Shown: piece after piece, positions 1 through 63,366 of the stretch | Position numbering within the stretch: the first letter of the stretch is position 1 | Layout: each line of letters begins with the position of its first letter | Source of the DNA: an uncultured Bacteroidales bacterium | GTDB taxonomy: Bacteria > Bacteroidota > Bacteroidia > Bacteroidales > JAIOZK01 | DNA length: 63,366 bases | Direction of reading: 5' to 3' | NCBI GenBank assembly: GCA_964550205.1 | Contig: CAZJYD010000008.1 | Span: forward strand, 1-63,366 | Position numbers and translations under genes: made by a program | The notes under the pieces: model-generated | The model's input: only the letters and a program-made list of their open reading frames with translations | The model's database searches: none | What the model was told of the DNA's origin: nothing

Positions 1-60
1 AACAGATTCCTCATTTCAACACTCCGCTTCGCTACGTGTTTCATTCGGAATGACCTGTTA
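1..60. repeat. GC-rich imperfect palindromic island (REP-like), possibly cut by the window edge
   Basis: Non-coding GC-rich patch in otherwise AT-rich DNA. Complementary arm pairs attcc/ggaat and aacac/gtgtt flank a tccgcttcgctac core. Confidence 0.3.
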
Positions 61-95
61 TTATCTGTTTGATTTAATTGAATCCTGAATTTTCT

Positions 96-103
96 TATTT
101 TTG
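96..103 (+). promoter_or_regulatory. candidate Bacteroidota -7 promoter box
   Basis: tatttttg fits TAnnTTTG, 40 nt upstream of the ATG at 143. Confidence 0.35.
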
Positions 104-142
104 CCTGGTTAATTGTAATATTAATAAATAAAACTAATAATC

Positions 143-1477
143 ATGAAAATACTAATTGTCGGAACAGGTTACGTAGGACTTGTTACCGGAACATGTTTTT
201 CGGAAGTGGGGATAGAGGTAACATGTGTTGATATTGATGAGAAAAAAATTGAAAACCTTAAAAAAGGTATTATTCCAATCTATGAACCGGGCCTTGAAGA
301 AATGGTTCACAGAAATATCAAAAAAGACAGATTGCATTTTTCAACTGATATTAGTTCTTCAATGGAAGGTGCAGAAATTGTTTTTAGTGCAGTCGGAACG
401 CCTCCTGATGAAGATGGCAGCGCTGACCTGCAATATGTTCTGGAAGTAGCACGGGAGGTTGGAAGAAAAATGAATGATTATATGTTAATGGTAACAAAAA
501 GCACTGTGCCTGTTGGAACAGCAAAGAAAGTAAAGTCAGCAATACAGGAAGAACTGGATAAAAGAAATGTTGATATTGAATTTGATGTTGCTTCAAATCC
601 TGAGTTTTTAAAAGAAGGTGCAGCGGTTAATGATTTTCTGAAACCTGACAGGATTGTTGTAGGACTTGAATCAGACCGGGCAAAGAAAATAATGGAAAGG
701 CTCTACAAGCCATTTGTTATGAACGGCCATCCTGTTATCTTTATGGATATTGTTTCGGCAGAAATGACAAAGTATGCGGCTAACTCAATGCTTGCCACAA
801 AAATTAGTTTCATGAATGACATTGCCAATTTGTGTGAGATTGTAGATGCAGATGTTAATATGGTAAGAAAGGGAATAGGTACGGACAGCCGAATTGGAAA
901 TAAGTTCATATATCCTGGCGCCGGTTACGGTGGCTCCTGCTTTCCAAAAGATGTGAAAGCACTCATCAGAACTGCTGATGAATATGGCTATCCTATGAGA
1001 GTATTGAAATCAGTTGAAGACGTTAATGAGTCACAGAAAAATTTAATGTATAAGAAGATTGCTAAATTTTTTGATAATAAGCTTAAAGGGAAAAAAGTTG
1101 CTTTGTGGGGATTGTCATTTAAACCACGCACAGATGATATGCGGGAAGCCCCCTCTATGGTTGTTATTGATAGTCTGGTAAAAGATGGTGCAGAGGTATA
1201 TGCCTATGATCCGGCAGCGATGGATGAAGCAAAAAGACGAATAGGAGATAAAGTAAAATACGTGTCGGATCAGTATGAAGCAATTATTGATGCTGATTGC
1301 CTCGTAATAATGACCGAATGGAATGAGTTCAGGTATCCTAATTTCAATGTGATAAAGAAGCTGATGAAAAATCCTGTGATCTTTGACGGTAGAAATGTTT
1401 ATGAAATTGATGAGATGAAAGAAAAAGGATTTGAGTATTTTGGTATCGGAATTAATACAAAAAAATTAGCCGTATAG
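143..1477 (+). CDS. ugd: UDP-glucose 6-dehydrogenase
   Basis: N-terminal Rossmann motif VGTGYVGLV, catalytic-Cys motif GGSCFPKD, typical 444-aa length. Confidence 0.93.
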   Translation: MKILIVGTGYVGLVTGTCFSEVGIEVTCVDIDEKKIENLKKGIIPIYEPGLEEMVHRNIKKDRLHFSTDISSSMEGAEIVFSAVGTPPDEDGSADLQYVLEVAREVGRKMNDYMLMVTKSTVPVGTAKKVKSAIQEELDKRNVDIEFDVASNPEFLKEGAAVNDFLKPDRIVVGLESDRAKKIMERLYKPFVMNGHPVIFMDIVSAEMTKYAANSMLATKISFMNDIANLCEIVDADVNMVRKGIGTDSRIGNKFIYPGAGYGGSCFPKDVKALIRTADEYGYPMRVLKSVEDVNESQKNLMYKKIAKFFDNKLKGKKVALWGLSFKPRTDDMREAPSMVVIDSLVKDGAEVYAYDPAAMDEAKRRIGDKVKYVSDQYEAIIDADCLVIMTEWNEFRYPNFNVIKKLMKNPVIFDGRNVYEIDEMKEKGFEYFGIGINTKKLAV

Positions 1478-1499
1478 TAATTTTTAAAAAAATCTCCTG

Positions 1500-2435
1500 A
1501 TGAAAAAAAAGATATTGGTAACAGGTGGTGCAGGTTTTTTAGGTTCCCACCTTTGCGATCATTTGCTTAATGAGGGTAATGAGGTTATTTGCCTCGATAA
1601 TTATTTTACAGGACAAAAGGAAAATGTAGTTCATCTGCTGGATAATCCCTATTTTGAATTGGTAAGGCATGACATTACCATGCCTTATTTTATTGAAGTG
1701 GATGAAATCTACAATCTGGCTTGTCCTGCATCACCTATTCATTATCAGTATAATCCTATTAAAACGGTTAAAACTTCTGTAATGGGAGCGGTTAATATGC
1801 TTGGACTTGCAAAGCGTATCAAAGCAAAAGTTCTACAAGCTTCAACCAGTGAGGTTTATGGCGATCCCGAAGTTCATCCTCAGGATGAGAAATATTGGGG
1901 ACATGTTAATCCTATAGGCGACAGATCTTGTTATGATGAAGGTAAACGTTGTGCTGAAACATTGTTTGTTGATTATTATAAACAAAATAATGTAAGAATT
2001 AAGATCGTAAGAATTTTTAATACTTATGGACCACGAATGCACCCCAATGACGGACGTGTAGTTTCAAACTTTATAGTCCAGGCATTGAAAGGTGAAGATA
2101 TAACAGTTTATGGCGATGGCAAGCAAACCCGTAGCTTCCAGTATGTAGATGACCTGATTAAGGGAATGGTAAAAATGATGGACACACCGGAAGATTTCAG
2201 GGGTCCTGTAAATATTGGTAATCCGGATGAATTTACTATCATTGAGCTTGCCGAAAAAGTAATAGAACTTACCGGTTCTAAATCGAAAATTATCTATAAA
2301 CCACTTCCTAAAGATGATCCTATGCAAAGACAACCGGATATATCAGTTGCTAAAAAACATCTATATTGGTATCCGGAGGTAAAACTTGAAGATGGTTTAA
2401 AAAAGACTATAGAATATTTTAAACAGATTGTTTAA
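1500..2435 (+). CDS. uxs: UDP-glucuronate decarboxylase (UDP-xylose synthase), extended SDR
   Basis: [14 protein letters not shown] motif, YDEGKR (YxxxK), and conserved STSEVYGDP and [10 protein letters not shown] blocks typical of UXS. Confidence 0.88.
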
Positions 2436-3304
2436 TGAAGCGAATATTAATTACAGGATGTAAAGGTCAACTGGGAAGAGAAATCCAGGAGTTATCTGTG
2501 GAATATAAGGATATGGATTTTGAATTTACCGATGTTGAAGAGCTTGATATAACTGATGAATCGGAGTTAAATAAATTTCTTGCAGCGGATAATTTTGATT
2601 ATATTATTAATGCTGCCGGATATACTGCAGTTGACAAAGCCGAAAAAGAAAAAGATAAAGCCGGGCTGATAAACTCTTATGCTGTGGAATTGTTGTCAAA
2701 AGCAACTGCAAAACACAATATTATATTAATACACATTTCTACTGATTTTGTTTTTGGGGGGGAGAAAAATACACCATACACAGAAAGCGACCAGCCCGCA
2801 CCACTGTCAGCCTATTCGGAATCCAAATATAACGGGGAAAAGAACTTTTTACAATTTGCCAAAAAAGGATTAATAATCAGGACTTCATGGCTTTATTCAT
2901 CGTATGGGCATAATTTTGTCAAAACCATCATGAAATATGGAAAGCAAAAGGATGAACTAAATGTTGTATTTGATCAGACGGGTACACCAACCTATGCCAA
3001 TGATCTGGCTAAAGCAATTCTGCATATTGTAAATTCGGAAAGGGAAATTACTACAACTGATATTTATCATTATTCCAATGAAGGCATTACCAGTTGGTAT
3101 GATTTTGCACATGCGGTTATTGAATTAGCCGCAATAAGTTGTAAAATTAATCCTGTTGAAACAAAAGATTATCCTTTACCGTCGAAACGGCCGCAATATA
3201 GCGTAATGAACAAAAATAAGATAAAGACTAAGTATAATTTATTAATTCCTTACTGGAGGGATAGTCTGAAAATTTGTATTGAAAGAATTAAATCTGAATG
3301 TTAA
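2435..3304 (+). CDS. rfbD: dTDP-4-dehydrorhamnose reductase
   Basis: ILITGCKGQLG N-terminus, STDFVFGG, YSESKYNGE (YxxxK), RTSWLYS block. Its ATG overlaps the uxs stop (TAATG). Confidence 0.85.
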   Translation: MKRILITGCKGQLGREIQELSVEYKDMDFEFTDVEELDITDESELNKFLAADNFDYIINAAGYTAVDKAEKEKDKAGLINSYAVELLSKATAKHNIILIHISTDFVFGGEKNTPYTESDQPAPLSAYSESKYNGEKNFLQFAKKGLIIRTSWLYSSYGHNFVKTIMKYGKQKDELNVVFDQTGTPTYANDLAKAILHIVNSEREITTTDIYHYSNEGITSWYDFAHAVIELAAISCKINPVETKDYPLPSKRPQYSVMNKNKIKTKYNLLIPYWRDSLKICIERIKSEC

Positions 3305-3315
3305 ATAATAATATC

Positions 3316-5058
3316 ATGAGCAATGCTAAGTTTGATAAAAGTATAATGGAAAAAGCCAAACGTTGGCTTGATGGTAATTACGATCAGGAAACAAAGAACA
3401 AGATCAGGGTAATGATAGAAAATGATCCCCAGGAACTTGTTGAATCTTTCTATAAGGATCTTGAATTTGGTACAGGGGGTTTAAGAGGTATTATGGGTGT
3501 AGGATCAAACCGAATGAATAAATACACGGTAGGTATGGCTACCCAGGGGCTTGTGAATTATTTAAAAAAGAAATTCCCTGATGTTGATAAGATCAAAGTT
3601 GCCGTTGCTCATGATTCGAGAAATAACAGCAGGTATTTTGCAAAGATAACAGCAGAAGTATTATCTGCCAATGATGTAAGGGTTTATTTATTTGATGATC
3701 TGCGCCCTGTTCCCGAACTTTCTTTTGCAGTGAGGTATTATAAATGCCAGAGCGGAATAGTTATTACTGCTTCTCACAATCCTAAAGAGTATAATGGTTA
3801 TAAAGTTTATTGGGATGATGGAGGACAATTGATTAATCCTCATGATGTTAATGTTATCGAAGAAGTAAAAAAAATAAGTGATGTTGGAGAAATCAGTTTT
3901 AAGGGTAAAAAGGAAAACATACGGGTTATAGGGGAGGAGATAGACAAAGCATATCTTAATAAGATCAAAGAGCAATCATTGTCACCAGACATTATTACAA
4001 AACATAAGGATCTGTTACTTGTATATACACCTCTTCATGGTACCGGTTATAAGCTGATTCCGGAAGCGCTTAAATTGTTCGGTTTTGAAAATATTCATTT
4101 GGTAGATGAACAAAGTGTTCCCGATGGAGATTTCCCGACTGTTTTTTCTCCAAATCCTGAAGAACCAAAAGCATTGGAAATGGCTTTAAAGAAAGCAGGA
4201 GAGGTTGATGCCGATTTGGTTATGGCAACTGATCCGGATGCCGACAGGGTAGGTATTGCTGTCAGAAATCCTGAAGGTAAGTATGTATTATTAAATGGAA
4301 ATCAGGCTGCCACACTTTTGCTTTATTATGTACTTGATCAATGGAAAAGAAAAGGGAAAATTACAGGCAAAGAGTATATAGTGAAAACTATAGTGACATC
4401 TGAATTATTAGCAGATATAGCAAATAAATATCATGTAAAATACTTTGATGTATTAACCGGATTTAAATACATAGCAGATAAGATAAAACAATACGAGGGC
4501 GAGCTACAGTATATTGCTGGCGGTGAAGAAAGCTACGGATATATGATAGGTGATTTTGTAAGGGACAAAGATGCTGTTAGTTCTTGCGCTATGCTGGCCG
4601 AAACGGCAGCCTGGGCCGCAGAAATGGGAAAAACACTTTATGAAGTGTTGATTGAGATATATATAGAATTTGCATTTTATAAAGAAAGATTATATTCTGT
4701 TGTGAGGAAAGGTAAAAAAGGTGAAGAAGAAATTCAGGAAATGATGAGAAGGTTTAGAAATAATCCGCCAAATAAAATAAATCAAAGCAAAGTAATAAGG
4801 ATAAAAGATTACCTGAAAAGAACAGATAAAAATTTATTAACAGGAGAAGAAGAAAGTATTGAATTACCAAAATCCAATGTTCTTCAGTTTTTTCTTGAGG
4901 ATGGAAGCAAGATAAGTATGAGACCATCGGGTACCGAACCTAAGATAAAATTTTATCTTGGAGTAAAAGGAGAAGTTAAGAGTATTGATGAATATGAAAA
5001 GGTGAATAATCAGCTTGAAAAGAAAATAGATAACATAATCAGTGATTTAGATTTATGA
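3316..5058 (+). CDS. phosphoglucomutase/phosphomannomutase family protein
   Basis: Phosphoserine loop TASHNPKEYNGYK, metal loop ATDPDADR, GGEESYG sugar-binding loop. Start moved to the ATG at 3316, after the rfbD stop. Confidence 0.88.
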   Translation: MSNAKFDKSIMEKAKRWLDGNYDQETKNKIRVMIENDPQELVESFYKDLEFGTGGLRGIMGVGSNRMNKYTVGMATQGLVNYLKKKFPDVDKIKVAVAHDSRNNSRYFAKITAEVLSANDVRVYLFDDLRPVPELSFAVRYYKCQSGIVITASHNPKEYNGYKVYWDDGGQLINPHDVNVIEEVKKISDVGEISFKGKKENIRVIGEEIDKAYLNKIKEQSLSPDIITKHKDLLLVYTPLHGTGYKLIPEALKLFGFENIHLVDEQSVPDGDFPTVFSPNPEEPKALEMALKKAGEVDADLVMATDPDADRVGIAVRNPEGKYVLLNGNQAATLLLYYVLDQWKRKGKITGKEYIVKTIVTSELLADIANKYHVKYFDVLTGFKYIADKIKQYEGELQYIAGGEESYGYMIGDFVRDKDAVSSCAMLAETAAWAAEMGKTLYEVLIEIYIEFAFYKERLYSVVRKGKKGEEEIQEMMRRFRNNPPNKINQSKVIRIKDYLKRTDKNLLTGEEESIELPKSNVLQFFLEDGSKISMRPSGTEPKIKFYLGVKGEVKSIDEYEKVNNQLEKKIDNIISDLDL

Positions 5059-5243
5059 TGATCAAAAAAAGTGCTTTGGTTTTAAAATAGTATCGCTTTA
5101 CTTGATTGAAAATAAATATTTCCTATTTTTGTATAGATAAAAATCAGTTTTGTTTTAATTTTGTAATGATGAAATGTTGATAATGGTTTACTGATATTTA
5201 CTCCTGTTTTTCTAGATAAGAGTAATTATTAAAAAATGAGTTA

Positions 5244-5489
5244 ATGAAAAAAGAAGTAATTGAAAATAAGATAAATAATGTGCTGATAGATGAGTTTGAA
5301 ATTGCTGAAGAGGATTTGGAACCTGATGCACGATTAATAAATGATCTTGGTATTGAGAGCCTGGATTTTGTTGATATTGCTGTTATTATTGAAAAGGATT
5401 TTGGTTTTAAGGTTGTTAAGGAGGAAATCACCAAAGTTAAAACCTTAAACGATTTATATGAATACATAGAAGACAGGGTAAAAAATTGA
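5244..5489 (+). CDS. acyl carrier protein (ACP 1 of 4)
   Basis: 81-aa acidic protein with the phosphopantetheine-site-like motif LGIESLDFVD. Confidence 0.8.
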   Translation: MKKEVIENKINNVLIDEFEIAEEDLEPDARLINDLGIESLDFVDIAVIIEKDFGFKVVKEEITKVKTLNDLYEYIEDRVKN

Positions 5490-5681
5490 TAGCGTATTTT
5501 TTAAACAGATAAAAAAGAAACTCACAAAAGCAGATTTTTTATATATATCAAAATTTTTCTGAAATATTGATAGTAAGTCAGAACATTTCCTTTTATAAGA
5601 GCGAACTACAGATAATACTATAGTCATATTTACAAATAGAATACCTCAAGTAAGTGATAATTAAGATTATTAACTTGTATG

Positions 5682-5689
5682 TATATTTG
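5682..5689 (+). promoter_or_regulatory. candidate -7 promoter box
   Basis: tatatttg fits TAnnTTTG, 39 nt upstream of the ATG at 5728. Confidence 0.35.
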
Positions 5690-5727
5690 TCTTTTGTTTT
5701 CACTTTTTATTCAAATACAGCAAAGCT

Positions 5728-6795
5728 ATGTCGGTTACATATGGTAAAGATGATAAGTCTGCGATTCAGGCAAAGTTTGATGCCCAGAAGATATCATTTG
5801 GTCCTGTAATGTTTCATGCCGCCAAACTGCTCAGGGATTTAGGCATATTAAAAACCATAATAAAAAACAGGAAAGGTATAACTTTAGATGAAATTGCCAA
5901 ACAGTTGAATCTTTCCAGGTATGGTGTAAAAATATTGCTTGAAGCAGGCTTGAGCCTTGAATTGGTATGTGTTAAAAACGATTTGTATTACATAACAAAG
6001 ACGGGCTACTTTATTCTTAATGATGATCTGACAAGGGTAAATATGGACTTTACCAATGATGTAAATTATCTTGGAATGTTTAAGCTCAAAGAAAGTATCA
6101 TAAATCATGAACCGGAGGGACTAAAGATTTTTGGTGATTGGAATACAATATATGAGGCCTTAACAGAGCTTCCTGATAAAGTTCAAGAAAGCTGGTATAA
6201 GTTTGACCATTATTATTCTGATTATGCATTCCCGGAAATATTGCCGGTTGTTTTTGAAGATAAACCCCGAAAAATACTTGATGTTGGAGGTAACACAGGT
6301 AAGTTCGCAATAAAATGCGCCGAATATGATGATAATGTTGAAATAACAATACTTGATCTTCCCGGGCAAATAAATGATGCATTGAAAAATATCAGGAAAA
6401 ACAATATGGAAAACAGAATCAATACTCATACAATTAATCTTCTTGATCATTCCAAACCTTTTCCTGAGGGAGCGGATGTGATTTGGATGAGCCAGTTTTT
6501 GGATTGTTTTTCTCAGGATGATATTTACGAATTGCTTCTAAGGTCTTACAAAGCTATGTCGGAGGATTCATCTCTGTTTATTTTAGAAACATACTGGGAT
6601 AAACAAAGATTTAAAGCTTCAACCTATTCATTACATGCTACTTCATTATACTTTGCCTGTATTGCAAATGGTTGCAGCCAGATGTACCATTCGGAAGATT
6701 TATTAAATCTTATAGATAAGGCAAATATGAAAGTTGTTAAAGAAATTAATGATGTGGGGGTTAGTCATACACTATTTAAGTGCAAAAAGAAATAA
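5728..6795 (+). CDS. small-molecule O-methyltransferase-type class I SAM methyltransferase (OMT 1)
   Basis: Winged-helix-like N-terminal region plus SAM motif I ILDVGGNTG, with later acidic and aromatic motifs. Confidence 0.78.
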   Translation: MSVTYGKDDKSAIQAKFDAQKISFGPVMFHAAKLLRDLGILKTIIKNRKGITLDEIAKQLNLSRYGVKILLEAGLSLELVCVKNDLYYITKTGYFILNDDLTRVNMDFTNDVNYLGMFKLKESIINHEPEGLKIFGDWNTIYEALTELPDKVQESWYKFDHYYSDYAFPEILPVVFEDKPRKILDVGGNTGKFAIKCAEYDDNVEITILDLPGQINDALKNIRKNNMENRINTHTINLLDHSKPFPEGADVIWMSQFLDCFSQDDIYELLLRSYKAMSEDSSLFILETYWDKQRFKASTYSLHATSLYFACIANGCSQMYHSEDLLNLIDKANMKVVKEINDVGVSHTLFKCKKK

Positions 6796-6797
6796 TT

Positions 6798-7235
6798 ATG
6801 AATCCAGTATTGATAAGCAGAGATCAGATAACGAAATTTATCCCGCACAGAAAGCCTATGATAATGGTAGATGAGTTAATAGATCATTCTGATAATTATG
6901 CAAAAACTTTCCTTACTGTAAGAGAGGAAAATATCTTTTGCGAGGATGGATTATTCAGGGAGCCAGGATTGATAGAAAATATAGCCCAGACAGTTGCATT
7001 AAAGACAGGATATGAAAGAATGAAACATACACAATCCGGCTCTTTACAAATCGGATATCTGGCATCTGTGAAAGAGTTAAAAATATACAATTTGCCGAAA
7101 TGCGGAGATAAAATTATTACCACAATAAATGTTAGGCACCGTGTAATTGATGCAATTGTTATAGAGTCTAAAACGGAATTAAATAATTCCGTTTTAGCAG
7201 AATCCTTAATGAATGTTGTAATTAAATCAAAATAA
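6798..7235 (+). CDS. hot-dog fold dehydratase-like protein (FabA/FabZ-like, APE type)
   Basis: IPHRKPMIMVDEL N-terminal block. The usual GHFP histidine position reads GLFREPG, so it may be a non-catalytic partner. Start moved to the ATG at 6798, after the OMT stop. Confidence 0.65.
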   Translation: MNPVLISRDQITKFIPHRKPMIMVDELIDHSDNYAKTFLTVREENIFCEDGLFREPGLIENIAQTVALKTGYERMKHTQSGSLQIGYLASVKELKIYNLPKCGDKIITTINVRHRVIDAIVIESKTELNNSVLAESLMNVVIKSK

Positions 7236-7243
7236 ACTATAAT

Positions 7244-7672
7244 TTGGAAAGAAATACAAATTTAATCAATAGTAAAGAGATACTTATCAGATTTAGTGAG
7301 GTTGATTCTATGGGTGTTGTATGGCACGGAAATTATGTTAAATACCTTGAAGATGGAAGGGAATCCTTTGGCGAACAATACAATCTGGGATACCTCGATG
7401 TTTTTGAACAGGGTCTTTTTACACCCCTGGTTAAACTCGATATAAACTATAAAAATACTGTTAAATATGGTGATAGAATTTGTGTAGAGACAAAATACAT
7501 GAATTCGGATGCGGCAAAAATAATATTCAAATATAGGATACACAAATGCGATGATAGCCTGGAAGTTCTTACCGCAAAGAGTATTCAGGTATTTATGGAC
7601 AGAAAAGGTGAACTTATTCTGACACCACCTGACTTTTTTATAGGGTGGAAGAAACAATGGAATATTTTATAA
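7244..7672 (+). CDS. 4HBT/YbgC-type acyl thioesterase
   Basis: IRFSEVDSMGVVWHGNY hot-dog thioesterase signature. A TTG start is the only start upstream of the domain. Confidence 0.72.
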   Translation: MERNTNLINSKEILIRFSEVDSMGVVWHGNYVKYLEDGRESFGEQYNLGYLDVFEQGLFTPLVKLDINYKNTVKYGDRICVETKYMNSDAAKIIFKYRIHKCDDSLEVLTAKSIQVFMDRKGELILTPPDFFIGWKKQWNIL

Positions 7673-7789
7673 ATATATTTTATTAGCGCAATTGCCAAAA
7701 ATAAACCTCTTAAATTTTTAAAAATTCTAAGCAAAGCTTAACATTATCAATGAAATGATAATCGGGAAATTTTCATTAAATAATTTAGT

Positions 7790-7797
7790 TAAATTTG
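7790..7797 (+). promoter_or_regulatory. candidate -7 promoter box
   Basis: taaatttg fits TAnnTTTG, 47 nt upstream of the ATG at 7844. Confidence 0.35.
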
Positions 7798-7843
7798 CAT
7801 CTTAATGTTTTTTATTGGTAAAAAGAGAATATATTAATTGATT

Positions 7844-8119
7844 ATGGAAAACTTAATTGAGAAGTTAAAAATACAGCTTATTGAGCAATTGAATCTTGAA
7901 GATATTGAACCTGATGATATTGATGCCTCAGAACCATTGTTTAATGAAGGTTTAGGGCTTGATTCAATAGATGCGTTGGAAATAATTGTGTTATTGGAAA
8001 AAGAATATGGAATAAAGCTCGAGGATCCCAAAAAAGGAAAGGATGTGTTTTACTCTGTAAAGACCCTTGCAGAATTCATTTCAAAAAATCAAAAAGTTAG
8101 CAGTAAGGAAAGTTCATAA
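7844..8119 (+). CDS. acyl carrier protein (ACP 2 of 4)
   Basis: LGLDSIDALE phosphopantetheine attachment motif. ATG at 7844 preferred over the TTG at 7838. Confidence 0.85.
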   Translation: MENLIEKLKIQLIEQLNLEDIEPDDIDASEPLFNEGLGLDSIDALEIIVLLEKEYGIKLEDPKKGKDVFYSVKTLAEFISKNQKVSSKESS

Positions 8120-8128
8120 TCTGTATTG

Positions 8129-9325
8129 ATGGATAGAACTATCTATATATCAGGTACAGGTATAATATCACCTGTTGGTAATAATACTGAGCAGTGTTTA
8201 ACATCCCTGAAAAATAAAAAAAGCGGTATTGAACCAATTTCTTTTCTATATACTGATTACAGGGGTAAAATGGTTGCAGGTGAGGTAAAACATACAAACA
8301 ATGAACTAATACAGATGCTCAACAAAAAATATAATGAGTATTATAAATATACAAGAACCACGCTTCTTGCAATGATTGCTGCTCAAGAGGCAGTTAGAAA
8401 TTCTGGAATTGATATAAATAAAGAGCAAAAAACAGGTTTTATTTCTGCCACAACAGTAGGGGGTATGGATAAAACTGAGAATGAATATTTCAAAAATGAT
8501 CAGCATGTTGATTTTATATTAACACATCCGAGTGGTGATTCTACCGAGAAGGTTGCTGAGTTTCTAAAAATTAAAGATTACAGAACAACAGTAAGCACTG
8601 CCTGTTCTTCTTCAGCAAATTCAATAATGCATGCTGCACGATTGATAAAAAATGGTTTTATTGACAGGGCAATAGCAGGTGGAACAGATGCATTATCTAA
8701 ATTTACTCTTAATGGATTTTTATCACTTATGATATTGGATAAGGAGCTATGCAAGCCTTTTGATGAGAACCGGCAGGGATTGAATTTAGGAGAAGGTGCT
8801 GCTTTTCTGGTTCTGGAATCGGAAGAATCGATGAAAAAAGGGAACAGGGAGCCGTTGTGTTGTTTAACCGGTTATTCAAATGCAAATGATGCCTATCACC
8901 AAACTGCCTCATCTCCTGAGGGCGAAGGCGCTTATCTTGCTATGAAAAAAGCATTGGAGATATCAGGTTGCAGCCCTTCTGATATAGATTATATCAACAG
9001 TCATGGCACCGGAACACTAAATAATGATCTCTCCGAGGGCGTTGCTATAAAAAAAATTTTTGAAGATAAGATTCCTAAATTCAGCTCAACAAAATCTTAT
9101 ACAGGTCATACCCTTGGTGCTGCTGCTGGGATAGAAGCAGTATTTTCTGTGTTGTCACTGGTTAATGGATATATTTTTCCTAATTTAAATTACAAGGAAA
9201 CTATTAAAGAGTTGGGTATTATTCCCGAAACCAAATTCACGAAAGGAAATAATATCAAGAATATTTTATCAAACTCCTTTGGATTTGGCGGAAATAATTC
9301 ATCATTGGTGTTCTCAAAAGTATAG
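8129..9325 (+). CDS. beta-ketoacyl-ACP synthase (KS, pair 1)
   Basis: Cys-His-His triad motifs STACSSSAN, SHGTGT and GHTLGAAAG, plus C-terminal NSFGFGGNN. Confidence 0.9.
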   Translation: MDRTIYISGTGIISPVGNNTEQCLTSLKNKKSGIEPISFLYTDYRGKMVAGEVKHTNNELIQMLNKKYNEYYKYTRTTLLAMIAAQEAVRNSGIDINKEQKTGFISATTVGGMDKTENEYFKNDQHVDFILTHPSGDSTEKVAEFLKIKDYRTTVSTACSSSANSIMHAARLIKNGFIDRAIAGGTDALSKFTLNGFLSLMILDKELCKPFDENRQGLNLGEGAAFLVLESEESMKKGNREPLCCLTGYSNANDAYHQTASSPEGEGAYLAMKKALEISGCSPSDIDYINSHGTGTLNNDLSEGVAIKKIFEDKIPKFSSTKSYTGHTLGAAAGIEAVFSVLSLVNGYIFPNLNYKETIKELGIIPETKFTKGNNIKNILSNSFGFGGNNSSLVFSKV

Positions 9326-9326
9326 T

Positions 9327-10379
9327 ATGGATATATATTTAAGTTCATTTGAGGCAATTTCTCCACAGCGTACTTTTAATACCGGTTCTTTTTTAAAAGA
9401 ATTAAAGGTACCTGAAAAAAATTATTTTACTTGCATAGAACCAAGATATGAAGATCATATTGATCCAAGATTTCTGAGGAGGTTGGGGAGAATTGTAAGG
9501 ATGAGTCTTGTGGCTTCTATTAAATGTCTTAAAAACAATAATATCGAAAAGCCGGACGCCATTCTCACAGGAACAAGCCTGGGATGTGTTCAGGATACTG
9601 CAAAATTTCTTTTAAACTTACATAAGGGCACTATAAATCCGACATCCTTTATACATTCTACTCATAATACCGTATCAGGACAGATCGCATTATTTTTGAA
9701 ATGTAAAAATTATAATCTTACCTATTCTCATAATAATATTTCATTTGAAACAGCTTTGATAGATGCATCGATGCTTCTCAAAGAACACGGGTACAATGAT
9801 ATATTATTGGGAGGAGTGGACGAAATAACAGAAGAAAGCTTTCAACTACTCTCTAAAACCGGATGTATTAAAAATTCAAAAATTGATCTTCAAAACACTA
9901 TCAATAATGGATCAAGAGGTTATTACCCCGGTGAGGGTGTAAACTTTTTTATTATTTCAAACCGTCGATCAGATAATACTATTGCTAGAATTGATGATGT
10001 TATGTTTATTAGCATGGAAAATGATCATTCTAATATTGCTGAAAAGTTATATGTTTTTCTTAAAAACAATAATGTTAAAACAAGTGATATAGATATTCTT
10101 ATTAGCGGAAATAATGGCGATGTTTTAAGTGATAATATTTACGATTATTTACTTGAAAATGTTTTTACAGATTCGTTAAATACAGTATATAAGAATGTAT
10201 GCGGTGAATACGACACTGCACAATCATTTGGCTTATGGACTGCATTAAAAATCATTAAAGAACAGCATGTTCCGCAAATATTAAGAAATAACGACAGAAA
10301 TATTGGTAATATTCGACGGATATTATTATATAATCATAAAAAATATTCTAATCATTCATTTATTTTATTGTCGGTATAA
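9327..10379 (+). CDS. KS-like chain-length-factor type protein (CLF, pair 1)
   Basis: Thiolase-fold-like sequence, but the active-site Cys position reads STHNTVSG and there are no HGTGT or GHT motifs. The ATG is 1 nt after the KS stop. Confidence 0.75.
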   Translation: MDIYLSSFEAISPQRTFNTGSFLKELKVPEKNYFTCIEPRYEDHIDPRFLRRLGRIVRMSLVASIKCLKNNNIEKPDAILTGTSLGCVQDTAKFLLNLHKGTINPTSFIHSTHNTVSGQIALFLKCKNYNLTYSHNNISFETALIDASMLLKEHGYNDILLGGVDEITEESFQLLSKTGCIKNSKIDLQNTINNGSRGYYPGEGVNFFIISNRRSDNTIARIDDVMFISMENDHSNIAEKLYVFLKNNNVKTSDIDILISGNNGDVLSDNIYDYLLENVFTDSLNTVYKNVCGEYDTAQSFGLWTALKIIKEQHVPQILRNNDRNIGNIRRILLYNHKKYSNHSFILLSV

Positions 10380-11135
10380 ATGTCAATCTTCAGCAGGATA
10401 AATATTGCATTTCTCTTTGTTTTAATAATTACATTAATACTTTCATTTTGTTATAGTTACTGGTGGATTATTTTAATAGCTACTATTTCTTTTTATTTTG
10501 CTATTGTTATTTATGGCGTATTCAATATCAGATCGGGATTTTTTACAAAATCTTTGTATAAAGTAAAAACTGATAAAAATATTGTTTCACTTACTTTTGA
10601 TGATGGTCCTTGTGAGAACACATTACAGTTACTTGATGTATTAAAAAAACATAATGTAAAAGCAAGCTTTTTTTTAATTGGAGAAAAAATTGAAAAAAAA
10701 CCTCATATTGTAAAACGCATAATTGATGAGGGGCATTCTATTGGAAATCATTCGTATAGCCATAAAAACTGCTTTCCTTTTCTTTCGGTGAAAAAAATGT
10801 TTAATGACCTTCATAAAACAAGCAGTATAATCAATAAATATTGTGCTGATAATATTTATTTCAGGCCTCCTTTCGGTGTACTTAATCTCAATATTGTAAA
10901 GGCAGCCTCAAAAGCCGGTTTAATTATAGTTGGCTGGAGCATTCGATCTTATGATACAACCGGAAGAAAAAAAGAAAAGATACTTGATAAATTAAAGAAA
11001 AAGATATCAGGAGGAGATATAATTCTTTTTCATGATACAATAAAAAAAACCAACTTTATTGTAGATGAATTATGTGTTTATTTGAAAAAAAATAATTTTA
11101 TAGCTGTAAAGATCAACGAACTAAGTGATATATGA
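10380..11135 (+). CDS. NodB-type polysaccharide deacetylase with N-terminal membrane helices
   Basis: TFDDGP and GNHSYSH metal and catalytic motifs. Two hydrophobic N-terminal segments. Confidence 0.82.
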   Translation: MSIFSRINIAFLFVLIITLILSFCYSYWWIILIATISFYFAIVIYGVFNIRSGFFTKSLYKVKTDKNIVSLTFDDGPCENTLQLLDVLKKHNVKASFFLIGEKIEKKPHIVKRIIDEGHSIGNHSYSHKNCFPFLSVKKMFNDLHKTSSIINKYCADNIYFRPPFGVLNLNIVKAASKAGLIIVGWSIRSYDTTGRKKEKILDKLKKKISGGDIILFHDTIKKTNFIVDELCVYLKKNNFIAVKINELSDI

Positions 11136-11767
11136 AAAACCTGATGATATATATGGCTATCTTATTTTTACTTATAAATGATAGCAGCGGACAAGAGACT
11201 TTCAAACCGGTAATTGATAAAGATTCTGTTGAAAAAAGACTTATGGACGAATCCGGTAAAATTAATTCCATTAAAAGCAATTTTACCCAGGATAAACATC
11301 TCGAAAATCTGTCAATTGTTATCCGCTCGGAGGGTAATTTTTATTTTAGACAAGAAAATAAACTTAAATGGGAATATACCAGTCCGTATTATTATTTAAT
11401 ACTTATCAATGAAGGGAAGTTTACCATTAAGGATGAAAACAAAACAAATCAATATAATATTCAATCAAATAAAATTTTCAGGGAAATAAATAATATAATT
11501 ATTAATTCCGTTAACGGAACACTTATAAAATCAGGAGATTTCATAAGTAATTTCTTTGAAAATGAAAAAACATATCTGGTAAGATTGATTCCAAAAGATA
11601 AAAATATGTTGGAGATAATTACAGAAATATTTATCTATTTCTCAAAGAAGGACTATACTGTAGAAAAAATTAAAATTGTTGAACCCGGAGAAGATTATTC
11701 TGTTATTACGTTTTCAAATAAAGAAATTAATGCTGAGATACCTGACAAAATTTTTACTGTTAATTAG
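11132..11767 (+). CDS. LolA-like lipoprotein-carrier family protein
   Basis: Signal peptide, size, and an SNFTQ...GNFYF-type pattern. Sits between the deacetylase and the lipoprotein as in ape clusters. ATGA overlap with the upstream gene. Confidence 0.6.
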   Translation: MKNLMIYMAILFLLINDSSGQETFKPVIDKDSVEKRLMDESGKINSIKSNFTQDKHLENLSIVIRSEGNFYFRQENKLKWEYTSPYYYLILINEGKFTIKDENKTNQYNIQSNKIFREINNIIINSVNGTLIKSGDFISNFFENEKTYLVRLIPKDKNMLEIITEIFIYFSKKDYTVEKIKIVEPGEDYSVITFSNKEINAEIPDKIFTVN

Positions 11768-12392
11768 TATATTGAGCATATTATTTACCTCCTGCTCAAT
11801 TAGAAAAGGACTGATGAAAAACGAAGCCGGCTGTGATATCCCGGAACTTATAAAACCCATTATTAGTCAGCCATATGGTACAATATTTTATAAAGCATCT
11901 TTTTATGTCAGGAACATTAATTTAACGGGAATTTTTATTTTTAAGGATGTTGATACTTCTCAGAGAATTGTCTTTATTTCGGAGGTAGGCCTAAAATATT
12001 TTGACCTGGAATACAGCAATGATACATGGACAGTAGTAGATTGTAAAAAGTTTCTTGAAAATGAATGGTTGATAGGACAAGTAGAAAACTCTCTCAAGTT
12101 AATTATTGATGAAGTGCTAGTTGCAAAAAGGGCGAAATTATATAAGAAAAAAGAGAGTAATGAAAAGGGTTTATTATTTAAAAGGAAAAACAGTAAATAT
12201 TGTTTTTTGTGGAATAACAAAAACAAAATAACTGAAATAAGGTTAAAGGAGGGAATATTTAATCATTTAATTATGAAAGTTAATTCATATAAAGAAAATC
12301 TTCCTCGAAAAATATTGATAAACAACAGAAGTATAATTAACTTTAAAATTGAGCTTAAACTATTAAAAACAAACGATGATGTTATCAGGTGA
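11730..12392 (+). CDS. lipoprotein of unknown function
   Basis: From the ATG at 11730 the N-terminus is MLRYLTKFLLLISILSILFTSC (signal peptide plus lipobox Cys). Confidence 0.5.
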   Translation: MLRYLTKFLLLISILSILFTSCSIRKGLMKNEAGCDIPELIKPIISQPYGTIFYKASFYVRNINLTGIFIFKDVDTSQRIVFISEVGLKYFDLEYSNDTWTVVDCKKFLENEWLIGQVENSLKLIIDEVLVAKRAKLYKKKESNEKGLLFKRKNSKYCFLWNNKNKITEIRLKEGIFNHLIMKVNSYKENLPRKILINNRSIINFKIELKLLKTNDDVIR

Positions 12393-12744
12393 TTTCTTTA
12401 CATTCAAAATGAATTATAATAAAGAAGGATTAATTAAAGGACGTATTAATTTTAATAAAGATCATAATATCTTTAAAGGACATTTTCCTAAAAACCCAAT
12501 TGTTCCTGGTGTATGTCAAATTCAGGCTATTAAGGAAATAGCAGAATATATATTAGATAAAAATTTTATGCTTACCCGGGCCAGAAATATTAAATTCATT
12601 TCCATAATTAATCCTGTAGAAACACCCTTTGTTTATATGGAATTATCCTATGAATTTTTGGAAGATAACGAATTGGATATTAATTGTACTTTAATATTAG
12701 ATGATAAAGTATTTTTAAAATTCAGGGGTACATTTAGTGAATAA
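12376..12744 (+). CDS. FabZ-like 3-hydroxyacyl-ACP dehydratase
   Basis: GHFPKNPIVPGVCQIQAIKE matches the FabZ catalytic His and PGV motif. Confidence 0.8.
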   Translation: MMLSGDFFTFKMNYNKEGLIKGRINFNKDHNIFKGHFPKNPIVPGVCQIQAIKEIAEYILDKNFMLTRARNIKFISIINPVETPFVYMELSYEFLEDNELDINCTLILDDKVFLKFRGTFSE

Positions 12745-13915
12745 CAATAATTACATAAAGGAATTTAAAGATTATAAATGTTGTGTTGTTATCCCCACTT
12801 ATAATAATGCAACTTTAATATCACAGGTTCTTAATGATGTTATTAAATACACTAATGATGTAATTGTGGTTAATGATGGGTCTACTGATGATACGAGGGA
12901 AGTATTGAGTAAATATAAGATAATTGATGTTATTTCATATAAACAAAATAAGGGTAAAGGATATGCATTGCGCAAAGGTTTTGAATATGCCATACAAAAG
13001 GATTATAAATATGCAATTACAATGGATTCCGATGGTCAGCATTCTGCACATGACCTTCCTTTATTCATCGAAAAATTAAAATCGAAACCCGGTTCTTTAA
13101 TTATAGGAAGTAGGAATATGAAGAAAAAGGGAGTTCCGGGTAAAAGCAGCTTTGGAAATAAGTTTTCAAATTTTTGGTTTAAAGTTGAAACAGGTATTTC
13201 CCTGCCAGATACACAATCGGGTTTCAGACTTTATCCATTAGAAGAAATATCAAAATCACGATTGCATACAAATAAATTTGAATTTGAAATAGAGGTGCTG
13301 GTTAGATTTGCCTGGCGTGGTGTAAATATAGAAACTGTACCTGTAGATGTACACTACGCCAGAAAAGAAGATAGAATTTCTCATTTCAGGCCTTTTGTTG
13401 ATTTTACCCGTATTAGTATCTTAAATACGATACTTGTCTTTTTAGCGCTTTTTGTGCACAGGCCCAAGGCAGTTGTTAGAAAATACAAAAAAAAGAAGAT
13501 AAAGCAGATCATAAAGGAAGATATACTTGGGAGTAAGGAATCGAATCTTAAAATAGCTTCGGCTATTGGCTTTGGTGTGTTTATGGGAATTTTGCCAATA
13601 TGGGGCTATCAGCTTGCAGTTGGATTTGTTTTAGCTCATTTGCTTAAACTGAATAAGGGTATTTTTTTTATTGCTGCAAACATCAGCATACCGCCGATGA
13701 TTCCCTTGATTTTATATTTAAGCTTTGCAACAGGAGGTTATGTAATTGGCGAAGAACCGTGGACAATTAACTTGAGTAATATCAGTTTCGAAATGGTATA
13801 TGAAAACCTGCTTCAATATATTATTGGTAGTATTGTTTTTGCAGTGATAGCCGGTGCTTTTTTCTTTTTAGCAAGTTATTCTGTATTTATGATCACAAGA
13901 AACAAGAAGAAATAA
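12737..13915 (+). CDS. family 2 glycosyltransferase with C-terminal polytopic membrane domain
   Basis: VVIPTYNN and MDSDGQH (DxD) motifs. The C-terminal third is hydrophobic (DUF2062-like). GTG start. Confidence 0.82.
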   Translation: MNNNNYIKEFKDYKCCVVIPTYNNATLISQVLNDVIKYTNDVIVVNDGSTDDTREVLSKYKIIDVISYKQNKGKGYALRKGFEYAIQKDYKYAITMDSDGQHSAHDLPLFIEKLKSKPGSLIIGSRNMKKKGVPGKSSFGNKFSNFWFKVETGISLPDTQSGFRLYPLEEISKSRLHTNKFEFEIEVLVRFAWRGVNIETVPVDVHYARKEDRISHFRPFVDFTRISILNTILVFLALFVHRPKAVVRKYKKKKIKQIIKEDILGSKESNLKIASAIGFGVFMGILPIWGYQLAVGFVLAHLLKLNKGIFFIAANISIPPMIPLILYLSFATGGYVIGEEPWTINLSNISFEMVYENLLQYIIGSIVFAVIAGAFFFLASYSVFMITRNKKK

Positions 13916-16900
13916 ATGATTTACTTGTTCAATTCAATATACAGCTACTTCAGTAAAAACAGATTATTATTTGTTTTTTTTCTTATCGTTATTATTGCTT
14001 TTATTGTAATCTTCGCAAGCCGTATTAAGCTTGAAGAAAATGTTAATGCAATAATACCTGATGATAAAAACCTGAACAAAATAAGCCGCGTTATTGAAAG
14101 CTCCGAAATATCCGATCAGATAATAATAAATATCAGCTTATCGGATACTTCCCTTGTATTACCTGATAGCCTGATCCGCTTTGCTGATAATTTATCCGCA
14201 AAACTTGATACTAACATACTTATTGAGGAATTAACATATAAAATTGATGAAAGCTTGTATTCTCAGGTTTATGATATTTTTTTTAATTATCTTCCTTTTT
14301 TCCTGGATAGTAGCGATTATGAGGATATAGCAAACAGATTAACTAATGATGAAATAGAAAATAATATTAAAAATGATCTGAAAGTGTTGATTTCACCTTC
14401 GGGAATAGTAACCAAGAAATACATATATAAAGATCCTTTGAACATAGTACCTTTAGTGTTAAGAAAACTGGAAAAGTTCAGATTTGGTGATAGTTTTATT
14501 ATTTATGATTCCCGCATATTCTCGAAAAATAAAAAACATTTACTTCTTTTTATAAATCCGGAATATTCATCTGCTAATACCTCAAAAAATACAGTTCTGA
14601 TAGAAGATATAGAAAATGCCATAAACAATAACTCAGAAGAGTTTATAGGGATTGATGCGGAGTATTATGGAGGGACGGCTGTTGCGGCAGCAAATGCAAA
14701 ATGTATTAAAAGAGATATTATTATTACGGTATCAATAGCGGTTATTATCTTGATTCTGGTTTTCATAATTATCTTCAGGAGGATAAGGATCTTTTTCTTG
14801 CTCTTTCTACCTGTTATTATAGGAGCAGGTGTTTCAATAGCCATACTATCAATAACAGAAGATAAAATCTCAGCAATATCATTGGGGATAGGAGCTGTGT
14901 TGGTCGGAATTACTATTGATTATTCCTTACATCTTTACACGCATTTTCGTAATTCCGGTTCTGTATCCCGATCCTTGAAAAATGTTTCACAACCGATATT
15001 AATGAGCAGCATAACAACTGCTTCTGCATTTTTATGTCTGTTGCTGATTAAGTCGGATGCGCTGAATGATCTTGGTAAGTTTGCTGCCCTGAGTGTTGTT
15101 GTATCTGCTTTGTTTGTTTTGTTATTTATACCTGTATTTTTAAAAAGAAAAGATAGCAGTATTTCCGGTAGAAAGAGAAAGACAATTTTTGACCGTTTTG
15201 TTGCTTTTAAATTTCATAGAAGTAAAATAATTATAATACTAATTGTTGTTTTATCAGTAGTATTTGCTTTTACATTAAAAAACATCAGGTTCAACAGCGA
15301 TATTTCAACCCTTAATTACATGCCTGATAAGTTGAAAGAAGCGGAAGAAAATTTAAAAAAAATAAGCTCGCAAACATATGGTGCAATGTATATTCTTTCT
15401 TTGGGGGATGATCTGAACTCTGCATTGGAAAACTCAGAAAAACATAATGCAATTCTGGATGATAAGAAATATAAAGATTTTTATTATGATGTAACTTCTG
15501 CTTCAGATCTGCTTTTATCAAAAAATATGCAGATAAAGAAAATAAAGCAATGGTCGGATTTTTGGAAAGATCAGGGAAAAGAAAGAGTAATAAACACGAT
15601 CAAAGAAAAAGGTAAAAAGTATCATTTTAAGGAAAAAGCCTTCAGGCAGTTTTATCACATTCTTAATAAAGAATTTAAACCTGTTGATGATTCGGTATTC
15701 AATCCCATGAAAAAGATGTTTCTGAAAAACTACATTACTGAATTTGATAGTGGTATGTCTGTTGTCTCAATATTGAAAGTAGACAGATCAAACAAAGACA
15801 AATTATTTGATGAACTTGAAGATCAGGATAATCTTATTTTCTTTGATCAGCTATACTTAACGAACCGCCTTTTCAAAATATTAAAAGACGATTTCAATAT
15901 GCTGGTGACAATTTCTCTGATAGTGGTATTTGTTATCATGTTAGTTTTCCTTGGAAGGATTGAACTGACAATTATTGCATTCACACCATTGATCATTAGC
16001 TGGCTCTGGACATTAGGACTTATGGGTATATTTAATCTTGAATTCAATATTTTTAATATAATTGTTTCCAGCTTTATTTTCGGATTGGGTATTGACTACT
16101 GTATTTTTATAATGCGTGGTTTACAGAATGATTATAAGGAAGGAAAAACAGAACTGCCATCATATAAGTTATCTATATTGATTTCTGCGATTACCTCAAT
16201 TACAGGTTTTGGAATACTTATTTTAGCAAATCATCCGGCATTAAGATCAATTGCATTAGTTTCACTGGTAGGTATTTCGGCAATACTTTTTATTTCATAT
16301 GCAATTCTGCCGTTTTTATTTTCTGCGCTTGTATCCGGAAATCAAAGAACAGGCCAAGGTCCTGTTACTATTGGAAGTCTGTTTTTTTCGCTTACAACTA
16401 TTATCATTTTTCTTATTGGATCTTTTTTATTAACGTTATTAGTACCTTTATTAAAGATACTTCCGTTACCTAATAAAACAGCAAAGCATTTGCATCATAT
16501 TGCTCTATGCTATGTAATGCGTTTTCTGGTTTATTTTAATATTAATACAAAAAAAATATTTATTAATAGAGGAAAACTTGATTTTTCCAAACCATCCGTG
16601 ATCATAAGCAACCATCAGTCGCAGCTTGATCTGTCGCTTACAATTATGCTTAATCCTAAGATTGTTGTGCTTACAAATGAATGGGTCTGGAATAGCCCGT
16701 ATTTTGGACATATTATAAAATATTCTGATTATGTGCCTCTTTATAGAGGATTGGAAAAGGGATATACAAGATTAAAAAAAGTTATACAAAATGGTTATTC
16801 GGTTCTTATTTTTCCCGAAGGTTCCAGAACACCGGATGGCAGAATAAAAAGATTTCATCAGGGGGCATTTAAGCTGGCTGATATGTATAACCTCGAAATT

Positions 16901-17749
16901 CAGCCCATTATGATACATGGTGCATTTCATTGCCTCAATAAGCATGAATTCTTTTTACGTAAGGGAAAAATAACCGTTAAAATATTTGACAGGGAAAAAT
17001 TACGTAAACGAAGTGAAGATGAAGTTACTTATAGAAATCATGCCATAGAATACAATAAGTTCTACCGGGAAGAATATGATAAACTAAGAAAAAGCATAGA
17101 AACACCTGATTACTTTAAGAGGCGGTTAATAAATCAATTCATATACAAAGGAGTTGAATTGGAATGGTATCTGAGAATTAAGCTTAGATTTGAAAAAAAC
17201 TACAATTTATTTAATGATGTGATTCCGCGGGATTGTAAGATAGTTGACATAGGCTGCGGATACGGATTTTTAGATTTTATGCTTAATTATATCTCAGATA
17301 AAAGAATAATACATGGAATAGACTATGATGAAGAAAAGATAAATACAGCAAAATCTATTGCAAAGCACTTTAAGAGTATTAAATTTTCTGAGACTGATAT
17401 AACACAAATTGAAATACCTGAAAGTGAGGTATATATTTTAAACGATGTGCTTCATTATATCCCTGAGCAAAAACAGTTATCAATACTGCGGGAATGCATG
17501 AATAAAATTCCGGCAAACGGAATGATAATAGTCAGGGATGCTGATAAAGATATGCAAAAGAGGATTAAAGGAACCAAAGCGATAGAGTTTTTATCAACAA
17601 AGGTTATTAAATTTAATAAAACAAAATATAAGAATCTGTCATTTATTTCAGGTGTCAGGATAATATCATTGGCACAAGAAAACGGATTAAGCGTTGAACG
17701 TATAGATAATACCAAATATACATCCGATATTATCTATATCATAAAATAA
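13916..17749 (+). CDS. fusion protein: MMPL/RND-type exporter + PlsC-type acyltransferase + class I SAM methyltransferase
   Basis: Two clusters of transmembrane helices separated by soluble loops (about aa 1-800). HX4D NHQSQLD (nt 16613-16630), FPEGSR (16811-16828), and SAM motif I VDIGCGYG (17243-17266). One uninterrupted ORF. Confidence 0.82.
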   Translation: MIYLFNSIYSYFSKNRLLFVFFLIVIIAFIVIFASRIKLEENVNAIIPDDKNLNKISRVIESSEISDQIIINISLSDTSLVLPDSLIRFADNLSAKLDTNILIEELTYKIDESLYSQVYDIFFNYLPFFLDSSDYEDIANRLTNDEIENNIKNDLKVLISPSGIVTKKYIYKDPLNIVPLVLRKLEKFRFGDSFIIYDSRIFSKNKKHLLLFINPEYSSANTSKNTVLIEDIENAINNNSEEFIGIDAEYYGGTAVAAANAKCIKRDIIITVSIAVIILILVFIIIFRRIRIFFLLFLPVIIGAGVSIAILSITEDKISAISLGIGAVLVGITIDYSLHLYTHFRNSGSVSRSLKNVSQPILMSSITTASAFLCLLLIKSDALNDLGKFAALSVVVSALFVLLFIPVFLKRKDSSISGRKRKTIFDRFVAFKFHRSKIIIILIVVLSVVFAFTLKNIRFNSDISTLNYMPDKLKEAEENLKKISSQTYGAMYILSLGDDLNSALENSEKHNAILDDKKYKDFYYDVTSASDLLLSKNMQIKKIKQWSDFWKDQGKERVINTIKEKGKKYHFKEKAFRQFYHILNKEFKPVDDSVFNPMKKMFLKNYITEFDSGMSVVSILKVDRSNKDKLFDELEDQDNLIFFDQLYLTNRLFKILKDDFNMLVTISLIVVFVIMLVFLGRIELTIIAFTPLIISWLWTLGLMGIFNLEFNIFNIIVSSFIFGLGIDYCIFIMRGLQNDYKEGKTELPSYKLSILISAITSITGFGILILANHPALRSIALVSLVGISAILFISYAILPFLFSALVSGNQRTGQGPVTIGSLFFSLTTIIIFLIGSFLLTLLVPLLKILPLPNKTAKHLHHIALCYVMRFLVYFNINTKKIFINRGKLDFSKPSVIISNHQSQLDLSLTIMLNPKIVVLTNEWVWNSPYFGHIIKYSDYVPLYRGLEKGYTRLKKVIQNGYSVLIFPEGSRTPDGRIKRFHQGAFKLADMYNLEIQPIMIHGAFHCLNKHEFFLRKGKITVKIFDREKLRKRSEDEVTYRNHAIEYNKFYREEYDKLRKSIETPDYFKRRLINQFIYKGVELEWYLRIKLRFEKNYNLFNDVIPRDCKIVDIGCGYGFLDFMLNYISDKRIIHGIDYDEEKINTAKSIAKHFKSIKFSETDITQIEIPESEVYILNDVLHYIPEQKQLSILRECMNKIPANGMIIVRDADKDMQKRIKGTKAIEFLSTKVIKFNKTKYKNLSFISGVRIISLAQENGLSVERIDNTKYTSDIIYIIK

Positions 17750-17756
17750 TAATGAT

Positions 17757-19250
17757 ATGAACATATCTGAAACTGTTATTATTGTGGGCAGCGGGCTTGG
17801 TGGTTTATTATGTGGAAATATATTAAGCAAGGAAGGCTACAGGGTGATTGTTCTTGAGAAACATTCTCAGATAGGTGGTAATCTGCAAACTTTTAAAAGG
17901 AACGGGTGCGTCTTTGATACAGGAATGCACTATATAGGATGCATGGATGAAGAGCAGATATTACACAAGATCTTTTCTTATCTTGATATAACTGATAAAC
18001 TAAAGCTGAGAAAACTTAATAAAAATGCCTTTGATATAATTGGTTTCCCGGATAAGGATTATAATTACGCTATGGGATTTGATAATTTTGAGAACATATT
18101 AACTCAATATTTTTTTGAAGAAAAAAGATCAATACATGAATATGTTGGAAGGATTAAGTCGGTATGGGACAAATTAAACATAGTTAATTTAAGAGATGTA
18201 TCAGGTGATGCTAAGTTTTATGAATCTCAAAATGTAAACACCTATGATTTCCTTGATTCACTATTCTCTAATAAGAGATTAAAGGCGGTTCTTGCCGGTA
18301 ACAATTTATTATATGGAGGGATCAAAGAAAAATCTTCTTTGTTTGTTCATGCACTCATCATGAATTATTTTATCAGAAGTTCCTACAGAATAGCTGGTGG
18401 ATCATCAGTATTGGCAGAAATTATAAAAAATAATATTGAAAAAAACGGTGGATCAGTGTATACAAATCAGGAGGTCGTAAAATTGATTAGTAAAGATAAC
18501 AGAATTAAGGCAGCTCAGGTGAAAAATAAACACAAGCATTATGGTGATATATTTATCTCTAATATACATCCTTTGTTAACTAATGATATTACTGATCAAA
18601 ACATATACAGGAAGGCACGATTTAACAGAATAAAAAGACTTAAAAATACTGTATCAGCATTTTCTGTATATATTGTATTGGAAAAATTTAAATTACGATA
18701 TTTCAATTCAAATTATTATTATAATAAAACTGATGATGTGTGGCAGGCAAATAATTACGCTACCGGAGATTGGCCATTATGCTATTTATTGTATATGACT
18801 CCTGATAGTGACAATCCTGAATATGCTGAAAGTATAACTATTATAACCACTATGCGTTTTGAAGAAGTAAAAAAATGGGAGAATACCAATATAGGAAAAA
18901 GGGGTAATGATTATATTGAGTTTAAAAGAAAAAAGGCAAATATTATTTTTGATTTAGTCAATAATAAATATCCGGGAATAAGAAATTTTATAAAAAATTA
19001 TTATACGGCAACTCCACTTACATATAGGGATTATACGGGAACTGTTGACGGTACTATGTATGGTCTGGTTGAAGATCATAAAAGTCCTCACGGGTCTTAT
19101 GTTTCATCCAAAACAAGAATGCCTAATTTGTTTTTAACGGGTCAAAATGTAAATTTACATGGTATGCTCGGGGTTACTATAACTTCTTTAACAACATGCG
19201 GGAATATTATTGATATCAATTCTATAATTAGAAAAATTAAAGTAAAATAA
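17757..19250 (+). CDS. FAD-dependent oxidoreductase, phytoene-desaturase (CrtI)-like
   Basis: IVGSGLGGLLCG...VLEKHSQIGGN dinucleotide-binding signature, ~500 aa. Confidence 0.78.
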   Translation: MNISETVIIVGSGLGGLLCGNILSKEGYRVIVLEKHSQIGGNLQTFKRNGCVFDTGMHYIGCMDEEQILHKIFSYLDITDKLKLRKLNKNAFDIIGFPDKDYNYAMGFDNFENILTQYFFEEKRSIHEYVGRIKSVWDKLNIVNLRDVSGDAKFYESQNVNTYDFLDSLFSNKRLKAVLAGNNLLYGGIKEKSSLFVHALIMNYFIRSSYRIAGGSSVLAEIIKNNIEKNGGSVYTNQEVVKLISKDNRIKAAQVKNKHKHYGDIFISNIHPLLTNDITDQNIYRKARFNRIKRLKNTVSAFSVYIVLEKFKLRYFNSNYYYNKTDDVWQANNYATGDWPLCYLLYMTPDSDNPEYAESITIITTMRFEEVKKWENTNIGKRGNDYIEFKRKKANIIFDLVNNKYPGIRNFIKNYYTATPLTYRDYTGTVDGTMYGLVEDHKSPHGSYVSSKTRMPNLFLTGQNVNLHGMLGVTITSLTTCGNIIDINSIIRKIKVK

Positions 19251-19288
19251 ATTAGCACGTTTTCGTATGCAGATTATAATTATATTAT

Positions 19289-19296
19289 TATATTTG
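19289..19296 (+). promoter_or_regulatory. candidate -7 promoter box
   Basis: tatatttg fits TAnnTTTG, 74 nt upstream of the ATG at 19370, in a 119-nt gap. Confidence 0.3.
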
Positions 19297-19369
19297 AACA
19301 TTATTTATAAAAAGTAAATTTTCTAAAATTAAATATTAAATAAAGCTTAAATAAATATTATTAATTAAT

Positions 19370-20680
19370 ATGATTATTCCTGCGATTGAGAAAAAAACGT
19401 TTAAGGAAATTGATGAATATCAGGAAAAAAGGCTTAAGGTTACTTTAGACTATATAAATAATAAATCAGTATTTTATCAATCATTTTTCAAAAAAAATAA
19501 AATTGATATATCAAAAATTAATACCCTTGAAGATATATCTTTTATTAAACCAACTACAAAATCCGATTTACAAAAAAATAATATGAATTTCCTGTGTGTT
19601 GACCGTAAACAAGTAATAGATTATAATACAACTTCAGGAACAACGGGAGATCCGGTTACCTTTGCCACAACGGAAAATGATCTTAAACGACTCGAATATA
19701 ATGAATACCTGTCATTTCTGTGTGCTAACGGAACCAGGGAGGATATTTATCAGATCATTGTTACGCTCGACAGAAGATTCATGGCAGGATTAGCATATTT
19801 TATGGGTGCAAGAAGGTTGGGGGCAGGAGTCGTTCGAGTGGGTCCGGGTAACCCGGAGCTGCATTTCGATACTATAAACAGGATTAAACCTACTTCACTT
19901 GTTACGGTTCCGTCTTTCATATTAAAACTTATAGATTATGCTGAAAAAAATAATATTGATTATAAAAATTCTTCGGTTAAGTCAGCGATTTGTATAGGCG
20001 AGCCTATCAGGAATATTAACCTGGATTACAATGTACTGGGAAGAAAAATATTATCAAAATGGAATTTACAATTGTTTTCAACCTATGCTTCTACAGAGAT
20101 GGGTGCGGCCTTTACTGAATGTATTGAAGGCAAGGGGGGACATCATCATCCAGAATTGTTAATAGTAGAATTTTTAGATAGTAATGATAATCCTGTCAAT
20201 GAGGGGGAAATCGGAGAATTAACAGTAACCACATTGGGTGTGGAAGCTATGCCTATGCTGCGATTCAAAACCGGGGATGTTTGCAAACATTACAAAGAAC
20301 CTTGCAAATGTGGCAGAAACACTATAAGAATTGGCCCTATACTTGGTAGAAAAAATCAAATGATAAAGTATAAGGGTACTACATTATATCCTTCTGCGTT
20401 TTATGATATTTTGAATGAGATAAGCGGAGTGAATACTTATGTAATTGAGTTATCAACAAGTAATATTAATACTGATGAAATACTTATTAAAATAGGCACT
20501 GAACGCAGAGATGAAGAATTGATAAAAAGAATAAAGAATCATTTCAGGGCCAAGTTAAGGGTTGCACCTGCTATTGAACTGTTTACAACTGAAGAAATAA
20601 CAAAGCTCCAATTTCCAAAAAACAGCAGAAAGGCCATCAAATTCATTGATAAAAGAAAAAATGCGTTTAATGGATGTTGA
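19370..20680 (+). CDS. PaaK/F390-synthetase-type adenylate-forming enzyme (aryl acid-CoA/ACP ligase)
   Basis: TSGTTGDPV adenylation motif, ~435-aa short ANL architecture typical of phenylacetate-CoA-ligase-like enzymes. Confidence 0.78.
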   Translation: MIIPAIEKKTFKEIDEYQEKRLKVTLDYINNKSVFYQSFFKKNKIDISKINTLEDISFIKPTTKSDLQKNNMNFLCVDRKQVIDYNTTSGTTGDPVTFATTENDLKRLEYNEYLSFLCANGTREDIYQIIVTLDRRFMAGLAYFMGARRLGAGVVRVGPGNPELHFDTINRIKPTSLVTVPSFILKLIDYAEKNNIDYKNSSVKSAICIGEPIRNINLDYNVLGRKILSKWNLQLFSTYASTEMGAAFTECIEGKGGHHHPELLIVEFLDSNDNPVNEGEIGELTVTTLGVEAMPMLRFKTGDVCKHYKEPCKCGRNTIRIGPILGRKNQMIKYKGTTLYPSAFYDILNEISGVNTYVIELSTSNINTDEILIKIGTERRDEELIKRIKNHFRAKLRVAPAIELFTTEEITKLQFPKNSRKAIKFIDKRKNAFNGC

Positions 20681-21824
20681 TAAAGAAATAGAATCACTGC
20701 GTCCTTATAAGAACTCAGAAGTTGCGGACGCAATTAACAGATTGATTTCACATCCCGGATTTGAAAGAATATGTAAATATTTATATCCCGGCCATTCAAC
20801 AAAAAAATTAATAGAATTACTTAGGAGTATTAATACTCTTGATGGATTTCAGAGTAAATTTTCACATGATGCAATTAAAACCGTACTTAAAAGAACATCA
20901 GACGGACTAACATATACAGGGATTAATAAACTTACTAAAAACCAGGGATATTTATTCATTGCAAATCACAGGGATATTATTCTGGATTCTGCTTTTATGG
21001 AATTGGCACTGGTAGAGAACAGATTTCCCACAACGCAAATCGCATTTGGCTCAAACCTTATGGCGAACCAGTTAATCACTGATCTGGCAAGACTTAATAA
21101 AGTTTTTATCATAAATAGAGGTGGTTCCAAAAAGGAAATATTTGAAAATACTTTGTTACGTTCAAAGTATATTCATAAGGTGGTTATTGAAAATAATGAA
21201 TCATTATGGATTTCACAAAGAAACGGCAGAACAAAAAACGGTGATGATAAAACACAAAGAGGATTGTTAAAAATGCTTGTCGGACCGCAAAATAATATAA
21301 TTCAAACCTTAATGAGATTGAATGTAATTCCGGTTACAATTTCATATGAGTATGAGCCCTGCGATATAGAGAAAGCTATTGAATTGTACATTTCTAAAAA
21401 AGCTAAATACAGGAAAAGCAAGAATGAAGATATAAATAGTATGCTGTCCGGAATCGTTAATCATAAAGGTCGCATGCATCTGACTTTTGGAAAACCTTTA
21501 AATGATGCACTTGAAAAAATGAAGGATGACAAACTCTTGCCGAATGATATATTTAACAACGCAGTGAATACTATCGATAACCAGATGTATAAGAATTACA
21601 AATTATGGAAAACAAATTACATTGCCTGGGACAAACTGAATAATAGCAAAAGATTTAATAATAAATATACCGAAGAAGAAAAGGAAAAATTTATAAATTA
21701 CCTGAATAACAAGATTAACAAAACTGATTTCACCTCAGAAAAAAATGAAATAGAAAGATTAATGATGGAAATATATTCCAATCCTGTTAATAATCTTGAT
21801 AAACTAGCCAACGTATTTTCCTGA
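20661..21824 (+). CDS. PlsC/LPLAT-type acyltransferase
   Basis: HX4D motif ANHRDIILD. Start uncertain: TTG 20646, ATG 20661 or ATG 20670. Confidence 0.75.
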   Translation: MRLMDVDKEIESLRPYKNSEVADAINRLISHPGFERICKYLYPGHSTKKLIELLRSINTLDGFQSKFSHDAIKTVLKRTSDGLTYTGINKLTKNQGYLFIANHRDIILDSAFMELALVENRFPTTQIAFGSNLMANQLITDLARLNKVFIINRGGSKKEIFENTLLRSKYIHKVVIENNESLWISQRNGRTKNGDDKTQRGLLKMLVGPQNNIIQTLMRLNVIPVTISYEYEPCDIEKAIELYISKKAKYRKSKNEDINSMLSGIVNHKGRMHLTFGKPLNDALEKMKDDKLLPNDIFNNAVNTIDNQMYKNYKLWKTNYIAWDKLNNSKRFNNKYTEEEKEKFINYLNNKINKTDFTSEKNEIERLMMEIYSNPVNNLDKLANVFS

Positions 21825-21852
21825 TTGATGTTATTTATTTCTTATCGATTAT

Positions 21853-21860
21853 TAAATTTG
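21853..21860 (+). promoter_or_regulatory. candidate -7 promoter box
   Basis: taaatttg fits TAnnTTTG, 56 nt upstream of the ATG at 21916. Confidence 0.3.
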
Positions 21861-21915
21861 CCGTTTTGTCTTTAGGAGAATATTCAAGTTATCTGATATC
21901 TTTAACAGATAAAAA

Positions 21916-23055
21916 ATGAAAATATATACAACAGGAGCGAACATTATAACATCACTTGGTTTTAATATTCAGAAGAATGTTGCACAGATAGAAAATGATA
22001 ATATTGGAATCAAATTAGATAATAGCAATCTTTTTGCTCCCTCGTTATTACCATTATCTTGTGTCAATAATGAAACACTTGGTAATAAAAGCAAAAAAAT
22101 TAATAACCACACCTCATACACCCGTTTTGAGAAATTATTGATTTTATCAATAGAAGATGCCTTGGAACAAGCATCTATTGATATTACAAGTGAGAAAACC
22201 GGGATAATTATTTCTACTACAAAAGGCAATATCGACTTGCTTGAGGAGAGGAATAAAGATTTGTTTCCTGCTGAAAGGATTTATTTATGGAAATCTGCGC
22301 AGATAATACAGGAATATTTAAAAAATCCTAATGCACCGATAATAATTTCAAATGCATGTATATCGGGAGTTGTAGGAATAATTACAGCAATGAGGCTAAT
22401 TGATTCAGGCAGATATGATCATGTAGTCGTTACAGGTGGAGATATAATGTCGAAGTTTGTGGTATCTGGTTTTTTGTCATTTATGTCATTAGATATTAAC
22501 CCATGTAAACCTTTTGATAAGAACAGGGAGGGCCTGACATTGGGAGAGGGTGCCGGCACTATTATTCTTTCTTCCGGAAGACATAATGATAAATACAAGG
22601 CTATATTTGTTAATGGATCATGCAGCAACGACGCCAACCATATTTCAGGACCGTCAAGGACAGGCGAAGGTTTATTAATAGCAATTAAAAACACGATAAA
22701 GGAAGATAAAAATATTGATTATATTTCAGCACATGGCACCGGTACTCTTTATAATGATGATATGGAATCAAAAGCATTAAAAAGGGCAGGAATTGCCAAT
22801 GTGCCTGTTAATAGTTTTAAGGGATATTTTGGACATACTCTTGGTGCTGCAGGAATTATTGAAACTATTTTGGGAATTTATTCCATGGAAAATAATGTTT
22901 TATTCAGAACAGCTAATTATGAAGAGTTTGGTGTAGCAGAAAATATTAATGTTATTTCCACTACAAGGGCGGAGGATATTAAAACGGTTTTGAAGACTGC
23001 ATCAGGATTTGGCGGGTGCAATGCAGCTTTATTAATCAAAAAAGGGATGAAATAG
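21916..23055 (+). CDS. beta-ketoacyl-ACP synthase (short KS)
   Basis: NACISGV (Cys), AHGTGT, GHTLGAAG, SGFGGCNA. Confidence 0.85.
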   Translation: MKIYTTGANIITSLGFNIQKNVAQIENDNIGIKLDNSNLFAPSLLPLSCVNNETLGNKSKKINNHTSYTRFEKLLILSIEDALEQASIDITSEKTGIIISTTKGNIDLLEERNKDLFPAERIYLWKSAQIIQEYLKNPNAPIIISNACISGVVGIITAMRLIDSGRYDHVVVTGGDIMSKFVVSGFLSFMSLDINPCKPFDKNREGLTLGEGAGTIILSSGRHNDKYKAIFVNGSCSNDANHISGPSRTGEGLLIAIKNTIKEDKNIDYISAHGTGTLYNDDMESKALKRAGIANVPVNSFKGYFGHTLGAAGIIETILGIYSMENNVLFRTANYEEFGVAENINVISTTRAEDIKTVLKTASGFGGCNAALLIKKGMK

Positions 23056-23110
23056 GCTATGAAATCTCAATAAGTTTGGAGGATTATATTAATAGTTTGA
23101 AAAAAGTACT

Positions 23111-23743
23111 ATGAAACCTGATTTGTATATTAGTAAATATGTCATAATAAGGAATAATAAAGTTTATGTTAATGGAGCACTGTTAATAGACAAGCAAAAC
23201 GAAATGCTTAAGTTCAGGCAATTTGCTAAGTCTGTTTATTCCTTTTATAACGTAAAATATCCGAAATATTTTAAAATGGATAATCATTGCAAACTTGGAT
23301 TTTTGGGAACAGAAATACTACTTCAGGATTTTTCTCTTTACAAATATAAACCCGATCAAATAGGAATAATTCTAAGTAATTCCGAATCATCATTATATAC
23401 TGACAGGGAATACCAAAAGTCTATAAATAATATACCAAGTCCTGCTCTTTTTGTTTATACGCTCCCTAATATACTTTTGGGTGAGGTTTGTATAAGAAAT
23501 AAAATAATGGGAGAAAATATCTTTTTTATTAATGAAAAATTTGATGCATCTGCTATTATGAATAATCTCGATCTGTTATTCAGTTATACAGATACATGCT
23601 TATGTATAACCGGTTGGGTAAATTTTGCAGATCCGGATAATTATGATTCAGTAGTTTATTTGGTTAGAAATGAAAAGGGTGATGATGATTTACTTGAATG
23701 CAATGTAGGTAACCTTAATAATATTTATAATTTTAGATTGTAA
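23111..23743 (+). CDS. KS N-terminal-like half-domain protein, no catalytic motifs
   Basis: 210 aa. LGFLGTEILL and PSPALFVYTLPN blocks resemble thiolase-fold N-halves, with no Cys/His/His motifs. Confidence 0.45.
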   Translation: MKPDLYISKYVIIRNNKVYVNGALLIDKQNEMLKFRQFAKSVYSFYNVKYPKYFKMDNHCKLGFLGTEILLQDFSLYKYKPDQIGIILSNSESSLYTDREYQKSINNIPSPALFVYTLPNILLGEVCIRNKIMGENIFFINEKFDASAIMNNLDLLFSYTDTCLCITGWVNFADPDNYDSVVYLVRNEKGDDDLLECNVGNLNNIYNFRL

Positions 23744-23802
23744 AAAGTTAGAAATTCTAATTAATGATAAACCAAAATTTGCAAATACCAGAAATCATTT
23801 GA

Positions 23803-24996
23803 ATGTTTGAGAAAACATATATAACAGGTTTAGGGATAATTAGTGCGATAGGTGATAACACGGAACAAAATCTACAATCACTGTTGAACAAGAAGTCGGG
23901 AATATCAAAGATTGAACTTCTTGATACTGTTCACAAAGATGACTTTGTTGCAGGTGAAATAAAACATACTAACGAAGAATTATCAAAACTCTTGAATATT
24001 GAATACCTTGATTATCCACGTGCAACTTTGCTTGGTATGATAGCAGCAAGGGAGGCTTATAATAATGCTGAAATAGAAGATAGCGGTGAACTACATACGG
24101 GTATTATAGCAGGAACTACAGTTGGTGGTATGGATAAAACAGAAAAGTATTATAAAAATACCGGCATGAATACTGAATTTATTCGTGCACATAATTGTGG
24201 TTACTGTACTGAAAGAATTGCTGAGTTATTAAATATTACTGAGTATGCCTCGAGTGTTAGTACTGCGTGTTCATCGGCTGCAAATGCAATACTTTTCGGA
24301 AGCATGTTAATAAGACACAATATTCTTGACAGGGTGATTGCGGGAGGAATGGATTGCCTTTCAAAATTTACATTAAACGGATTTAACACATTGTATATAC
24401 TGGATAAGGATCAATGCAAACCTTTTGACAAGAACCGGAAGGGATTAAATCTTGGTGAAGGAGCAGGATTTGTTGTAATTGAGTCGGAAAAGAGTATAAT
24501 GAGAAAAAGCAAGGATCCGATATGTGAATTAACAGGATATGCTAATTCTAATGATGCTTATCATCAAACGGCTTTGTCGCCTGATGCCGAAGGGCCTTAT
24601 TTAAGTATGAAAAAAGCATTGGAGACAGGTAATGTTCAGGAAGGTGATATAGATTATATTAATATGCACGGCACCGGTACGGAAAATAACGATATCACAG
24701 AAGTAAAAGCATTAAAAAGGCTATTTGGTGAGGATATACCGAAATTCAGTTCTACTAAATCATTTACGGGTCATACGCTTGGAGCGGCTGGTGGGATTGA
24801 GGCCATATACTCAATATTGGCTATGAAGTATAATTTCATTCCTCCTAATATTAATTATAACGTTCCGATGGAAGAACTCAGTACTATAATACCGGTTACT
24901 GAAGTAGTTCGTGATGTGAAATTGAAACATGTATTGTCGAATTCATTTGGTTTTGGAGGTAATGATTCTACGTTACTTTTTTCTAATCTGAAATAG
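23803..24996 (+). CDS. beta-ketoacyl-ACP synthase (KS, pair 2; paralogue of 8129-9325)
   Basis: STACSSAAN, MHGTGT, GHTLGAAGG. Long identical stretches shared with KS pair 1 (GGMDKTE, SKFTLNGF, CKPFD.NR.GLNLGEGA, IPKFSSTKS.TGHTLGAA). Confidence 0.9.
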   Translation: MFEKTYITGLGIISAIGDNTEQNLQSLLNKKSGISKIELLDTVHKDDFVAGEIKHTNEELSKLLNIEYLDYPRATLLGMIAAREAYNNAEIEDSGELHTGIIAGTTVGGMDKTEKYYKNTGMNTEFIRAHNCGYCTERIAELLNITEYASSVSTACSSAANAILFGSMLIRHNILDRVIAGGMDCLSKFTLNGFNTLYILDKDQCKPFDKNRKGLNLGEGAGFVVIESEKSIMRKSKDPICELTGYANSNDAYHQTALSPDAEGPYLSMKKALETGNVQEGDIDYINMHGTGTENNDITEVKALKRLFGEDIPKFSSTKSFTGHTLGAAGGIEAIYSILAMKYNFIPPNINYNVPMEELSTIIPVTEVVRDVKLKHVLSNSFGFGGNDSTLLFSNLK

Positions 24997-25003
24997 TAAT
25001 AAT

Positions 25004-26059
25004 ATGTTTATTAACGGAGTTGCAAATATTTCACCTCAGTGTACATTTGATACAAATGATTTTCTTACCGATATTATTGAGTGCAAAAGATATTTAACTT
25101 GCAAAGAGCCGGAGTATAAAAAATACATTGATGCGAAAAAACTTCGCAGAATGAGCAGAATTATGAGGATTGGAATGACTTCGGCAAAATATTGCCTTGA
25201 TTCGGCGGGTATTGAGCAACCGGATGCAATATTTGTTGGTACTGGTTTGGGGTGTTTAAAAGATACCGAGAAATTTTTAAATACAATGCTAGATTATAAT
25301 GAAAAGTTCCTGAATCCAACCTCTTTTATTCAATCAACTCATAATACTATCGGAGCTCAAATTTCTTTGATGTTGAAAAATTACAATGATAATATAACTT
25401 TTGTACATGAAAATGTTTCCTTTGAAAGTTCACTGATAAATGCTTATATGTATATAAGTGAAGGAAGAGCAAAAAATATACTTATCGGAGGTATTGATGA
25501 AATTACAGAAGATTATTATATCAAAAAAAAGCAGATCTCGGCATGGAAAGATGAGAATGTTGTCAATACACGACTTTATATGTCAAAAACGGTTGGCACC
25601 ATGCCCGGAGAAGGAGGGGCATTCTTTCTTGTATCGGATAAAAAAAATGAAATCACATATTCTCAAATGCTTGCAGTGGATGTAGTATATAAACTTAATG
25701 GTATTAATGACCTGGAAAAAAGATTTTTGAAAATACTTAATCAAAACAATCTGTCTTTGGATGATATAGACCTTGTTATTTTAGGAAATAACGGAGATGT
25801 GGATAATGATAAGATATATTATCAATTGATGGAAAGCATTTTCAGGAATAAACCTCTGGCATATTATAAACATTTATGTGGTGAATATGACACCTCTTCT
25901 GCTTTTGGTTTCTGGCTCGGAACAATGATAATCAAAAATAATAAAGTACCTGATCATTTATTAATATCGCAGAAAAAACCTGACAAATTACAGAACATTG
26001 TTTTATATAATCAGAGAAATAATACAAACCATTCAATAATTATTTTATCAAAACAATAA
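25004..26059 (+). CDS. KS-like chain-length-factor type protein (CLF, pair 2)
   Basis: Paralogue of 9327-10379 (PDAI..GT.LGC..DT.KFL, NPTSFI.STHNT, GG.DEITE, CGEYDT). No active-site Cys. Confidence 0.75.
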   Translation: MFINGVANISPQCTFDTNDFLTDIIECKRYLTCKEPEYKKYIDAKKLRRMSRIMRIGMTSAKYCLDSAGIEQPDAIFVGTGLGCLKDTEKFLNTMLDYNEKFLNPTSFIQSTHNTIGAQISLMLKNYNDNITFVHENVSFESSLINAYMYISEGRAKNILIGGIDEITEDYYIKKKQISAWKDENVVNTRLYMSKTVGTMPGEGGAFFLVSDKKNEITYSQMLAVDVVYKLNGINDLEKRFLKILNQNNLSLDDIDLVILGNNGDVDNDKIYYQLMESIFRNKPLAYYKHLCGEYDTSSAFGFWLGTMIIKNNKVPDHLLISQKKPDKLQNIVLYNQRNNTNHSIIILSKQ

Positions 26060-26087
26060 ATCAAATGTTTAACTTAAATTATTAATT

Positions 26088-26732
26088 ATGAGAAAAAAAA
26101 CAAGCAGTTTATTAGTATTGGTTGCATTATTTGTAACCTTTGTATTTGCGGGTTGTGCTGTATCCCGAAAAGTTCAGTACGACAGGTTGAATTTAAATTT
26201 GCCTGAAGTAAAAACAGAAAGTGTCAGCATTGCAACCTGGGATCAAAGGAGTCAAATCCTTGATGGTTCGCGTAAACCTGATTTTGTAGGTTATATGAGG
26301 TCAGGTGCAGGAATAGCATACCCTATGGGTACAAAATCAGGAAAACCTTTTACTGATGACCTTTCAACTACCATTGCCGAGGCCTTTAATGAAGAAGGTT
26401 GTAGCACATCTATTATTAAAACTACTTATGATCAAGAAGAAGATGCAATAATAGATAATCTGTTAAGTAGTGGAAATGAAAGATTGATACTATTGAAATT
26501 GGATAAATTATATACTGATGGATACGGGGTTCAGGTTCTTAACTACGATATGCAATTAAGTATATACGATGCCAGCGGAGAATTAATGGCAAGTGAAAGC
26601 AATGAGGGCAATAATGAAATTGGAGGAAATGCTTTCTGGGGACCCGGTGATTACAAACAATATATGCCAACCGCATTAAAGATTATATTGGAAAATATGT
26701 TCAGTGATTCAAGTATAAAAGAAGCGCTATAG
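26088..26732 (+). CDS. lipoprotein of unknown function
   Basis: Signal peptide ending in the lipobox FAGC. Confidence 0.55.
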   Translation: MRKKTSSLLVLVALFVTFVFAGCAVSRKVQYDRLNLNLPEVKTESVSIATWDQRSQILDGSRKPDFVGYMRSGAGIAYPMGTKSGKPFTDDLSTTIAEAFNEEGCSTSIIKTTYDQEEDAIIDNLLSSGNERLILLKLDKLYTDGYGVQVLNYDMQLSIYDASGELMASESNEGNNEIGGNAFWGPGDYKQYMPTALKIILENMFSDSSIKEAL

Positions 26733-26765
26733 AAGCTGTATTTTTTAATATAGGTTGGTTGTATT

Positions 26766-26808
26766 GTGCATAGAGCATAGAGCGCAGGGCTCAGAGTTGG
26801 GTGACGGG
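26766..26808. repeat. GC-rich island with 7-bp tandem catagag x2
   Basis: gtgcatagagcatagagcgcagggctcagag... stands out from the AT-rich flanks. It resembles the reverse complement of part of the 33403-33464 island. Confidence 0.4.
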
Positions 26809-26865
26809 TTTCTAAATTATTTGTTGAATTGATAAGTGTTATGTTTCGCAGCATTCTTTAATGTA

Positions 26866-26887
26866 GCAAAATTTAAAGTAATTTTGC
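26866..26887. promoter_or_regulatory. perfect 8-bp-arm palindrome overlapping a -7-like box upstream of radical SAM 1
   Basis: GCAAAATT-taaagt-AATTTTGC. taattttg (26879-26886) fits TAnnTTTG, 30 nt before the ATG at 26916. Confidence 0.35.
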
Positions 26888-26915
26888 TGTCTGAATTGAG
26901 ACATTGTATTTTTGC

Positions 26916-28253
26916 ATGAATATATTACTGATAAATCCGCCACGTTCGCCGTATAATAATATTTTATCCAATGCTTCAGAAGAAGCAAAACAATTCATAC
27001 ATAAAAAGCTTATAGGTCCTCCGTTAGGACTATTAACTATAGCAGAAGCAGCAAAAGAATATAATGTAACTTTATTTGATACTAAAGGTGAATATGATCT
27101 CAAGCCGGACACTCCTCCTTTAAAAGAACTCACACTTAAATTACTTGAGAAATATAAACCTGATGTAGTAGGCGTTACTATAATTACATCGGAATTTAAT
27201 TTTGCCCTGGAAATATTTGACGTTGTTAAACAATACGATCCTGAAATACTAACTGTAGCTGGAGGTTTACATGCAACATTATGCCCGGAGGATTTCAATT
27301 TACAAACTATTGATATAGTTTGCCCGGGTCAGGCAGGGAATACATTCAGGGAAGTTATCAGAGCCAAAGAAAAAAACCGGCCATACACTGATGTTGCCGG
27401 CATATATATTAATACACAAGTTGGGCTAGAGAAAACAAAAGTCCCTGCAAATAACTGGAATGCTGCAGGTGATGATTTTCTAATGCCTGACCGCACCCTG
27501 CTGGAAAGATGGAGATCGACTTACAGGGTGAAATCGGCTCCTTATCCTACTACATATACATTTACTTCTTTGGGCTGCCCTTACAGGTGTTCCTTTTGTT
27601 CAATATGGTGTGAATTCCAGGGTAAGTTTTTTCAGCGTAATGTTGAAAGTATTATCGAAGAATTAAAACACATTGATTATAATATTGTACGTTTTGCCGA
27701 TGCAAATACCATTGTAAATGTGGACTTTGTAGAGCAATTATTTGACAGGATAGAAGAAGAAGGAATTAAAAAGGAATATGTTATGGATATAAGGGCTGAT
27801 ACTGCTGTTAAATATCCCTGGCTCATTGAAAAGCTTGCAAAAAACGGCCTGAAGGTTGTCATATGCGGATTTGAATCTTATAAAGATTCTGAATTAAAGG
27901 AATATAATAAAAATACTTCGGCAGGTTATATTGAGGAAGCCGTTAATATATTTCATAATAACGACATATTAATCAGGGGGAATTATGTTATACCACCCCA
28001 TTATGATAAAGATGATTTTAAAGCATTGGCTGAATATGCCAATTCACATAAGGTTAATTATGCCGGATATACTATTCTTACACCTTTACCCGGCACACCT
28101 TTCTATAAAAAAGTAAAGGATCAGATCATTGATCACGACTATGCCAAATACAACTTTTTTAACTGTGTATTAAAAACGAAGTTGCCGCTTGAGGAGTTTT
28201 ATTATAGTATTGGTTCTTTGTGGTTGATAAAAAGAGGAGTGGATACTATATAA
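26916..28253 (+). CDS. B12-binding-domain radical SAM enzyme (rSAM 1)
   Basis: N-terminal cobalamin-domain-like blocks (KPDVVGVT, AGGLHAT). CX3CX2C CPYRCSFC at nt 27576-27599. ATG at 26916 preferred over the TTG at 26904. Confidence 0.85.
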   Translation: MNILLINPPRSPYNNILSNASEEAKQFIHKKLIGPPLGLLTIAEAAKEYNVTLFDTKGEYDLKPDTPPLKELTLKLLEKYKPDVVGVTIITSEFNFALEIFDVVKQYDPEILTVAGGLHATLCPEDFNLQTIDIVCPGQAGNTFREVIRAKEKNRPYTDVAGIYINTQVGLEKTKVPANNWNAAGDDFLMPDRTLLERWRSTYRVKSAPYPTTYTFTSLGCPYRCSFCSIWCEFQGKFFQRNVESIIEELKHIDYNIVRFADANTIVNVDFVEQLFDRIEEEGIKKEYVMDIRADTAVKYPWLIEKLAKNGLKVVICGFESYKDSELKEYNKNTSAGYIEEAVNIFHNNDILIRGNYVIPPHYDKDDFKALAEYANSHKVNYAGYTILTPLPGTPFYKKVKDQIIDHDYAKYNFFNCVLKTKLPLEEFYYSIGSLWLIKRGVDTI

Positions 28254-28276
28254 TTCTCGATTATTATTTTAATAAT

Positions 28277-28305
28277 ATAAAATCCAATTAACATAAAATC
28301 CAATT
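28277..28305. repeat. 13-bp direct repeat ataaaatccaatt x2 (3-bp spacer)
   Basis: Read directly at 28277-28289 and 28293-28305, in the convergent gap between rSAM 1 and the truncated rSAM stub. Confidence 0.7.
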
Positions 28306-28319
28306 TTTATAATTCCTTA

Positions 28320-28616
28320 TTAGTTTTTATTACAATATTTGCAATTATTTTCCTGGTTGAATCTTGTAAGAAAGATGATGAAAACGATTCCGAACCCAAC
28401 AATGTCTGGTTTAATTCTTTTTGGTATGGATTCTATTTCTTCATCAATTATCCTGATATGATAATTATCAGGTGTAAGTGCTGCCAGGGTGGGTAATGCC
28501 AGCGAAGTGTTGACAATTATTTTGCCCATAATGCGAGCCATGGTGAATTGCGTTGCGTATTGCTTGTATTTCTGAAAAGAATTTACTAAAAAAAGTTTGT
28601 ATTTTTTGTTATTCAA
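28320..28616 (-). pseudogene. truncated N-terminal stub of a fourth B12-binding radical SAM gene
   Basis: The 98-aa ORF matches rSAM N-termini only (LALPTLAALTPDNYHIRIIDEEIE...KPDIVGFG, compare rSAM 3 PVVFAATLPDYVSVDLIDENVE...VDFVGIS). It then diverges and stops, with no CX3CX2C in any frame downstream. Confidence 0.55.
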
Positions 28617-28620
28617 GGGT

Positions 28621-29733
28621 TTATCTTTTTCCTGCTGTAAAGCCTGCCTGCATAAATTTACTTACCTCAGTGACAAAACTAAGAATCAGATCATTTTTTT
28701 CTAATTTTTCTTCACGCAGAATTTTATCCAGGCAAATAAAGGCCATTGGGGGTCCATTATATCCCAGAGAGGATAACTTAGTATAGACCTTTTCTTTTGA
28801 AATTCCAAGTGATTCGCATTCCTCTATTATTAATTCTGCTATATGCCGGGAAGGAAAATTGATCTGAAAAAAACGTATTTTGTTAACATCAATGTCATAT
28901 TGTTTTATCATTCGCTTTAAACCTTTATAAAATACCGATCCGTCTTTTTCAATAAATTGCTTTCTTAATTGTTCATTAAATATTTGTTTAAGATGGTGGT
29001 AACCTTCCTCGTATTCTACCCTGGGATTCATCCAGTAGGCCGGTCGCTTATTATACATAGCCGGAGATTTTTTGCCTCCGGCGGATTCCATATATACATT
29101 CTCAAGAAATATACCATCATCTTTATCCGTGCTATTTTCAAGCAATACAGCGCCGGCCCCATCACTTAAAAAATACCTCAGGAAAAGTTCCTCCTTTTTT
29201 ATTTTTTTTTGATTGTAATAGTCTGCTCTTAATTCTGATGATGGAATATTCGAAGAAAGAACTAATGCATTGTTATACCTGCCTGATTTGATGAGTTCAT
29301 ATGCTGTAAGAAGAGCTTTATAAGCAGAAGTGCAATTTGCATGTATTGAGATTTCGCCGCATCTTTCAATACCCAATATGTCTTGTATCATAACTGATGG
29401 AGTGGGCATCTGGTCCTGATGTGGGCTTCCATATGCAATAAATTCTATGTCTTTTTTTTGAAATCCTGCCATTTGTAAAGCTTTTTCTGCAGCTTTAACT
29501 GACATGGAAATGTTATCATCAGTATATTTCCTGGTTAACGGATCTATTGCAAAATAATACTGATCTACTTCAAGTAGTTCGTGCATTATGTTTTTTGTCC
29601 TGTTTAACCATTTAACTATCTTATGAGGAGTATTAAGGAATTTCCCAAGGTAATTATCAATTTCTTCAAAAGAAACAGGTTTACCGGGAAGGTATGTGCC
29701 TGTTCCGGTAATTTTTACTTTACGGTTATTCAT
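28621..29733 (-). CDS. KAS III-like / DarB-like thiolase-fold protein with atypical triad
   Basis: Clear paralogue of DarB at 36744-37883 (YLPGKPVS.EE...YLG, FLR..LSDGAGAVL.EN). Cys134 is retained (HANCTSAY). The DarB His and Asn positions read Asn292 and Tyr325 in ungapped local alignment. Confidence 0.75.
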   Translation of the reverse strand: MNNRKVKITGTGTYLPGKPVSFEEIDNYLGKFLNTPHKIVKWLNRTKNIMHELLEVDQYYFAIDPLTRKYTDDNISMSVKAAEKALQMAGFQKKDIEFIAYGSPHQDQMPTPSVMIQDILGIERCGEISIHANCTSAYKALLTAYELIKSGRYNNALVLSSNIPSSELRADYYNQKKIKKEELFLRYFLSDGAGAVLLENSTDKDDGIFLENVYMESAGGKKSPAMYNKRPAYWMNPRVEYEEGYHHLKQIFNEQLRKQFIEKDGSVFYKGLKRMIKQYDIDVNKIRFFQINFPSRHIAELIIEECESLGISKEKVYTKLSSLGYNGPPMAFICLDKILREEKLEKNDLILSFVTEVSKFMQAGFTAGKR

Positions 29734-30413
29734 GATTTATTTTTTTCAAACTTTACAAACTTATCCAGTTCATCTTTAAGAAATATTGGATTGTAAGAAT
29801 CCTTAATGGTAAGTGCAAACTTTTCGGCAAAAACAACGGATGTCTTCTTTGGGACAATGTGATCTATTAGTTTCATTGATTTTGCTTCTTCAGGTGATAA
29901 GCTATCTCCGGAAAGAACGTATTCTATAGTTTTTGCTTTATGTGCATGAAGAAAAAAATTCTGAATACCGCCAATTCCAGGAATTAAATTAAACATGGAC
30001 TCGGGCAGGCTCAAATATGAACCTTCCTCACAAATCCTTACATTTGCAAATAATGCCAATTCAAGCCCCGCTCCTATACATACACCTCTTATCGCCGCAA
30101 TAACAGGGATATTCATCTTTTTTAAAGAGTAAAATGAATCTACGTTTTCCTTAAGAAAATCAGGTATTTTATCATTGGTATATTTCTTTTGTTTATTTAT
30201 TTGTTTTAAAAGATCATCCAGATCGGCCCCGGAAGAAAAATGACGACCTTTATTATACAATAAAATAGCCTGAACATCACTATTTGTTAATATATTGCTG
30301 ATCAGATTCTTGAAATCATTGTAGAAATGAGTGTCCATTCTGTTATCCGGTGGATTACTTAAAACAATATGTCCTATGTTCTGGATTTTTTTCCAATCAA
30401 TTCTTTCCATCAT
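29730..30413 (-). CDS. crotonase-fold enoyl-CoA hydratase/isomerase family protein (ECH 1)
   Basis: GRHFSSGADL oxyanion loop, CIGAGLELAL, LPES. 227 aa. Confidence 0.82.
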   Translation of the reverse strand: MMERIDWKKIQNIGHIVLSNPPDNRMDTHFYNDFKNLISNILTNSDVQAILLYNKGRHFSSGADLDDLLKQINKQKKYTNDKIPDFLKENVDSFYSLKKMNIPVIAAIRGVCIGAGLELALFANVRICEEGSYLSLPESMFNLIPGIGGIQNFFLHAHKAKTIEYVLSGDSLSPEEAKSMKLIDHIVPKKTSVVFAEKFALTIKDSYNPIFLKDELDKFVKFEKNKS

Positions 30414-30787
30414 ACACAGGTTTCATTGTTACTTAACTGGTAAACTACATATCCAGTTGCATAGTTTCGTGAATGGGATATCGAGCAATCAATACTTTTG
30501 ATATTAATATCTTTTAATTTCTTTTGGATTTCTTTATGAGTTTTTAGCACTGGTTTTCCAAGATCATTATTCAAAATTTCAATATAACGATAATTTATGT
30601 TTGAAATCAGAATTTTGTCAATTATGCACTTTTTTATAATAAAACGACCAGCTAAACTTCTGTATGCATTTTTTACGGGATAATTCCTGATTTCATTAAT
30701 TGTAAAGTATTTATTTATAAATTGTTCATTTTCTGCCATTGCCTTGAATTTTCCCAATTCTATTATGTCAAATTTTTCTTTTATCAT
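30410..30787 (-). CDS. AcpS-type 4'-phosphopantetheinyl transferase (PPTase 1)
   Basis: FDIIELGKF (GIDIxxIxR-like), RFIIKKC, SISHSRNYATGYV. Start trimmed to the ATG at 30787 to avoid overlap with ECH 2. Confidence 0.68.
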   Translation of the reverse strand: MIKEKFDIIELGKFKAMAENEQFINKYFTINEIRNYPVKNAYRSLAGRFIIKKCIIDKILISNINYRYIEILNNDLGKPVLKTHKEIQKKLKDINIKSIDCSISHSRNYATGYVVYQLSNNETCV

Positions 30788-30791
30788 TAGA

Positions 30792-31532
30792 TTAATCCTG
30801 CTTTTTATAAGGTTTTTGTGATGCCAATTCAAAAAACAACCTGGCATTCTCATACAGCGCTTCCTCATAAGTCATAGTTCGAATGTTATTTATTGATTGC
30901 ATAACACTGTTTATGATTGTTAGTGGCCTGTCATTAGTAATTCTTTTTAGTAATTCTATCGAAAACTCAAATGCCTTTTTTGATGGAACAAGATAGTCGA
31001 CCAAATGTATTCGGTGTGCCGTATTGGCATTAATGGTTTCACCTGATAATACCAGCTCAATACTTTTACCCTGTGATTGTAAAATATTTTGTATTCTTTG
31101 AATTCCGCCCAAACCAGGTATCAGATTATTAATTATCTCAGGAAATGCAAATAAAGATCTTTCCGAAGCTATTCTTATATGACATGCCAATGCGATTTCC
31201 AATCCTCCCCCAAAACAGATCCCTTCAATGGCAGCAACTATTGGAATATTTATGTTTTCAAGGTAGTTTAATACTTCATTGCCAAGATTTATTTCAGAAT
31301 GGAAATTTTTTCTTTTTACATCTTTGTATATCTTTTCTATATCGGCACCCGCAGAGAAATGTTTTCCTTTACCCTGAATAATAATTCCTTTAAGTGAATT
31401 ATTTTTGACAAAATCAATTAATTTATTTTTTTCTAACAGAACAGGGCTTTTTAAATAATTATGCGGAGTATCATTTATTGTAATGATACCGATTGAATTA
31501 TCTGTGTTTAGATCGACTGGATTTTTTTCCAT
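30792..31532 (-). CDS. crotonase-fold enoyl-CoA hydratase/isomerase family protein (ECH 2)
   Basis: GKHFSAGADI, CFGGGLEIAL, FPEI. 246 aa. Confidence 0.82.
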   Translation of the reverse strand: MEKNPVDLNTDNSIGIITINDTPHNYLKSPVLLEKNKLIDFVKNNSLKGIIIQGKGKHFSAGADIEKIYKDVKRKNFHSEINLGNEVLNYLENINIPIVAAIEGICFGGGLEIALACHIRIASERSLFAFPEIINNLIPGLGGIQRIQNILQSQGKSIELVLSGETINANTAHRIHLVDYLVPSKKAFEFSIELLKRITNDRPLTIINSVMQSINNIRTMTYEEALYENARLFFELASQKPYKKQD

Positions 31533-31534
31533 TA

Positions 31535-31918
31535 TTAGCTGTAAAGTTTTTCCGGTACATCAACCGGATTAAGTTCACTGTCAACCATCAACGCTTTTGT
31601 CTTTGACTTTGAAGCCAGTTTATTGTCTTTTTGTATAAATATCTTTTGTAAAAATACCAAATAAGGGGTTTCCATTTTTATCGATGTTTGTATTTCCACC
31701 TCGTCAAATAATTTTAATTCTTTGATATAACGAATATTTGTTTCAATCACTACAATGGAGTATTTATTATTTGAAAGATAATCAAGCATATCCAATTCCT
31801 TGAATACACACCATCTTGCCTGCTCAAGATAATTAAGATAAACAGCATTATTTAAGTGATTAAAACTATCAAGTTCATAACCTCTCACGGTTATATTATA
31901 TTTAAAGTGCTTGTTCAT
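31535..31918 (-). CDS. 4HBT/YbgC-type acyl thioesterase
   Basis: VRGYELDSFNHLNNAVYLNY hot-dog thioesterase signature. Confidence 0.72.
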   Translation of the reverse strand: MNKHFKYNITVRGYELDSFNHLNNAVYLNYLEQARWCVFKELDMLDYLSNNKYSIVVIETNIRYIKELKLFDEVEIQTSIKMETPYLVFLQKIFIQKDNKLASKSKTKALMVDSELNPVDVPEKLYS

Positions 31919-33329
31919 TTTTTGTATTTATTTTTTTTAAAATCTTATTGTGTTCGTGCTTTACAATTTTTTTCAATGGCATTTGGGTAAAATACGCGAA
32001 AAATGTTTTATGAATAATATCTGATATATGGTGGTTTTTATTTTTGCGGAATTTGTTGAAATAGAACAATGTTCGTTTTAGTATTTCTTTTCTGCTGTAC
32101 CCCTTGTTTTCGATGTTTAATAATGCTTTTATTAATTCATTATTACTAATGTTTTTATTAGGAACATTTGTAGCATTTGTATTAATATTGAGTAATTTGC
32201 CTTCTTTCTCCAACCGTTCAAATAAACGGCTTCCATGAAGTGCATAAACAGGATTGATTACAGGGAATATATTTGTTTCCCTGCAAAACTCTAATGTCTC
32301 ATAATAGGATTTTACAGTATCATTTTCATATCCGATTGTAAACCAGCCTGATAATATGATGCCTGAGTCCTGAAGGAATTCTATTTTATCCTTCATATCA
32401 GAAACCACATCATTGTCTTTTTGTATTCCCATCTTTTTTATGCTTCCGCTGGTTTTCAGGGTGTCAGGATTTATCGATTCCAACCCGACAGCAGCATATA
32501 TCAAACCGGATTCAACAGCCTTTTTTATTACTTTGCGCCCTTCATTTGAGGCAACTGCTTTTAAATTGGCCTGACCCATCCAGTATTTTTTCCCTGGCAA
32601 TTTACTTATTCGGTCATACAATTCATAATAGTAGTCATAGGATCCTTTTCTTCCGAAAACATTATCATCTATGAGGTAATAATAGCCTTTGAATTTCTTT
32701 ATTTCATTAACAACATCATTAATTGGTCTTGTTCTCGTATTTTTACCGAATACTTTTGATACAAGGCAAAAATCACAATCTATCGGACAGCCTCGTGAAG
32801 CATAGACCGTATCAAATTTATACTTATTCTTAAATGCATTGTGTGCAGGTCTTTTAATGGATTTAAGATCCGGTAAGTTATCAAGAAAATGTACGGTATA
32901 ATTTCCTGCATTAAATTCATTTGGAGAACATACATAAAAGTCTTTTAATTTATTATTTTCAAAATCACACAGTAATCGAGGCCATAGAAGTTCTCCCTCG
33001 CCAATTACTACTGCGTCGGCATGCTGTTTTGATACATAAGGATTAGCTGAAGCCTGCGGACCTCCCAAAATAACCGGTATATAATTTTTTCTGAATTTGT
33101 CAGCTATTTCAAATGCACTTTTCTCAGATGACATCTTTACACTTATCCCTACCAGGTCGGTTTTGTCATTATAATTTATTTTATCTCTTTTGCTATTTAA
33201 TAGATCAATTAAAGTATAATTGTGTTCAGGAGCTGCACTTACCAGGGTGGATAGCGATAAAGGCATAAATAATCTTCTTCCTTTTACATGGTCATCTTCT
33301 TCGGCTGCTAATATCAATTTAATATTCAT
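31902..33329 (-). CDS. B12-binding-domain radical SAM enzyme (rSAM 2)
   Basis: DLVGISV and LGGPQAS cobalamin-domain-like blocks. CX3CX2C CPIDCDFC at nt 32766-32789. Confidence 0.85.
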   Translation of the reverse strand: MNIKLILAAEEDDHVKGRRLFMPLSLSTLVSAAPEHNYTLIDLLNSKRDKINYNDKTDLVGISVKMSSEKSAFEIADKFRKNYIPVILGGPQASANPYVSKQHADAVVIGEGELLWPRLLCDFENNKLKDFYVCSPNEFNAGNYTVHFLDNLPDLKSIKRPAHNAFKNKYKFDTVYASRGCPIDCDFCLVSKVFGKNTRTRPINDVVNEIKKFKGYYYLIDDNVFGRKGSYDYYYELYDRISKLPGKKYWMGQANLKAVASNEGRKVIKKAVESGLIYAAVGLESINPDTLKTSGSIKKMGIQKDNDVVSDMKDKIEFLQDSGIILSGWFTIGYENDTVKSYYETLEFCRETNIFPVINPVYALHGSRLFERLEKEGKLLNINTNATNVPNKNISNNELIKALLNIENKGYSRKEILKRTLFYFNKFRKNKNHHISDIIHKTFFAYFTQMPLKKIVKHEHNKILKKINTKNEQAL

Positions 33330-33402
33330 TAATCGCAGTTCCTTATATGTTTTTTATTTTGATTTTGCTAGTGTAATGTCAAGTATAATGTGATGGTTAT
33401 TT

Positions 33403-33464
33403 ACACCCTCTGTCTCTCTGCACTCGGCATCTCCCCCTGCTCGCAGGGGAGAAAAAGAGGGGGT
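33403..33464. repeat. GC-rich nested hairpin island in a divergent intergenic region
   Basis: Inner stem ctcccc(c)tgc / gcaggggag and outer arms accctc / gagggggt, in an otherwise AT-rich 275-bp gap. Confidence 0.5.
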
Positions 33465-33604
33465 AAAATAAACGATAACTGCAAATTTACAATACATTTA
33501 CAAAATTATACTTTTAATAATTATCTATAATATTGCATAACATAAGTATGTTAATTTATTAGAAATTATTGAGATCAATTTGTTTGTAATAAACGAAAAA
33601 AATT

Positions 33605-35284
33605 GTGAAAAAAAGATCTGTGTTTACTAAGATATTGAAGATAACAGGAATAAGTCTGTTGGCTATTCTGATTATTTCATATGTATATGTAAAACTTGTT
33701 AGCAGGGTTGAACCTCCGGAAGTTCCTGTAACAGATATTGTAAAGGCCAAAGTTGTTACTAAAGATAATAACTTTTACAGTATAGGCAATTGCTGGCTGA
33801 AAGAGAGCGAAACAGGTATATGGGAGCTTTATATTGAAGGCAGCGCTTTTGAAAGAGGTGTGATTATAGGTAAACTTACCAAGGATTTAATAAGAAAACA
33901 GGAAGAAATATTTGTGTCAAAAGTAAAAGAATTTGTGCCTTCCCCAATTTATCGCAGCTTTTTGCAGATGATGATTGAGTATTTCAACCGTAATCTTGAT
34001 AGTAAGATACCGGATGAATACTTAAAGGAGATATACGGTATATCTTTATCAGCTTCAAAGGATTTTAATAGATACGGTTCACCATATATGAGAATTCTGA
34101 ATTATCATGCGGCTCATGATATAGGGCATGCTCTGGCAGATTATTCTTTTGTTGGTTGTACTTCATTTTCTTATTGGGATGTTACTAGAAAAGATACCTT
34201 GTTGATAACCGGTAGGAATTTTGATTTTTCAATAGGTGACGAATTTGCAGAAGATAAGATAGTTGCTTTTTTTGCTCCTGATGAAGGGAATAAATTTGCT
34301 TTTGTAACATGGGGAGGTATGATTGGTGTGGTTTCAGGAATGAATTGCCAGGGGATTTCGGTTACTATTAACGCTGCTAAGTCAGAATTGCCTATATCAT
34401 CGTCTACACCGATCTCAATCCTTACACGTGAAATTTTACAATATGCCGGAAATATTGATGAGGCTGTTAAGATAGCGAAAAAAAGACAAACCTTTGTTTC
34501 GGAATCAATATTGGTTAGCTCAGCAAGTGATGGTAAAACAATAATTATAGAGAAAACACCTTTAAAAGAAGCTGTCGTTTTTCCTGATTCCAATTATATA
34601 ATCTGTACAAATCATTTCAGAAGCAGGGTTTTCAGCGATACCAGTTTACCATCTTCAACCTCAAAATACCGTTATAAAAGAGTTAAGGAGCTATTTAACA
34701 GATACGATTCAATAACACCCGAAATAGCTGCAAGCATATTAAGAAACCGAAAAGGATTAAATGATGCGGATATTGGTAATGGAAATGAAAAAGCTATAAA
34801 TCAATTAATTGCACATCACTCTGTTCTTTTTGATTTATATAATAAGATAATGTGGGTATCTGCAAACCCTTATAATTTAGGTAAATATGTGGCTTATGAT
34901 TTGAATAAAGTATTTAAGGATTACAACGGATTAAAAGAAAATAAAGAAATTTACAATAAAGAGCTGAGCATACCACCCGACACTTTTTTGTTTACCAATG
35001 ATTATCAGCAGTTTATTAAATATAAAAGCCTGAGGAAAAAGATATTAAAGGCAACAGACAAAAGTAGGAGAATCAGTGCAGATACTTTAAAATTGTTTAG
35101 ATCCACAAATCCGGAATATTTTGAATTATATCTGGTTTTGGGTGATTATTATAAGAGCATACATCAATATAATAAAGCCATTGACAATTATAATATAGCA
35201 TTATCAAAAGAAATCGACTCTGAGAATAATGAAAAGAAAATATCAGAAAACCTTGAGGCATGCCTCGAAAATGCTAAAAGATAG
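33605..35284 (+). CDS. C45-family (Ntn, acyl-CoA:6-APA acyltransferase-like) protein with N-terminal membrane anchor and C-terminal TPR-like tail
   Basis: Hydrophobic N-terminus ITGISLLAILIISYVYV. Gly-Cys site FVGCTSFS (Cys185, nt 34157-34159). GTG start. Confidence 0.65.
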   Translation: MKKRSVFTKILKITGISLLAILIISYVYVKLVSRVEPPEVPVTDIVKAKVVTKDNNFYSIGNCWLKESETGIWELYIEGSAFERGVIIGKLTKDLIRKQEEIFVSKVKEFVPSPIYRSFLQMMIEYFNRNLDSKIPDEYLKEIYGISLSASKDFNRYGSPYMRILNYHAAHDIGHALADYSFVGCTSFSYWDVTRKDTLLITGRNFDFSIGDEFAEDKIVAFFAPDEGNKFAFVTWGGMIGVVSGMNCQGISVTINAAKSELPISSSTPISILTREILQYAGNIDEAVKIAKKRQTFVSESILVSSASDGKTIIIEKTPLKEAVVFPDSNYIICTNHFRSRVFSDTSLPSSTSKYRYKRVKELFNRYDSITPEIAASILRNRKGLNDADIGNGNEKAINQLIAHHSVLFDLYNKIMWVSANPYNLGKYVAYDLNKVFKDYNGLKENKEIYNKELSIPPDTFLFTNDYQQFIKYKSLRKKILKATDKSRRISADTLKLFRSTNPEYFELYLVLGDYYKSIHQYNKAIDNYNIALSKEIDSENNEKKISENLEACLENAKR

Positions 35285-35317
35285 TTTGTTGGATTTTCTT
35301 ATTTTATGAAATTATTA

Positions 35318-36325
35318 TTAATAACGTATTGCTTTTCGTAATTCCCTGTATACATTTTCCTCATTATCAGCGATACCATGCACCATATCAGCAATAGAAT
35401 CAAATGAAATTTCATTCTGGCCTCTTTTTTTGCATATCCTGCTTGCCATTATTGCAAATTCACGCCATTGATCTCCGACCTCAGTCATTTTTTGAGAAAG
35501 CCCAAGCATTCTATCATTATCCAGAATTTCTGCAGCTTCCTGCAGAAAAGCCGAATAGAGAAATCTGAAGCCTGCACCCCCTGTGCCTATTTCTTCCTGC
35601 ATTCTTACAACCTGCCCCAGATACTTTGATGCTTTTTCTTCACCGATCCTTTTAGGCCATTTTCTTATTCTTGAAGAAAGGTAACGAATCCCCCGTACTC
35701 CTATTATTGGGCCCGGAAGCAAGACCATTTCAAAGATAGTTCTCTTTATTCCTTTTATTATTGCTTTTTTAAGATCGATCTCAGAAGGTACCTTACTAAT
35801 ATAGTACATTTTGCCTTTGGGTTTGTATGTACCCCTTGCATATCTTACCTTAATTAGTTCATCATAGGTAAGCTCCTGAGGTGTTTCCATAATGGGATCA
35901 CTAATGAGATATTTATTGTCTTCTTTTCCAAAGGCAATGATATTATGTGCATTGAAATGAAATCTATAAGGAGCAGGAAAATAGGGTAGGTGATAAACTC
36001 CAATCACCATACCTGTGGGAATACCATGATTTAGATTATTGTCTAATTCGTACATTGCCTTCTCGGGAGACCTGAAACGCTTTATTTCGGTGGAAATTCC
36101 AAGAGAGTGTCTTATACGTTTAAATATCAAACCCGGCAATGGTCTGAAAGTAGTGACCGGAATGCCGTTGAGTTTTATTATTGGCAGGTGAGAAAAAAAG
36201 ATACCTGAACCTATACCAAAAATCATAGGCTCACTAAGATCAATTCCATAATACCGCAAAAGGTTGGAAACTACTCCATTCTCACAATGGGCAGCCATAC
36301 GGTGGTCAAAATCGATCTTTGTCAT
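35318..36325 (-). CDS. BtrH-like protein (BtrH N-terminal cysteine-peptidase-like domain + C-terminal domain), copy 1
   Basis: DHRMAAHCENGVVSNLLRYYGIDLSEPMIFGIGSGIFF N-terminus (Cys14, nt 36284-36286). Paralogue of 48117-49133. Confidence 0.68.
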   Translation of the reverse strand: MTKIDFDHRMAAHCENGVVSNLLRYYGIDLSEPMIFGIGSGIFFSHLPIIKLNGIPVTTFRPLPGLIFKRIRHSLGISTEIKRFRSPEKAMYELDNNLNHGIPTGMVIGVYHLPYFPAPYRFHFNAHNIIAFGKEDNKYLISDPIMETPQELTYDELIKVRYARGTYKPKGKMYYISKVPSEIDLKKAIIKGIKRTIFEMVLLPGPIIGVRGIRYLSSRIRKWPKRIGEEKASKYLGQVVRMQEEIGTGGAGFRFLYSAFLQEAAEILDNDRMLGLSQKMTEVGDQWREFAIMASRICKKRGQNEISFDSIADMVHGIADNEENVYRELRKAIRY

Positions 36326-36730
36326 TTATTCCTCAATATTATTAATATCTTTAACACTATTTAAATTAAATGCTTCCATGTACTTGATAAGCGTCTTATT
36401 TTTTAATTTATTAAAGGGTTTGGGTTTAAGGTGCCTCTTAACACATAAGATAAAAATGCCTGTATATTCAGATAGTAATTTAGGGGTCATCATATTCTTT
36501 TTCATATAATAGTATATGGGACTCGCTCTTCCGTCTTTTACTTTTCTTCTTGCTTCTTCAATTTCTTTGTTAGTATCTTCCCACACCTGTTTCATTACGA
36601 TATTTTTGGGTTTCCAGCCTACGCTCTTTATCTTTACATATTTTCCATCCTTATCAACTGCATACTGGATTTCTCTGGTTTTACCATTTAACATATTTTC
36701 ATCATCCTGAGGTACTTGATTTACTTTCAT
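36326..36730 (-). CDS. small protein with C-terminal XRE-like helix-turn-helix, copy 1
   Basis: Paralogue of 47647-48120 (S..YYYM....L....GI....KH.KP..FN..K.KTL.KY.E.FN). Its stop directly abuts the BtrH-like ATG (TAAATG). Confidence 0.45.
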   Translation of the reverse strand: MKVNQVPQDDENMLNGKTREIQYAVDKDGKYVKIKSVGWKPKNIVMKQVWEDTNKEIEEARRKVKDGRASPIYYYMKKNMMTPKLLSEYTGIFILCVKRHLKPKPFNKLKNKTLIKYMEAFNLNSVKDINNIEE

Positions 36731-36743
36731 TAGTTTATTGTTT

Positions 36744-37883
36744 TTAAACCACTGTTAAAAGAGCGTATGTGTATGAAAATCTTGCACTTTCAGGAACCAT
36801 CACCAAGAGTTTTTCTCCTGGGTTTAATTTACCTGAATTAAAAAGTTCTTCAAGTATCAGATAAATGGATGCAGAACCAACATTTCCAACCCTTTCAAGG
36901 TTTAAAGACCAGCGTTCCAAAGGAATTGGTATTTTTAATCGTTTCATTTCCTCATATATTTTTTCTTTGAAAAAATAAGAAGAAATATGGGGGATGAAAT
37001 GATCTATATCGTTAATATTTAGATTGTATTTATCCAAAATATAAACAAGTCCTCTGCCTCCGTATTTTACTATGTTTTCTTCCAGCAATTTAACATCCTG
37101 TTTTAGTGAAAAAACAGAGTTGCTGATTATCTCATTTAAGGAGCAGTCTCTCCAAGGCATTAATTCACTACTATTTTTTTTAATACCACCGGCATACATG
37201 CAAGTATCCACTTCATTTGCATAAGATTTAATGTCTATCCATTCAACTTTAAGTGATGTTTTATTTATTGCAGGTTTATTTTCCATAAGAACTGCACCAG
37301 CGCCGTCCGAAAGCATCCATCTGAGAAATTCATTTTCAAATGCTATATAAGGGTTTTTACCCAATTCTTGATGTTTTGCAGTTTCTTCTTCAAAGTTTTT
37401 TGATAAAAGCCAGGTAGATAATTTCTCTGAACCCGTACATACGGCATTATTTGTATTTCCTGTAATAAGAGAGTAATAACCATATTTTAATGCCGACATC
37501 CCTGCATTGCAACTGCCACTTGCTGATATTATTTCGATGGGATTGCATTTAAGTTTGCCATGTACCATTGATGCATGACCGGGTAATAATTGATCAGGTG
37601 AAGTTGTTCCGCATGCCAGTAATTCAATGTCATTCAGTTTAAAATGATCATCAAAAAGCTTTTGTATTGCTTCAACAGTAATATCGGTATTGCTGTGTGT
37701 GGAATTACCTTTTTTATCAATCGCATAATATCGTGAAGTGATTTTATTATTTCTGAGAATTATGTTTTTTGATCTTGATTTTGATCCGTTGATCAAACCA
37801 AGGTATTCTTCCATCTCTTCGTTGCTTACTGGTTTATTTGGTAAATATTTAGAACTAGCTGTTATGTATGCTTTACTTATCAT
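36744..37883 (-). CDS. darB: dialkylresorcinol-forming KAS III-like condensing enzyme
   Basis: Cys125 (ASGSCNAGM), His299 (FIPHIS), Asn334 (VGNVGSAS). Directly downstream of the darA-like gene. Confidence 0.78.
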   Translation of the reverse strand: MISKAYITASSKYLPNKPVSNEEMEEYLGLINGSKSRSKNIILRNNKITSRYYAIDKKGNSTHSNTDITVEAIQKLFDDHFKLNDIELLACGTTSPDQLLPGHASMVHGKLKCNPIEIISASGSCNAGMSALKYGYYSLITGNTNNAVCTGSEKLSTWLLSKNFEEETAKHQELGKNPYIAFENEFLRWMLSDGAGAVLMENKPAINKTSLKVEWIDIKSYANEVDTCMYAGGIKKNSSELMPWRDCSLNEIISNSVFSLKQDVKLLEENIVKYGGRGLVYILDKYNLNINDIDHFIPHISSYFFKEKIYEEMKRLKIPIPLERWSLNLERVGNVGSASIYLILEELFNSGKLNPGEKLLVMVPESARFSYTYALLTVV

Positions 37884-37928
37884 TACAAATAATTAGTTAG
37901 TCTTTTATTAATAATATGCAAATGTCTG

Positions 37929-37936
37929 CAAATATA
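37929..37936 (-). promoter_or_regulatory. candidate -7 promoter box (minus strand)
   Basis: The reverse complement reads tatatttg (TAnnTTTG), 46 nt upstream of the darB ATG. Confidence 0.3.
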
Positions 37937-37970
37937 TATACAACCAAACAAAGTGTGTATTCTTATTTGG

Positions 37971-38882
37971 TTATTTTTTAATACCTGAATAATATTTAAT
38001 ATCTGATTCGGATGAGGATCTTAGTATTATTTTCTTCAAATTAAAAAATAAAGAAGCAATGGGTGAGATTATAAAAATGACAAATAGCAAATAATATTTA
38101 AATAATCTGACTAATAATAGTCTTGTTTTCTTATTCTTTTTTTCTGCTTTCAGTATTAAACCGGCCCATATTCTGAAAATGCGTTTGGCATTTTTTTCCA
38201 TTTGTAAAATATTATATTGAATTTCAACAGCTTTCTCCTTAGTGAGTTCATCTTGCAGTTTTAAATAATCATTATTTAATAAATGCTTTTTTATTATAGT
38301 ACCATATTTTGATGATTCTGCTATTTCTTTATCCGAAACACCTGCAGAAGGAAGAAACCTGTATGGGCCTTTATTTCCTTTTATTAACCATTTTATTATT
38401 GTGATAACACTGATTAAATTATTTGACTTATCGGTGAAAACGATATTGCCTACTAACTCAGCCTCCATTTTATATAAATAACTTTTAATATCTTCCTGTG
38501 CCATCACCCACATATTCCTAACTCCAGAAATTGTTATAATCTTTTTTCCTTTTAATAACCGATGAGTTTCAGGCTTATGAAGAAAGCTTGTAACAGGCAA
38601 GGAAGGAGATAAGTACCAAACAGAGTACCCCAGAATTATGAGATCATATTTATTTAAAGGCGGGTTTACCGGTTTTATTTCACAAGGAATCAATTTAACT
38701 GATTCGGGAAAAACATTGAAAAAGTCATCTGACTTCCACGGAAAGCTATAATCAGGAATGGGATTTATTCTTTCATAGTCAATATGTATATTAGGATCGC
38801 TTGCTAATGGTCCAAGCAAATTCTTTAATATTTCTTCCAGTTGACCTGTTTGTGAATAATATACTACCAAAATACTTTTCAT
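37971..38882 (-). CDS. darA: DarA-like dialkylresorcinol aromatase/condensing-enzyme partner
   Basis: Flavodoxin-like N-terminus ILVVYYSQTGQLEEIL, C-terminal hydrophobic helix, ~300 aa. Paired with darB. Confidence 0.62.
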   Translation of the reverse strand: MKSILVVYYSQTGQLEEILKNLLGPLASDPNIHIDYERINPIPDYSFPWKSDDFFNVFPESVKLIPCEIKPVNPPLNKYDLIILGYSVWYLSPSLPVTSFLHKPETHRLLKGKKIITISGVRNMWVMAQEDIKSYLYKMEAELVGNIVFTDKSNNLISVITIIKWLIKGNKGPYRFLPSAGVSDKEIAESSKYGTIIKKHLLNNDYLKLQDELTKEKAVEIQYNILQMEKNAKRIFRIWAGLILKAEKKNKKTRLLLVRLFKYYLLFVIFIISPIASLFFNLKKIILRSSSESDIKYYSGIKK

Positions 38883-39799
38883 TGGGCCAGGATAGTATTT
38901 AGTTTGTTTACCGGAATAATTGTAAAATCTTTATCGATGAATTTTCCAATTCTGTATAATGAATCTCCAGGTCCGCATTCTATGCAATATTTTATTTCCA
39001 GTGAATTCAGTTTTTTCATTGTATTATGCCAGTTCAATGGTGTTTTTAAGTTTCTGACAAGTTCGTGTCTGATCTGTTCGGGATTTAAAAGTATTTGCTG
39101 ATCAATAGAGGATACGATTGGGTACCTGGGTTTATTTATTCTTAGTTTGTCAACAAAGGTAGAAAAATAATTTTCAGTTTCTTTTAGATATTTTGAATGA
39201 TAAGGAATTGAAGTATTGATAACTCCTGTTTGTATGGCGCCTTCATTTTTTGCGATTTTTATAATTCTAATGATATCACCTTTTTTCCCAGATAATAATG
39301 TGGAATGAATGTTATTGGTATTCACGATTTCAACACAAAGATTATTTTCTGATATATTATTTTGAATTTCTTCCTTGTTCAACCCTACTATATAACCCAT
39401 TCCGAATTCTGATTTAGATGGAATAACTTTTCTGCATATTTCATAAGCATTAATAATCAATTGAAGTCCATCGTTAAATGAAATGGCATTAATATCATAT
39501 AGTGCAGAATAAATGCCCATACTTATACCTGCAACATAATCCGGATATTGATTTTTTTGTTTCAGCAATTTTGAAACCCCGCAACTTATTATATATGTGA
39601 TATACTGGTTTTTGAGCTCATTATCCATAAAGTTATTTTCTTTTATATCGAACTCTGTAATGTTGGAATTAACGATGTGTTGAGCTTCTGTTAAGATATT
39701 CCCGAAATTAATATTATGATCGTTAAGAATTTTAACTTCAGCTCCCGTGTACTTTTGCACAAAGGCAGGAAATAAATGTACCGAGGCAGATTTAGTCAT
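38879..39799 (-). CDS. FabD-like acyl-carrier-protein acyltransferase, atypical
   Basis: GxSxG GISMG and PYHS His retained. The GQGSQ position reads PAFVQKY, and the malonyl-binding Arg position reads Ala by eye (INAYEICRK). Confidence 0.65.
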   Translation of the reverse strand: MTKSASVHLFPAFVQKYTGAEVKILNDHNINFGNILTEAQHIVNSNITEFDIKENNFMDNELKNQYITYIISCGVSKLLKQKNQYPDYVAGISMGIYSALYDINAISFNDGLQLIINAYEICRKVIPSKSEFGMGYIVGLNKEEIQNNISENNLCVEIVNTNNIHSTLLSGKKGDIIRIIKIAKNEGAIQTGVINTSIPYHSKYLKETENYFSTFVDKLRINKPRYPIVSSIDQQILLNPEQIRHELVRNLKTPLNWHNTMKKLNSLEIKYCIECGPGDSLYRIGKFIDKDFTIIPVNKLNTILAQ

Positions 39800-40178
39800 C
39801 TGTAAGTATAATTTTAAAAATTACATAATCATTTGTTGTTTCAAATGAAGAAATTGCTTTTTTAATATTGAGCTTATTCCGGTATTCCTCTGCAAACCCT
39901 GAAAAACGTATTTCATGATTTTCAATATCCTCATGAAATAACAATTCAATTTCTTTCCAGTCAATAGGGCTGTTTGTCCAGCTAATACCAAACGCTTTAA
40001 ATGCTGCTTCCTTACAGGCAAATCCTAAGGGAAAGCCAACGATTCCTTTCAGTGTATAGTTAGTCATAATCTCAGCTTGGGAAAAAACTGTTTTTAAAAA
40101 TGGATGTGTTGAATTTTCCTTGGTTAGATACTTTTTAAACCTGTTTATTTCTGTAATATCAATACCGCATCTTACCAT
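39792..40178 (-). CDS. AcpS-type 4'-phosphopantetheinyl transferase (PPTase 2)
   Basis: CGIDITEINRF N-terminus, CKEAAFKAFG. Confidence 0.75.
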   Translation of the reverse strand: MVRCGIDITEINRFKKYLTKENSTHPFLKTVFSQAEIMTNYTLKGIVGFPLGFACKEAAFKAFGISWTNSPIDWKEIELLFHEDIENHEIRFSGFAEEYRNKLNIKKAISSFETTNDYVIFKIILTDD

Positions 40179-40195
40179 GATTTTTTTAAAAGCCG

Positions 40196-40501
40196 TTAAT
40201 AGATTTCCAGGATTTTGTTTTCATGTTCAATGATTAGCAACTGCATATCTATTAATTCTCCGATTTTACGGACAGGATGTTTTGTACTGTATTTTCCTAT
40301 TGTCTTAAGTTCTATATTTAGGTCGTATTTCTTCTTATATATTTCTATGAGCTCCAGAAACATAAGTGAGTCACCTTCCAGGTCTTCAAAGATATCTGTT
40401 TCTTCTGTGATTGTATTTTTATCTACTTCGCATTCCTCGGCAAAAAAGTCGATAAGAATTTTCTTTACTTCCTTTCTTGTGTTTTTATTGATTTCTGCCA
40501 T
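40196..40501 (-). CDS. acyl carrier protein (ACP 3 of 4)
   Basis: LEGDSLMFLEL attachment motif. 101 aa, acidic. Confidence 0.8.
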   Translation of the reverse strand: MAEINKNTRKEVKKILIDFFAEECEVDKNTITEETDIFEDLEGDSLMFLELIEIYKKKYDLNIELKTIGKYSTKHPVRKIGELIDMQLLIIEHENKILEIY

Positions 40502-40580
40502 TATTCAACATATTTTAAAATAATGGCCAAAATTAGTAATATTTTCGTGAGAATTAAGGCCGTGAAACTACATTTTTATT

Positions 40581-41798
40581 TTATGTGTATTTTTTAAGCA
40601 CGAGAGTAGCGTTATGTCCTCCAAAACCAAAAGAGTTAACAAGAGCTGCATTAATTTTTTTCATCCTCCTTTTATTGGGAACATAATCCAGATCCAGATC
40701 CGGATCGGGATTATTTAAATTAATAGTAGGTGTAATTATATTAGCATCAATGCTCATAGCCGTAATGGCCGATTCAATTGCTCCGGCAGCGCCTATAGTG
40801 TGGCCTATCATCGATTTGGAAGATGATATGGGTATATTGTAAGCATCCTTAGTAAATATTTCTTTAATAGCTATAGTTTCGAACAGATCGTTTAATACTG
40901 TAGAAGTTCCATGTGCATTGATGTAATCAATATCGGATTTATTTATTCCGCTGTTTTCTATTGCTATTTTCATGGTTTCTGTCATGCCTTTTCCATCTGT
41001 TCTGGGAGCCATAATATTATATGCCTCATTGGTAAGAGCGTATCCGGCCACCTCCGCATAAATATGTGCATTTCTTTTGATGGCAGCATGTTCTGCCTCC
41101 AATAATATCATTCCCGCACCTTCACCTATGACGAAGCCACTCCTATCCTTTGAAAATGGTTTACTTGCTTTTTCAGGAATATCATTCTCAGTTGAAAGTG
41201 CATATAATTCATTGAAACCTCTGATCTCTTCCGGATTTACTGTAGAATCAGTACCGCCCGCTATTACAAGGTCAGCTATTCCGTGCCTGATCAAATCATA
41301 GCCTTGTGCTATTGCATAAGCTGATGAAGAGCATGCGGTTGAAATTGCATAATTAGGTCCGTGAAAACCATATTCCATTGCAATCCAGGCTCCAGGTGCA
41401 TTATTCATGTTCTTTATAACAGTGTTTTTGGAGCTTGTTACCTTTTCAATACTTGAATTGCCTGTTGTAACTATCCCCATTATTACAGCACAGCGTGCCT
41501 TATTAAATTTATTAAGATCAATATTGCTCTTGTTTATCATTTCCTTGGCACAAACCACTCCCATTTTAGTTACTCTGGTCATTTGTTTTGCAGCTCGCTT
41601 TTTGATATATTGTGGATAGAATTGGTTAAAATCTGATGTAACTTCTCCTGCGATTTGTGTCTCCAGTTCCGAAGGATCAAATAAAGATATTCTTGAAATT
41701 CCAGAATTACCTTGCGTGAGGTTTTTCCAGTTTTCTTTTGCGTTTAGTCCAAGTGCTGAGATAATATTTAATCCTGTGATGAATACTCTTGTTTCCAT
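40581..41798 (-). CDS. beta-ketoacyl-ACP synthase II-like (FabF-like)
   Basis: STACSSSAYA, AHGTST, GHTIGAAGA, NSFGFGGHNA. Confidence 0.9.
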   Translation of the reverse strand: METRVFITGLNIISALGLNAKENWKNLTQGNSGISRISLFDPSELETQIAGEVTSDFNQFYPQYIKKRAAKQMTRVTKMGVVCAKEMINKSNIDLNKFNKARCAVIMGIVTTGNSSIEKVTSSKNTVIKNMNNAPGAWIAMEYGFHGPNYAISTACSSSAYAIAQGYDLIRHGIADLVIAGGTDSTVNPEEIRGFNELYALSTENDIPEKASKPFSKDRSGFVIGEGAGMILLEAEHAAIKRNAHIYAEVAGYALTNEAYNIMAPRTDGKGMTETMKIAIENSGINKSDIDYINAHGTSTVLNDLFETIAIKEIFTKDAYNIPISSSKSMIGHTIGAAGAIESAITAMSIDANIITPTINLNNPDPDLDLDYVPNKRRMKKINAALVNSFGFGGHNATLVLKKYT

Positions 41799-41815
41799 AT
41801 TGGCTTATAAAAGTA

Positions 41816-42862
41816 CTATAATTTTTTGCTTAATGAGAAAGGTCCTGATTCAGATCCTAATAATTCTGTTAATGCAAAATCTATTTCATTATCTGTTAAA
41901 TTTGTTTGTTGCTTTATATTCAATGCTGATTCTAAGTACCATGATTCAAATTTTGCATTCACATCAGAAATATATTTTTTATTGTTATTAGTTGATTGAT
42001 TTTTATACGAACTTATCCTGATGTTATTTTTATAATCGTAAAAACCCTTGCCATTTTTTATTCCAAAACGATTTGATGAAATTTTCTTTTCAAGCTCCTG
42101 CATCAAGGGGTAATAGAATTCTTTATCTTTTTCTGATTTAATATAATTACAAATTGAATAATATGCAGTATCAATACCAATATGATCAAACATTTCGAAG
42201 ATACCGGGATTGAAAAAATTATTACTAACTATAGAATCCACTTCTTCATAGCTAAGTATGTTTTCTTGTATAATATGACAAGCACCGGCCTGTAGCCTTA
42301 ACAGAAACTTGTTTAAAATAAAGGCATTTTGCTCATTAAGAATTAAATAATGTTTATCTATTTTATTTAGGAAATCCAGTATATAGTTAATTGTATTTTT
42401 AGCAGTATTTTTTAGAATTATAAACTCAGCAATATTTTTTAACTCAACAGGAAAGAAAAAGTGTAATCCTACAAACTTATCACTGCGTTTATTGGAGGGA
42501 ATAATAAGTGAAGGAAGTATGGATGACGAATTCGTAGCAAATATGCAGTTATCATTAATAATTGTATCAATATTTGAAAATAGATCTTTCTTTTTTTTTA
42601 GATTTTCAGTAATTGTTTCAATAATGATATTACAATCCGACAGATCAGAAATATCATGAGTTATTTTTTTTTGCCTGCTAGTATCTTTTGTAATGACCTT
42701 ATTTTTTACTAGTCGGTTAACACGTTTTTCGTATTGTTTTTTCAGAGAGGATGAATCCTTATAATGATACAGAGTAACGGGAAAATTAAAATATAGTAAT
42801 GAAGAGAAAAGGTTAATTCCCATTTTTCCTGCACCTGTTATTCCAATATTAGGGGACTTCAT
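41816..42862 (-). CDS. 3-hydroxyacyl-CoA dehydrogenase family protein
   Basis: IGITGAGKMG NAD motif and the GLHFFFPVE signature. Confidence 0.75.
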   Translation of the reverse strand: MKSPNIGITGAGKMGINLFSSLLYFNFPVTLYHYKDSSSLKKQYEKRVNRLVKNKVITKDTSRQKKITHDISDLSDCNIIIETITENLKKKKDLFSNIDTIINDNCIFATNSSSILPSLIIPSNKRSDKFVGLHFFFPVELKNIAEFIILKNTAKNTINYILDFLNKIDKHYLILNEQNAFILNKFLLRLQAGACHIIQENILSYEEVDSIVSNNFFNPGIFEMFDHIGIDTAYYSICNYIKSEKDKEFYYPLMQELEKKISSNRFGIKNGKGFYDYKNNIRISSYKNQSTNNNKKYISDVNAKFESWYLESALNIKQQTNLTDNEIDFALTELLGSESGPFSLSKKL

Positions 42863-42881
42863 AAATTAATTATTAAACTTG

Positions 42882-42889
42882 CAAAAATA
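42882..42889 (-). promoter_or_regulatory. candidate -7 promoter box (minus strand)
   Basis: The reverse complement reads tatttttg (TAnnTTTG), 20 nt upstream of the ATG at 42862. Confidence 0.3.
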
Positions 42890-42900
42890 TATTAAAGCGT

Positions 42901-42926
42901 TTTTATATTGAAATTTTATATTGAAA
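42901..42926. repeat. perfect 13-bp tandem direct repeat ttttatattgaaa x2
   Basis: Read directly at 42901-42913 and 42914-42926, in the divergent control region between the dar/FAS operon and the TAL operon. Confidence 0.75.
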
Positions 42927-43011
42927 AATAAGATAGAGATTTTCATAAAACATTCATTTTCAAAACAGGAATTTAAACTATATTATTTTGTTATAATTCA
43001 TAGAATTGAGT

Positions 43012-43019
43012 TAATTTTG
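43012..43019 (+). promoter_or_regulatory. candidate -7 promoter box
   Basis: taattttg fits TAnnTTTG, 48 nt upstream of the ATG at 43067. A GGAGGA lies 8 nt before that ATG. Confidence 0.35.
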
Positions 43020-43066
43020 TTTTGTTTTTCTGTTTTAAGATAGAAAGCAATTTGGAGGAAGATAAA

Positions 43067-44605
43067 ATGGTAATAACAGACAAATCGCGGGTAGGAATAA
43101 GCGATTTTTATCGATTAATCTTTCAAAACGAAGAACTGCAAGTAGATAGTAGTACGCTTGAATTAGTGGAAAAAAATTACAGGTTTTTAGAAGAGTTTAT
43201 TGAGAACAAGATAATATACGGGATTAATACAGGTCTTGGACCTATGGCCCAGTACAAAGTTGATGATGATAAGCATAAAGAATTACAGCTCAATTTAATA
43301 CGCAGTCACTCGTCTGGTTGTGGTGATCCTATTGATAAATATAGTATTAAAGCGGCGATGATAAGCCGTTTAATTTGTTTTAGCAGAGGACTTTCTGGAA
43401 TACATCCGGAAGTTATTGAGCTCATAAGGCAATTAATAAATAACAACATAATCCCATATATACCTGAACATGGTGGGGTGGGAGCTAGCGGGGACCTGGT
43501 TCAACTGGCTCATTTTGCATTGTCTTTGATAGGAGAAGGTAAAGTATTATACAAGAATACCTGGCAGCCAACAGATGATGTTCTGAGAAAACTCGATTTA
43601 AAGCCGATTGGTATTCATATTCGGGAAGGGTTAGCATTGATAAACGGTACTGCAGTGATGTCAGGGATTGGTGTGATAAACCTGATCCACGCAAGAAATT
43701 TATTTAATTGGATGATTATTGCATCGGCAATTATTAATGAAATAGTTGAAACATTTGATGATCATTATTCAAATGAATTGAATTCGGTTAAATCCCATCC
43801 GGGACAGAACTATATTGCAAAAATCCTTAGAAACATACTTCAAGACAGTAAATTAACCAAGAGAAGACCGGATGTATTGTATAACAATAACAATAAGAAA
43901 AATCATAGGATCAAGAAAAAAGTACAGGAATATTACTCAATAAGATGTATACCTCAGATACTTGGCCCGGTTTATGACGTTATTGTTAATGCTGAAAAAG
44001 TGCTGGAGGATGAGATCAACTCAGTTAATGATAATCCGGTGATTGATATGCACAATAAATGTGTATTTCATGGAGGAAATTTTCATGGTGATTATGTATC
44101 GCTTGAGATGGATAAGTTGAAAATTGCCCTTACTAAATTATCTATGCTATCGGAAAGACAATTGAATTTTTTAATGAATCACAAGATAAATGAGATATTG
44201 CCACCATTTGTTAATTTAGGTGTTTTGGGACTGAATCTTGGAATGCAGGGTGCACAGTTCACAGCTACTTCAAATGTCGCTGAAAACCAGACATTATCTA
44301 CTTCAATGTATGTTCACAGCATTCCGTGTAATAATGAAAATCAGGATATAGTCAGCATGGGAACAAATGCTGCATTAATTACAAAAAGAATAATTGAAAA
44401 CGCGTTTCAAACATTGTCTATTGAATTGATAGCTTTAATACAAGCAGTTGATTATTTGGAGTTTCAGGATAAACTATCGGAGAAGACAAAGTGGTCATAT
44501 AAAGAACTAAGGAAGTTGGTGCCCAAATTCAATGAGGATAAAGTTTTATATGAGGATATTGAGAATATCAAAAATTATATATTAAAGAACAAAATTGAAT
44601 TATAA
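43067..44605 (+). CDS. flxA: MIO-dependent aromatic amino acid ammonia-lyase, probable tyrosine ammonia-lyase
   Basis: MIO triad GASGDL (ASG at nt 43484-43492), NTGLGPMA, NDNP, GGNFHGD, QDIVSMG. No hut genes nearby, and the gene sits in a pigment cluster. ATG at 43067 preferred over the TTG at 43022. Confidence 0.82.
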   Translation: MVITDKSRVGISDFYRLIFQNEELQVDSSTLELVEKNYRFLEEFIENKIIYGINTGLGPMAQYKVDDDKHKELQLNLIRSHSSGCGDPIDKYSIKAAMISRLICFSRGLSGIHPEVIELIRQLINNNIIPYIPEHGGVGASGDLVQLAHFALSLIGEGKVLYKNTWQPTDDVLRKLDLKPIGIHIREGLALINGTAVMSGIGVINLIHARNLFNWMIIASAIINEIVETFDDHYSNELNSVKSHPGQNYIAKILRNILQDSKLTKRRPDVLYNNNNKKNHRIKKKVQEYYSIRCIPQILGPVYDVIVNAEKVLEDEINSVNDNPVIDMHNKCVFHGGNFHGDYVSLEMDKLKIALTKLSMLSERQLNFLMNHKINEILPPFVNLGVLGLNLGMQGAQFTATSNVAENQTLSTSMYVHSIPCNNENQDIVSMGTNAALITKRIIENAFQTLSIELIALIQAVDYLEFQDKLSEKTKWSYKELRKLVPKFNEDKVLYEDIENIKNYILKNKIEL

Positions 44606-44618
44606 ATAATAAAAAATT

Positions 44619-45341
44619 ATGAATGCACTTGTAACAGGAGGATCGAGGGGTATTGGAAAAGCAATATGTATAAAGCTTGCTGAATCCGGGCATCATGTGA
44701 TAATAAATTATCATAAAAATAAACAGAAAGCAAAAGAATCTTTACAAGAAGTTAATAAGCATAGTAGCGGGGAATTGTTGAAATTTGATGTTGCAAATAG
44801 TAAGGAAGTGGAAAATGCTATAAATAAATGGAAAGCAGAGAATAAAGAACGTCATATTGATATATTGATAAATAATGCAGGAATAAGGAAAGATAATGTG
44901 ATCATATGGATGAATAATGATGAATGGGAGGAGATCATAAATACAAACCTGAATAGTTTTTTCTATCTTACAAGATTACTAATTCAGGACATGTTGGTGA
45001 ATAAATTCGGGCGTATTATTAATATAGTTTCTTTATCCGGTTTAAAAGGATTACCGGGGCAGATAAATTATTCTGCTGCTAAAGCAGGTTTAATAGGTGC
45101 AACTAAAGCACTTGCCCAGGAAGTTGGTAAAAAGAAAGTAACAGTAAATGCTGTTGCACCCGGGTATATCAAAACAGACATGACAAAAGAGCTGGATGAG
45201 AAGGAATTAAAAAGGACTATTCCTTTAAACCGTTTTGGATACCCTGAAGAGGTTGCCGAACTGGTTAATTTTCTGGCCTCGGAACGATCATCTTATATAA
45301 CAGGTGAAGTAATATCCATAAATGGTGGTTTATATACATGA
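44619..45341 (+). CDS. fabG: 3-oxoacyl-ACP reductase (SDR)
   Basis: VTGGSRGIGKAI, NNAG, YSAAKAG. Confidence 0.9.
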   Translation: MNALVTGGSRGIGKAICIKLAESGHHVIINYHKNKQKAKESLQEVNKHSSGELLKFDVANSKEVENAINKWKAENKERHIDILINNAGIRKDNVIIWMNNDEWEEIINTNLNSFFYLTRLLIQDMLVNKFGRIINIVSLSGLKGLPGQINYSAAKAGLIGATKALAQEVGKKKVTVNAVAPGYIKTDMTKELDEKELKRTIPLNRFGYPEEVAELVNFLASERSSYITGEVISINGGLYT

Positions 45342-45365
45342 TTTCTGCATATAAAATTTAAAAAT

Positions 45366-46583
45366 ATGAATAAGGTAGTAATTACCGGAATTGGCATATA
45401 TTCAACTATTGGAAAAAATATACATGAGGTAAAGCAATCTTTATATGAAGGTAGATCGGGTATAGTTTACGATCCTGAAAGAAAGGAAATGGGATTTAGA
45501 TCTGCGCTTACAGGCAAAATCGAACGCCCTGTCCTTAAAGGCAAATTACCAAGGCGCATGAGAATTGGCATGGCAGAACAAGGTGAATATGCATATGTAT
45601 CAACTTTAGAAGCTTTGGAAATGTCAAATTTGAACCAGGATTATCTTGATAATAATGAGGTGGGTATTCTTTTTGGCAATGATAGTTCTGCTGTTCCTGT
45701 CGTTGAAGGTATGGACCTTTTGAGAGAGAAAAAGGATACTATGTTATTGGGATCGGGAGCGATTTTTCAGTCAATGAATTCAACAGTGAGCATGAACCTT
45801 TCGGTTATTTTTAAGCTCAAAGGAATCAATTTTACTGTAAGTGCAGCTTGTGCAAGCGGTTCACAAGCCATAGGTATTGGAACATTGCTTATAAGAATGG
45901 GTTTGCAGGATACGATAATATGTGGAGGAGCACAGGAAATAAGTGCCGAATCGATGAGTAGCTTTGATGGTTTGGCTGCTTTTTCAACACAGGAAAAAGA
46001 ACCTACAAAAGCGTCCAGACCTTTTGACAGTGAGAGAGATGGTTTGATTCCAAGCGGTGGAGCAGCAACAGTGATAATTGAAAATTATGATACTGCGAAA
46101 AAAAGAGGAGCACCAATATTAGGTGAAATAATAGGATATGGATTTTCATCGAATGGTGACCATATTTCTGTTCCTAATGTTGATGGACCTGTTAGATCAA
46201 TAAAAAGGGCTTTAAAAGATGCCAGGATTAATAGTAGTGAAATTGATTATGTTAATGCACATGCTACTTCAACGATTGTAGGAGATAAAAATGAAGCACA
46301 GGCTATTTATCAAGTACTTGGAGGTGACGTGTTGGTGAGTTCCACAAAATCGATGACAGGTCACGAAATGTGGATGGGGGGAGCTAGCGAGGTTGTATAT
46401 TCTATGATTATGATGACAGATTCTTTTATTGCTCCAAATATCAATCTGAATAAACCTGATGAAGAATCTGAAAAATTAAATATTGTCAGAGAAACCATGA
46501 ACAAGAACATAAATGTTTTTTTATCTAATTCATTTGGTTTTGGGGGAACAAATTCAACATTGATCATAAGAAAAACAGTTTAG
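45366..46583 (+). CDS. beta-ketoacyl-ACP synthase I/II-like
   Basis: SAACASGSQA (Cys), AHATST, TGHEMWMGG, NSFGFGGTN. Confidence 0.87.
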   Translation: MNKVVITGIGIYSTIGKNIHEVKQSLYEGRSGIVYDPERKEMGFRSALTGKIERPVLKGKLPRRMRIGMAEQGEYAYVSTLEALEMSNLNQDYLDNNEVGILFGNDSSAVPVVEGMDLLREKKDTMLLGSGAIFQSMNSTVSMNLSVIFKLKGINFTVSAACASGSQAIGIGTLLIRMGLQDTIICGGAQEISAESMSSFDGLAAFSTQEKEPTKASRPFDSERDGLIPSGGAATVIIENYDTAKKRGAPILGEIIGYGFSSNGDHISVPNVDGPVRSIKRALKDARINSSEIDYVNAHATSTIVGDKNEAQAIYQVLGGDVLVSSTKSMTGHEMWMGGASEVVYSMIMMTDSFIAPNINLNKPDEESEKLNIVRETMNKNINVFLSNSFGFGGTNSTLIIRKTV

Positions 46584-46662
46584 TAACCTGAATTTGCAAT
46601 GAATAAAAATATGCTTGATAATAACTTATCGGAATTAATCTGTTTATTGTAAACTACTGTAA

Positions 46663-47553
46663 ATGACTTCATGGAAAGGTAAAAGCAGAGGAGGTGTTCT
46701 TGGAACCAGAATTTTTATTCTAATTCTTAAAAGATTTAATATATCTCTCGCTTATTTTGTCTTGTATTTTGTTGCTTTTTATTACTTGATCTTTACTGAA
46801 AGATCAGGGATCAGGTATTATTTTAGAACGATCTTAGGGTATCCTCTAATAAAAACCTACTGGAGTATTTATAGAAATTATTATAAATTCGGTCAGGTGT
46901 TATTAGATAAGGTTGCTGTTCTTGCCGGCTTTTCTGATAAATTTACTTTTAATTTTGATGGTGAGAATTATCTACGTACTTCTGTTGGAGAGAATCATGG
47001 AGGAGTACTTATAGGAGCACATTTAGGTAATTGGGAAATAGCAGGACAACTACTTGAACGGCTGGATACAAATATTAATATTGTAATGTTTGATGCCGAA
47101 GAAAGAGGGATAAAGGAATTGTTGAATGATGTGTTGGTGAAGAAAACTGTTAAAATAATATTTATAAAAGAAGATAGCTTTTCTTATTTGCATGAAATCA
47201 GCAATGCTCTTGAAAATAAAGAAATTGTAGCTATTCATGGTGACAGATTTTTAAAGGGGCATAAATATACCGAATGTCTATTTATGGGTAAAAATGCAAA
47301 GTTTCCTACAGGCCCATTCTATTTAGCTATGAAATATCAAGTACCTGTGTTTTTTGTTAATGCAATGAAAGAAACCTCCACCCATTATCACTTTTATTCG
47401 ACCGAAGCCAAAATTTATCCTTATCCTTCAAAACTTAATGAAAGAAACCTAATAGTGAATAAAATGATTAAAGATTATACTAATGAATTGGAAAGAATTC
47501 TCAGAAAATACCCTTTGCAATGGTTTAATTATTATAATTTCTGGTATCAATAA
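46663..47553 (+). CDS. LpxL/HtrB-family (lipid A late acyltransferase-like) acyltransferase
   Basis: N-terminal membrane anchor, GAHLGNWE (HX4E) motif, ~295 aa. Confidence 0.72.
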   Translation: MTSWKGKSRGGVLGTRIFILILKRFNISLAYFVLYFVAFYYLIFTERSGIRYYFRTILGYPLIKTYWSIYRNYYKFGQVLLDKVAVLAGFSDKFTFNFDGENYLRTSVGENHGGVLIGAHLGNWEIAGQLLERLDTNINIVMFDAEERGIKELLNDVLVKKTVKIIFIKEDSFSYLHEISNALENKEIVAIHGDRFLKGHKYTECLFMGKNAKFPTGPFYLAMKYQVPVFFVNAMKETSTHYHFYSTEAKIYPYPSKLNERNLIVNKMIKDYTNELERILRKYPLQWFNYYNFWYQ

Positions 47554-47646
47554 ATTTGCTAATAAAATTTGATGACCCAATTAACGAAATTGAAGTAATT
47601 TTACAAACAAAAATAAGCTAAGAAATTTTGTTTAAAATCAATATTG

Positions 47647-48120
47647 ATGAAGGAAAAAGAATTATATGTCGAATATACTCCCCAGCAACATGTCTATTAT
47701 GTTGAGAAAGAAGATGAGATTTATGGACCTGTATTGAGCGGGTCGTATATTTCGAAACACCATCTTGATGATTACTGGAATAAACGCAAAAATCTTGAAA
47801 TGAAATTACGTAAGCAATTGCATTCGGGAGAAATTTCCACTGTTTATTATTATATGGTTCTTCAGGAAATGGGAGAAGCAGATTTGGCATCTAGGGTAGG
47901 TATTAGCAGGCATAAACTGCATAAGCATTTCAAACCGGCATATTTTAATAGAATAAAAATAAAAACTTTGAAAAAATATGCTGAAGTATTTAATGTGCCA
48001 CTGGTAAATATGTTTCAAACACTGCTGATAAAAAATGGTGATGAGAAGAAGATCAATGTTGATCAGATAAAAACAAATAATCCATTACATCTGGTCACTA
48101 AAATAGGACTTAATAAATGA
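47647..48120 (+). CDS. small protein with C-terminal XRE-like helix-turn-helix, copy 2
   Basis: LASRVGISRHKLHKHFK HTH-like segment. Paralogue of 36326-36730. ATGA overlap with the BtrH-like gene. Confidence 0.5.
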   Translation: MKEKELYVEYTPQQHVYYVEKEDEIYGPVLSGSYISKHHLDDYWNKRKNLEMKLRKQLHSGEISTVYYYMVLQEMGEADLASRVGISRHKLHKHFKPAYFNRIKIKTLKKYAEVFNVPLVNMFQTLLIKNGDEKKINVDQIKTNNPLHLVTKIGLNK

Positions 48121-49133
48121 ATACAATGGAGTTTAATCATAAGATGGCTGCTCATTGTGAGACAGGAACGCTAACGTCATTATTAAATAATAAAGGGCTT
48201 GATATAACCGAACCATTAGTTTTTGGTATATCAAGCGGAATATTTTTTGGATACCTGGATAATGCTAATTTTAGTTTCCCCACGATAATATTCAGAAGCA
48301 GGCCCGGACAAATACGAAAAAAAATATCCAAGCGACTGGGGATTAAGTTTATTACTCAGCGGTTTAAAGATATTGAAAAAGGTGAAGAGGCACTCAATCA
48401 ATTGATTGCAAAGCAGTTGCCTACGGCTGCCCAGGTGGATTTCTTTTATATGAATTATATGCCCGAATGGCAAAGAGTACATAATAATGTACATTTTATA
48501 ATCGTGATAGGTAAGAATTCATCAAAATATATTGTAAGTGATAGCTATTATCCGAAAATTGCAGAAATAAATCAGGATCAATTATATAAGGCTAGGTTTG
48601 CCGGTGGTTTTATGGCCCCGAGAGGTTTTATTTATTATCCTGATGAAATCAAGCAAGATAGAATTGATTACAAACCAGCAATAATTACAGGTATTAAAAA
48701 GGCCTGTACAAATATGTTGAAATTACCTGTACCTTTTGTTGGCGTTAAGGGAATATATAAATTTGCGAATAAAGTAAAAACATGGCCTGAATTAGTGAGG
48801 GATGAAGAACATTTATCGCACGAAATTATGAAAATCAATATATTGCTTGAAGATCAGGGTACGGGTGGAGCAGGTTTCAGATATATGTATGCAACTTTTC
48901 TTCAGCAAGCCTCGGAGATATTAGATAATAAACAATTGAATGAACTGTCGAAAAGAATGATGGAAATAGGAGATAAGTGGAGAAAAATATCTTATTTTGT
49001 TGCGAAAATAGGAAAACAAAGAGACCTTGGAGAAAACAGAATAAATGAATTAAGCGATAAAATTAAAATACAAGGTGATCTGGAAAAGAAATTCTTTAAG
49101 GATTTATATAAAACAATAAATAAACAAAAGTAA
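48117..49133 (+). CDS. BtrH-like protein, copy 2
   Basis: NHKMAAHCETGTLTSLLNNKGLDITEPLVFGISSGIFF (Cys14, nt 48156-48158). The C-terminal half is also collinear with copy 1 (GTGGAGFR, ASEILDN). Confidence 0.68.
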   Translation: MNTMEFNHKMAAHCETGTLTSLLNNKGLDITEPLVFGISSGIFFGYLDNANFSFPTIIFRSRPGQIRKKISKRLGIKFITQRFKDIEKGEEALNQLIAKQLPTAAQVDFFYMNYMPEWQRVHNNVHFIIVIGKNSSKYIVSDSYYPKIAEINQDQLYKARFAGGFMAPRGFIYYPDEIKQDRIDYKPAIITGIKKACTNMLKLPVPFVGVKGIYKFANKVKTWPELVRDEEHLSHEIMKINILLEDQGTGGAGFRYMYATFLQQASEILDNKQLNELSKRMMEIGDKWRKISYFVAKIGKQRDLGENRINELSDKIKIQGDLEKKFFKDLYKTINKQK

Positions 49134-49138
49134 ATTGT

Positions 49139-49420
49139 ATGAATGATAGTGAGAAACAACAGCTTAGAAGGGATATAAAAGGGAAAATAATGGAGCGATT
49201 GGATATAGCGCATATGAAACCGGAAGAAGTACCTAATGATGCCCAGTTGTTTGGAAAAAATAACCCATTAGGATTGGATTCAATAGATGCGATTGAAATA
49301 ATAATGACTATACAGGAGGAATATGGGGTGAGAATATCAGATCAGGATCATGCAAGAGTAATATTGAATTCAATTGATTCAATAGCTGAATTTTTAGAGA
49401 AAGAGCAAGTAAAAATATAG
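49139..49420 (+). CDS. acyl carrier protein (ACP 4 of 4)
   Basis: LGLDSIDAIE attachment motif. Starts 5 nt after the BtrH-like stop. Confidence 0.85.
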   Translation: MNDSEKQQLRRDIKGKIMERLDIAHMKPEEVPNDAQLFGKNNPLGLDSIDAIEIIMTIQEEYGVRISDQDHARVILNSIDSIAEFLEKEQVKI

Positions 49421-49512
49421 ATGAGTTGTAAAAATTATTAGTTTAAACCAGCAGAATTTATTACTTTTATTGATATATTCAACCAGAATTTTAAATCTAA
49501 AACTTATTAATC

Positions 49513-50127
49513 ATGAAAAAAACATTAGTGATATTATTTTTAATTGCGTTTGGTGCTGTTTCGCTAAGCGCCCAGGATTGCTCAAAAGCATTCAATTCAA
49601 CCACCATTACATGGTTTGGTCTTGATTTTTCAAAAGCAAAAATGATAGGTGCTATAGGATTTACTAATCCCGACAAAATTGTAAACTATTATTTTGATGC
49701 ATGGAACCAATTGATAATAATGGAATCCGATAAGTATAATGTAAAGAAGTTTTTTAAGAAGAATGATGTTGATAACGATTTATCAGTTGTAAGTGAAAGA
49801 AATGAAGAAGTAAGTTCTGATGAACTGGTGATTGAGGATTCCTATGATTTTACTGCCGACGATGTCAAGGGTATAATAAGCCAATATAATTCTGATGATG
49901 ATGGAGTTGGATTGGTATTTATTATTGAGGACTTTAATAAACTGGAAGAAATGGGAAGTATTTGGGTTACTTTCTTTGACATTTCATCCAGTAAGGTATT
50001 ATTTACAGCAAAGGTTTCAGAAGAGCCAGGTGGATGGGGATTCAGAAATTACTGGGCACGTTGTATTTATGAGGTTATGAAAACCTCAAAGAAGAATCTT
50101 AATAAATGGGAAAAGGATTGTAAGTAG
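49513..50127 (+). CDS. secreted protein of unknown function
   Basis: Cleavable-type signal peptide MKKTLVILFLIAFGAVSLSAQ. No recognised motif. Confidence 0.5.
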   Translation: MKKTLVILFLIAFGAVSLSAQDCSKAFNSTTITWFGLDFSKAKMIGAIGFTNPDKIVNYYFDAWNQLIIMESDKYNVKKFFKKNDVDNDLSVVSERNEEVSSDELVIEDSYDFTADDVKGIISQYNSDDDGVGLVFIIEDFNKLEEMGSIWVTFFDISSSKVLFTAKVSEEPGGWGFRNYWARCIYEVMKTSKKNLNKWEKDCK

Positions 50128-50282
50128 AACAAGATGATTTTGTTTTATTCAAACATTTAAGACTTAATTTTATAGATAATACAAATATCAACATATAATA
50201 ATTAGTGCAATAAGTGTATCCATTATTATTTCGATTGAAAAACAAATAAATCAAACATCTTCAGTCGAAATATTTTTTTATA

Positions 50283-51374
50283 ATGAGTAAATCTTTGAAA
50301 ATATTGTTTGTCCGAATTTTTTTTTCATTCAGGAACGGTCTGAAAAAGCTTTCCTGTTTTATTATACCTTCTAATCTTGCTGTTTTGGAACTTGCCCAGA
50401 ATTATTGGATTTCAAAGGCTATTGGTACTGCTGCTGAATTAGAAATTGCAGATTTCTTAGTAAAAGGTCCAAAGGATATTAATAAACTAGCTGTAGAAAC
50501 AAAAACCGATGTATCAGCTTTGTACAGATTAATGAGAGCATTGTCTGGTATTGGGATATTTAAAGAAAAGAATAACAGGGTTTTTGAAATGTCAAAACTT
50601 GCACTTCCTCTTGCGAAAGGCCCAAATTCGGTTAAACATATGATCATCCATCAGACGAGTAAATACAACTGGAAGATGGTATCAGAACTGGATCTGGCTG
50701 TCAGGCGAGGCAACTACGTTGCCGGAAAGGTGCTGGGTGAGGATATTTTTAGTTATTTAAAACATAATCCGCAAAGAAACGAATTGTATAATAAAGCTAT
50801 GTCAGATAGCGCTGAGTTCTTCTCAAAAACATTAGTAAGGTTTCATCATTTGCCGGATTTTAATACCTTGGTTGATGTTGGTGGTGGGGAAGGTATTTTA
50901 CTGGGTTATTTATTGAGGAATAATAAAAAAGCGAAAGGTGTTCTTTTTGATTTTCCTCATGTAATTAGCAGGGCAGAATCAAATTTTAAGAGATTAGGTG
51001 TTGCAAAAAGAGCATCAATTGTTACAGGAAACTTTCTTGAAAGTATTCCTGTGAAAGCTGATACTTATCTTTTTAAAAATATTTTTCATGCATTTGATGA
51101 TAAAACATGTGTTAGAATTTTACGAAATGTTGAAAAAGCGATGAGTGAAAATGCAAAAATTCTTATTGTGGAAATGGATTTAAAAAGAAAGAATAAATAT
51201 TCATGGGGGAAATTATTTGATTTGCAAATGCTTGTTGGTGTTGAAGGTGGAAGGGAAAGAACTAAGGATAATTTTAAAAACTTATTAGAAAATACCGGAT
51301 TTGAAATAAGCAAAATAATAAAAACAGTAACACCTTTTCATATAATTGTTATTAACAGAGTAGATGAAAAATGA
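50283..51374 (+). CDS. small-molecule O-methyltransferase-type class I SAM methyltransferase (OMT 2)
   Basis: Winged-helix/dimerisation-like N-terminus, SAM motif I LVDVGGGEG. Confidence 0.78.
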   Translation: MSKSLKILFVRIFFSFRNGLKKLSCFIIPSNLAVLELAQNYWISKAIGTAAELEIADFLVKGPKDINKLAVETKTDVSALYRLMRALSGIGIFKEKNNRVFEMSKLALPLAKGPNSVKHMIIHQTSKYNWKMVSELDLAVRRGNYVAGKVLGEDIFSYLKHNPQRNELYNKAMSDSAEFFSKTLVRFHHLPDFNTLVDVGGGEGILLGYLLRNNKKAKGVLFDFPHVISRAESNFKRLGVAKRASIVTGNFLESIPVKADTYLFKNIFHAFDDKTCVRILRNVEKAMSENAKILIVEMDLKRKNKYSWGKLFDLQMLVGVEGGRERTKDNFKNLLENTGFEISKIIKTVTPFHIIVINRVDEK

Positions 51375-52456
51375 AACACTCATATTTTCTGGCGGGCATT
51401 CCGTTAAATAAATTGTTTCGGTTAATAATCCGCAATAAAGGAATTACATTATATCCAAAGTATATTATCCGGTTTCTATTTTTGTTGCAGAACGGAATAT
51501 GGGTGTTTTTCTTTTCGATAAAGGAAAAGAGAAAATACAAAAAACAGGTTTGTTCTATTCCGGTACCGGATGATCCTCTGGTTATAATAGGACACTGGCG
51601 TTCAGGAAGTACTTTTCTACATCAGCTTATTGCATTGGATGACAATTTTATTGCACCCACTGTATTTCAGGTTTCCCTGCCACAGGGATTTTTGGTTTCA
51701 AGAAAATATTACAAACTTGTCATGAGCAGGATGATTGGTAAAAAAAGACCTATGGATAATGTTAAATTAGGTTTTGATGAGCCTCAGGAAGATGAGTATG
51801 CCGTATTAAAAATGACAAGCTCTTCCCCACTGGAAAATCTGATATTTCCGAAAGATAGGGAGTATTTTCTTTCAAAATATTCTGATTTTATTCCGACGGA
51901 AGAAGATAAGTGGCGGGATTTTTTATATGAATTTTGTAAAAAACTTATTATTATTAATGGTGGTAGAAAAAAAATTGTGTTTAAGAATCCATTTCACTCT
52001 CTGAGAATTGAATTACTTTGTAAAATGTTTCCGAATATAAAATTCATACATATATACAGGAATCCTCTTGATGTTGTGCCTTCAACAATTCGCATGTGGA
52101 GTGTGGTTGGGAAACAAAATTCAATGAAAAAAGGATTCGTTCCTCCAAAGGTTAGTGAGCTTGCTGTGTTTATGAACAAATATTTAAATAAAACAAGGGA
52201 GTATCTTAGGGGTTTGCCGGATAATAAATATATTGAATTAAAGTTTGAAGATTTTGAAAATGATCCGGTAAAAAGCATAAAATCGGTCTATGAGCATTTC
52301 GGTTTTAAATACTCAAAGAATTTGGAAAACAAAATGAATGATTATCTGAAAGAACTTGGAGATTATAGAAAAAATAAATATTGCCTAACAGACAATGAAA
52401 AGGAAATAATTGAAAGTGAGCTGAGAGATCATATGATCTATTATAATTATTTATAA
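51371..52456 (+). CDS. PAPS-dependent sulfotransferase family protein
   Basis: 5'-phosphosulfate loop HWRSGSTF (RSGST at nt 51599-51613) and 3'-phosphate motif YRNPLDVVPS. ATGA overlap with OMT 2. Confidence 0.78.
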   Translation: MKHSYFLAGIPLNKLFRLIIRNKGITLYPKYIIRFLFLLQNGIWVFFFSIKEKRKYKKQVCSIPVPDDPLVIIGHWRSGSTFLHQLIALDDNFIAPTVFQVSLPQGFLVSRKYYKLVMSRMIGKKRPMDNVKLGFDEPQEDEYAVLKMTSSSPLENLIFPKDREYFLSKYSDFIPTEEDKWRDFLYEFCKKLIIINGGRKKIVFKNPFHSLRIELLCKMFPNIKFIHIYRNPLDVVPSTIRMWSVVGKQNSMKKGFVPPKVSELAVFMNKYLNKTREYLRGLPDNKYIELKFEDFENDPVKSIKSVYEHFGFKYSKNLENKMNDYLKELGDYRKNKYCLTDNEKEIIESELRDHMIYYNYL

Positions 52457-52465
52457 AGTTTATGT

Positions 52466-53731
52466 ATGAAGTTTAGAATTATATATCCTAAATGGGAAAA
52501 GCTAAAAGAACAAACAACATTTAACCTTCCACCACATGGTCCTGTTGTTTTTGCGGCAACTTTGCCTGATTACGTTTCTGTTGATTTAATTGATGAAAAT
52601 GTTGAAAGTATTGATTTTAATGAACCGGTAGACTTTGTGGGTATCTCAGTTATGTTAACAGCACAGATTAAAAGAGGCTGGGAAATAGCACAGGAATATC
52701 GAAGCAGGGGAATTAAAGTTATTTTTGGTGGTATAGCAACCATGCTTCATGCTGAGGAAACATTGCAATATACTGATTCTATTTTCCTTGGTGAAACAGA
52801 AGGCAGGATGGAACAGGTAATCAATGATTTCATGAATGATAAACTTAAGAAAGTTTATAATTTTTTTAATGACCGTCCTGATCCTTCTGAAATTAATCCG
52901 GCCAGGAGAGATATTTTAAATAATGAATTATACTACCATAAGGGTGTGAGAATGGTTGATTTGTTTCATGCATCACGTGGTTGTAAATTCAATTGTTATC
53001 CTTGTTGTGCTGCTTTTTTAGGAGGTAGAAAATTTCGCCCCAGACCAATAGAAAAATCTATTGAGGAGCTTGAATCCATAGAAAATAATAGATTATTCAT
53101 TGTGGATAATTCTCTTGCACAGGATACAGAATGGGAAAAAGAACTGTTTAGAGAAATGATCCCACTTAAAAAGAAATGGTGTTGTCATACAATAGAAAAT
53201 GATAGTGAAGTTTTAGACCTGGCTGCTCAAGCAGGTGCATGGTATGTTTATCAGGCTGTTTTTGATGATTCTGAATATATCAGAAAAAGGATTAAACAAT
53301 ATCATGATTTCGGGATAGGAATTGAAGCCACTATACTCCTTGGTATGGATAACCAGACAGAAGATGATATTTTGCGGTTGCTCGACTTTTTGCATGAAAT
53401 GAAAATCGAACTTGCTGAATTTACTGTGTTAACTCCTTTTAAACAAACCAAAGCTTATGACGATCTTCTTAGAGAGGATAGAATAATTGATTTCGATTGG
53501 AATAACTATAATGCAGGCAAAGTAGTTTTTAAACCTAAAAATATGAGCCGGGAAAGATTACAGGAACTATATGAATATGCATGGGAGAGTTTCTACAGTG
53601 AAGAAACGCAAGAGGAAAAAATGTTTAAACTGTTAATGAGGGTTATCGATAAAGAGATTCAGGATGGCACATACCGTTCGAGAAGAAAAGACCTTATTGA
53701 TAAATCATTCGGGGATAAAATTGATAGATAA
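52466..53731 (+). CDS. B12-binding-domain radical SAM enzyme (rSAM 3)
   Basis: VDFVGISV and FGGIATM cobalamin-domain-like blocks. CX3CX2C CKFNCYPC at nt 52982-53005. Confidence 0.85.
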   Translation: MKFRIIYPKWEKLKEQTTFNLPPHGPVVFAATLPDYVSVDLIDENVESIDFNEPVDFVGISVMLTAQIKRGWEIAQEYRSRGIKVIFGGIATMLHAEETLQYTDSIFLGETEGRMEQVINDFMNDKLKKVYNFFNDRPDPSEINPARRDILNNELYYHKGVRMVDLFHASRGCKFNCYPCCAAFLGGRKFRPRPIEKSIEELESIENNRLFIVDNSLAQDTEWEKELFREMIPLKKKWCCHTIENDSEVLDLAAQAGAWYVYQAVFDDSEYIRKRIKQYHDFGIGIEATILLGMDNQTEDDILRLLDFLHEMKIELAEFTVLTPFKQTKAYDDLLREDRIIDFDWNNYNAGKVVFKPKNMSRERLQELYEYAWESFYSEETQEEKMFKLLMRVIDKEIQDGTYRSRRKDLIDKSFGDKIDR

Positions 53732-53796
53732 AGTCGGTTAAAAGTTATGATTTCGTACTAAAGGATTATTGTGTATTAATATAACAATTTGTTTTT

Positions 53797-54171
53797 ATGA
53801 AACATCATAACAAATATATTGATGACATATATACATTTGAATCGGCTTTGGGAATAATTTCAAAATGTGGCATTAAAATAATTGAAAAAGAAAAGAAGAA
53901 AATCATTATTTTAACGGAACTTTATGATATTAATCCCGGAAGCTCAATCACAGAAAATTGTTCCTCCCTGGCTAATGAATTAATTAATAAGGAAAATTTG
54001 AATCCTGAAACCACAGTATTCATTCATCAAAATCCGGATAGAGGTTCCAAATACGAATTTTACAAGGAAGCTTTTGATATTATTCATTTTAAAAATAAAG
54101 ATGGTAAATTATCTAATCCTAAATGGGAAAGGCTATCCCGGAAACAGATCGATAAATTGATTAGCACATAA
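53797..54171 (+). CDS. hypothetical protein
   Basis: 124-aa ORF with ordinary composition and no recognised motif. Confidence 0.4.
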   Translation: MKHHNKYIDDIYTFESALGIISKCGIKIIEKEKKKIIILTELYDINPGSSITENCSSLANELINKENLNPETTVFIHQNPDRGSKYEFYKEAFDIIHFKNKDGKLSNPKWERLSRKQIDKLIST

Positions 54172-54224
54172 GAACATTATAAGTATGTTTTAATGATTAA
54201 TAAAGGTAATTTAATATTGGTGGT

Positions 54225-54677
54225 TTAGTAGATATCTTTAATCTTTATTTTATTCCCCCTGAATTCAAATTCGTCACCTTTTTTAAGATCCTTCATTGCA
54301 TGGAAAAATGGCACCATGGGGGAGATTGTATAAATGCTTTCACCGTCAAGACTTACCTTGCCAATACTTGTTGATATAAATACTTTTTGTGTATTTGTGT
54401 ATACTACTGATCCGAACTCTACGGTATCTTTAATTTTGTCAGGGTCAATTTTATTAAAGATTTCTAATTGATCAAGCGCTTTTTGCAGCTGTTGAGCAAA
54501 CATATCTCTTTTTCTGTATAACTGAGTACGGTAGGAGTCATAAATATCATGCTGCTGACCATATTCATCAGCACTCTTCTGGGCTTCATCCATAGCTTCA
54601 CGAATATTATCTATAGTTTTCTTATGTGCTTTGTTACATGCTTCTAATAGTTTCCTTTTCTTCTCAGTTTTACCCAT
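54225..54677 (-). CDS. hypothetical coiled-coil protein with GreA-C-terminal-like tail
   Basis: Charged helical N-half. The C-half FGSVVY...GDEFEFRGNKIKIKDIY resembles small beta-domain tails. Start set at the ATG at 54677. Confidence 0.4.
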   Translation of the reverse strand: MGKTEKKRKLLEACNKAHKKTIDNIREAMDEAQKSADEYGQQHDIYDSYRTQLYRKRDMFAQQLQKALDQLEIFNKIDPDKIKDTVEFGSVVYTNTQKVFISTSIGKVSLDGESIYTISPMVPFFHAMKDLKKGDEFEFRGNKIKIKDIY

Positions 54678-54798
54678 ATGAGTTCTTTTTTCTTTAAAAA
54701 TAGTAAATTTTAACGAGTTGGGAAACAATTTATTTTAAAATCGTTCCTATTTTAGCAAAGAAAATAATTTATGAATAAATACTTAAAGCTTTGATAAA

Positions 54799-55347
54799 AT
54801 GACAAATATACAAGATGAACCGGCATATTCCAAAAATGTATTGGAATTTATTGCAGTTGCTAATGAATATTGTCTTTTTATAACTGAAATGGGCAGCTAT
54901 TCAACTGAGGAAGCATTGGATTATTTGAATAAGTTATTACCCTTGCTATATATAAAAGGGGCTATGCTACCTCATGTTAAAGTTGATAACCCCGATGCTA
55001 ATGAACGCTTTGTTACCGAAGAACAATATCAGAATGTTTTTAATGATTTCAGAAAACTTTTTTCAAATATCGATGAGTATTGGTTTATTGATTTGGAAAG
55101 CCCTGATGAGAATGAACCTGTAAAAGCAAGTCTTTCAGAAAATTTTGCAGATACCTACCAGGATATAAACGATTTTCTTTTATTATATCAAAAAAATTCA
55201 AGAGAATCAAAACAGAATGCAGTATATGAATGTAAAAAGCTATTTAAAAACAATTGGGGAAGTAAAGTACTTAATGCACTAAAAATGATTCATCATTATA
55301 TATTTGTTAATAATGATGATGAACCTCAAGATTTCCCAATTGAATAA
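54799..55347 (+). CDS. hypothetical acidic protein
   Basis: 182-aa ORF with no recognised catalytic motif. Confidence 0.4.
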   Translation: MTNIQDEPAYSKNVLEFIAVANEYCLFITEMGSYSTEEALDYLNKLLPLLYIKGAMLPHVKVDNPDANERFVTEEQYQNVFNDFRKLFSNIDEYWFIDLESPDENEPVKASLSENFADTYQDINDFLLLYQKNSRESKQNAVYECKKLFKNNWGSKVLNALKMIHHYIFVNNDDEPQDFPIE

Positions 55348-55452
55348 TTTTAACAGAAAATAAACTTTTACTAATAATAACTGTTTTCCGGTAACGAAAA
55401 ATTTTATAATATTGTAAGTTTAATTGGTCTAAATAAAAAATAGTGAATTTGG

Positions 55453-57975
55453 ATGACTTTGCTTGATTTACAGGAGGGTGAAAAAGGAATAATTACCAAG
55501 ATCAGGGGTCGGGGAGCTTTTAGGAAAAGGATTATGGAGATGGGCTTCATTACCGGTAAGGAAGTTATTGTTGGTAAAAAAGCCCCTTTAAAGAATCCTG
55601 TTGAATATACGGTATTAGGATATAATGTATCTCTAAGAAATAGTGAAGCAGATTTAATAGAAGTTGTCAGATATATTAATGATAATAAAATAAAGGTTAA
55701 TGGGTTCAGAGGTATAATAGATAGTGAAATTATAAAAAAGAAGCAAAAGTTAAAGAGTAATGTAATAAATGTTGCATTAATAGGAAATCCTAACTGTGGT
55801 AAAACATCCTTGTTTAATTTTGCATCGCATTCACATGAAAAAGTAGGTAATTATAGCGGTGTGACCGTTGAGGCCAAAAAAGCAAAATTAAAAACCAAGG
55901 GATATACACTCAATATTATTGATCTTCCCGGAACATATTCACTTACCAGCTATTCTCCTGAAGAACTATTTGTAAGGGATTATTTATTCGATGAAATACC
56001 TGATGTTGTTGTTAATGTTGTTGATGCGTCTAACCTGGAACGTAATTTATATCTTACCACTCAGTTGATAGATCTTGATATTAAGGTTGTTATGGCACTT
56101 AATATGTATGATGAATTGCTTAAAAAAGGAGATAAGTTCGAATATGAGGTTCTGGGCAAAATGATAGGTATTCCTATAGTTCCTACTGTTGGGTCAAAAG
56201 GTAAAGGCATAAAATATTTAATCAATACTATTATTGATGTTTTTGAAGACAGAGAACCGACCGTAAGACATGTTCATATTAATTATGGTGAGGACTTGGA
56301 AAATGCAATAAAAAACATTCAGGACAAAATTAAGATAGAGGAAAACAAAAAAATCACAAATATAGTTTCTCCAAGGTTTATGGCAATTAAGCTTCTGGAA
56401 AAGGACCGGGAGGAAGAAAAGCGTGTCAGAAGTTGTGTAAATTATGATGAAATTATCAATACTGTTCAAGATGAGCTAAGATTGATAGAGAAAGACTACC
56501 TCGAAAATCCCGAATCGGTTGTTACAGATCAGAGATATGGTTTTATTGATGGAGCCCTGAAAGAAACCTTTATACCATCTAAAAAAGATATAAGGATACT
56601 TAGTCGCACTGTTGACAAAATTTTGACAAATAAGTATCTGAGTTATCCTGTATTTATCATTCTGATGTTATTGATATTCCAATCTACCTTTACTTTGGGT
56701 GAATATCCCAAGATGTGGATTGAACAATCTGTAGGGTTTCTGGGTCAGGTAGTATCAAATAATATGCAGGAAGGCCTTTTAAGAAGTTTATTAATAGACG
56801 GGGTTATTGATGGAGTAGGAGGAGTTATTGTTTTTCTTCCAAATATATTAATATTGTTTTTCTTTATTTCAATAATGGAAGACACAGGCTATATGGCCAG
56901 AGTTGCTTTTATTGTTGATAAGTTGATGCATAAAATAGGTTTGCATGGCACTTCATTTATCCCTATGCTAATGGGATTTGGTTGTAATGTTCCTGCAATT
57001 ATGGCAACAAGAACAATCGGTGGATGGAACGACAGACTGGTAACAATGCTTATTAATCCTTTTATGTCGTGCAGTGCAAGATTACCTGTTTATGTGCTTG
57101 TAATAGGTGCGATTTTCCACCGAAATCATGGTCTTATTTTATTTTCAATATATGCTATAGGGATAATAATGGCTATTATAGTGGCACTGATATTTAAGAA
57201 AACCTTGTTTAAAACAAAAGAAATACCTTTTGTCATGGAGCTACCCCCATACAGGATGCCCACAGCAAGATCAGTATTACGACATACATGGTTTAAAGGT
57301 TCTCAGTATCTTAAAAAAATGGGGGGAGTTATTTTAATTGCTTCAATAATTATCTGGGCATTAGGTTATTTTCCCCGCAACAAAGAAATAATGGAACAGT
57401 ATGATAATAAGATAAAAAACACCAAACAATATTATACTTCAGCATTATTGCCATTAAATAAGAAGGAAGACTCCACAAAATATCAGAAGCTGCTTAGAGA
57501 GCGAGAAGATACTATAAATAAAATACAATCTGAGAAAGAAAAAACAAAACAGGAAAATTCTATAATTGGTAAAGTTGGTAAGTTCATAGAGCCGGTTATT
57601 TATCCTCTTGGCTTTGACTGGCGCATGGGAATTAGTTTATTATCTGGTATAGCAGCGAAAGAAATAGTTGTGAGTACTATGGCAGTTTTATATCTTGAAA
57701 ATACAGAAAATATTAATACCGAAGGTCTGGCGCAAAAGCTAAGGGATGAACGATATGAATCAGGCAAACGAAAAGGAGAAACTATTTTCACTCCTCTTGC
57801 TGCTTATTCTTATCTTTTGTTCATATTAATTTATTTTCCCTGCATTGCCGTAATTGTAGCAGTTAAAAAAGAATCAGGAGGTTGGAAATGGGCTATATTC
57901 CTTGCGGTTTATACAACTTCTTTGGCCTGGATAGTATCATTCTCTGTTTATCAAATCGGAAGCTTACTATCATAA
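55453..57975 (+). CDS. feoB: ferrous iron transporter, FeoA-FeoB fusion
   Basis: N-terminal FeoA-like SH3 segment, G1 GNPNCGKTSLFN, DLPGTYSL, polytopic C-terminal permease. Confidence 0.92.
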   Translation: MTLLDLQEGEKGIITKIRGRGAFRKRIMEMGFITGKEVIVGKKAPLKNPVEYTVLGYNVSLRNSEADLIEVVRYINDNKIKVNGFRGIIDSEIIKKKQKLKSNVINVALIGNPNCGKTSLFNFASHSHEKVGNYSGVTVEAKKAKLKTKGYTLNIIDLPGTYSLTSYSPEELFVRDYLFDEIPDVVVNVVDASNLERNLYLTTQLIDLDIKVVMALNMYDELLKKGDKFEYEVLGKMIGIPIVPTVGSKGKGIKYLINTIIDVFEDREPTVRHVHINYGEDLENAIKNIQDKIKIEENKKITNIVSPRFMAIKLLEKDREEEKRVRSCVNYDEIINTVQDELRLIEKDYLENPESVVTDQRYGFIDGALKETFIPSKKDIRILSRTVDKILTNKYLSYPVFIILMLLIFQSTFTLGEYPKMWIEQSVGFLGQVVSNNMQEGLLRSLLIDGVIDGVGGVIVFLPNILILFFFISIMEDTGYMARVAFIVDKLMHKIGLHGTSFIPMLMGFGCNVPAIMATRTIGGWNDRLVTMLINPFMSCSARLPVYVLVIGAIFHRNHGLILFSIYAIGIIMAIIVALIFKKTLFKTKEIPFVMELPPYRMPTARSVLRHTWFKGSQYLKKMGGVILIASIIIWALGYFPRNKEIMEQYDNKIKNTKQYYTSALLPLNKKEDSTKYQKLLREREDTINKIQSEKEKTKQENSIIGKVGKFIEPVIYPLGFDWRMGISLLSGIAAKEIVVSTMAVLYLENTENINTEGLAQKLRDERYESGKRKGETIFTPLAAYSYLLFILIYFPCIAVIVAVKKESGGWKWAIFLAVYTTSLAWIVSFSVYQIGSLLS

Positions 57976-58211
57976 ACCTGTTTGTTTGATTGGTTACTTA
58001 ATTGTTAATAAAATTATGCTTTTTTAAGGTTACTTTTCATGAAGAAAAGGGAATAAATTTCCACAAATAATAATTATTCCAGTATTTGGAAACCATAATA
58101 GTTTTTAATGTTTTATAAGGTGTTGATAAATAAACTAATATGGGGTGCTAATAATCTGGCATGGTCTTTTAATTGTAATTAAAGCAGGTTTAACAAAAAA
58201 ATAAGTCATTC

Positions 58212-58286
58212 ATGGCGAAAAAAGGAGAGAACAAATTAAACATATTGATTGTAGAGGATAACTTGATAAATCGAAAGATGTTTTAA
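58212..58286 (+). pseudogene. 24-codon stub resembling the start of a response-regulator receiver domain
   Basis: MAKKGENKLNILIVEDNLINRKMF then stop. ILIVEDN is the canonical beta1-DD start of receiver domains. Lies 48 nt upstream of the Hpt ORF. Confidence 0.3.
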
Positions 58287-58333
58287 GCATTTATTAAAAA
58301 ATTAATTAGTTTATGAATTAATACTGTTGTATT

Positions 58334-58675
58334 ATGATAGATAGAGAGAAATTTATTGAGAATTTCCGGTCTTTTGATAAAGAAATAGTATTGGAAATCA
58401 TTGATATTTTTATTAATGAATATCCGGAAAGAATGAAAGAGCTAAAAAACAATGTTAATGAAGAAGATTTTGATTCTCTTCGTTTTAATGCTCATAGTAT
58501 GAAAGGCGTAGTTGCTAATTTTGTGGCTGACAAACCCAAAACAATTGCAAAACAGCTGGAAGAAAATGGTAAAAATAAAATTAAAGATGGCAATCTTGAT
58601 TTGCTGAGAGATCTTAAGGAGTCTCTTGATATAATGATTGAAGAGCTTGGTGAACTGAGAAAGAACTATATCTAA
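58334..58675 (+). CDS. Hpt (histidine phosphotransfer) domain protein
   Basis: FNAHSMKGVVANF phospho-His motif. 113-aa helical protein. Confidence 0.7.
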   Translation: MIDREKFIENFRSFDKEIVLEIIDIFINEYPERMKELKNNVNEEDFDSLRFNAHSMKGVVANFVADKPKTIAKQLEENGKNKIKDGNLDLLRDLKESLDIMIEELGELRKNYI

Positions 58676-59715
58676 ATGTTTGATTGTACTTTGCCGGTTT
58701 TATCCAGCCTGTTTAATCCTTTAATCGCCTGTTCGTAATTTGTTTTAAATTCAAGCGATTTCCGATAATCTGATCGGGCTTTATCATAATTACCTGTTAG
58801 CTCGTAACAATAACCCCTGTTGTAATAGGCTTTGGCATATTCAGGATCTATTTCAATAGCATTTGTAAAATGTTCAATAGCTTTTAAGAATTTTTCAAGA
58901 TAAACAAGATTAATGTATCCCATGTTATAATGAGCATATTTGAAATCAGGATTTACATCAATGATTTTTTGATAGTTCTCAATTGCCTTTTCTGCATTAT
59001 ATATATTTTGATAATATATTGCCAGCCCATATAATGCTTCAATGCTCTGCGGATTTATATTAAGTGCATTATTAAAGTAATCAACTGCAATAGGATCTTC
59101 TTTTCTGCTAAAGATAATTCCTAACTGAACATGTGCGTCATATGTATTTTGATCTTTATCGATTGATATACGAAAATTTTCAATTGCACGGCTTGTATCT
59201 CCACCTTCAAGATAAGCATAACCTTTTATCAGATATGGCGTTGGATTGTTCTTTTCTTTTTTTATGGCCTTATTAAGGTAATTTATAGCATCCTCATATT
59301 TTTTAAGTATAAAGTTTAATTCTCCCAATTTCAACAACGCATTAATGTTTTCTTTGTCTAGCTGATAAGCTTTCTTCAGTGAACTTTCACATTTAACACT
59401 ATTGCTCATTGCCAGATAAATATCTGATAGTGTAATAAAATAAGTTGGATTTTTATTGTCAAGCTGAATTGCTTGGTTTATATCGGAAAAGGCTTTATTG
59501 ATATTCTTATTTCTGATATGATATTTAGCCCTTAAATTATAAAGATCGGGATTTGTTGAATCCTGGGAAATTTCTTTGTTGAGTTCGGCTATATTTGCAA
59601 GTTTTATTGATTCATTAATTTGTTGTTCTTTTTTTCCCTTTTTCTCAGGAGCACAAGAATAAAACGCAATTAAAAGAATAATTGACCATATTATTAATCG
59701 AACCAAATACTTCAT
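58672..59715 (-). CDS. TPR-repeat lipoprotein
   Basis: Lipobox AFYSC followed by about eight 34-residue TPR-like repeats (A..Y..AI..DP.N pattern). Confidence 0.8.
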   Translation of the reverse strand: MKYLVRLIIWSIILLIAFYSCAPEKKGKKEQQINESIKLANIAELNKEISQDSTNPDLYNLRAKYHIRNKNINKAFSDINQAIQLDNKNPTYFITLSDIYLAMSNSVKCESSLKKAYQLDKENINALLKLGELNFILKKYEDAINYLNKAIKKEKNNPTPYLIKGYAYLEGGDTSRAIENFRISIDKDQNTYDAHVQLGIIFSRKEDPIAVDYFNNALNINPQSIEALYGLAIYYQNIYNAEKAIENYQKIIDVNPDFKYAHYNMGYINLVYLEKFLKAIEHFTNAIEIDPEYAKAYYNRGYCYELTGNYDKARSDYRKSLEFKTNYEQAIKGLNRLDKTGKVQSNI

Positions 59716-59752
59716 TTCTTTTTTTGAATATTAGAACGAATAATAATAATGA

Positions 59753-60778
59753 TTATTCTGATTTTTTAATTGAATCAAGTATTTTGTTTTCAAGTTCTTC
59801 GGCAAGTTCAGGATTATCTTTAAGCAAGGTTTTTACTGCATCACGACCCTGGCCTAATTTTGTATCTCCGTAGCTAAACCAGGAACCGCTTTTCTTAATG
59901 ATATTTTTTTCAACACCAAGATCTATTATTTCGCCATATTTTGATATTCCCTCTCCATATATAATATCAAATTCGGTTTTCCTGAATGGTGGTGCAATTT
60001 TATTTTTTACAACTTTAACCCTTACACGGTTACCAGTAGCATCTTCCCCTTCTTTTAACTGGGATATTTTCCTTATGTCTATCCGTACAGATGCATAGAA
60101 TTTGAGAGCATTTCCACCGGTTGTTATTTCAGGGCTGCCGAACATAACTCCTATTTTTTGACGTAATTGGTTAATAAAAATGCAACATGCTCCTGTTTTA
60201 CTAATAGAGGCTGTAAGTTTTCTGAGGGCTTGAGACATAAGTCTTGCCTGGATTCCCATTTTAGAATCACCCATGTCGCCTTCCAGTTCGCTTCGTGGAA
60301 CGAGTGCTGCGACAGAGTCTATAACAATTACATCCAGTGCACCGGAACGGATCAAATTATCAGTTATTTCCAAAGCTTGTTCACCATTATCCGGCTGGGA
60401 CATTAATAAGTTTTCTATATCAATACCTAACTTTTTAGCGTAAAATCTGTCAAAGGCATGCTCGGCATCAATAAATGCAGCTATACCGCCTTTCTTTTGT
60501 GATTCTGCTATTGCATGAAGGGCAAGTGTCGTTTTTCCTGATGCTTCGGGACCGTATATCTCAACAACTCTTCCCTTTGGATAACCTCCGACACCAAGAG
60601 CCATATTAAGCCCTATTGAACCGGAAGATATGGATTCAACATCTGTTACCGCCTCATCACCGAGTTTCATTATCGTGCCTTTTCCATAGCTTTTTTCAAG
60701 ATTGCCAAGGGCCAAATCCAGTGCTTTAAGCTTTTGGGCTTTGATTTTATCGTCTGTTTTATTGTTATCTTTTGCCAT
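59753..60778 (-). CDS. recA: recombinase RecA
   Basis: Walker [30 protein letters not shown]2 region. Full length. Confidence 0.97.
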
Positions 60779-60985
60779 GTTTAATGATATTTGTGTTGTC
60801 TATATTTTGATAAATATTCTTATCAATAAATATTATCAGTATAAAAATAAACGATTATTTTCATTTAATGTTAATCATTAAGACTAATCTTATTCCCTTT
60901 TTGTCTGGTTTCAATATAATACAAATATATCCATTTCAATTGGTAAACAACCGGGATTGGTTACTGAGTTATTAACAAGGAATAA

Positions 60986-61630
60986 TTATTTTAATGAATT
61001 GTTCTGGAAATATTTACAAAGATCAGTAAGACCGCAATTATTACATAAAGGTTTTCTTGCTTTGCAAACATATCTTCCGTGAAGTATAAACCAATGGTGT
61101 GCCAAAGGGATCTTTTCATCAGGTATATATTTCACAAGCTGTTCCTCAGCCTGTAAGGGGTTTTTTGCATTTGTTGTTAACCCTAACCTGGCAGTTACCC
61201 GGAAAACATGTGTGTCAACAGCAAGTGTGGGTTTATTATAAAGAACGGATGCTATTACATTGGCTGACTTTCTTCCGATACCAGGTAGCTTCTGAAGTTG
61301 ATTAACATCAGGGGGAACCTTGCTATTAAAATCATTAACCAAAACATTGGCCATGCCAATTAAGTGTTTTGTTTTGTTATTGGGATATGAACAGCTTTTA
61401 ATTAATTCATAAACTGTTTCCTTTTTGGCTCTGGCCAAGCTCTCTGCATTTGGAAACTTTTTAATAAATGAAGGAGTGATCATATTTACTCTTCTGTCCG
61501 TACATTGTGCAGATAAAATCACAGCTACAATCAATTGATAAGGTGAAGTATAGCCTAATTCAGTTTCAGCATATGGATTATGCTTTGAAAAATAGTTAAT
61601 TATCTGTTGGAATCTTTCTTTTTTGGTCAA
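60986..61630 (-). CDS. nth: endonuclease III
   Basis: HhH-GPD LPGIGRKSANV, catalytic-Lys region, Fe-S cluster C-x6-C-x2-C-x5-C (CKARKPLCNNCGLTDLC). Confidence 0.92.
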   Translation of the reverse strand: MTKKERFQQIINYFSKHNPYAETELGYTSPYQLIVAVILSAQCTDRRVNMITPSFIKKFPNAESLARAKKETVYELIKSCSYPNNKTKHLIGMANVLVNDFNSKVPPDVNQLQKLPGIGRKSANVIASVLYNKPTLAVDTHVFRVTARLGLTTNAKNPLQAEEQLVKYIPDEKIPLAHHWFILHGRYVCKARKPLCNNCGLTDLCKYFQNNSLK

Positions 61631-61655
61631 TTTGTTTTTTTGTGTAAAAATAAAA

Positions 61656-61692
61656 AATCCCGGTTTTTATCAATTACAAATAAACCGGGATT
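61656..61692 (-). terminator. rho-independent-type hairpin with T-tracts on both strands
   Basis: aatcccggttt / aaaccgggatt 11-bp arms with a 15-nt loop. On the minus strand a tttttattttt run follows. Lies after the ORF ending at 61713. Confidence 0.55.
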
Positions 61693-61712
61693 GTTTTTTA
61701 ATAAAAATGTTT

Positions 61713-61904
61713 TTAATTCATAATGGTATTCACAGCACCAAACATTTTTGTTTTTAGTACAACCAGAGACCTGGAATAATTCAACAAATTATTTATTACT
61801 CTTTCACTTGGTCCATGAGTGTACTCAATATTGCCGAAGCTTTTTGTCTCTTTGTTTTGTGAATGATTTTGGTTGTTAAAAGTAAATTGGTTTTTCATAG
61901 GCAA
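61713..61904 (-). CDS. small hypothetical protein downstream of the ECF sigma factor
   Basis: 63-aa ORF co-directional with the sigma gene. No TM segment or zinc-finger motif seen. Coding status uncertain. Confidence 0.25.
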   Translation of the reverse strand: MPMKNQFTFNNQNHSQNKETKSFGNIEYTHGPSERVINNLLNYSRSLVVLKTKMFGAVNTIMN

Positions 61905-61982
61905 TTCAATAGATTAACAAAATGTTTTATGAATTGCAAACGAAGAACCAATAGTTTTTATTTCACTGTTTAATAACTTAAA

Positions 61983-62570
61983 CTATGGAGTTAAAATAAT
62001 CTTTCTTTCGTTTATGAGCTTTCTCAAATTTATCAAGGCATATCTCATTCTTCCAAGTGCAGTATTGATACTTACATTTGTTTTTTCTGCAATGTCTTTA
62101 AAACTCATATCAGAATAATGGCGCATGAACAATACTTCTTTTTGCTCCCGAGGTAAATATTCAATAAGCTTTCGTACATCCTCATGTATCTGGTCGGTAA
62201 CCATTCTTTCTTCTACTGATGGATCGACAAACTTTATTGTGTCGAATATATCATAATCATCATTATTGTTTTCAACAACAGGTATTCTTTTTGATTTTCT
62301 AAAATGATCAATTATCAAATTGTGTGCTATACGCATAACCCATTGAATGAACTTGCCTTCTTCTTTATACGAGCCTGCTCTTATTGTATTAATTACCTTA
62401 ATGAATGTGTCCTGGAATATATCATCAGCAAGATCTTTATCCTTAACAATCATAAGGATATATGCAAATACTTTGTTCTTGTGACGGGTGATTAATTTTT
62501 CAAGGCTGGTTTGATTACCTTGTAAATACCTCTTTATTAGCTCTTTGTCGCTAATTACTTCGGCTTTCAT
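61983..62570 (-). CDS. ECF-type RNA polymerase sigma-70 family factor
   Basis: Region 2 DDIFQDTFIKV...WVMRIAHNLIIDHFR. Region 4 HTH SFKDIAEKTNVSINTALGRMRYAL. Confidence 0.88.
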   Translation of the reverse strand: MKAEVISDKELIKRYLQGNQTSLEKLITRHKNKVFAYILMIVKDKDLADDIFQDTFIKVINTIRAGSYKEEGKFIQWVMRIAHNLIIDHFRKSKRIPVVENNNDDYDIFDTIKFVDPSVEERMVTDQIHEDVRKLIEYLPREQKEVLFMRHYSDMSFKDIAEKTNVSINTALGRMRYALINLRKLINERKIILTP

Positions 62571-62580
62571 AGTGCCTCCC

Positions 62581-62649
62581 TTTTATTTATTGTTCTTTAT
62601 TAAAAGGGTAGATATCTACTCGATAATCCTCCTGTTTTTATTTATTGTT
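62581..62649. repeat. 14-bp direct repeat ttttatttattgtt x2 bracketing a perfect 12-bp palindrome gtagatatctac
   Basis: Repeats at 62581-62594 and 62636-62649, palindrome at 62608-62619, all immediately upstream of the sigma-factor ATG (62570, minus strand). Confidence 0.7.
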
Positions 62650-62745
62650 AATAATATAATATCAATTATTATGCAAATATAACCAAATATTTATAAAAAG
62701 CAACTTTATGCAATTTTTTCATTATTATTTTAACACAATTTATAA

Positions 62746-63366
62746 TTATTCAAATCTTATAGTTATATCTTCCAAAGCATAATTCACAGCAGCTTCGCAA
62801 TGTATTTGTAGTGTATCGAAAAGTCTAATCGAAGTATCTTTTTGCCTGATAATTAACGGAATTTCCGTGCATCCAAGAATAATACCTTCTGCTCCTTTTT
62901 TCCTGAAAGTATTAATGGTAGCCTTAAAGAATTGCTTTGTTTCATTTATGAATTCCCCTATAGCTAATTCTTTGTATATTTTGTCATGAATGAGGTCAAT
63001 TTGGCATTCATCCGGGATCAGGCATTTAATTCCATAATTACTAAGGCTATTTCTATAGAAATCGGCTTGCATTGTGTATCTTGTTCCGAGTAATCCTACT
63101 ATTTTTATATTATTAGAGTAAATAGCCTTAGCTGTCTCTTCAGCTATGTGGATAAGTGGTATAGATATGTGCCTCTGTATTTCTTCAGCTGCTATATGTA
63201 AAGTATTTGCACATAATATAATGCAAGCTGAACCACTTTTTTGTAAGTTTTTAGAAATAGTAATAAGTTTTTTGGTAGAAATATCCCAGCCGGATTTATT
63301 TGTTGTATTGAAAAATTCTTCGAAATTTAGCGAATACATGATAAGTTTTGCTGAATTTCTTCCACC
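62746..63366 (-). CDS. aspartate/glutamate racemase family protein, 5' end outside the window
   Basis: The two catalytic-Cys blocks ILCANTLH and ILGCTEIPL. The reading frame stays open upstream of the listed ATG to the window edge (GGRNSAKLIMYS), as expected for a missing N-terminal ~40 aa. Confidence 0.8.
   Translation of the reverse strand, partial: GGRNSAKLIMYSLNFEEFFNTTNKSGWDISTKKLITISKNLQKSGSACIILCANTLHIAAEEIQRHISIPLIHIAEETAKAIYSNNIKIVGLLGTRYTMQADFYRNSLSNYGIKCLIPDECQIDLIHDKIYKELAIGEFINETKQFFKATINTFRKKGAEGIILGCTEIPLIIRQKDTSIRLFDTLQIHCEAAVNYALEDITIRFE

Follow-up and report, generated by a model that had tools for sequence, protein, structure and literature searches.

The most widespread pigment lipids of bacteria include the flexirubins and the aryl polyenes, whose colour shift in KOH, which needs a free phenol, serves as a chemotaxonomic marker. 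The characterised sulfotransferases of the Stf/CurM-ST branch have aliphatic hydroxyls as their targets, either in lipids or in acyl chains bound to an acyl carrier protein (ACP). Those of CurM and olefin synthase (OLS) act on an ACP-bound beta-hydroxyacyl chain, Stf0 and NodH act on sugars, and Stf3 belongs to the S881 sulfolipid pathway; to our knowledge, no substrate is established for Stf9 or Stf1. Sulfate as a leaving group has its precedents in the ACP-ST-TE arrangement of CurM and OLS and in retinol dehydratase. BtrH and BtrI perform ACP-dependent acyl transfer in butirosin biosynthesis, and the radical SAM enzyme AprD4, a radical diol dehydratase, is not known to use cobalamin.

The DNA analysed here (the window, a stretch of 63,366 nucleotides from an uncultured Bacteroidales bacterium) carries a large pigment cluster (Table 1). 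Because FlxA, FlxY, DarB and DarH all score above their NCBIfam cut-offs, we assign the cluster to the flexirubin type. It also encodes KS/CLF pairs, a GT2 glycosyltransferase, a polysaccharide deacetylase, acyltransferases, LolA, an MMPL exporter fusion and three B12-domain radical SAM enzymes, with sugar-nucleotide genes at its left edge. The order of DarH, DarG, DarB and the gene at the DarA position recurs in canonical metagenome loci, where homologs of the 303-aa protein precede DarB; this protein has no significant family match and only weak flavodoxin similarity. FlxY, whose C. pinensis counterpart was demonstrated experimentally to have 4-coumarate-CoA ligase activity (PMC3992019), lies far from the sulfotransferase gene in the window, and in many relatives it directly follows either that gene or the carrier gene ACP'.

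One end of this cluster of about 50 kb is a string of 12 co-directional + strand genes with short gaps, in which FlxA is the first and h124 the last. An earlier note on this DNA, made from the sequence alone, had described three genes of the string as a tailoring operon at the cluster edge, consisting of an O-methyltransferase (OMT), a sulfotransferase (ST) and a radical SAM enzyme (rSAM). Their close coupling on the + strand is read directly from the sequence, as an ATGA overlap of OMT and ST (51371-51374) and a gap of 9 nt between ST and rSAM (52457-52465), and the three identities are borne out by Pfam, motifs or fold. The position at the edge is also correct because housekeeping genes (FeoB, Hpt, TPR, RecA, endonuclease III and a sigma factor) come next on the right flank. 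An Rfam scan of the window found neither a riboswitch nor any other RNA. A scan for sigma-70 promoters and terminators remained at background (51 found, 49 expected), Bacteroidota promoters being outside its models. The only runs holding the sequence are two microbial-mat DNA metagenomes.

Table 1. Coordinates of the genes considered in the window, with the evidence for each.
Feature	Position (nt)	Strand	Evidence
FlxJ-like gene	5728-6795		
4HBT-type thioesterase	7244-7672		
FlxY, 4-coumarate-CoA ligase type	19370-20680	+	NF053551 673 bits (cut-off 520)
4HBT-type thioesterase	31535-31918		
DarH, canonical	35318-36325	-	NF053550 462 bits (cut-off 300)
DarG, canonical	36326-36730	-	NF053536 144 bits (cut-off 70)
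DarB	36744-37883	-	NF053539 586 bits (cut-off 550)
303-aa protein at DarA position	37971-38882	-	Position before DarB
FlxA tyrosine ammonia-lyase	43022-44605	+	NF053541 815 bits (NCBIfam cut-off 700); PF00221 E 5e-155
Ketoreductase	44619-45341	+	Pfam
Ketosynthase	45366-46583	+	Pfam
Lipid-A-type acyltransferase	46663-47553	+	Pfam
DarG', diverged DarG-family protein, weak HTH similarity	47644-48120	+	NF053536 64.8 bits (cut-off 70)
DarH', second BtrH-like acyltransferase	48117-49133	+	NF053550 331 bits (cut-off 300)
ACP', dedicated acyl carrier protein, conserved DS motif	49139-49420	+	PF00550 E 2.5e-7
h204, predicted secreted	49513-50127	+	Hydrophobic N-terminus, KD19 1.95
OMT, phenol-type SAM O-methyltransferase, 363 aa	50283-51374	+	PF00891 E 8e-40, 136.8 bits (threshold 22.3), plus dimerisation domain (Pfam)
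ST, PAPS-type sulfotransferase, Stf/CurM-ST branch, 361 aa	51371-52456	+	PF13469 95.1 bits (cut-off 27); PF00685 49.2 bits (cut-off 22)
rSAM, radical SAM enzyme, N-terminal Rossmann (B12-binding-like) domain, 421 aa	52466-53731	+	CxxxCxxC, fold
h124, small conserved rSAM partner	53797-54171	+	Position after rSAM

On the basis of family profiles and a structural model, ST is a predicted PAPS-dependent sulfotransferase. Its 5'-PSB motif HWRSGSTF occupies nt 51593-51616; the earlier note had recognised the motif correctly and given it a span, 51599-51613, that falls inside the true one. Among 20 homologs the columns GHWR(S/T)GST and R(N/H)P..V(V/I)PS are invariant or nearly so, where the window protein reads GHWRSGST and RNPLDVVPS, and both motifs align together with KNPFHS to Stf9, Stf1 and the CurM and OLS sulfotransferases. 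A profile search against the PDB returned Stf9 (1.4e-14), Stf1 (2e-14), the OLS sulfotransferase (2.4e-7) and the CurM sulfotransferase (7.3e-7), and the bacterial phenol sulfotransferases StaL and Teg12 were absent from its matches even at E <= 10. The top Foldseek matches of the AF2 model (pLDDT 75) are Stf9 (TM 0.65/0.61) and Stf1, and nearly all other top matches are sulfotransferases or enzymes of that fold. ST has a conserved N-terminal extension of about 65 aa. A relative is encoded in 477 species genomes, mostly of uncultured Bacteroidales and their relatives, and JGI gives several ST homologs the Stf3 orthology name.

The conserved partners of ST are the genes of an acyl-carrier/acyltransferase cassette, not OMT. 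DarG', DarH' and ACP' lie directly 5' of ST in 64 of 67 related genome loci, so that DarG' is the third gene upstream, and the median gap between ACP' and ST in relatives is about 37 nt. In the window, h204 and OMT stand between the two. h204 is a sporadic insert without a family match in Pfam and NCBIfam; its membership in a conserved module was ruled out, as a single homolog (L067) was found among 90 loci. Judging by their sequences, DarG' and DarH' are a diverged duplicate of the DarG/DarH pair, equipped with its own carrier. DarG' matches canonical DarG with a BLASTP E value of 1e-12, and its 3' end overlaps the start of DarH' by 4 nt. DarH' is 38% identical to canonical DarH, combines a BtrH_N domain (E 4.5e-37) with a DUF4872 domain and keeps an invariant HCE motif (H13-C14-E15).

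The surroundings of the cassette are consistent among relatives. ST orthologs lie within aryl-polyene/flexirubin-type gene sets in all 81 related genome loci with adequate flank and in 23 metagenome loci, which agrees with the cluster membership proposed earlier, and in none of these was ST conserved beside unrelated genes. The cassette adjoins FlxA (14) or FlxY (15) in 29 of 47 fully flanked loci, and the ketoreductase/ketosynthase/acyltransferase block is divergent beside it in 14 genome loci. The co-occurrence of ST and dar genes, for which a survey had been suggested, holds for the diverged copy and not for the canonical one: 23 of 33 DarH' cassettes carry ST, whereas none of 26 canonical DarA-DarB-DarG-DarH metagenome loci does. 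Six of the 33 cassettes lack ST and have FlxY directly after ACP'. We read ST as an optional tailoring add-on; its coming and going among cassettes that are alike in other respects is what a decorating enzyme would show.

OMT aligns over its full length to phenolic OMTs in the PDB, namely 6c5b (9e-55), CalO6, AlpH and MmcR, with E values from 9e-55 to 6e-39. It carries the SAM motif LVDVGGGEG; G200-G201 and D273 are invariant in 30 orthologs, at least 90% of which retain His269, the predicted catalytic residue. An identity with the flexirubin methyltransferase FlxJ was ruled out (39.8 bits, cut-off 560), and a separate FlxJ-like gene is found elsewhere in the window. OMT is present within 10 kb in 26 of 47 loci, where its place varies, and its adjacency to ST occurs in this window and in no other related locus. 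The three genes are thus not a conserved operon, contrary to the earlier proposal.

No NCBIfam or Pfam family recognises rSAM above its cut-off (B12-binding PF02310, 31.6 against 32.1; Radical_SAM PF04055, 20.8 against 29.5). We nonetheless place rSAM among the radical SAM enzymes because its fold match to AprD4 compensates for the low PF04055 score. The AF2 model (pLDDT 82) includes a Rossmann-type N-terminal domain, and Foldseek gives AprD4 as the best match (E 8e-18, TM 0.77/0.71), followed by MgmA, TsrM and CysS. The CxxxCxxC cysteines C173, C177 and C180 do not vary among 58 orthologs or in a second alignment, and orthologs are 66-75% identical. rSAM is directly 3' of ST in 49 of 71 loci and is itself followed by h124 in 46 of 49, typically after about 14 nt. 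The same pair also occurs in loci without ST (L086, L087 and L088) and outside aryl-polyene clusters. rSAM and h124 are a separate, independent pair, and the view of rSAM as part of a trio with OMT and ST does not stand. The fourth conserved gene, h124, had been overlooked in that view; it has no match in Pfam, NCBIfam or the PDB, and a homolog search with it returned the query alone.

Our best reading, which we hold tentatively and at slightly less than an even chance, is that ST places a retained sulfate ester on a flexirubin-type pigment, where we infer the substrate, the site and the retention. ST would be an optional PAPS-dependent tailoring step in a flexirubin-type pathway that joins an aryl polyene and a dialkylresorcinol. 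The cassette sits next to one of the two enzymes for the aromatic starter unit, the tyrosine ammonia-lyase FlxA or the 4-coumarate-CoA ligase FlxY. ACP' may carry a tyrosine-derived aryl or acyl intermediate. DarH', a putative Cys-dependent BtrH-like transferase, might load or unload ACP'. ST would sulfate a free hydroxyl of the ACP' intermediate or of the finished pigment, with the 4-hydroxyphenyl head as the likeliest site. OMT would methylate a phenolic hydroxyl, and rSAM with h124, as a separate unit, might either methylate a carbon by radical chemistry or, like AprD4, carry out a radical dehydration. This reading draws on the conserved PAPS-binding motifs and Stf9-like fold of ST, the flexirubin type of the cluster, the synteny with DarG'-DarH'-ACP', the optional presence of ST, the neighbouring FlxA or FlxY and the resemblance of OMT to phenolic OMTs. 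Counted against it are the substrates of the nearest solved relatives, which are an ACP-bound chain (CurM, OLS) or not established (Stf9, Stf1), the lack of a profile match to StaL and Teg12, the finding of no PAPS-synthesis genes within the window and the alternative that the cassette genes could serve the resorcinol half instead because they are paralogs of DarG and DarH. The hosts are uncultured and probably anaerobic Bacteroidales-like bacteria.

A literature search found no paper linking flexirubin to a sulfotransferase and no sulfated flexirubin, in line with the earlier statement that no sulfated member was known. Titles and abstracts on aryl polyenes and sulfotransferases, on sulfated dialkylresorcinols, and on Prolixibacteraceae and flexirubin draw no such connection. 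The same note had suggested a possible new class from O-methylation and/or sulfation. Since methylated xanthomonadin derivatives are already described (PMC3949708), O-methylated aryl polyenes are not new and the sulfation alone would be novel.

It is also conceivable, though in our judgement unlikely, that the sulfate is transient. ST would then make a leaving group on the ACP'-bound chain, and its elimination, possibly helped by the adjacent AprD4-like rSAM, would yield an alkene or an extended polyene and a sulfate-free product. The profile similarity of ST to the OLS and CurM sulfotransferases, remote but significant, is consistent with such a step, yet the similarity to Stf9 and Stf1 is much stronger. 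The carrier gene directly 5' of ST likewise fits, but ST is missing from about 30% of similar cassettes, which is hard to square with an essential reaction. rSAM often follows ST and has a radical diol dehydratase as its best structural match, whereas the rSAM-h124 pair occurs without ST as well. Retinol dehydratase is among the weak fold matches of ST; the window has no alpha/beta-hydrolase thioesterase, only the 4HBT type, of which none stands beside ST in annotated loci.

Somewhat less probable again is that ST sulfates a polar anchor of the pigment lipid, such as a sugar or glycerol hydroxyl, and not its aryl or resorcinol part. The GT2, polysaccharide deacetylase, acyltransferase, LolA and MMPL exporter genes and the sugar-nucleotide genes at the left edge could provide such an anchor, and full-length aryl-polyene lipids of Xenorhabdus bear a galactosamine-phosphate-glycerol head (bioRxiv 10.1101/2020.12.19.423268). 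However, ST is never beside the GT2, deacetylase or MMPL genes, being locked to DarG'-DarH'-ACP', and a GT2-MMPL block without the DarH' cassette (L087) also lacks ST. We consider it improbable that ST and the AprD4-like rSAM, neighbours in about 70% of loci, act as a pair in which a hydroxyl of the finished or ACP-bound pigment is made a good leaving group by sulfation and then removed by radical chemistry; we know of no described precedent for deoxygenation or desaturation by sulfation and radical removal. That OMT, ST and rSAM are unrelated border neighbours without a role in the pigment, as the cluster-edge position and the 155-nt gap 5' of OMT might suggest, is very improbable and is contradicted by the short-gapped co-directional string from FlxA to h124 and by the synteny of ST orthologs.

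Hundreds of genomes from uncultured members of the Bacteroidales, Marinilabiliales, Chlorobiota and Fibrobacterota have the ST cassette within flexirubin-type clusters. The cassette points to a product not yet described, which may be an anionic sulfated form of these lipids or may arise from a pathway in which sulfate serves as a chemical handle. With either outcome such clusters would be read differently in genome mining, and the uncharacterised pair DarG and DarH would gain a first clue to its function. If ST and rSAM did act as a pair, they would form an oxygen-independent route of deoxygenation or desaturation in anaerobic Bacteroidota.

Compared with known enzymes, ST is closest in profile and fold to the mycobacterial Stf9 (2z6v) and Stf1 (2zq5), with which it has the PSB loop, the K-x-P-x-H motif and the 3'-PB motif in common. 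The identity is only about 16%, and the setting in the window is a type II PKS-like pigment cluster. Stf1 matches part of the N-terminal extension, as its alignment extends as far back as profile position 36. In the CurM and olefin synthase ACP-ST-TE systems (4gbm, 4gox) the sulfotransferase likewise comes right after a carrier in a polyketide/fatty-acid-type pathway, whereas the window enzyme is stand-alone, without an alpha/beta-hydrolase TE partner, and optional in its cassette. DarH' shares the BtrH_N domain with BtrH of the butirosin BtrH/BtrI system and has its own ACP next to it; the DUF4872 domain is extra. The match of the rSAM model to AprD4 is full-length, at about 17% identity, and the class B cobalamin radical SAM methylases MgmA, TsrM and CysS rank after AprD4. 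The flx and dar clusters of C. pinensis and Flavobacterium johnsoniae (PMC3992019) share FlxA, FlxY, DarB, DarG and DarH with the window, as well as the KS/CLF pairs, LolA, the MMPL exporter fusion, GT2 and the polysaccharide deacetylase. To this common set the window adds DarG'-DarH'-ACP'-ST, the three B12-domain radical SAM genes and the rSAM-h124 pair.

The flexirubin-type cluster spans roughly 5.7–54.2 kb of the window, a sequence from a microbial-mat metagenome with a G+C content of ~32%. NCBIfam models (cut-offs in brackets) recognise the tyrosine ammonia-lyase FlxA at 815 bits (700), the ligase FlxY at 673 bits (520), DarB at 586 bits (550) and DarH at 462 bits (300). A DarG-family protein beside DarH scores 144 against 70 with the subfamily model, and 150 bits against 170 with the flexirubin_DarG equivalog model. 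KS/CLF pairs, LolA, a GT2 glycosyltransferase, a polysaccharide deacetylase, several ACPs and an MMPL-acyltransferase-methyltransferase fusion are also encoded. The end of the cluster is a string of 12 co-directional genes: FlxA, KR, KS, a lipid-A-type acyltransferase, the diverged DarG-family protein DarG', the second BtrH-like acyltransferase DarH', the acyl carrier protein ACP', h204, the O-methyltransferase OMT, the PAPS-type sulfotransferase ST, the radical SAM enzyme rSAM and the small protein h124. DarG' and DarH' are a diverged second copy of the canonical DarG/DarH pair; DarH' is 38% identical to DarH, and DarG' matches DarG by BLASTP at E 1e-12.

The earlier note had described OMT, ST and rSAM as one tailoring operon at the cluster edge, whose end product may be an O-methylated and/or O-sulfated aryl polyene or resorcinol. 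The three ORFs are indeed present and tightly coupled, with an ATGA overlap at 51371 and a 9-nt gap before 52466. The genes downstream are housekeeping ones (FeoB, Hpt, TPR, RecA, endonuclease III, sigma factor), and therefore the three lie at the right edge of the cluster, as proposed. A fourth gene, h124, had been overlooked.

Coordinates of features in the window and in related genome loci (L-numbers, own coordinates)
Feature	Locus	Position	Strand	Remarks
UDP-glucose dehydrogenase, epimerase/dehydratase, RmlD-like reductase, phosphoglucomutase	window	143-5058	+	left cluster edge
Glycosyltransferase	window	12737-13915		
MMPL transporter, PlsC-type acyltransferase, class I methyltransferase fusion	window	13916-17749	+	1277 aa
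B12-domain radical SAM gene	window	26904-28253	+	
B12-domain radical SAM gene	window	31902-33329	-	
C45-family autoproteolytic acyltransferase	window	33605-35284	+	206 bits, cut-off 85
Canonical DarG/DarH pair	window	35318-36730		
DarG-family protein	window	36326-36730		
DarA-position protein	window	37971-38882	-	303 aa
DarG'	window	47644-48120		
DarH'	window	48117-49133		
h204	window	49513-50127	+	predicted secreted
OMT	window	50283-51374	+	363 aa; PF00891 E 8e-40, dimerisation domain
ST	window	51371-52456	+	361 aa; PF13469 95 bits, PF00685 49 bits
rSAM	window	52466-53731	+	421 aa; CxxxCxxC; just under Pfam thresholds for B12-binding and Radical_SAM
h124	window	53797-54171		
rSAM-h124 pair	window	52466-54171		
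rSAM-h124 pair	L086	10001-11699		
rSAM-h124 pair	L087	10001-12796		
rSAM-h124 pair	L088	10001-13137		
CarboxypepD_reg protein	L003	12759-15134		
CarboxypepD_reg protein	L005	13740-16115		
CarboxypepD_reg protein	L089	11329-13116		TonB-dependent receptor beta-barrel match
CarboxypepD_reg protein	L090	11985-14420		
DarH', broken	L010	8643-9647		one in-frame stop
DarH', broken	L015	7923-8927		stop-codon run mid-gene

Several other genes of the cluster deserve mention. The sugar-nucleotide genes at the left edge could supply the glycosyltransferase, and the fusion protein has a 1289-aa counterpart in L087. The DarA-position protein, encoded immediately 5' of DarB, shows a weak flavodoxin match and no significant Pfam or NCBIfam family; homologs (34–43% identical) occupy the same place in many canonical DarB-DarG-DarH metagenome loci. 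One of the two additional radical SAM genes resembles HpnR/BchE, with a sub-threshold score of 134 bits against HpnR. The other is the first gene of a conserved operon and is followed there by a 4HBT thioesterase, ECH, a PPTase-like gene, ECH and a KSIII-like gene; this operon also adjoins the ST cassette in many relatives. The C45-family acyltransferase stands directly before OMT or rSAM-h124 in L018, L021, L022, L087 and L129, and so could be part of one set of tailoring genes with them. The h204 protein between ACP' and OMT has no family match, and of the 90 related loci just one, L067, has a homolog, which lies 1.2 kb 3' of the ST there. A 155-nt gap precedes OMT.

Database searches returned 614 relatives of ST at E <= 1e-5 (best 46–59% identical), nearly all from uncultured members of the Bacteroidales, Bacteroidota or Chlorobi. 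With each species represented by a single genome, a further scan found relatives in 477 genomes; the top 80 are MAGs of Bacteroidales, Marinilabiliales, Prolixibacteraceae, Lentimicrobiaceae and Rikenellaceae, together with some from Chlorobiota and Fibrobacterota. When all window proteins were placed onto these loci, DarG'-DarH'-ACP' lay directly 5' of ST in 64/67 loci with enough upstream sequence (median ACP'-ST gap ~37 nt). Immediately 3' of ST comes rSAM in 49/71 loci, followed by h124 in 46 of those 49, and FlxY takes this place in 15 loci; several of the latter read rSAM-h124-OMT-DarG'-DarH'-ACP'-ST-FlxY, with rSAM-h124-OMT upstream of DarG'. In the 47 loci flanked by 8 kb or more on each side, rSAM occurs in 39, OMT in 26, FlxY in 15 and FlxA in 14. 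OMT directly precedes ST in the window and in no related locus. The DarH' gene is broken in two MAGs (L015 and L010), the mid-gene stop run of L015 suggesting frameshifts; both disruptions are assembly errors or pseudogenes.

The reciprocal scan of metagenomes by DarH' alignment gave two clean classes, 54 DarH' orthologs (48–69% identity) and 26 canonical DarH (37–40%). Counting was limited to the 33 DarH' loci that are followed by 2 kb or more of sequence. ST is present in 23 of these, in 22 directly after ACP'; FlxY directly follows ACP' and ST is missing in six, and four are arranged otherwise. None of the 26 canonical DarA-position/DarB/DarG/DarH metagenome loci carries ST. ST is thus a frequent but dispensable member of its unit. 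The reciprocal tests from rSAM and DarH' therefore define two units, DarG'-DarH'-ACP'-[ST] and rSAM-h124(-OMT), and the single OMT-ST-rSAM operon does not hold. That the three are unrelated neighbours is contradicted by the synteny and is most improbable.

OMT aligns over its full length with solved O-methyltransferases of phenolic natural products (6c5b at 9e-55, CalO6, AlpH, MmcR), and the SAM motif and predicted catalytic His269 are conserved among 30 orthologs. The CxxxCxxC cysteines of rSAM (C173, C177, C180) are invariant. Orthologs of rSAM, 68–75% identical, are numerous. The closest fold to the rSAM model (pLDDT 82) is the radical diol dehydratase AprD4 (TM 0.77/0.71, E 8e-18), followed by the cobalamin-dependent methylases MgmA, TsrM and CysS; NCBIfam matches to B12-rSAM families are all sub-threshold. 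The reaction of rSAM may be C-methylation or radical dehydration. No relatives of h124 were detected in Pfam, NCBIfam or PDB. The pair occurs without ST in L087 (GT2-MMPL-FAD-C45-rSAM-h125-OMT), L088 (rSAM-126 aa-ACP-U32-like protein) and L086, where the genome has 51% G+C, the order is rSAM-h128-ATP-grasp-S58 peptidase and aryl-polyene genes are missing from the vicinity. rSAM-h124 is very highly conserved (~69–75% identity for rSAM) and is also found outside aryl-polyene clusters; its function is probably broader than pigment tailoring. A large CarboxypepD_reg-domain protein (~600–810 aa) and a ~200-aa protein often lie 3' of the pair in relatives; both are absent from the window.

The GHWRSGST and RNPLDVVPS motifs of ST fall in invariant or nearly invariant columns. 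Against PDB, the family profile matches mycobacterial Stf9 and Stf1 (~1e-14), then OLS ST (2.4e-7) and CurM ST (7.3e-7), with cytosolic and tyrosylprotein sulfotransferases only at E > 0.01. An AF2 model (pLDDT 75) ranks folds in the same order: Stf9 (TM 0.65/0.61), then Stf1, TPSTs, OLS and CurM. The conserved N-terminal ~65 residues contain a hydrophobic stretch (32–50) with invariant polar R34 and Q40, which would fit a helix lying on the membrane surface or forming a substrate lid better than a transmembrane anchor.

BtrH-type enzymes shuttle acyl groups between a carrier protein and an acceptor, as established for BtrH, and the His-Cys-Glu motif of DarH' is invariant. The DarG'-DarH'-ACP'-ST cassette adjoins FlxA or FlxY in 29/47 fully flanked loci, and in many loci ST has ACP' as its immediate neighbour on one side and FlxY on the other. 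Experiments on C. pinensis identified FlxY as a 4-coumarate-CoA ligase, FlxA being a tyrosine ammonia-lyase (PMC3992019). We tentatively propose, at somewhat less than even confidence, that ACP' would serve an aryl or acyl intermediate derived from tyrosine, that ST would place sulfate on a free hydroxyl, the 4-hydroxyphenyl head being the first candidate site, and that OMT would methylate a phenol. Sulfation would be a decoration because ST is optional. It seems unlikely that sulfate serves as a leaving group in the manner of CurM/OLS or retinol dehydratase, possibly with the neighbouring rSAM, as an alpha/beta-hydrolase TE is lacking, ST is dispensable and rSAM-h124 is present without it. 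Slightly less likely still is sulfation of a lipid head group: Xenorhabdus aryl-polyene lipids do bear a galactosamine-phosphate-glycerol head (bioRxiv 10.1101/2020.12.19.423268), but ST never adjoins GT2, deacetylase or MMPL genes.

The original observation is a sound lead whose framing is to be corrected: DarG'-DarH'-ACP'-ST is what should be studied as a unit, and rSAM-h124 forms a second module. The cassette occurs widely among uncultured lineages of anaerobe type; its product is putative. Our literature search found no paper naming both flexirubin and sulfotransferase, and the few naming aryl polyenes and sulfotransferases seem, by their titles and abstracts, not to connect them. O-methylation of aryl polyenes has precedent, as PMC3949708 mentions methylated derivatives of xanthomonadin.
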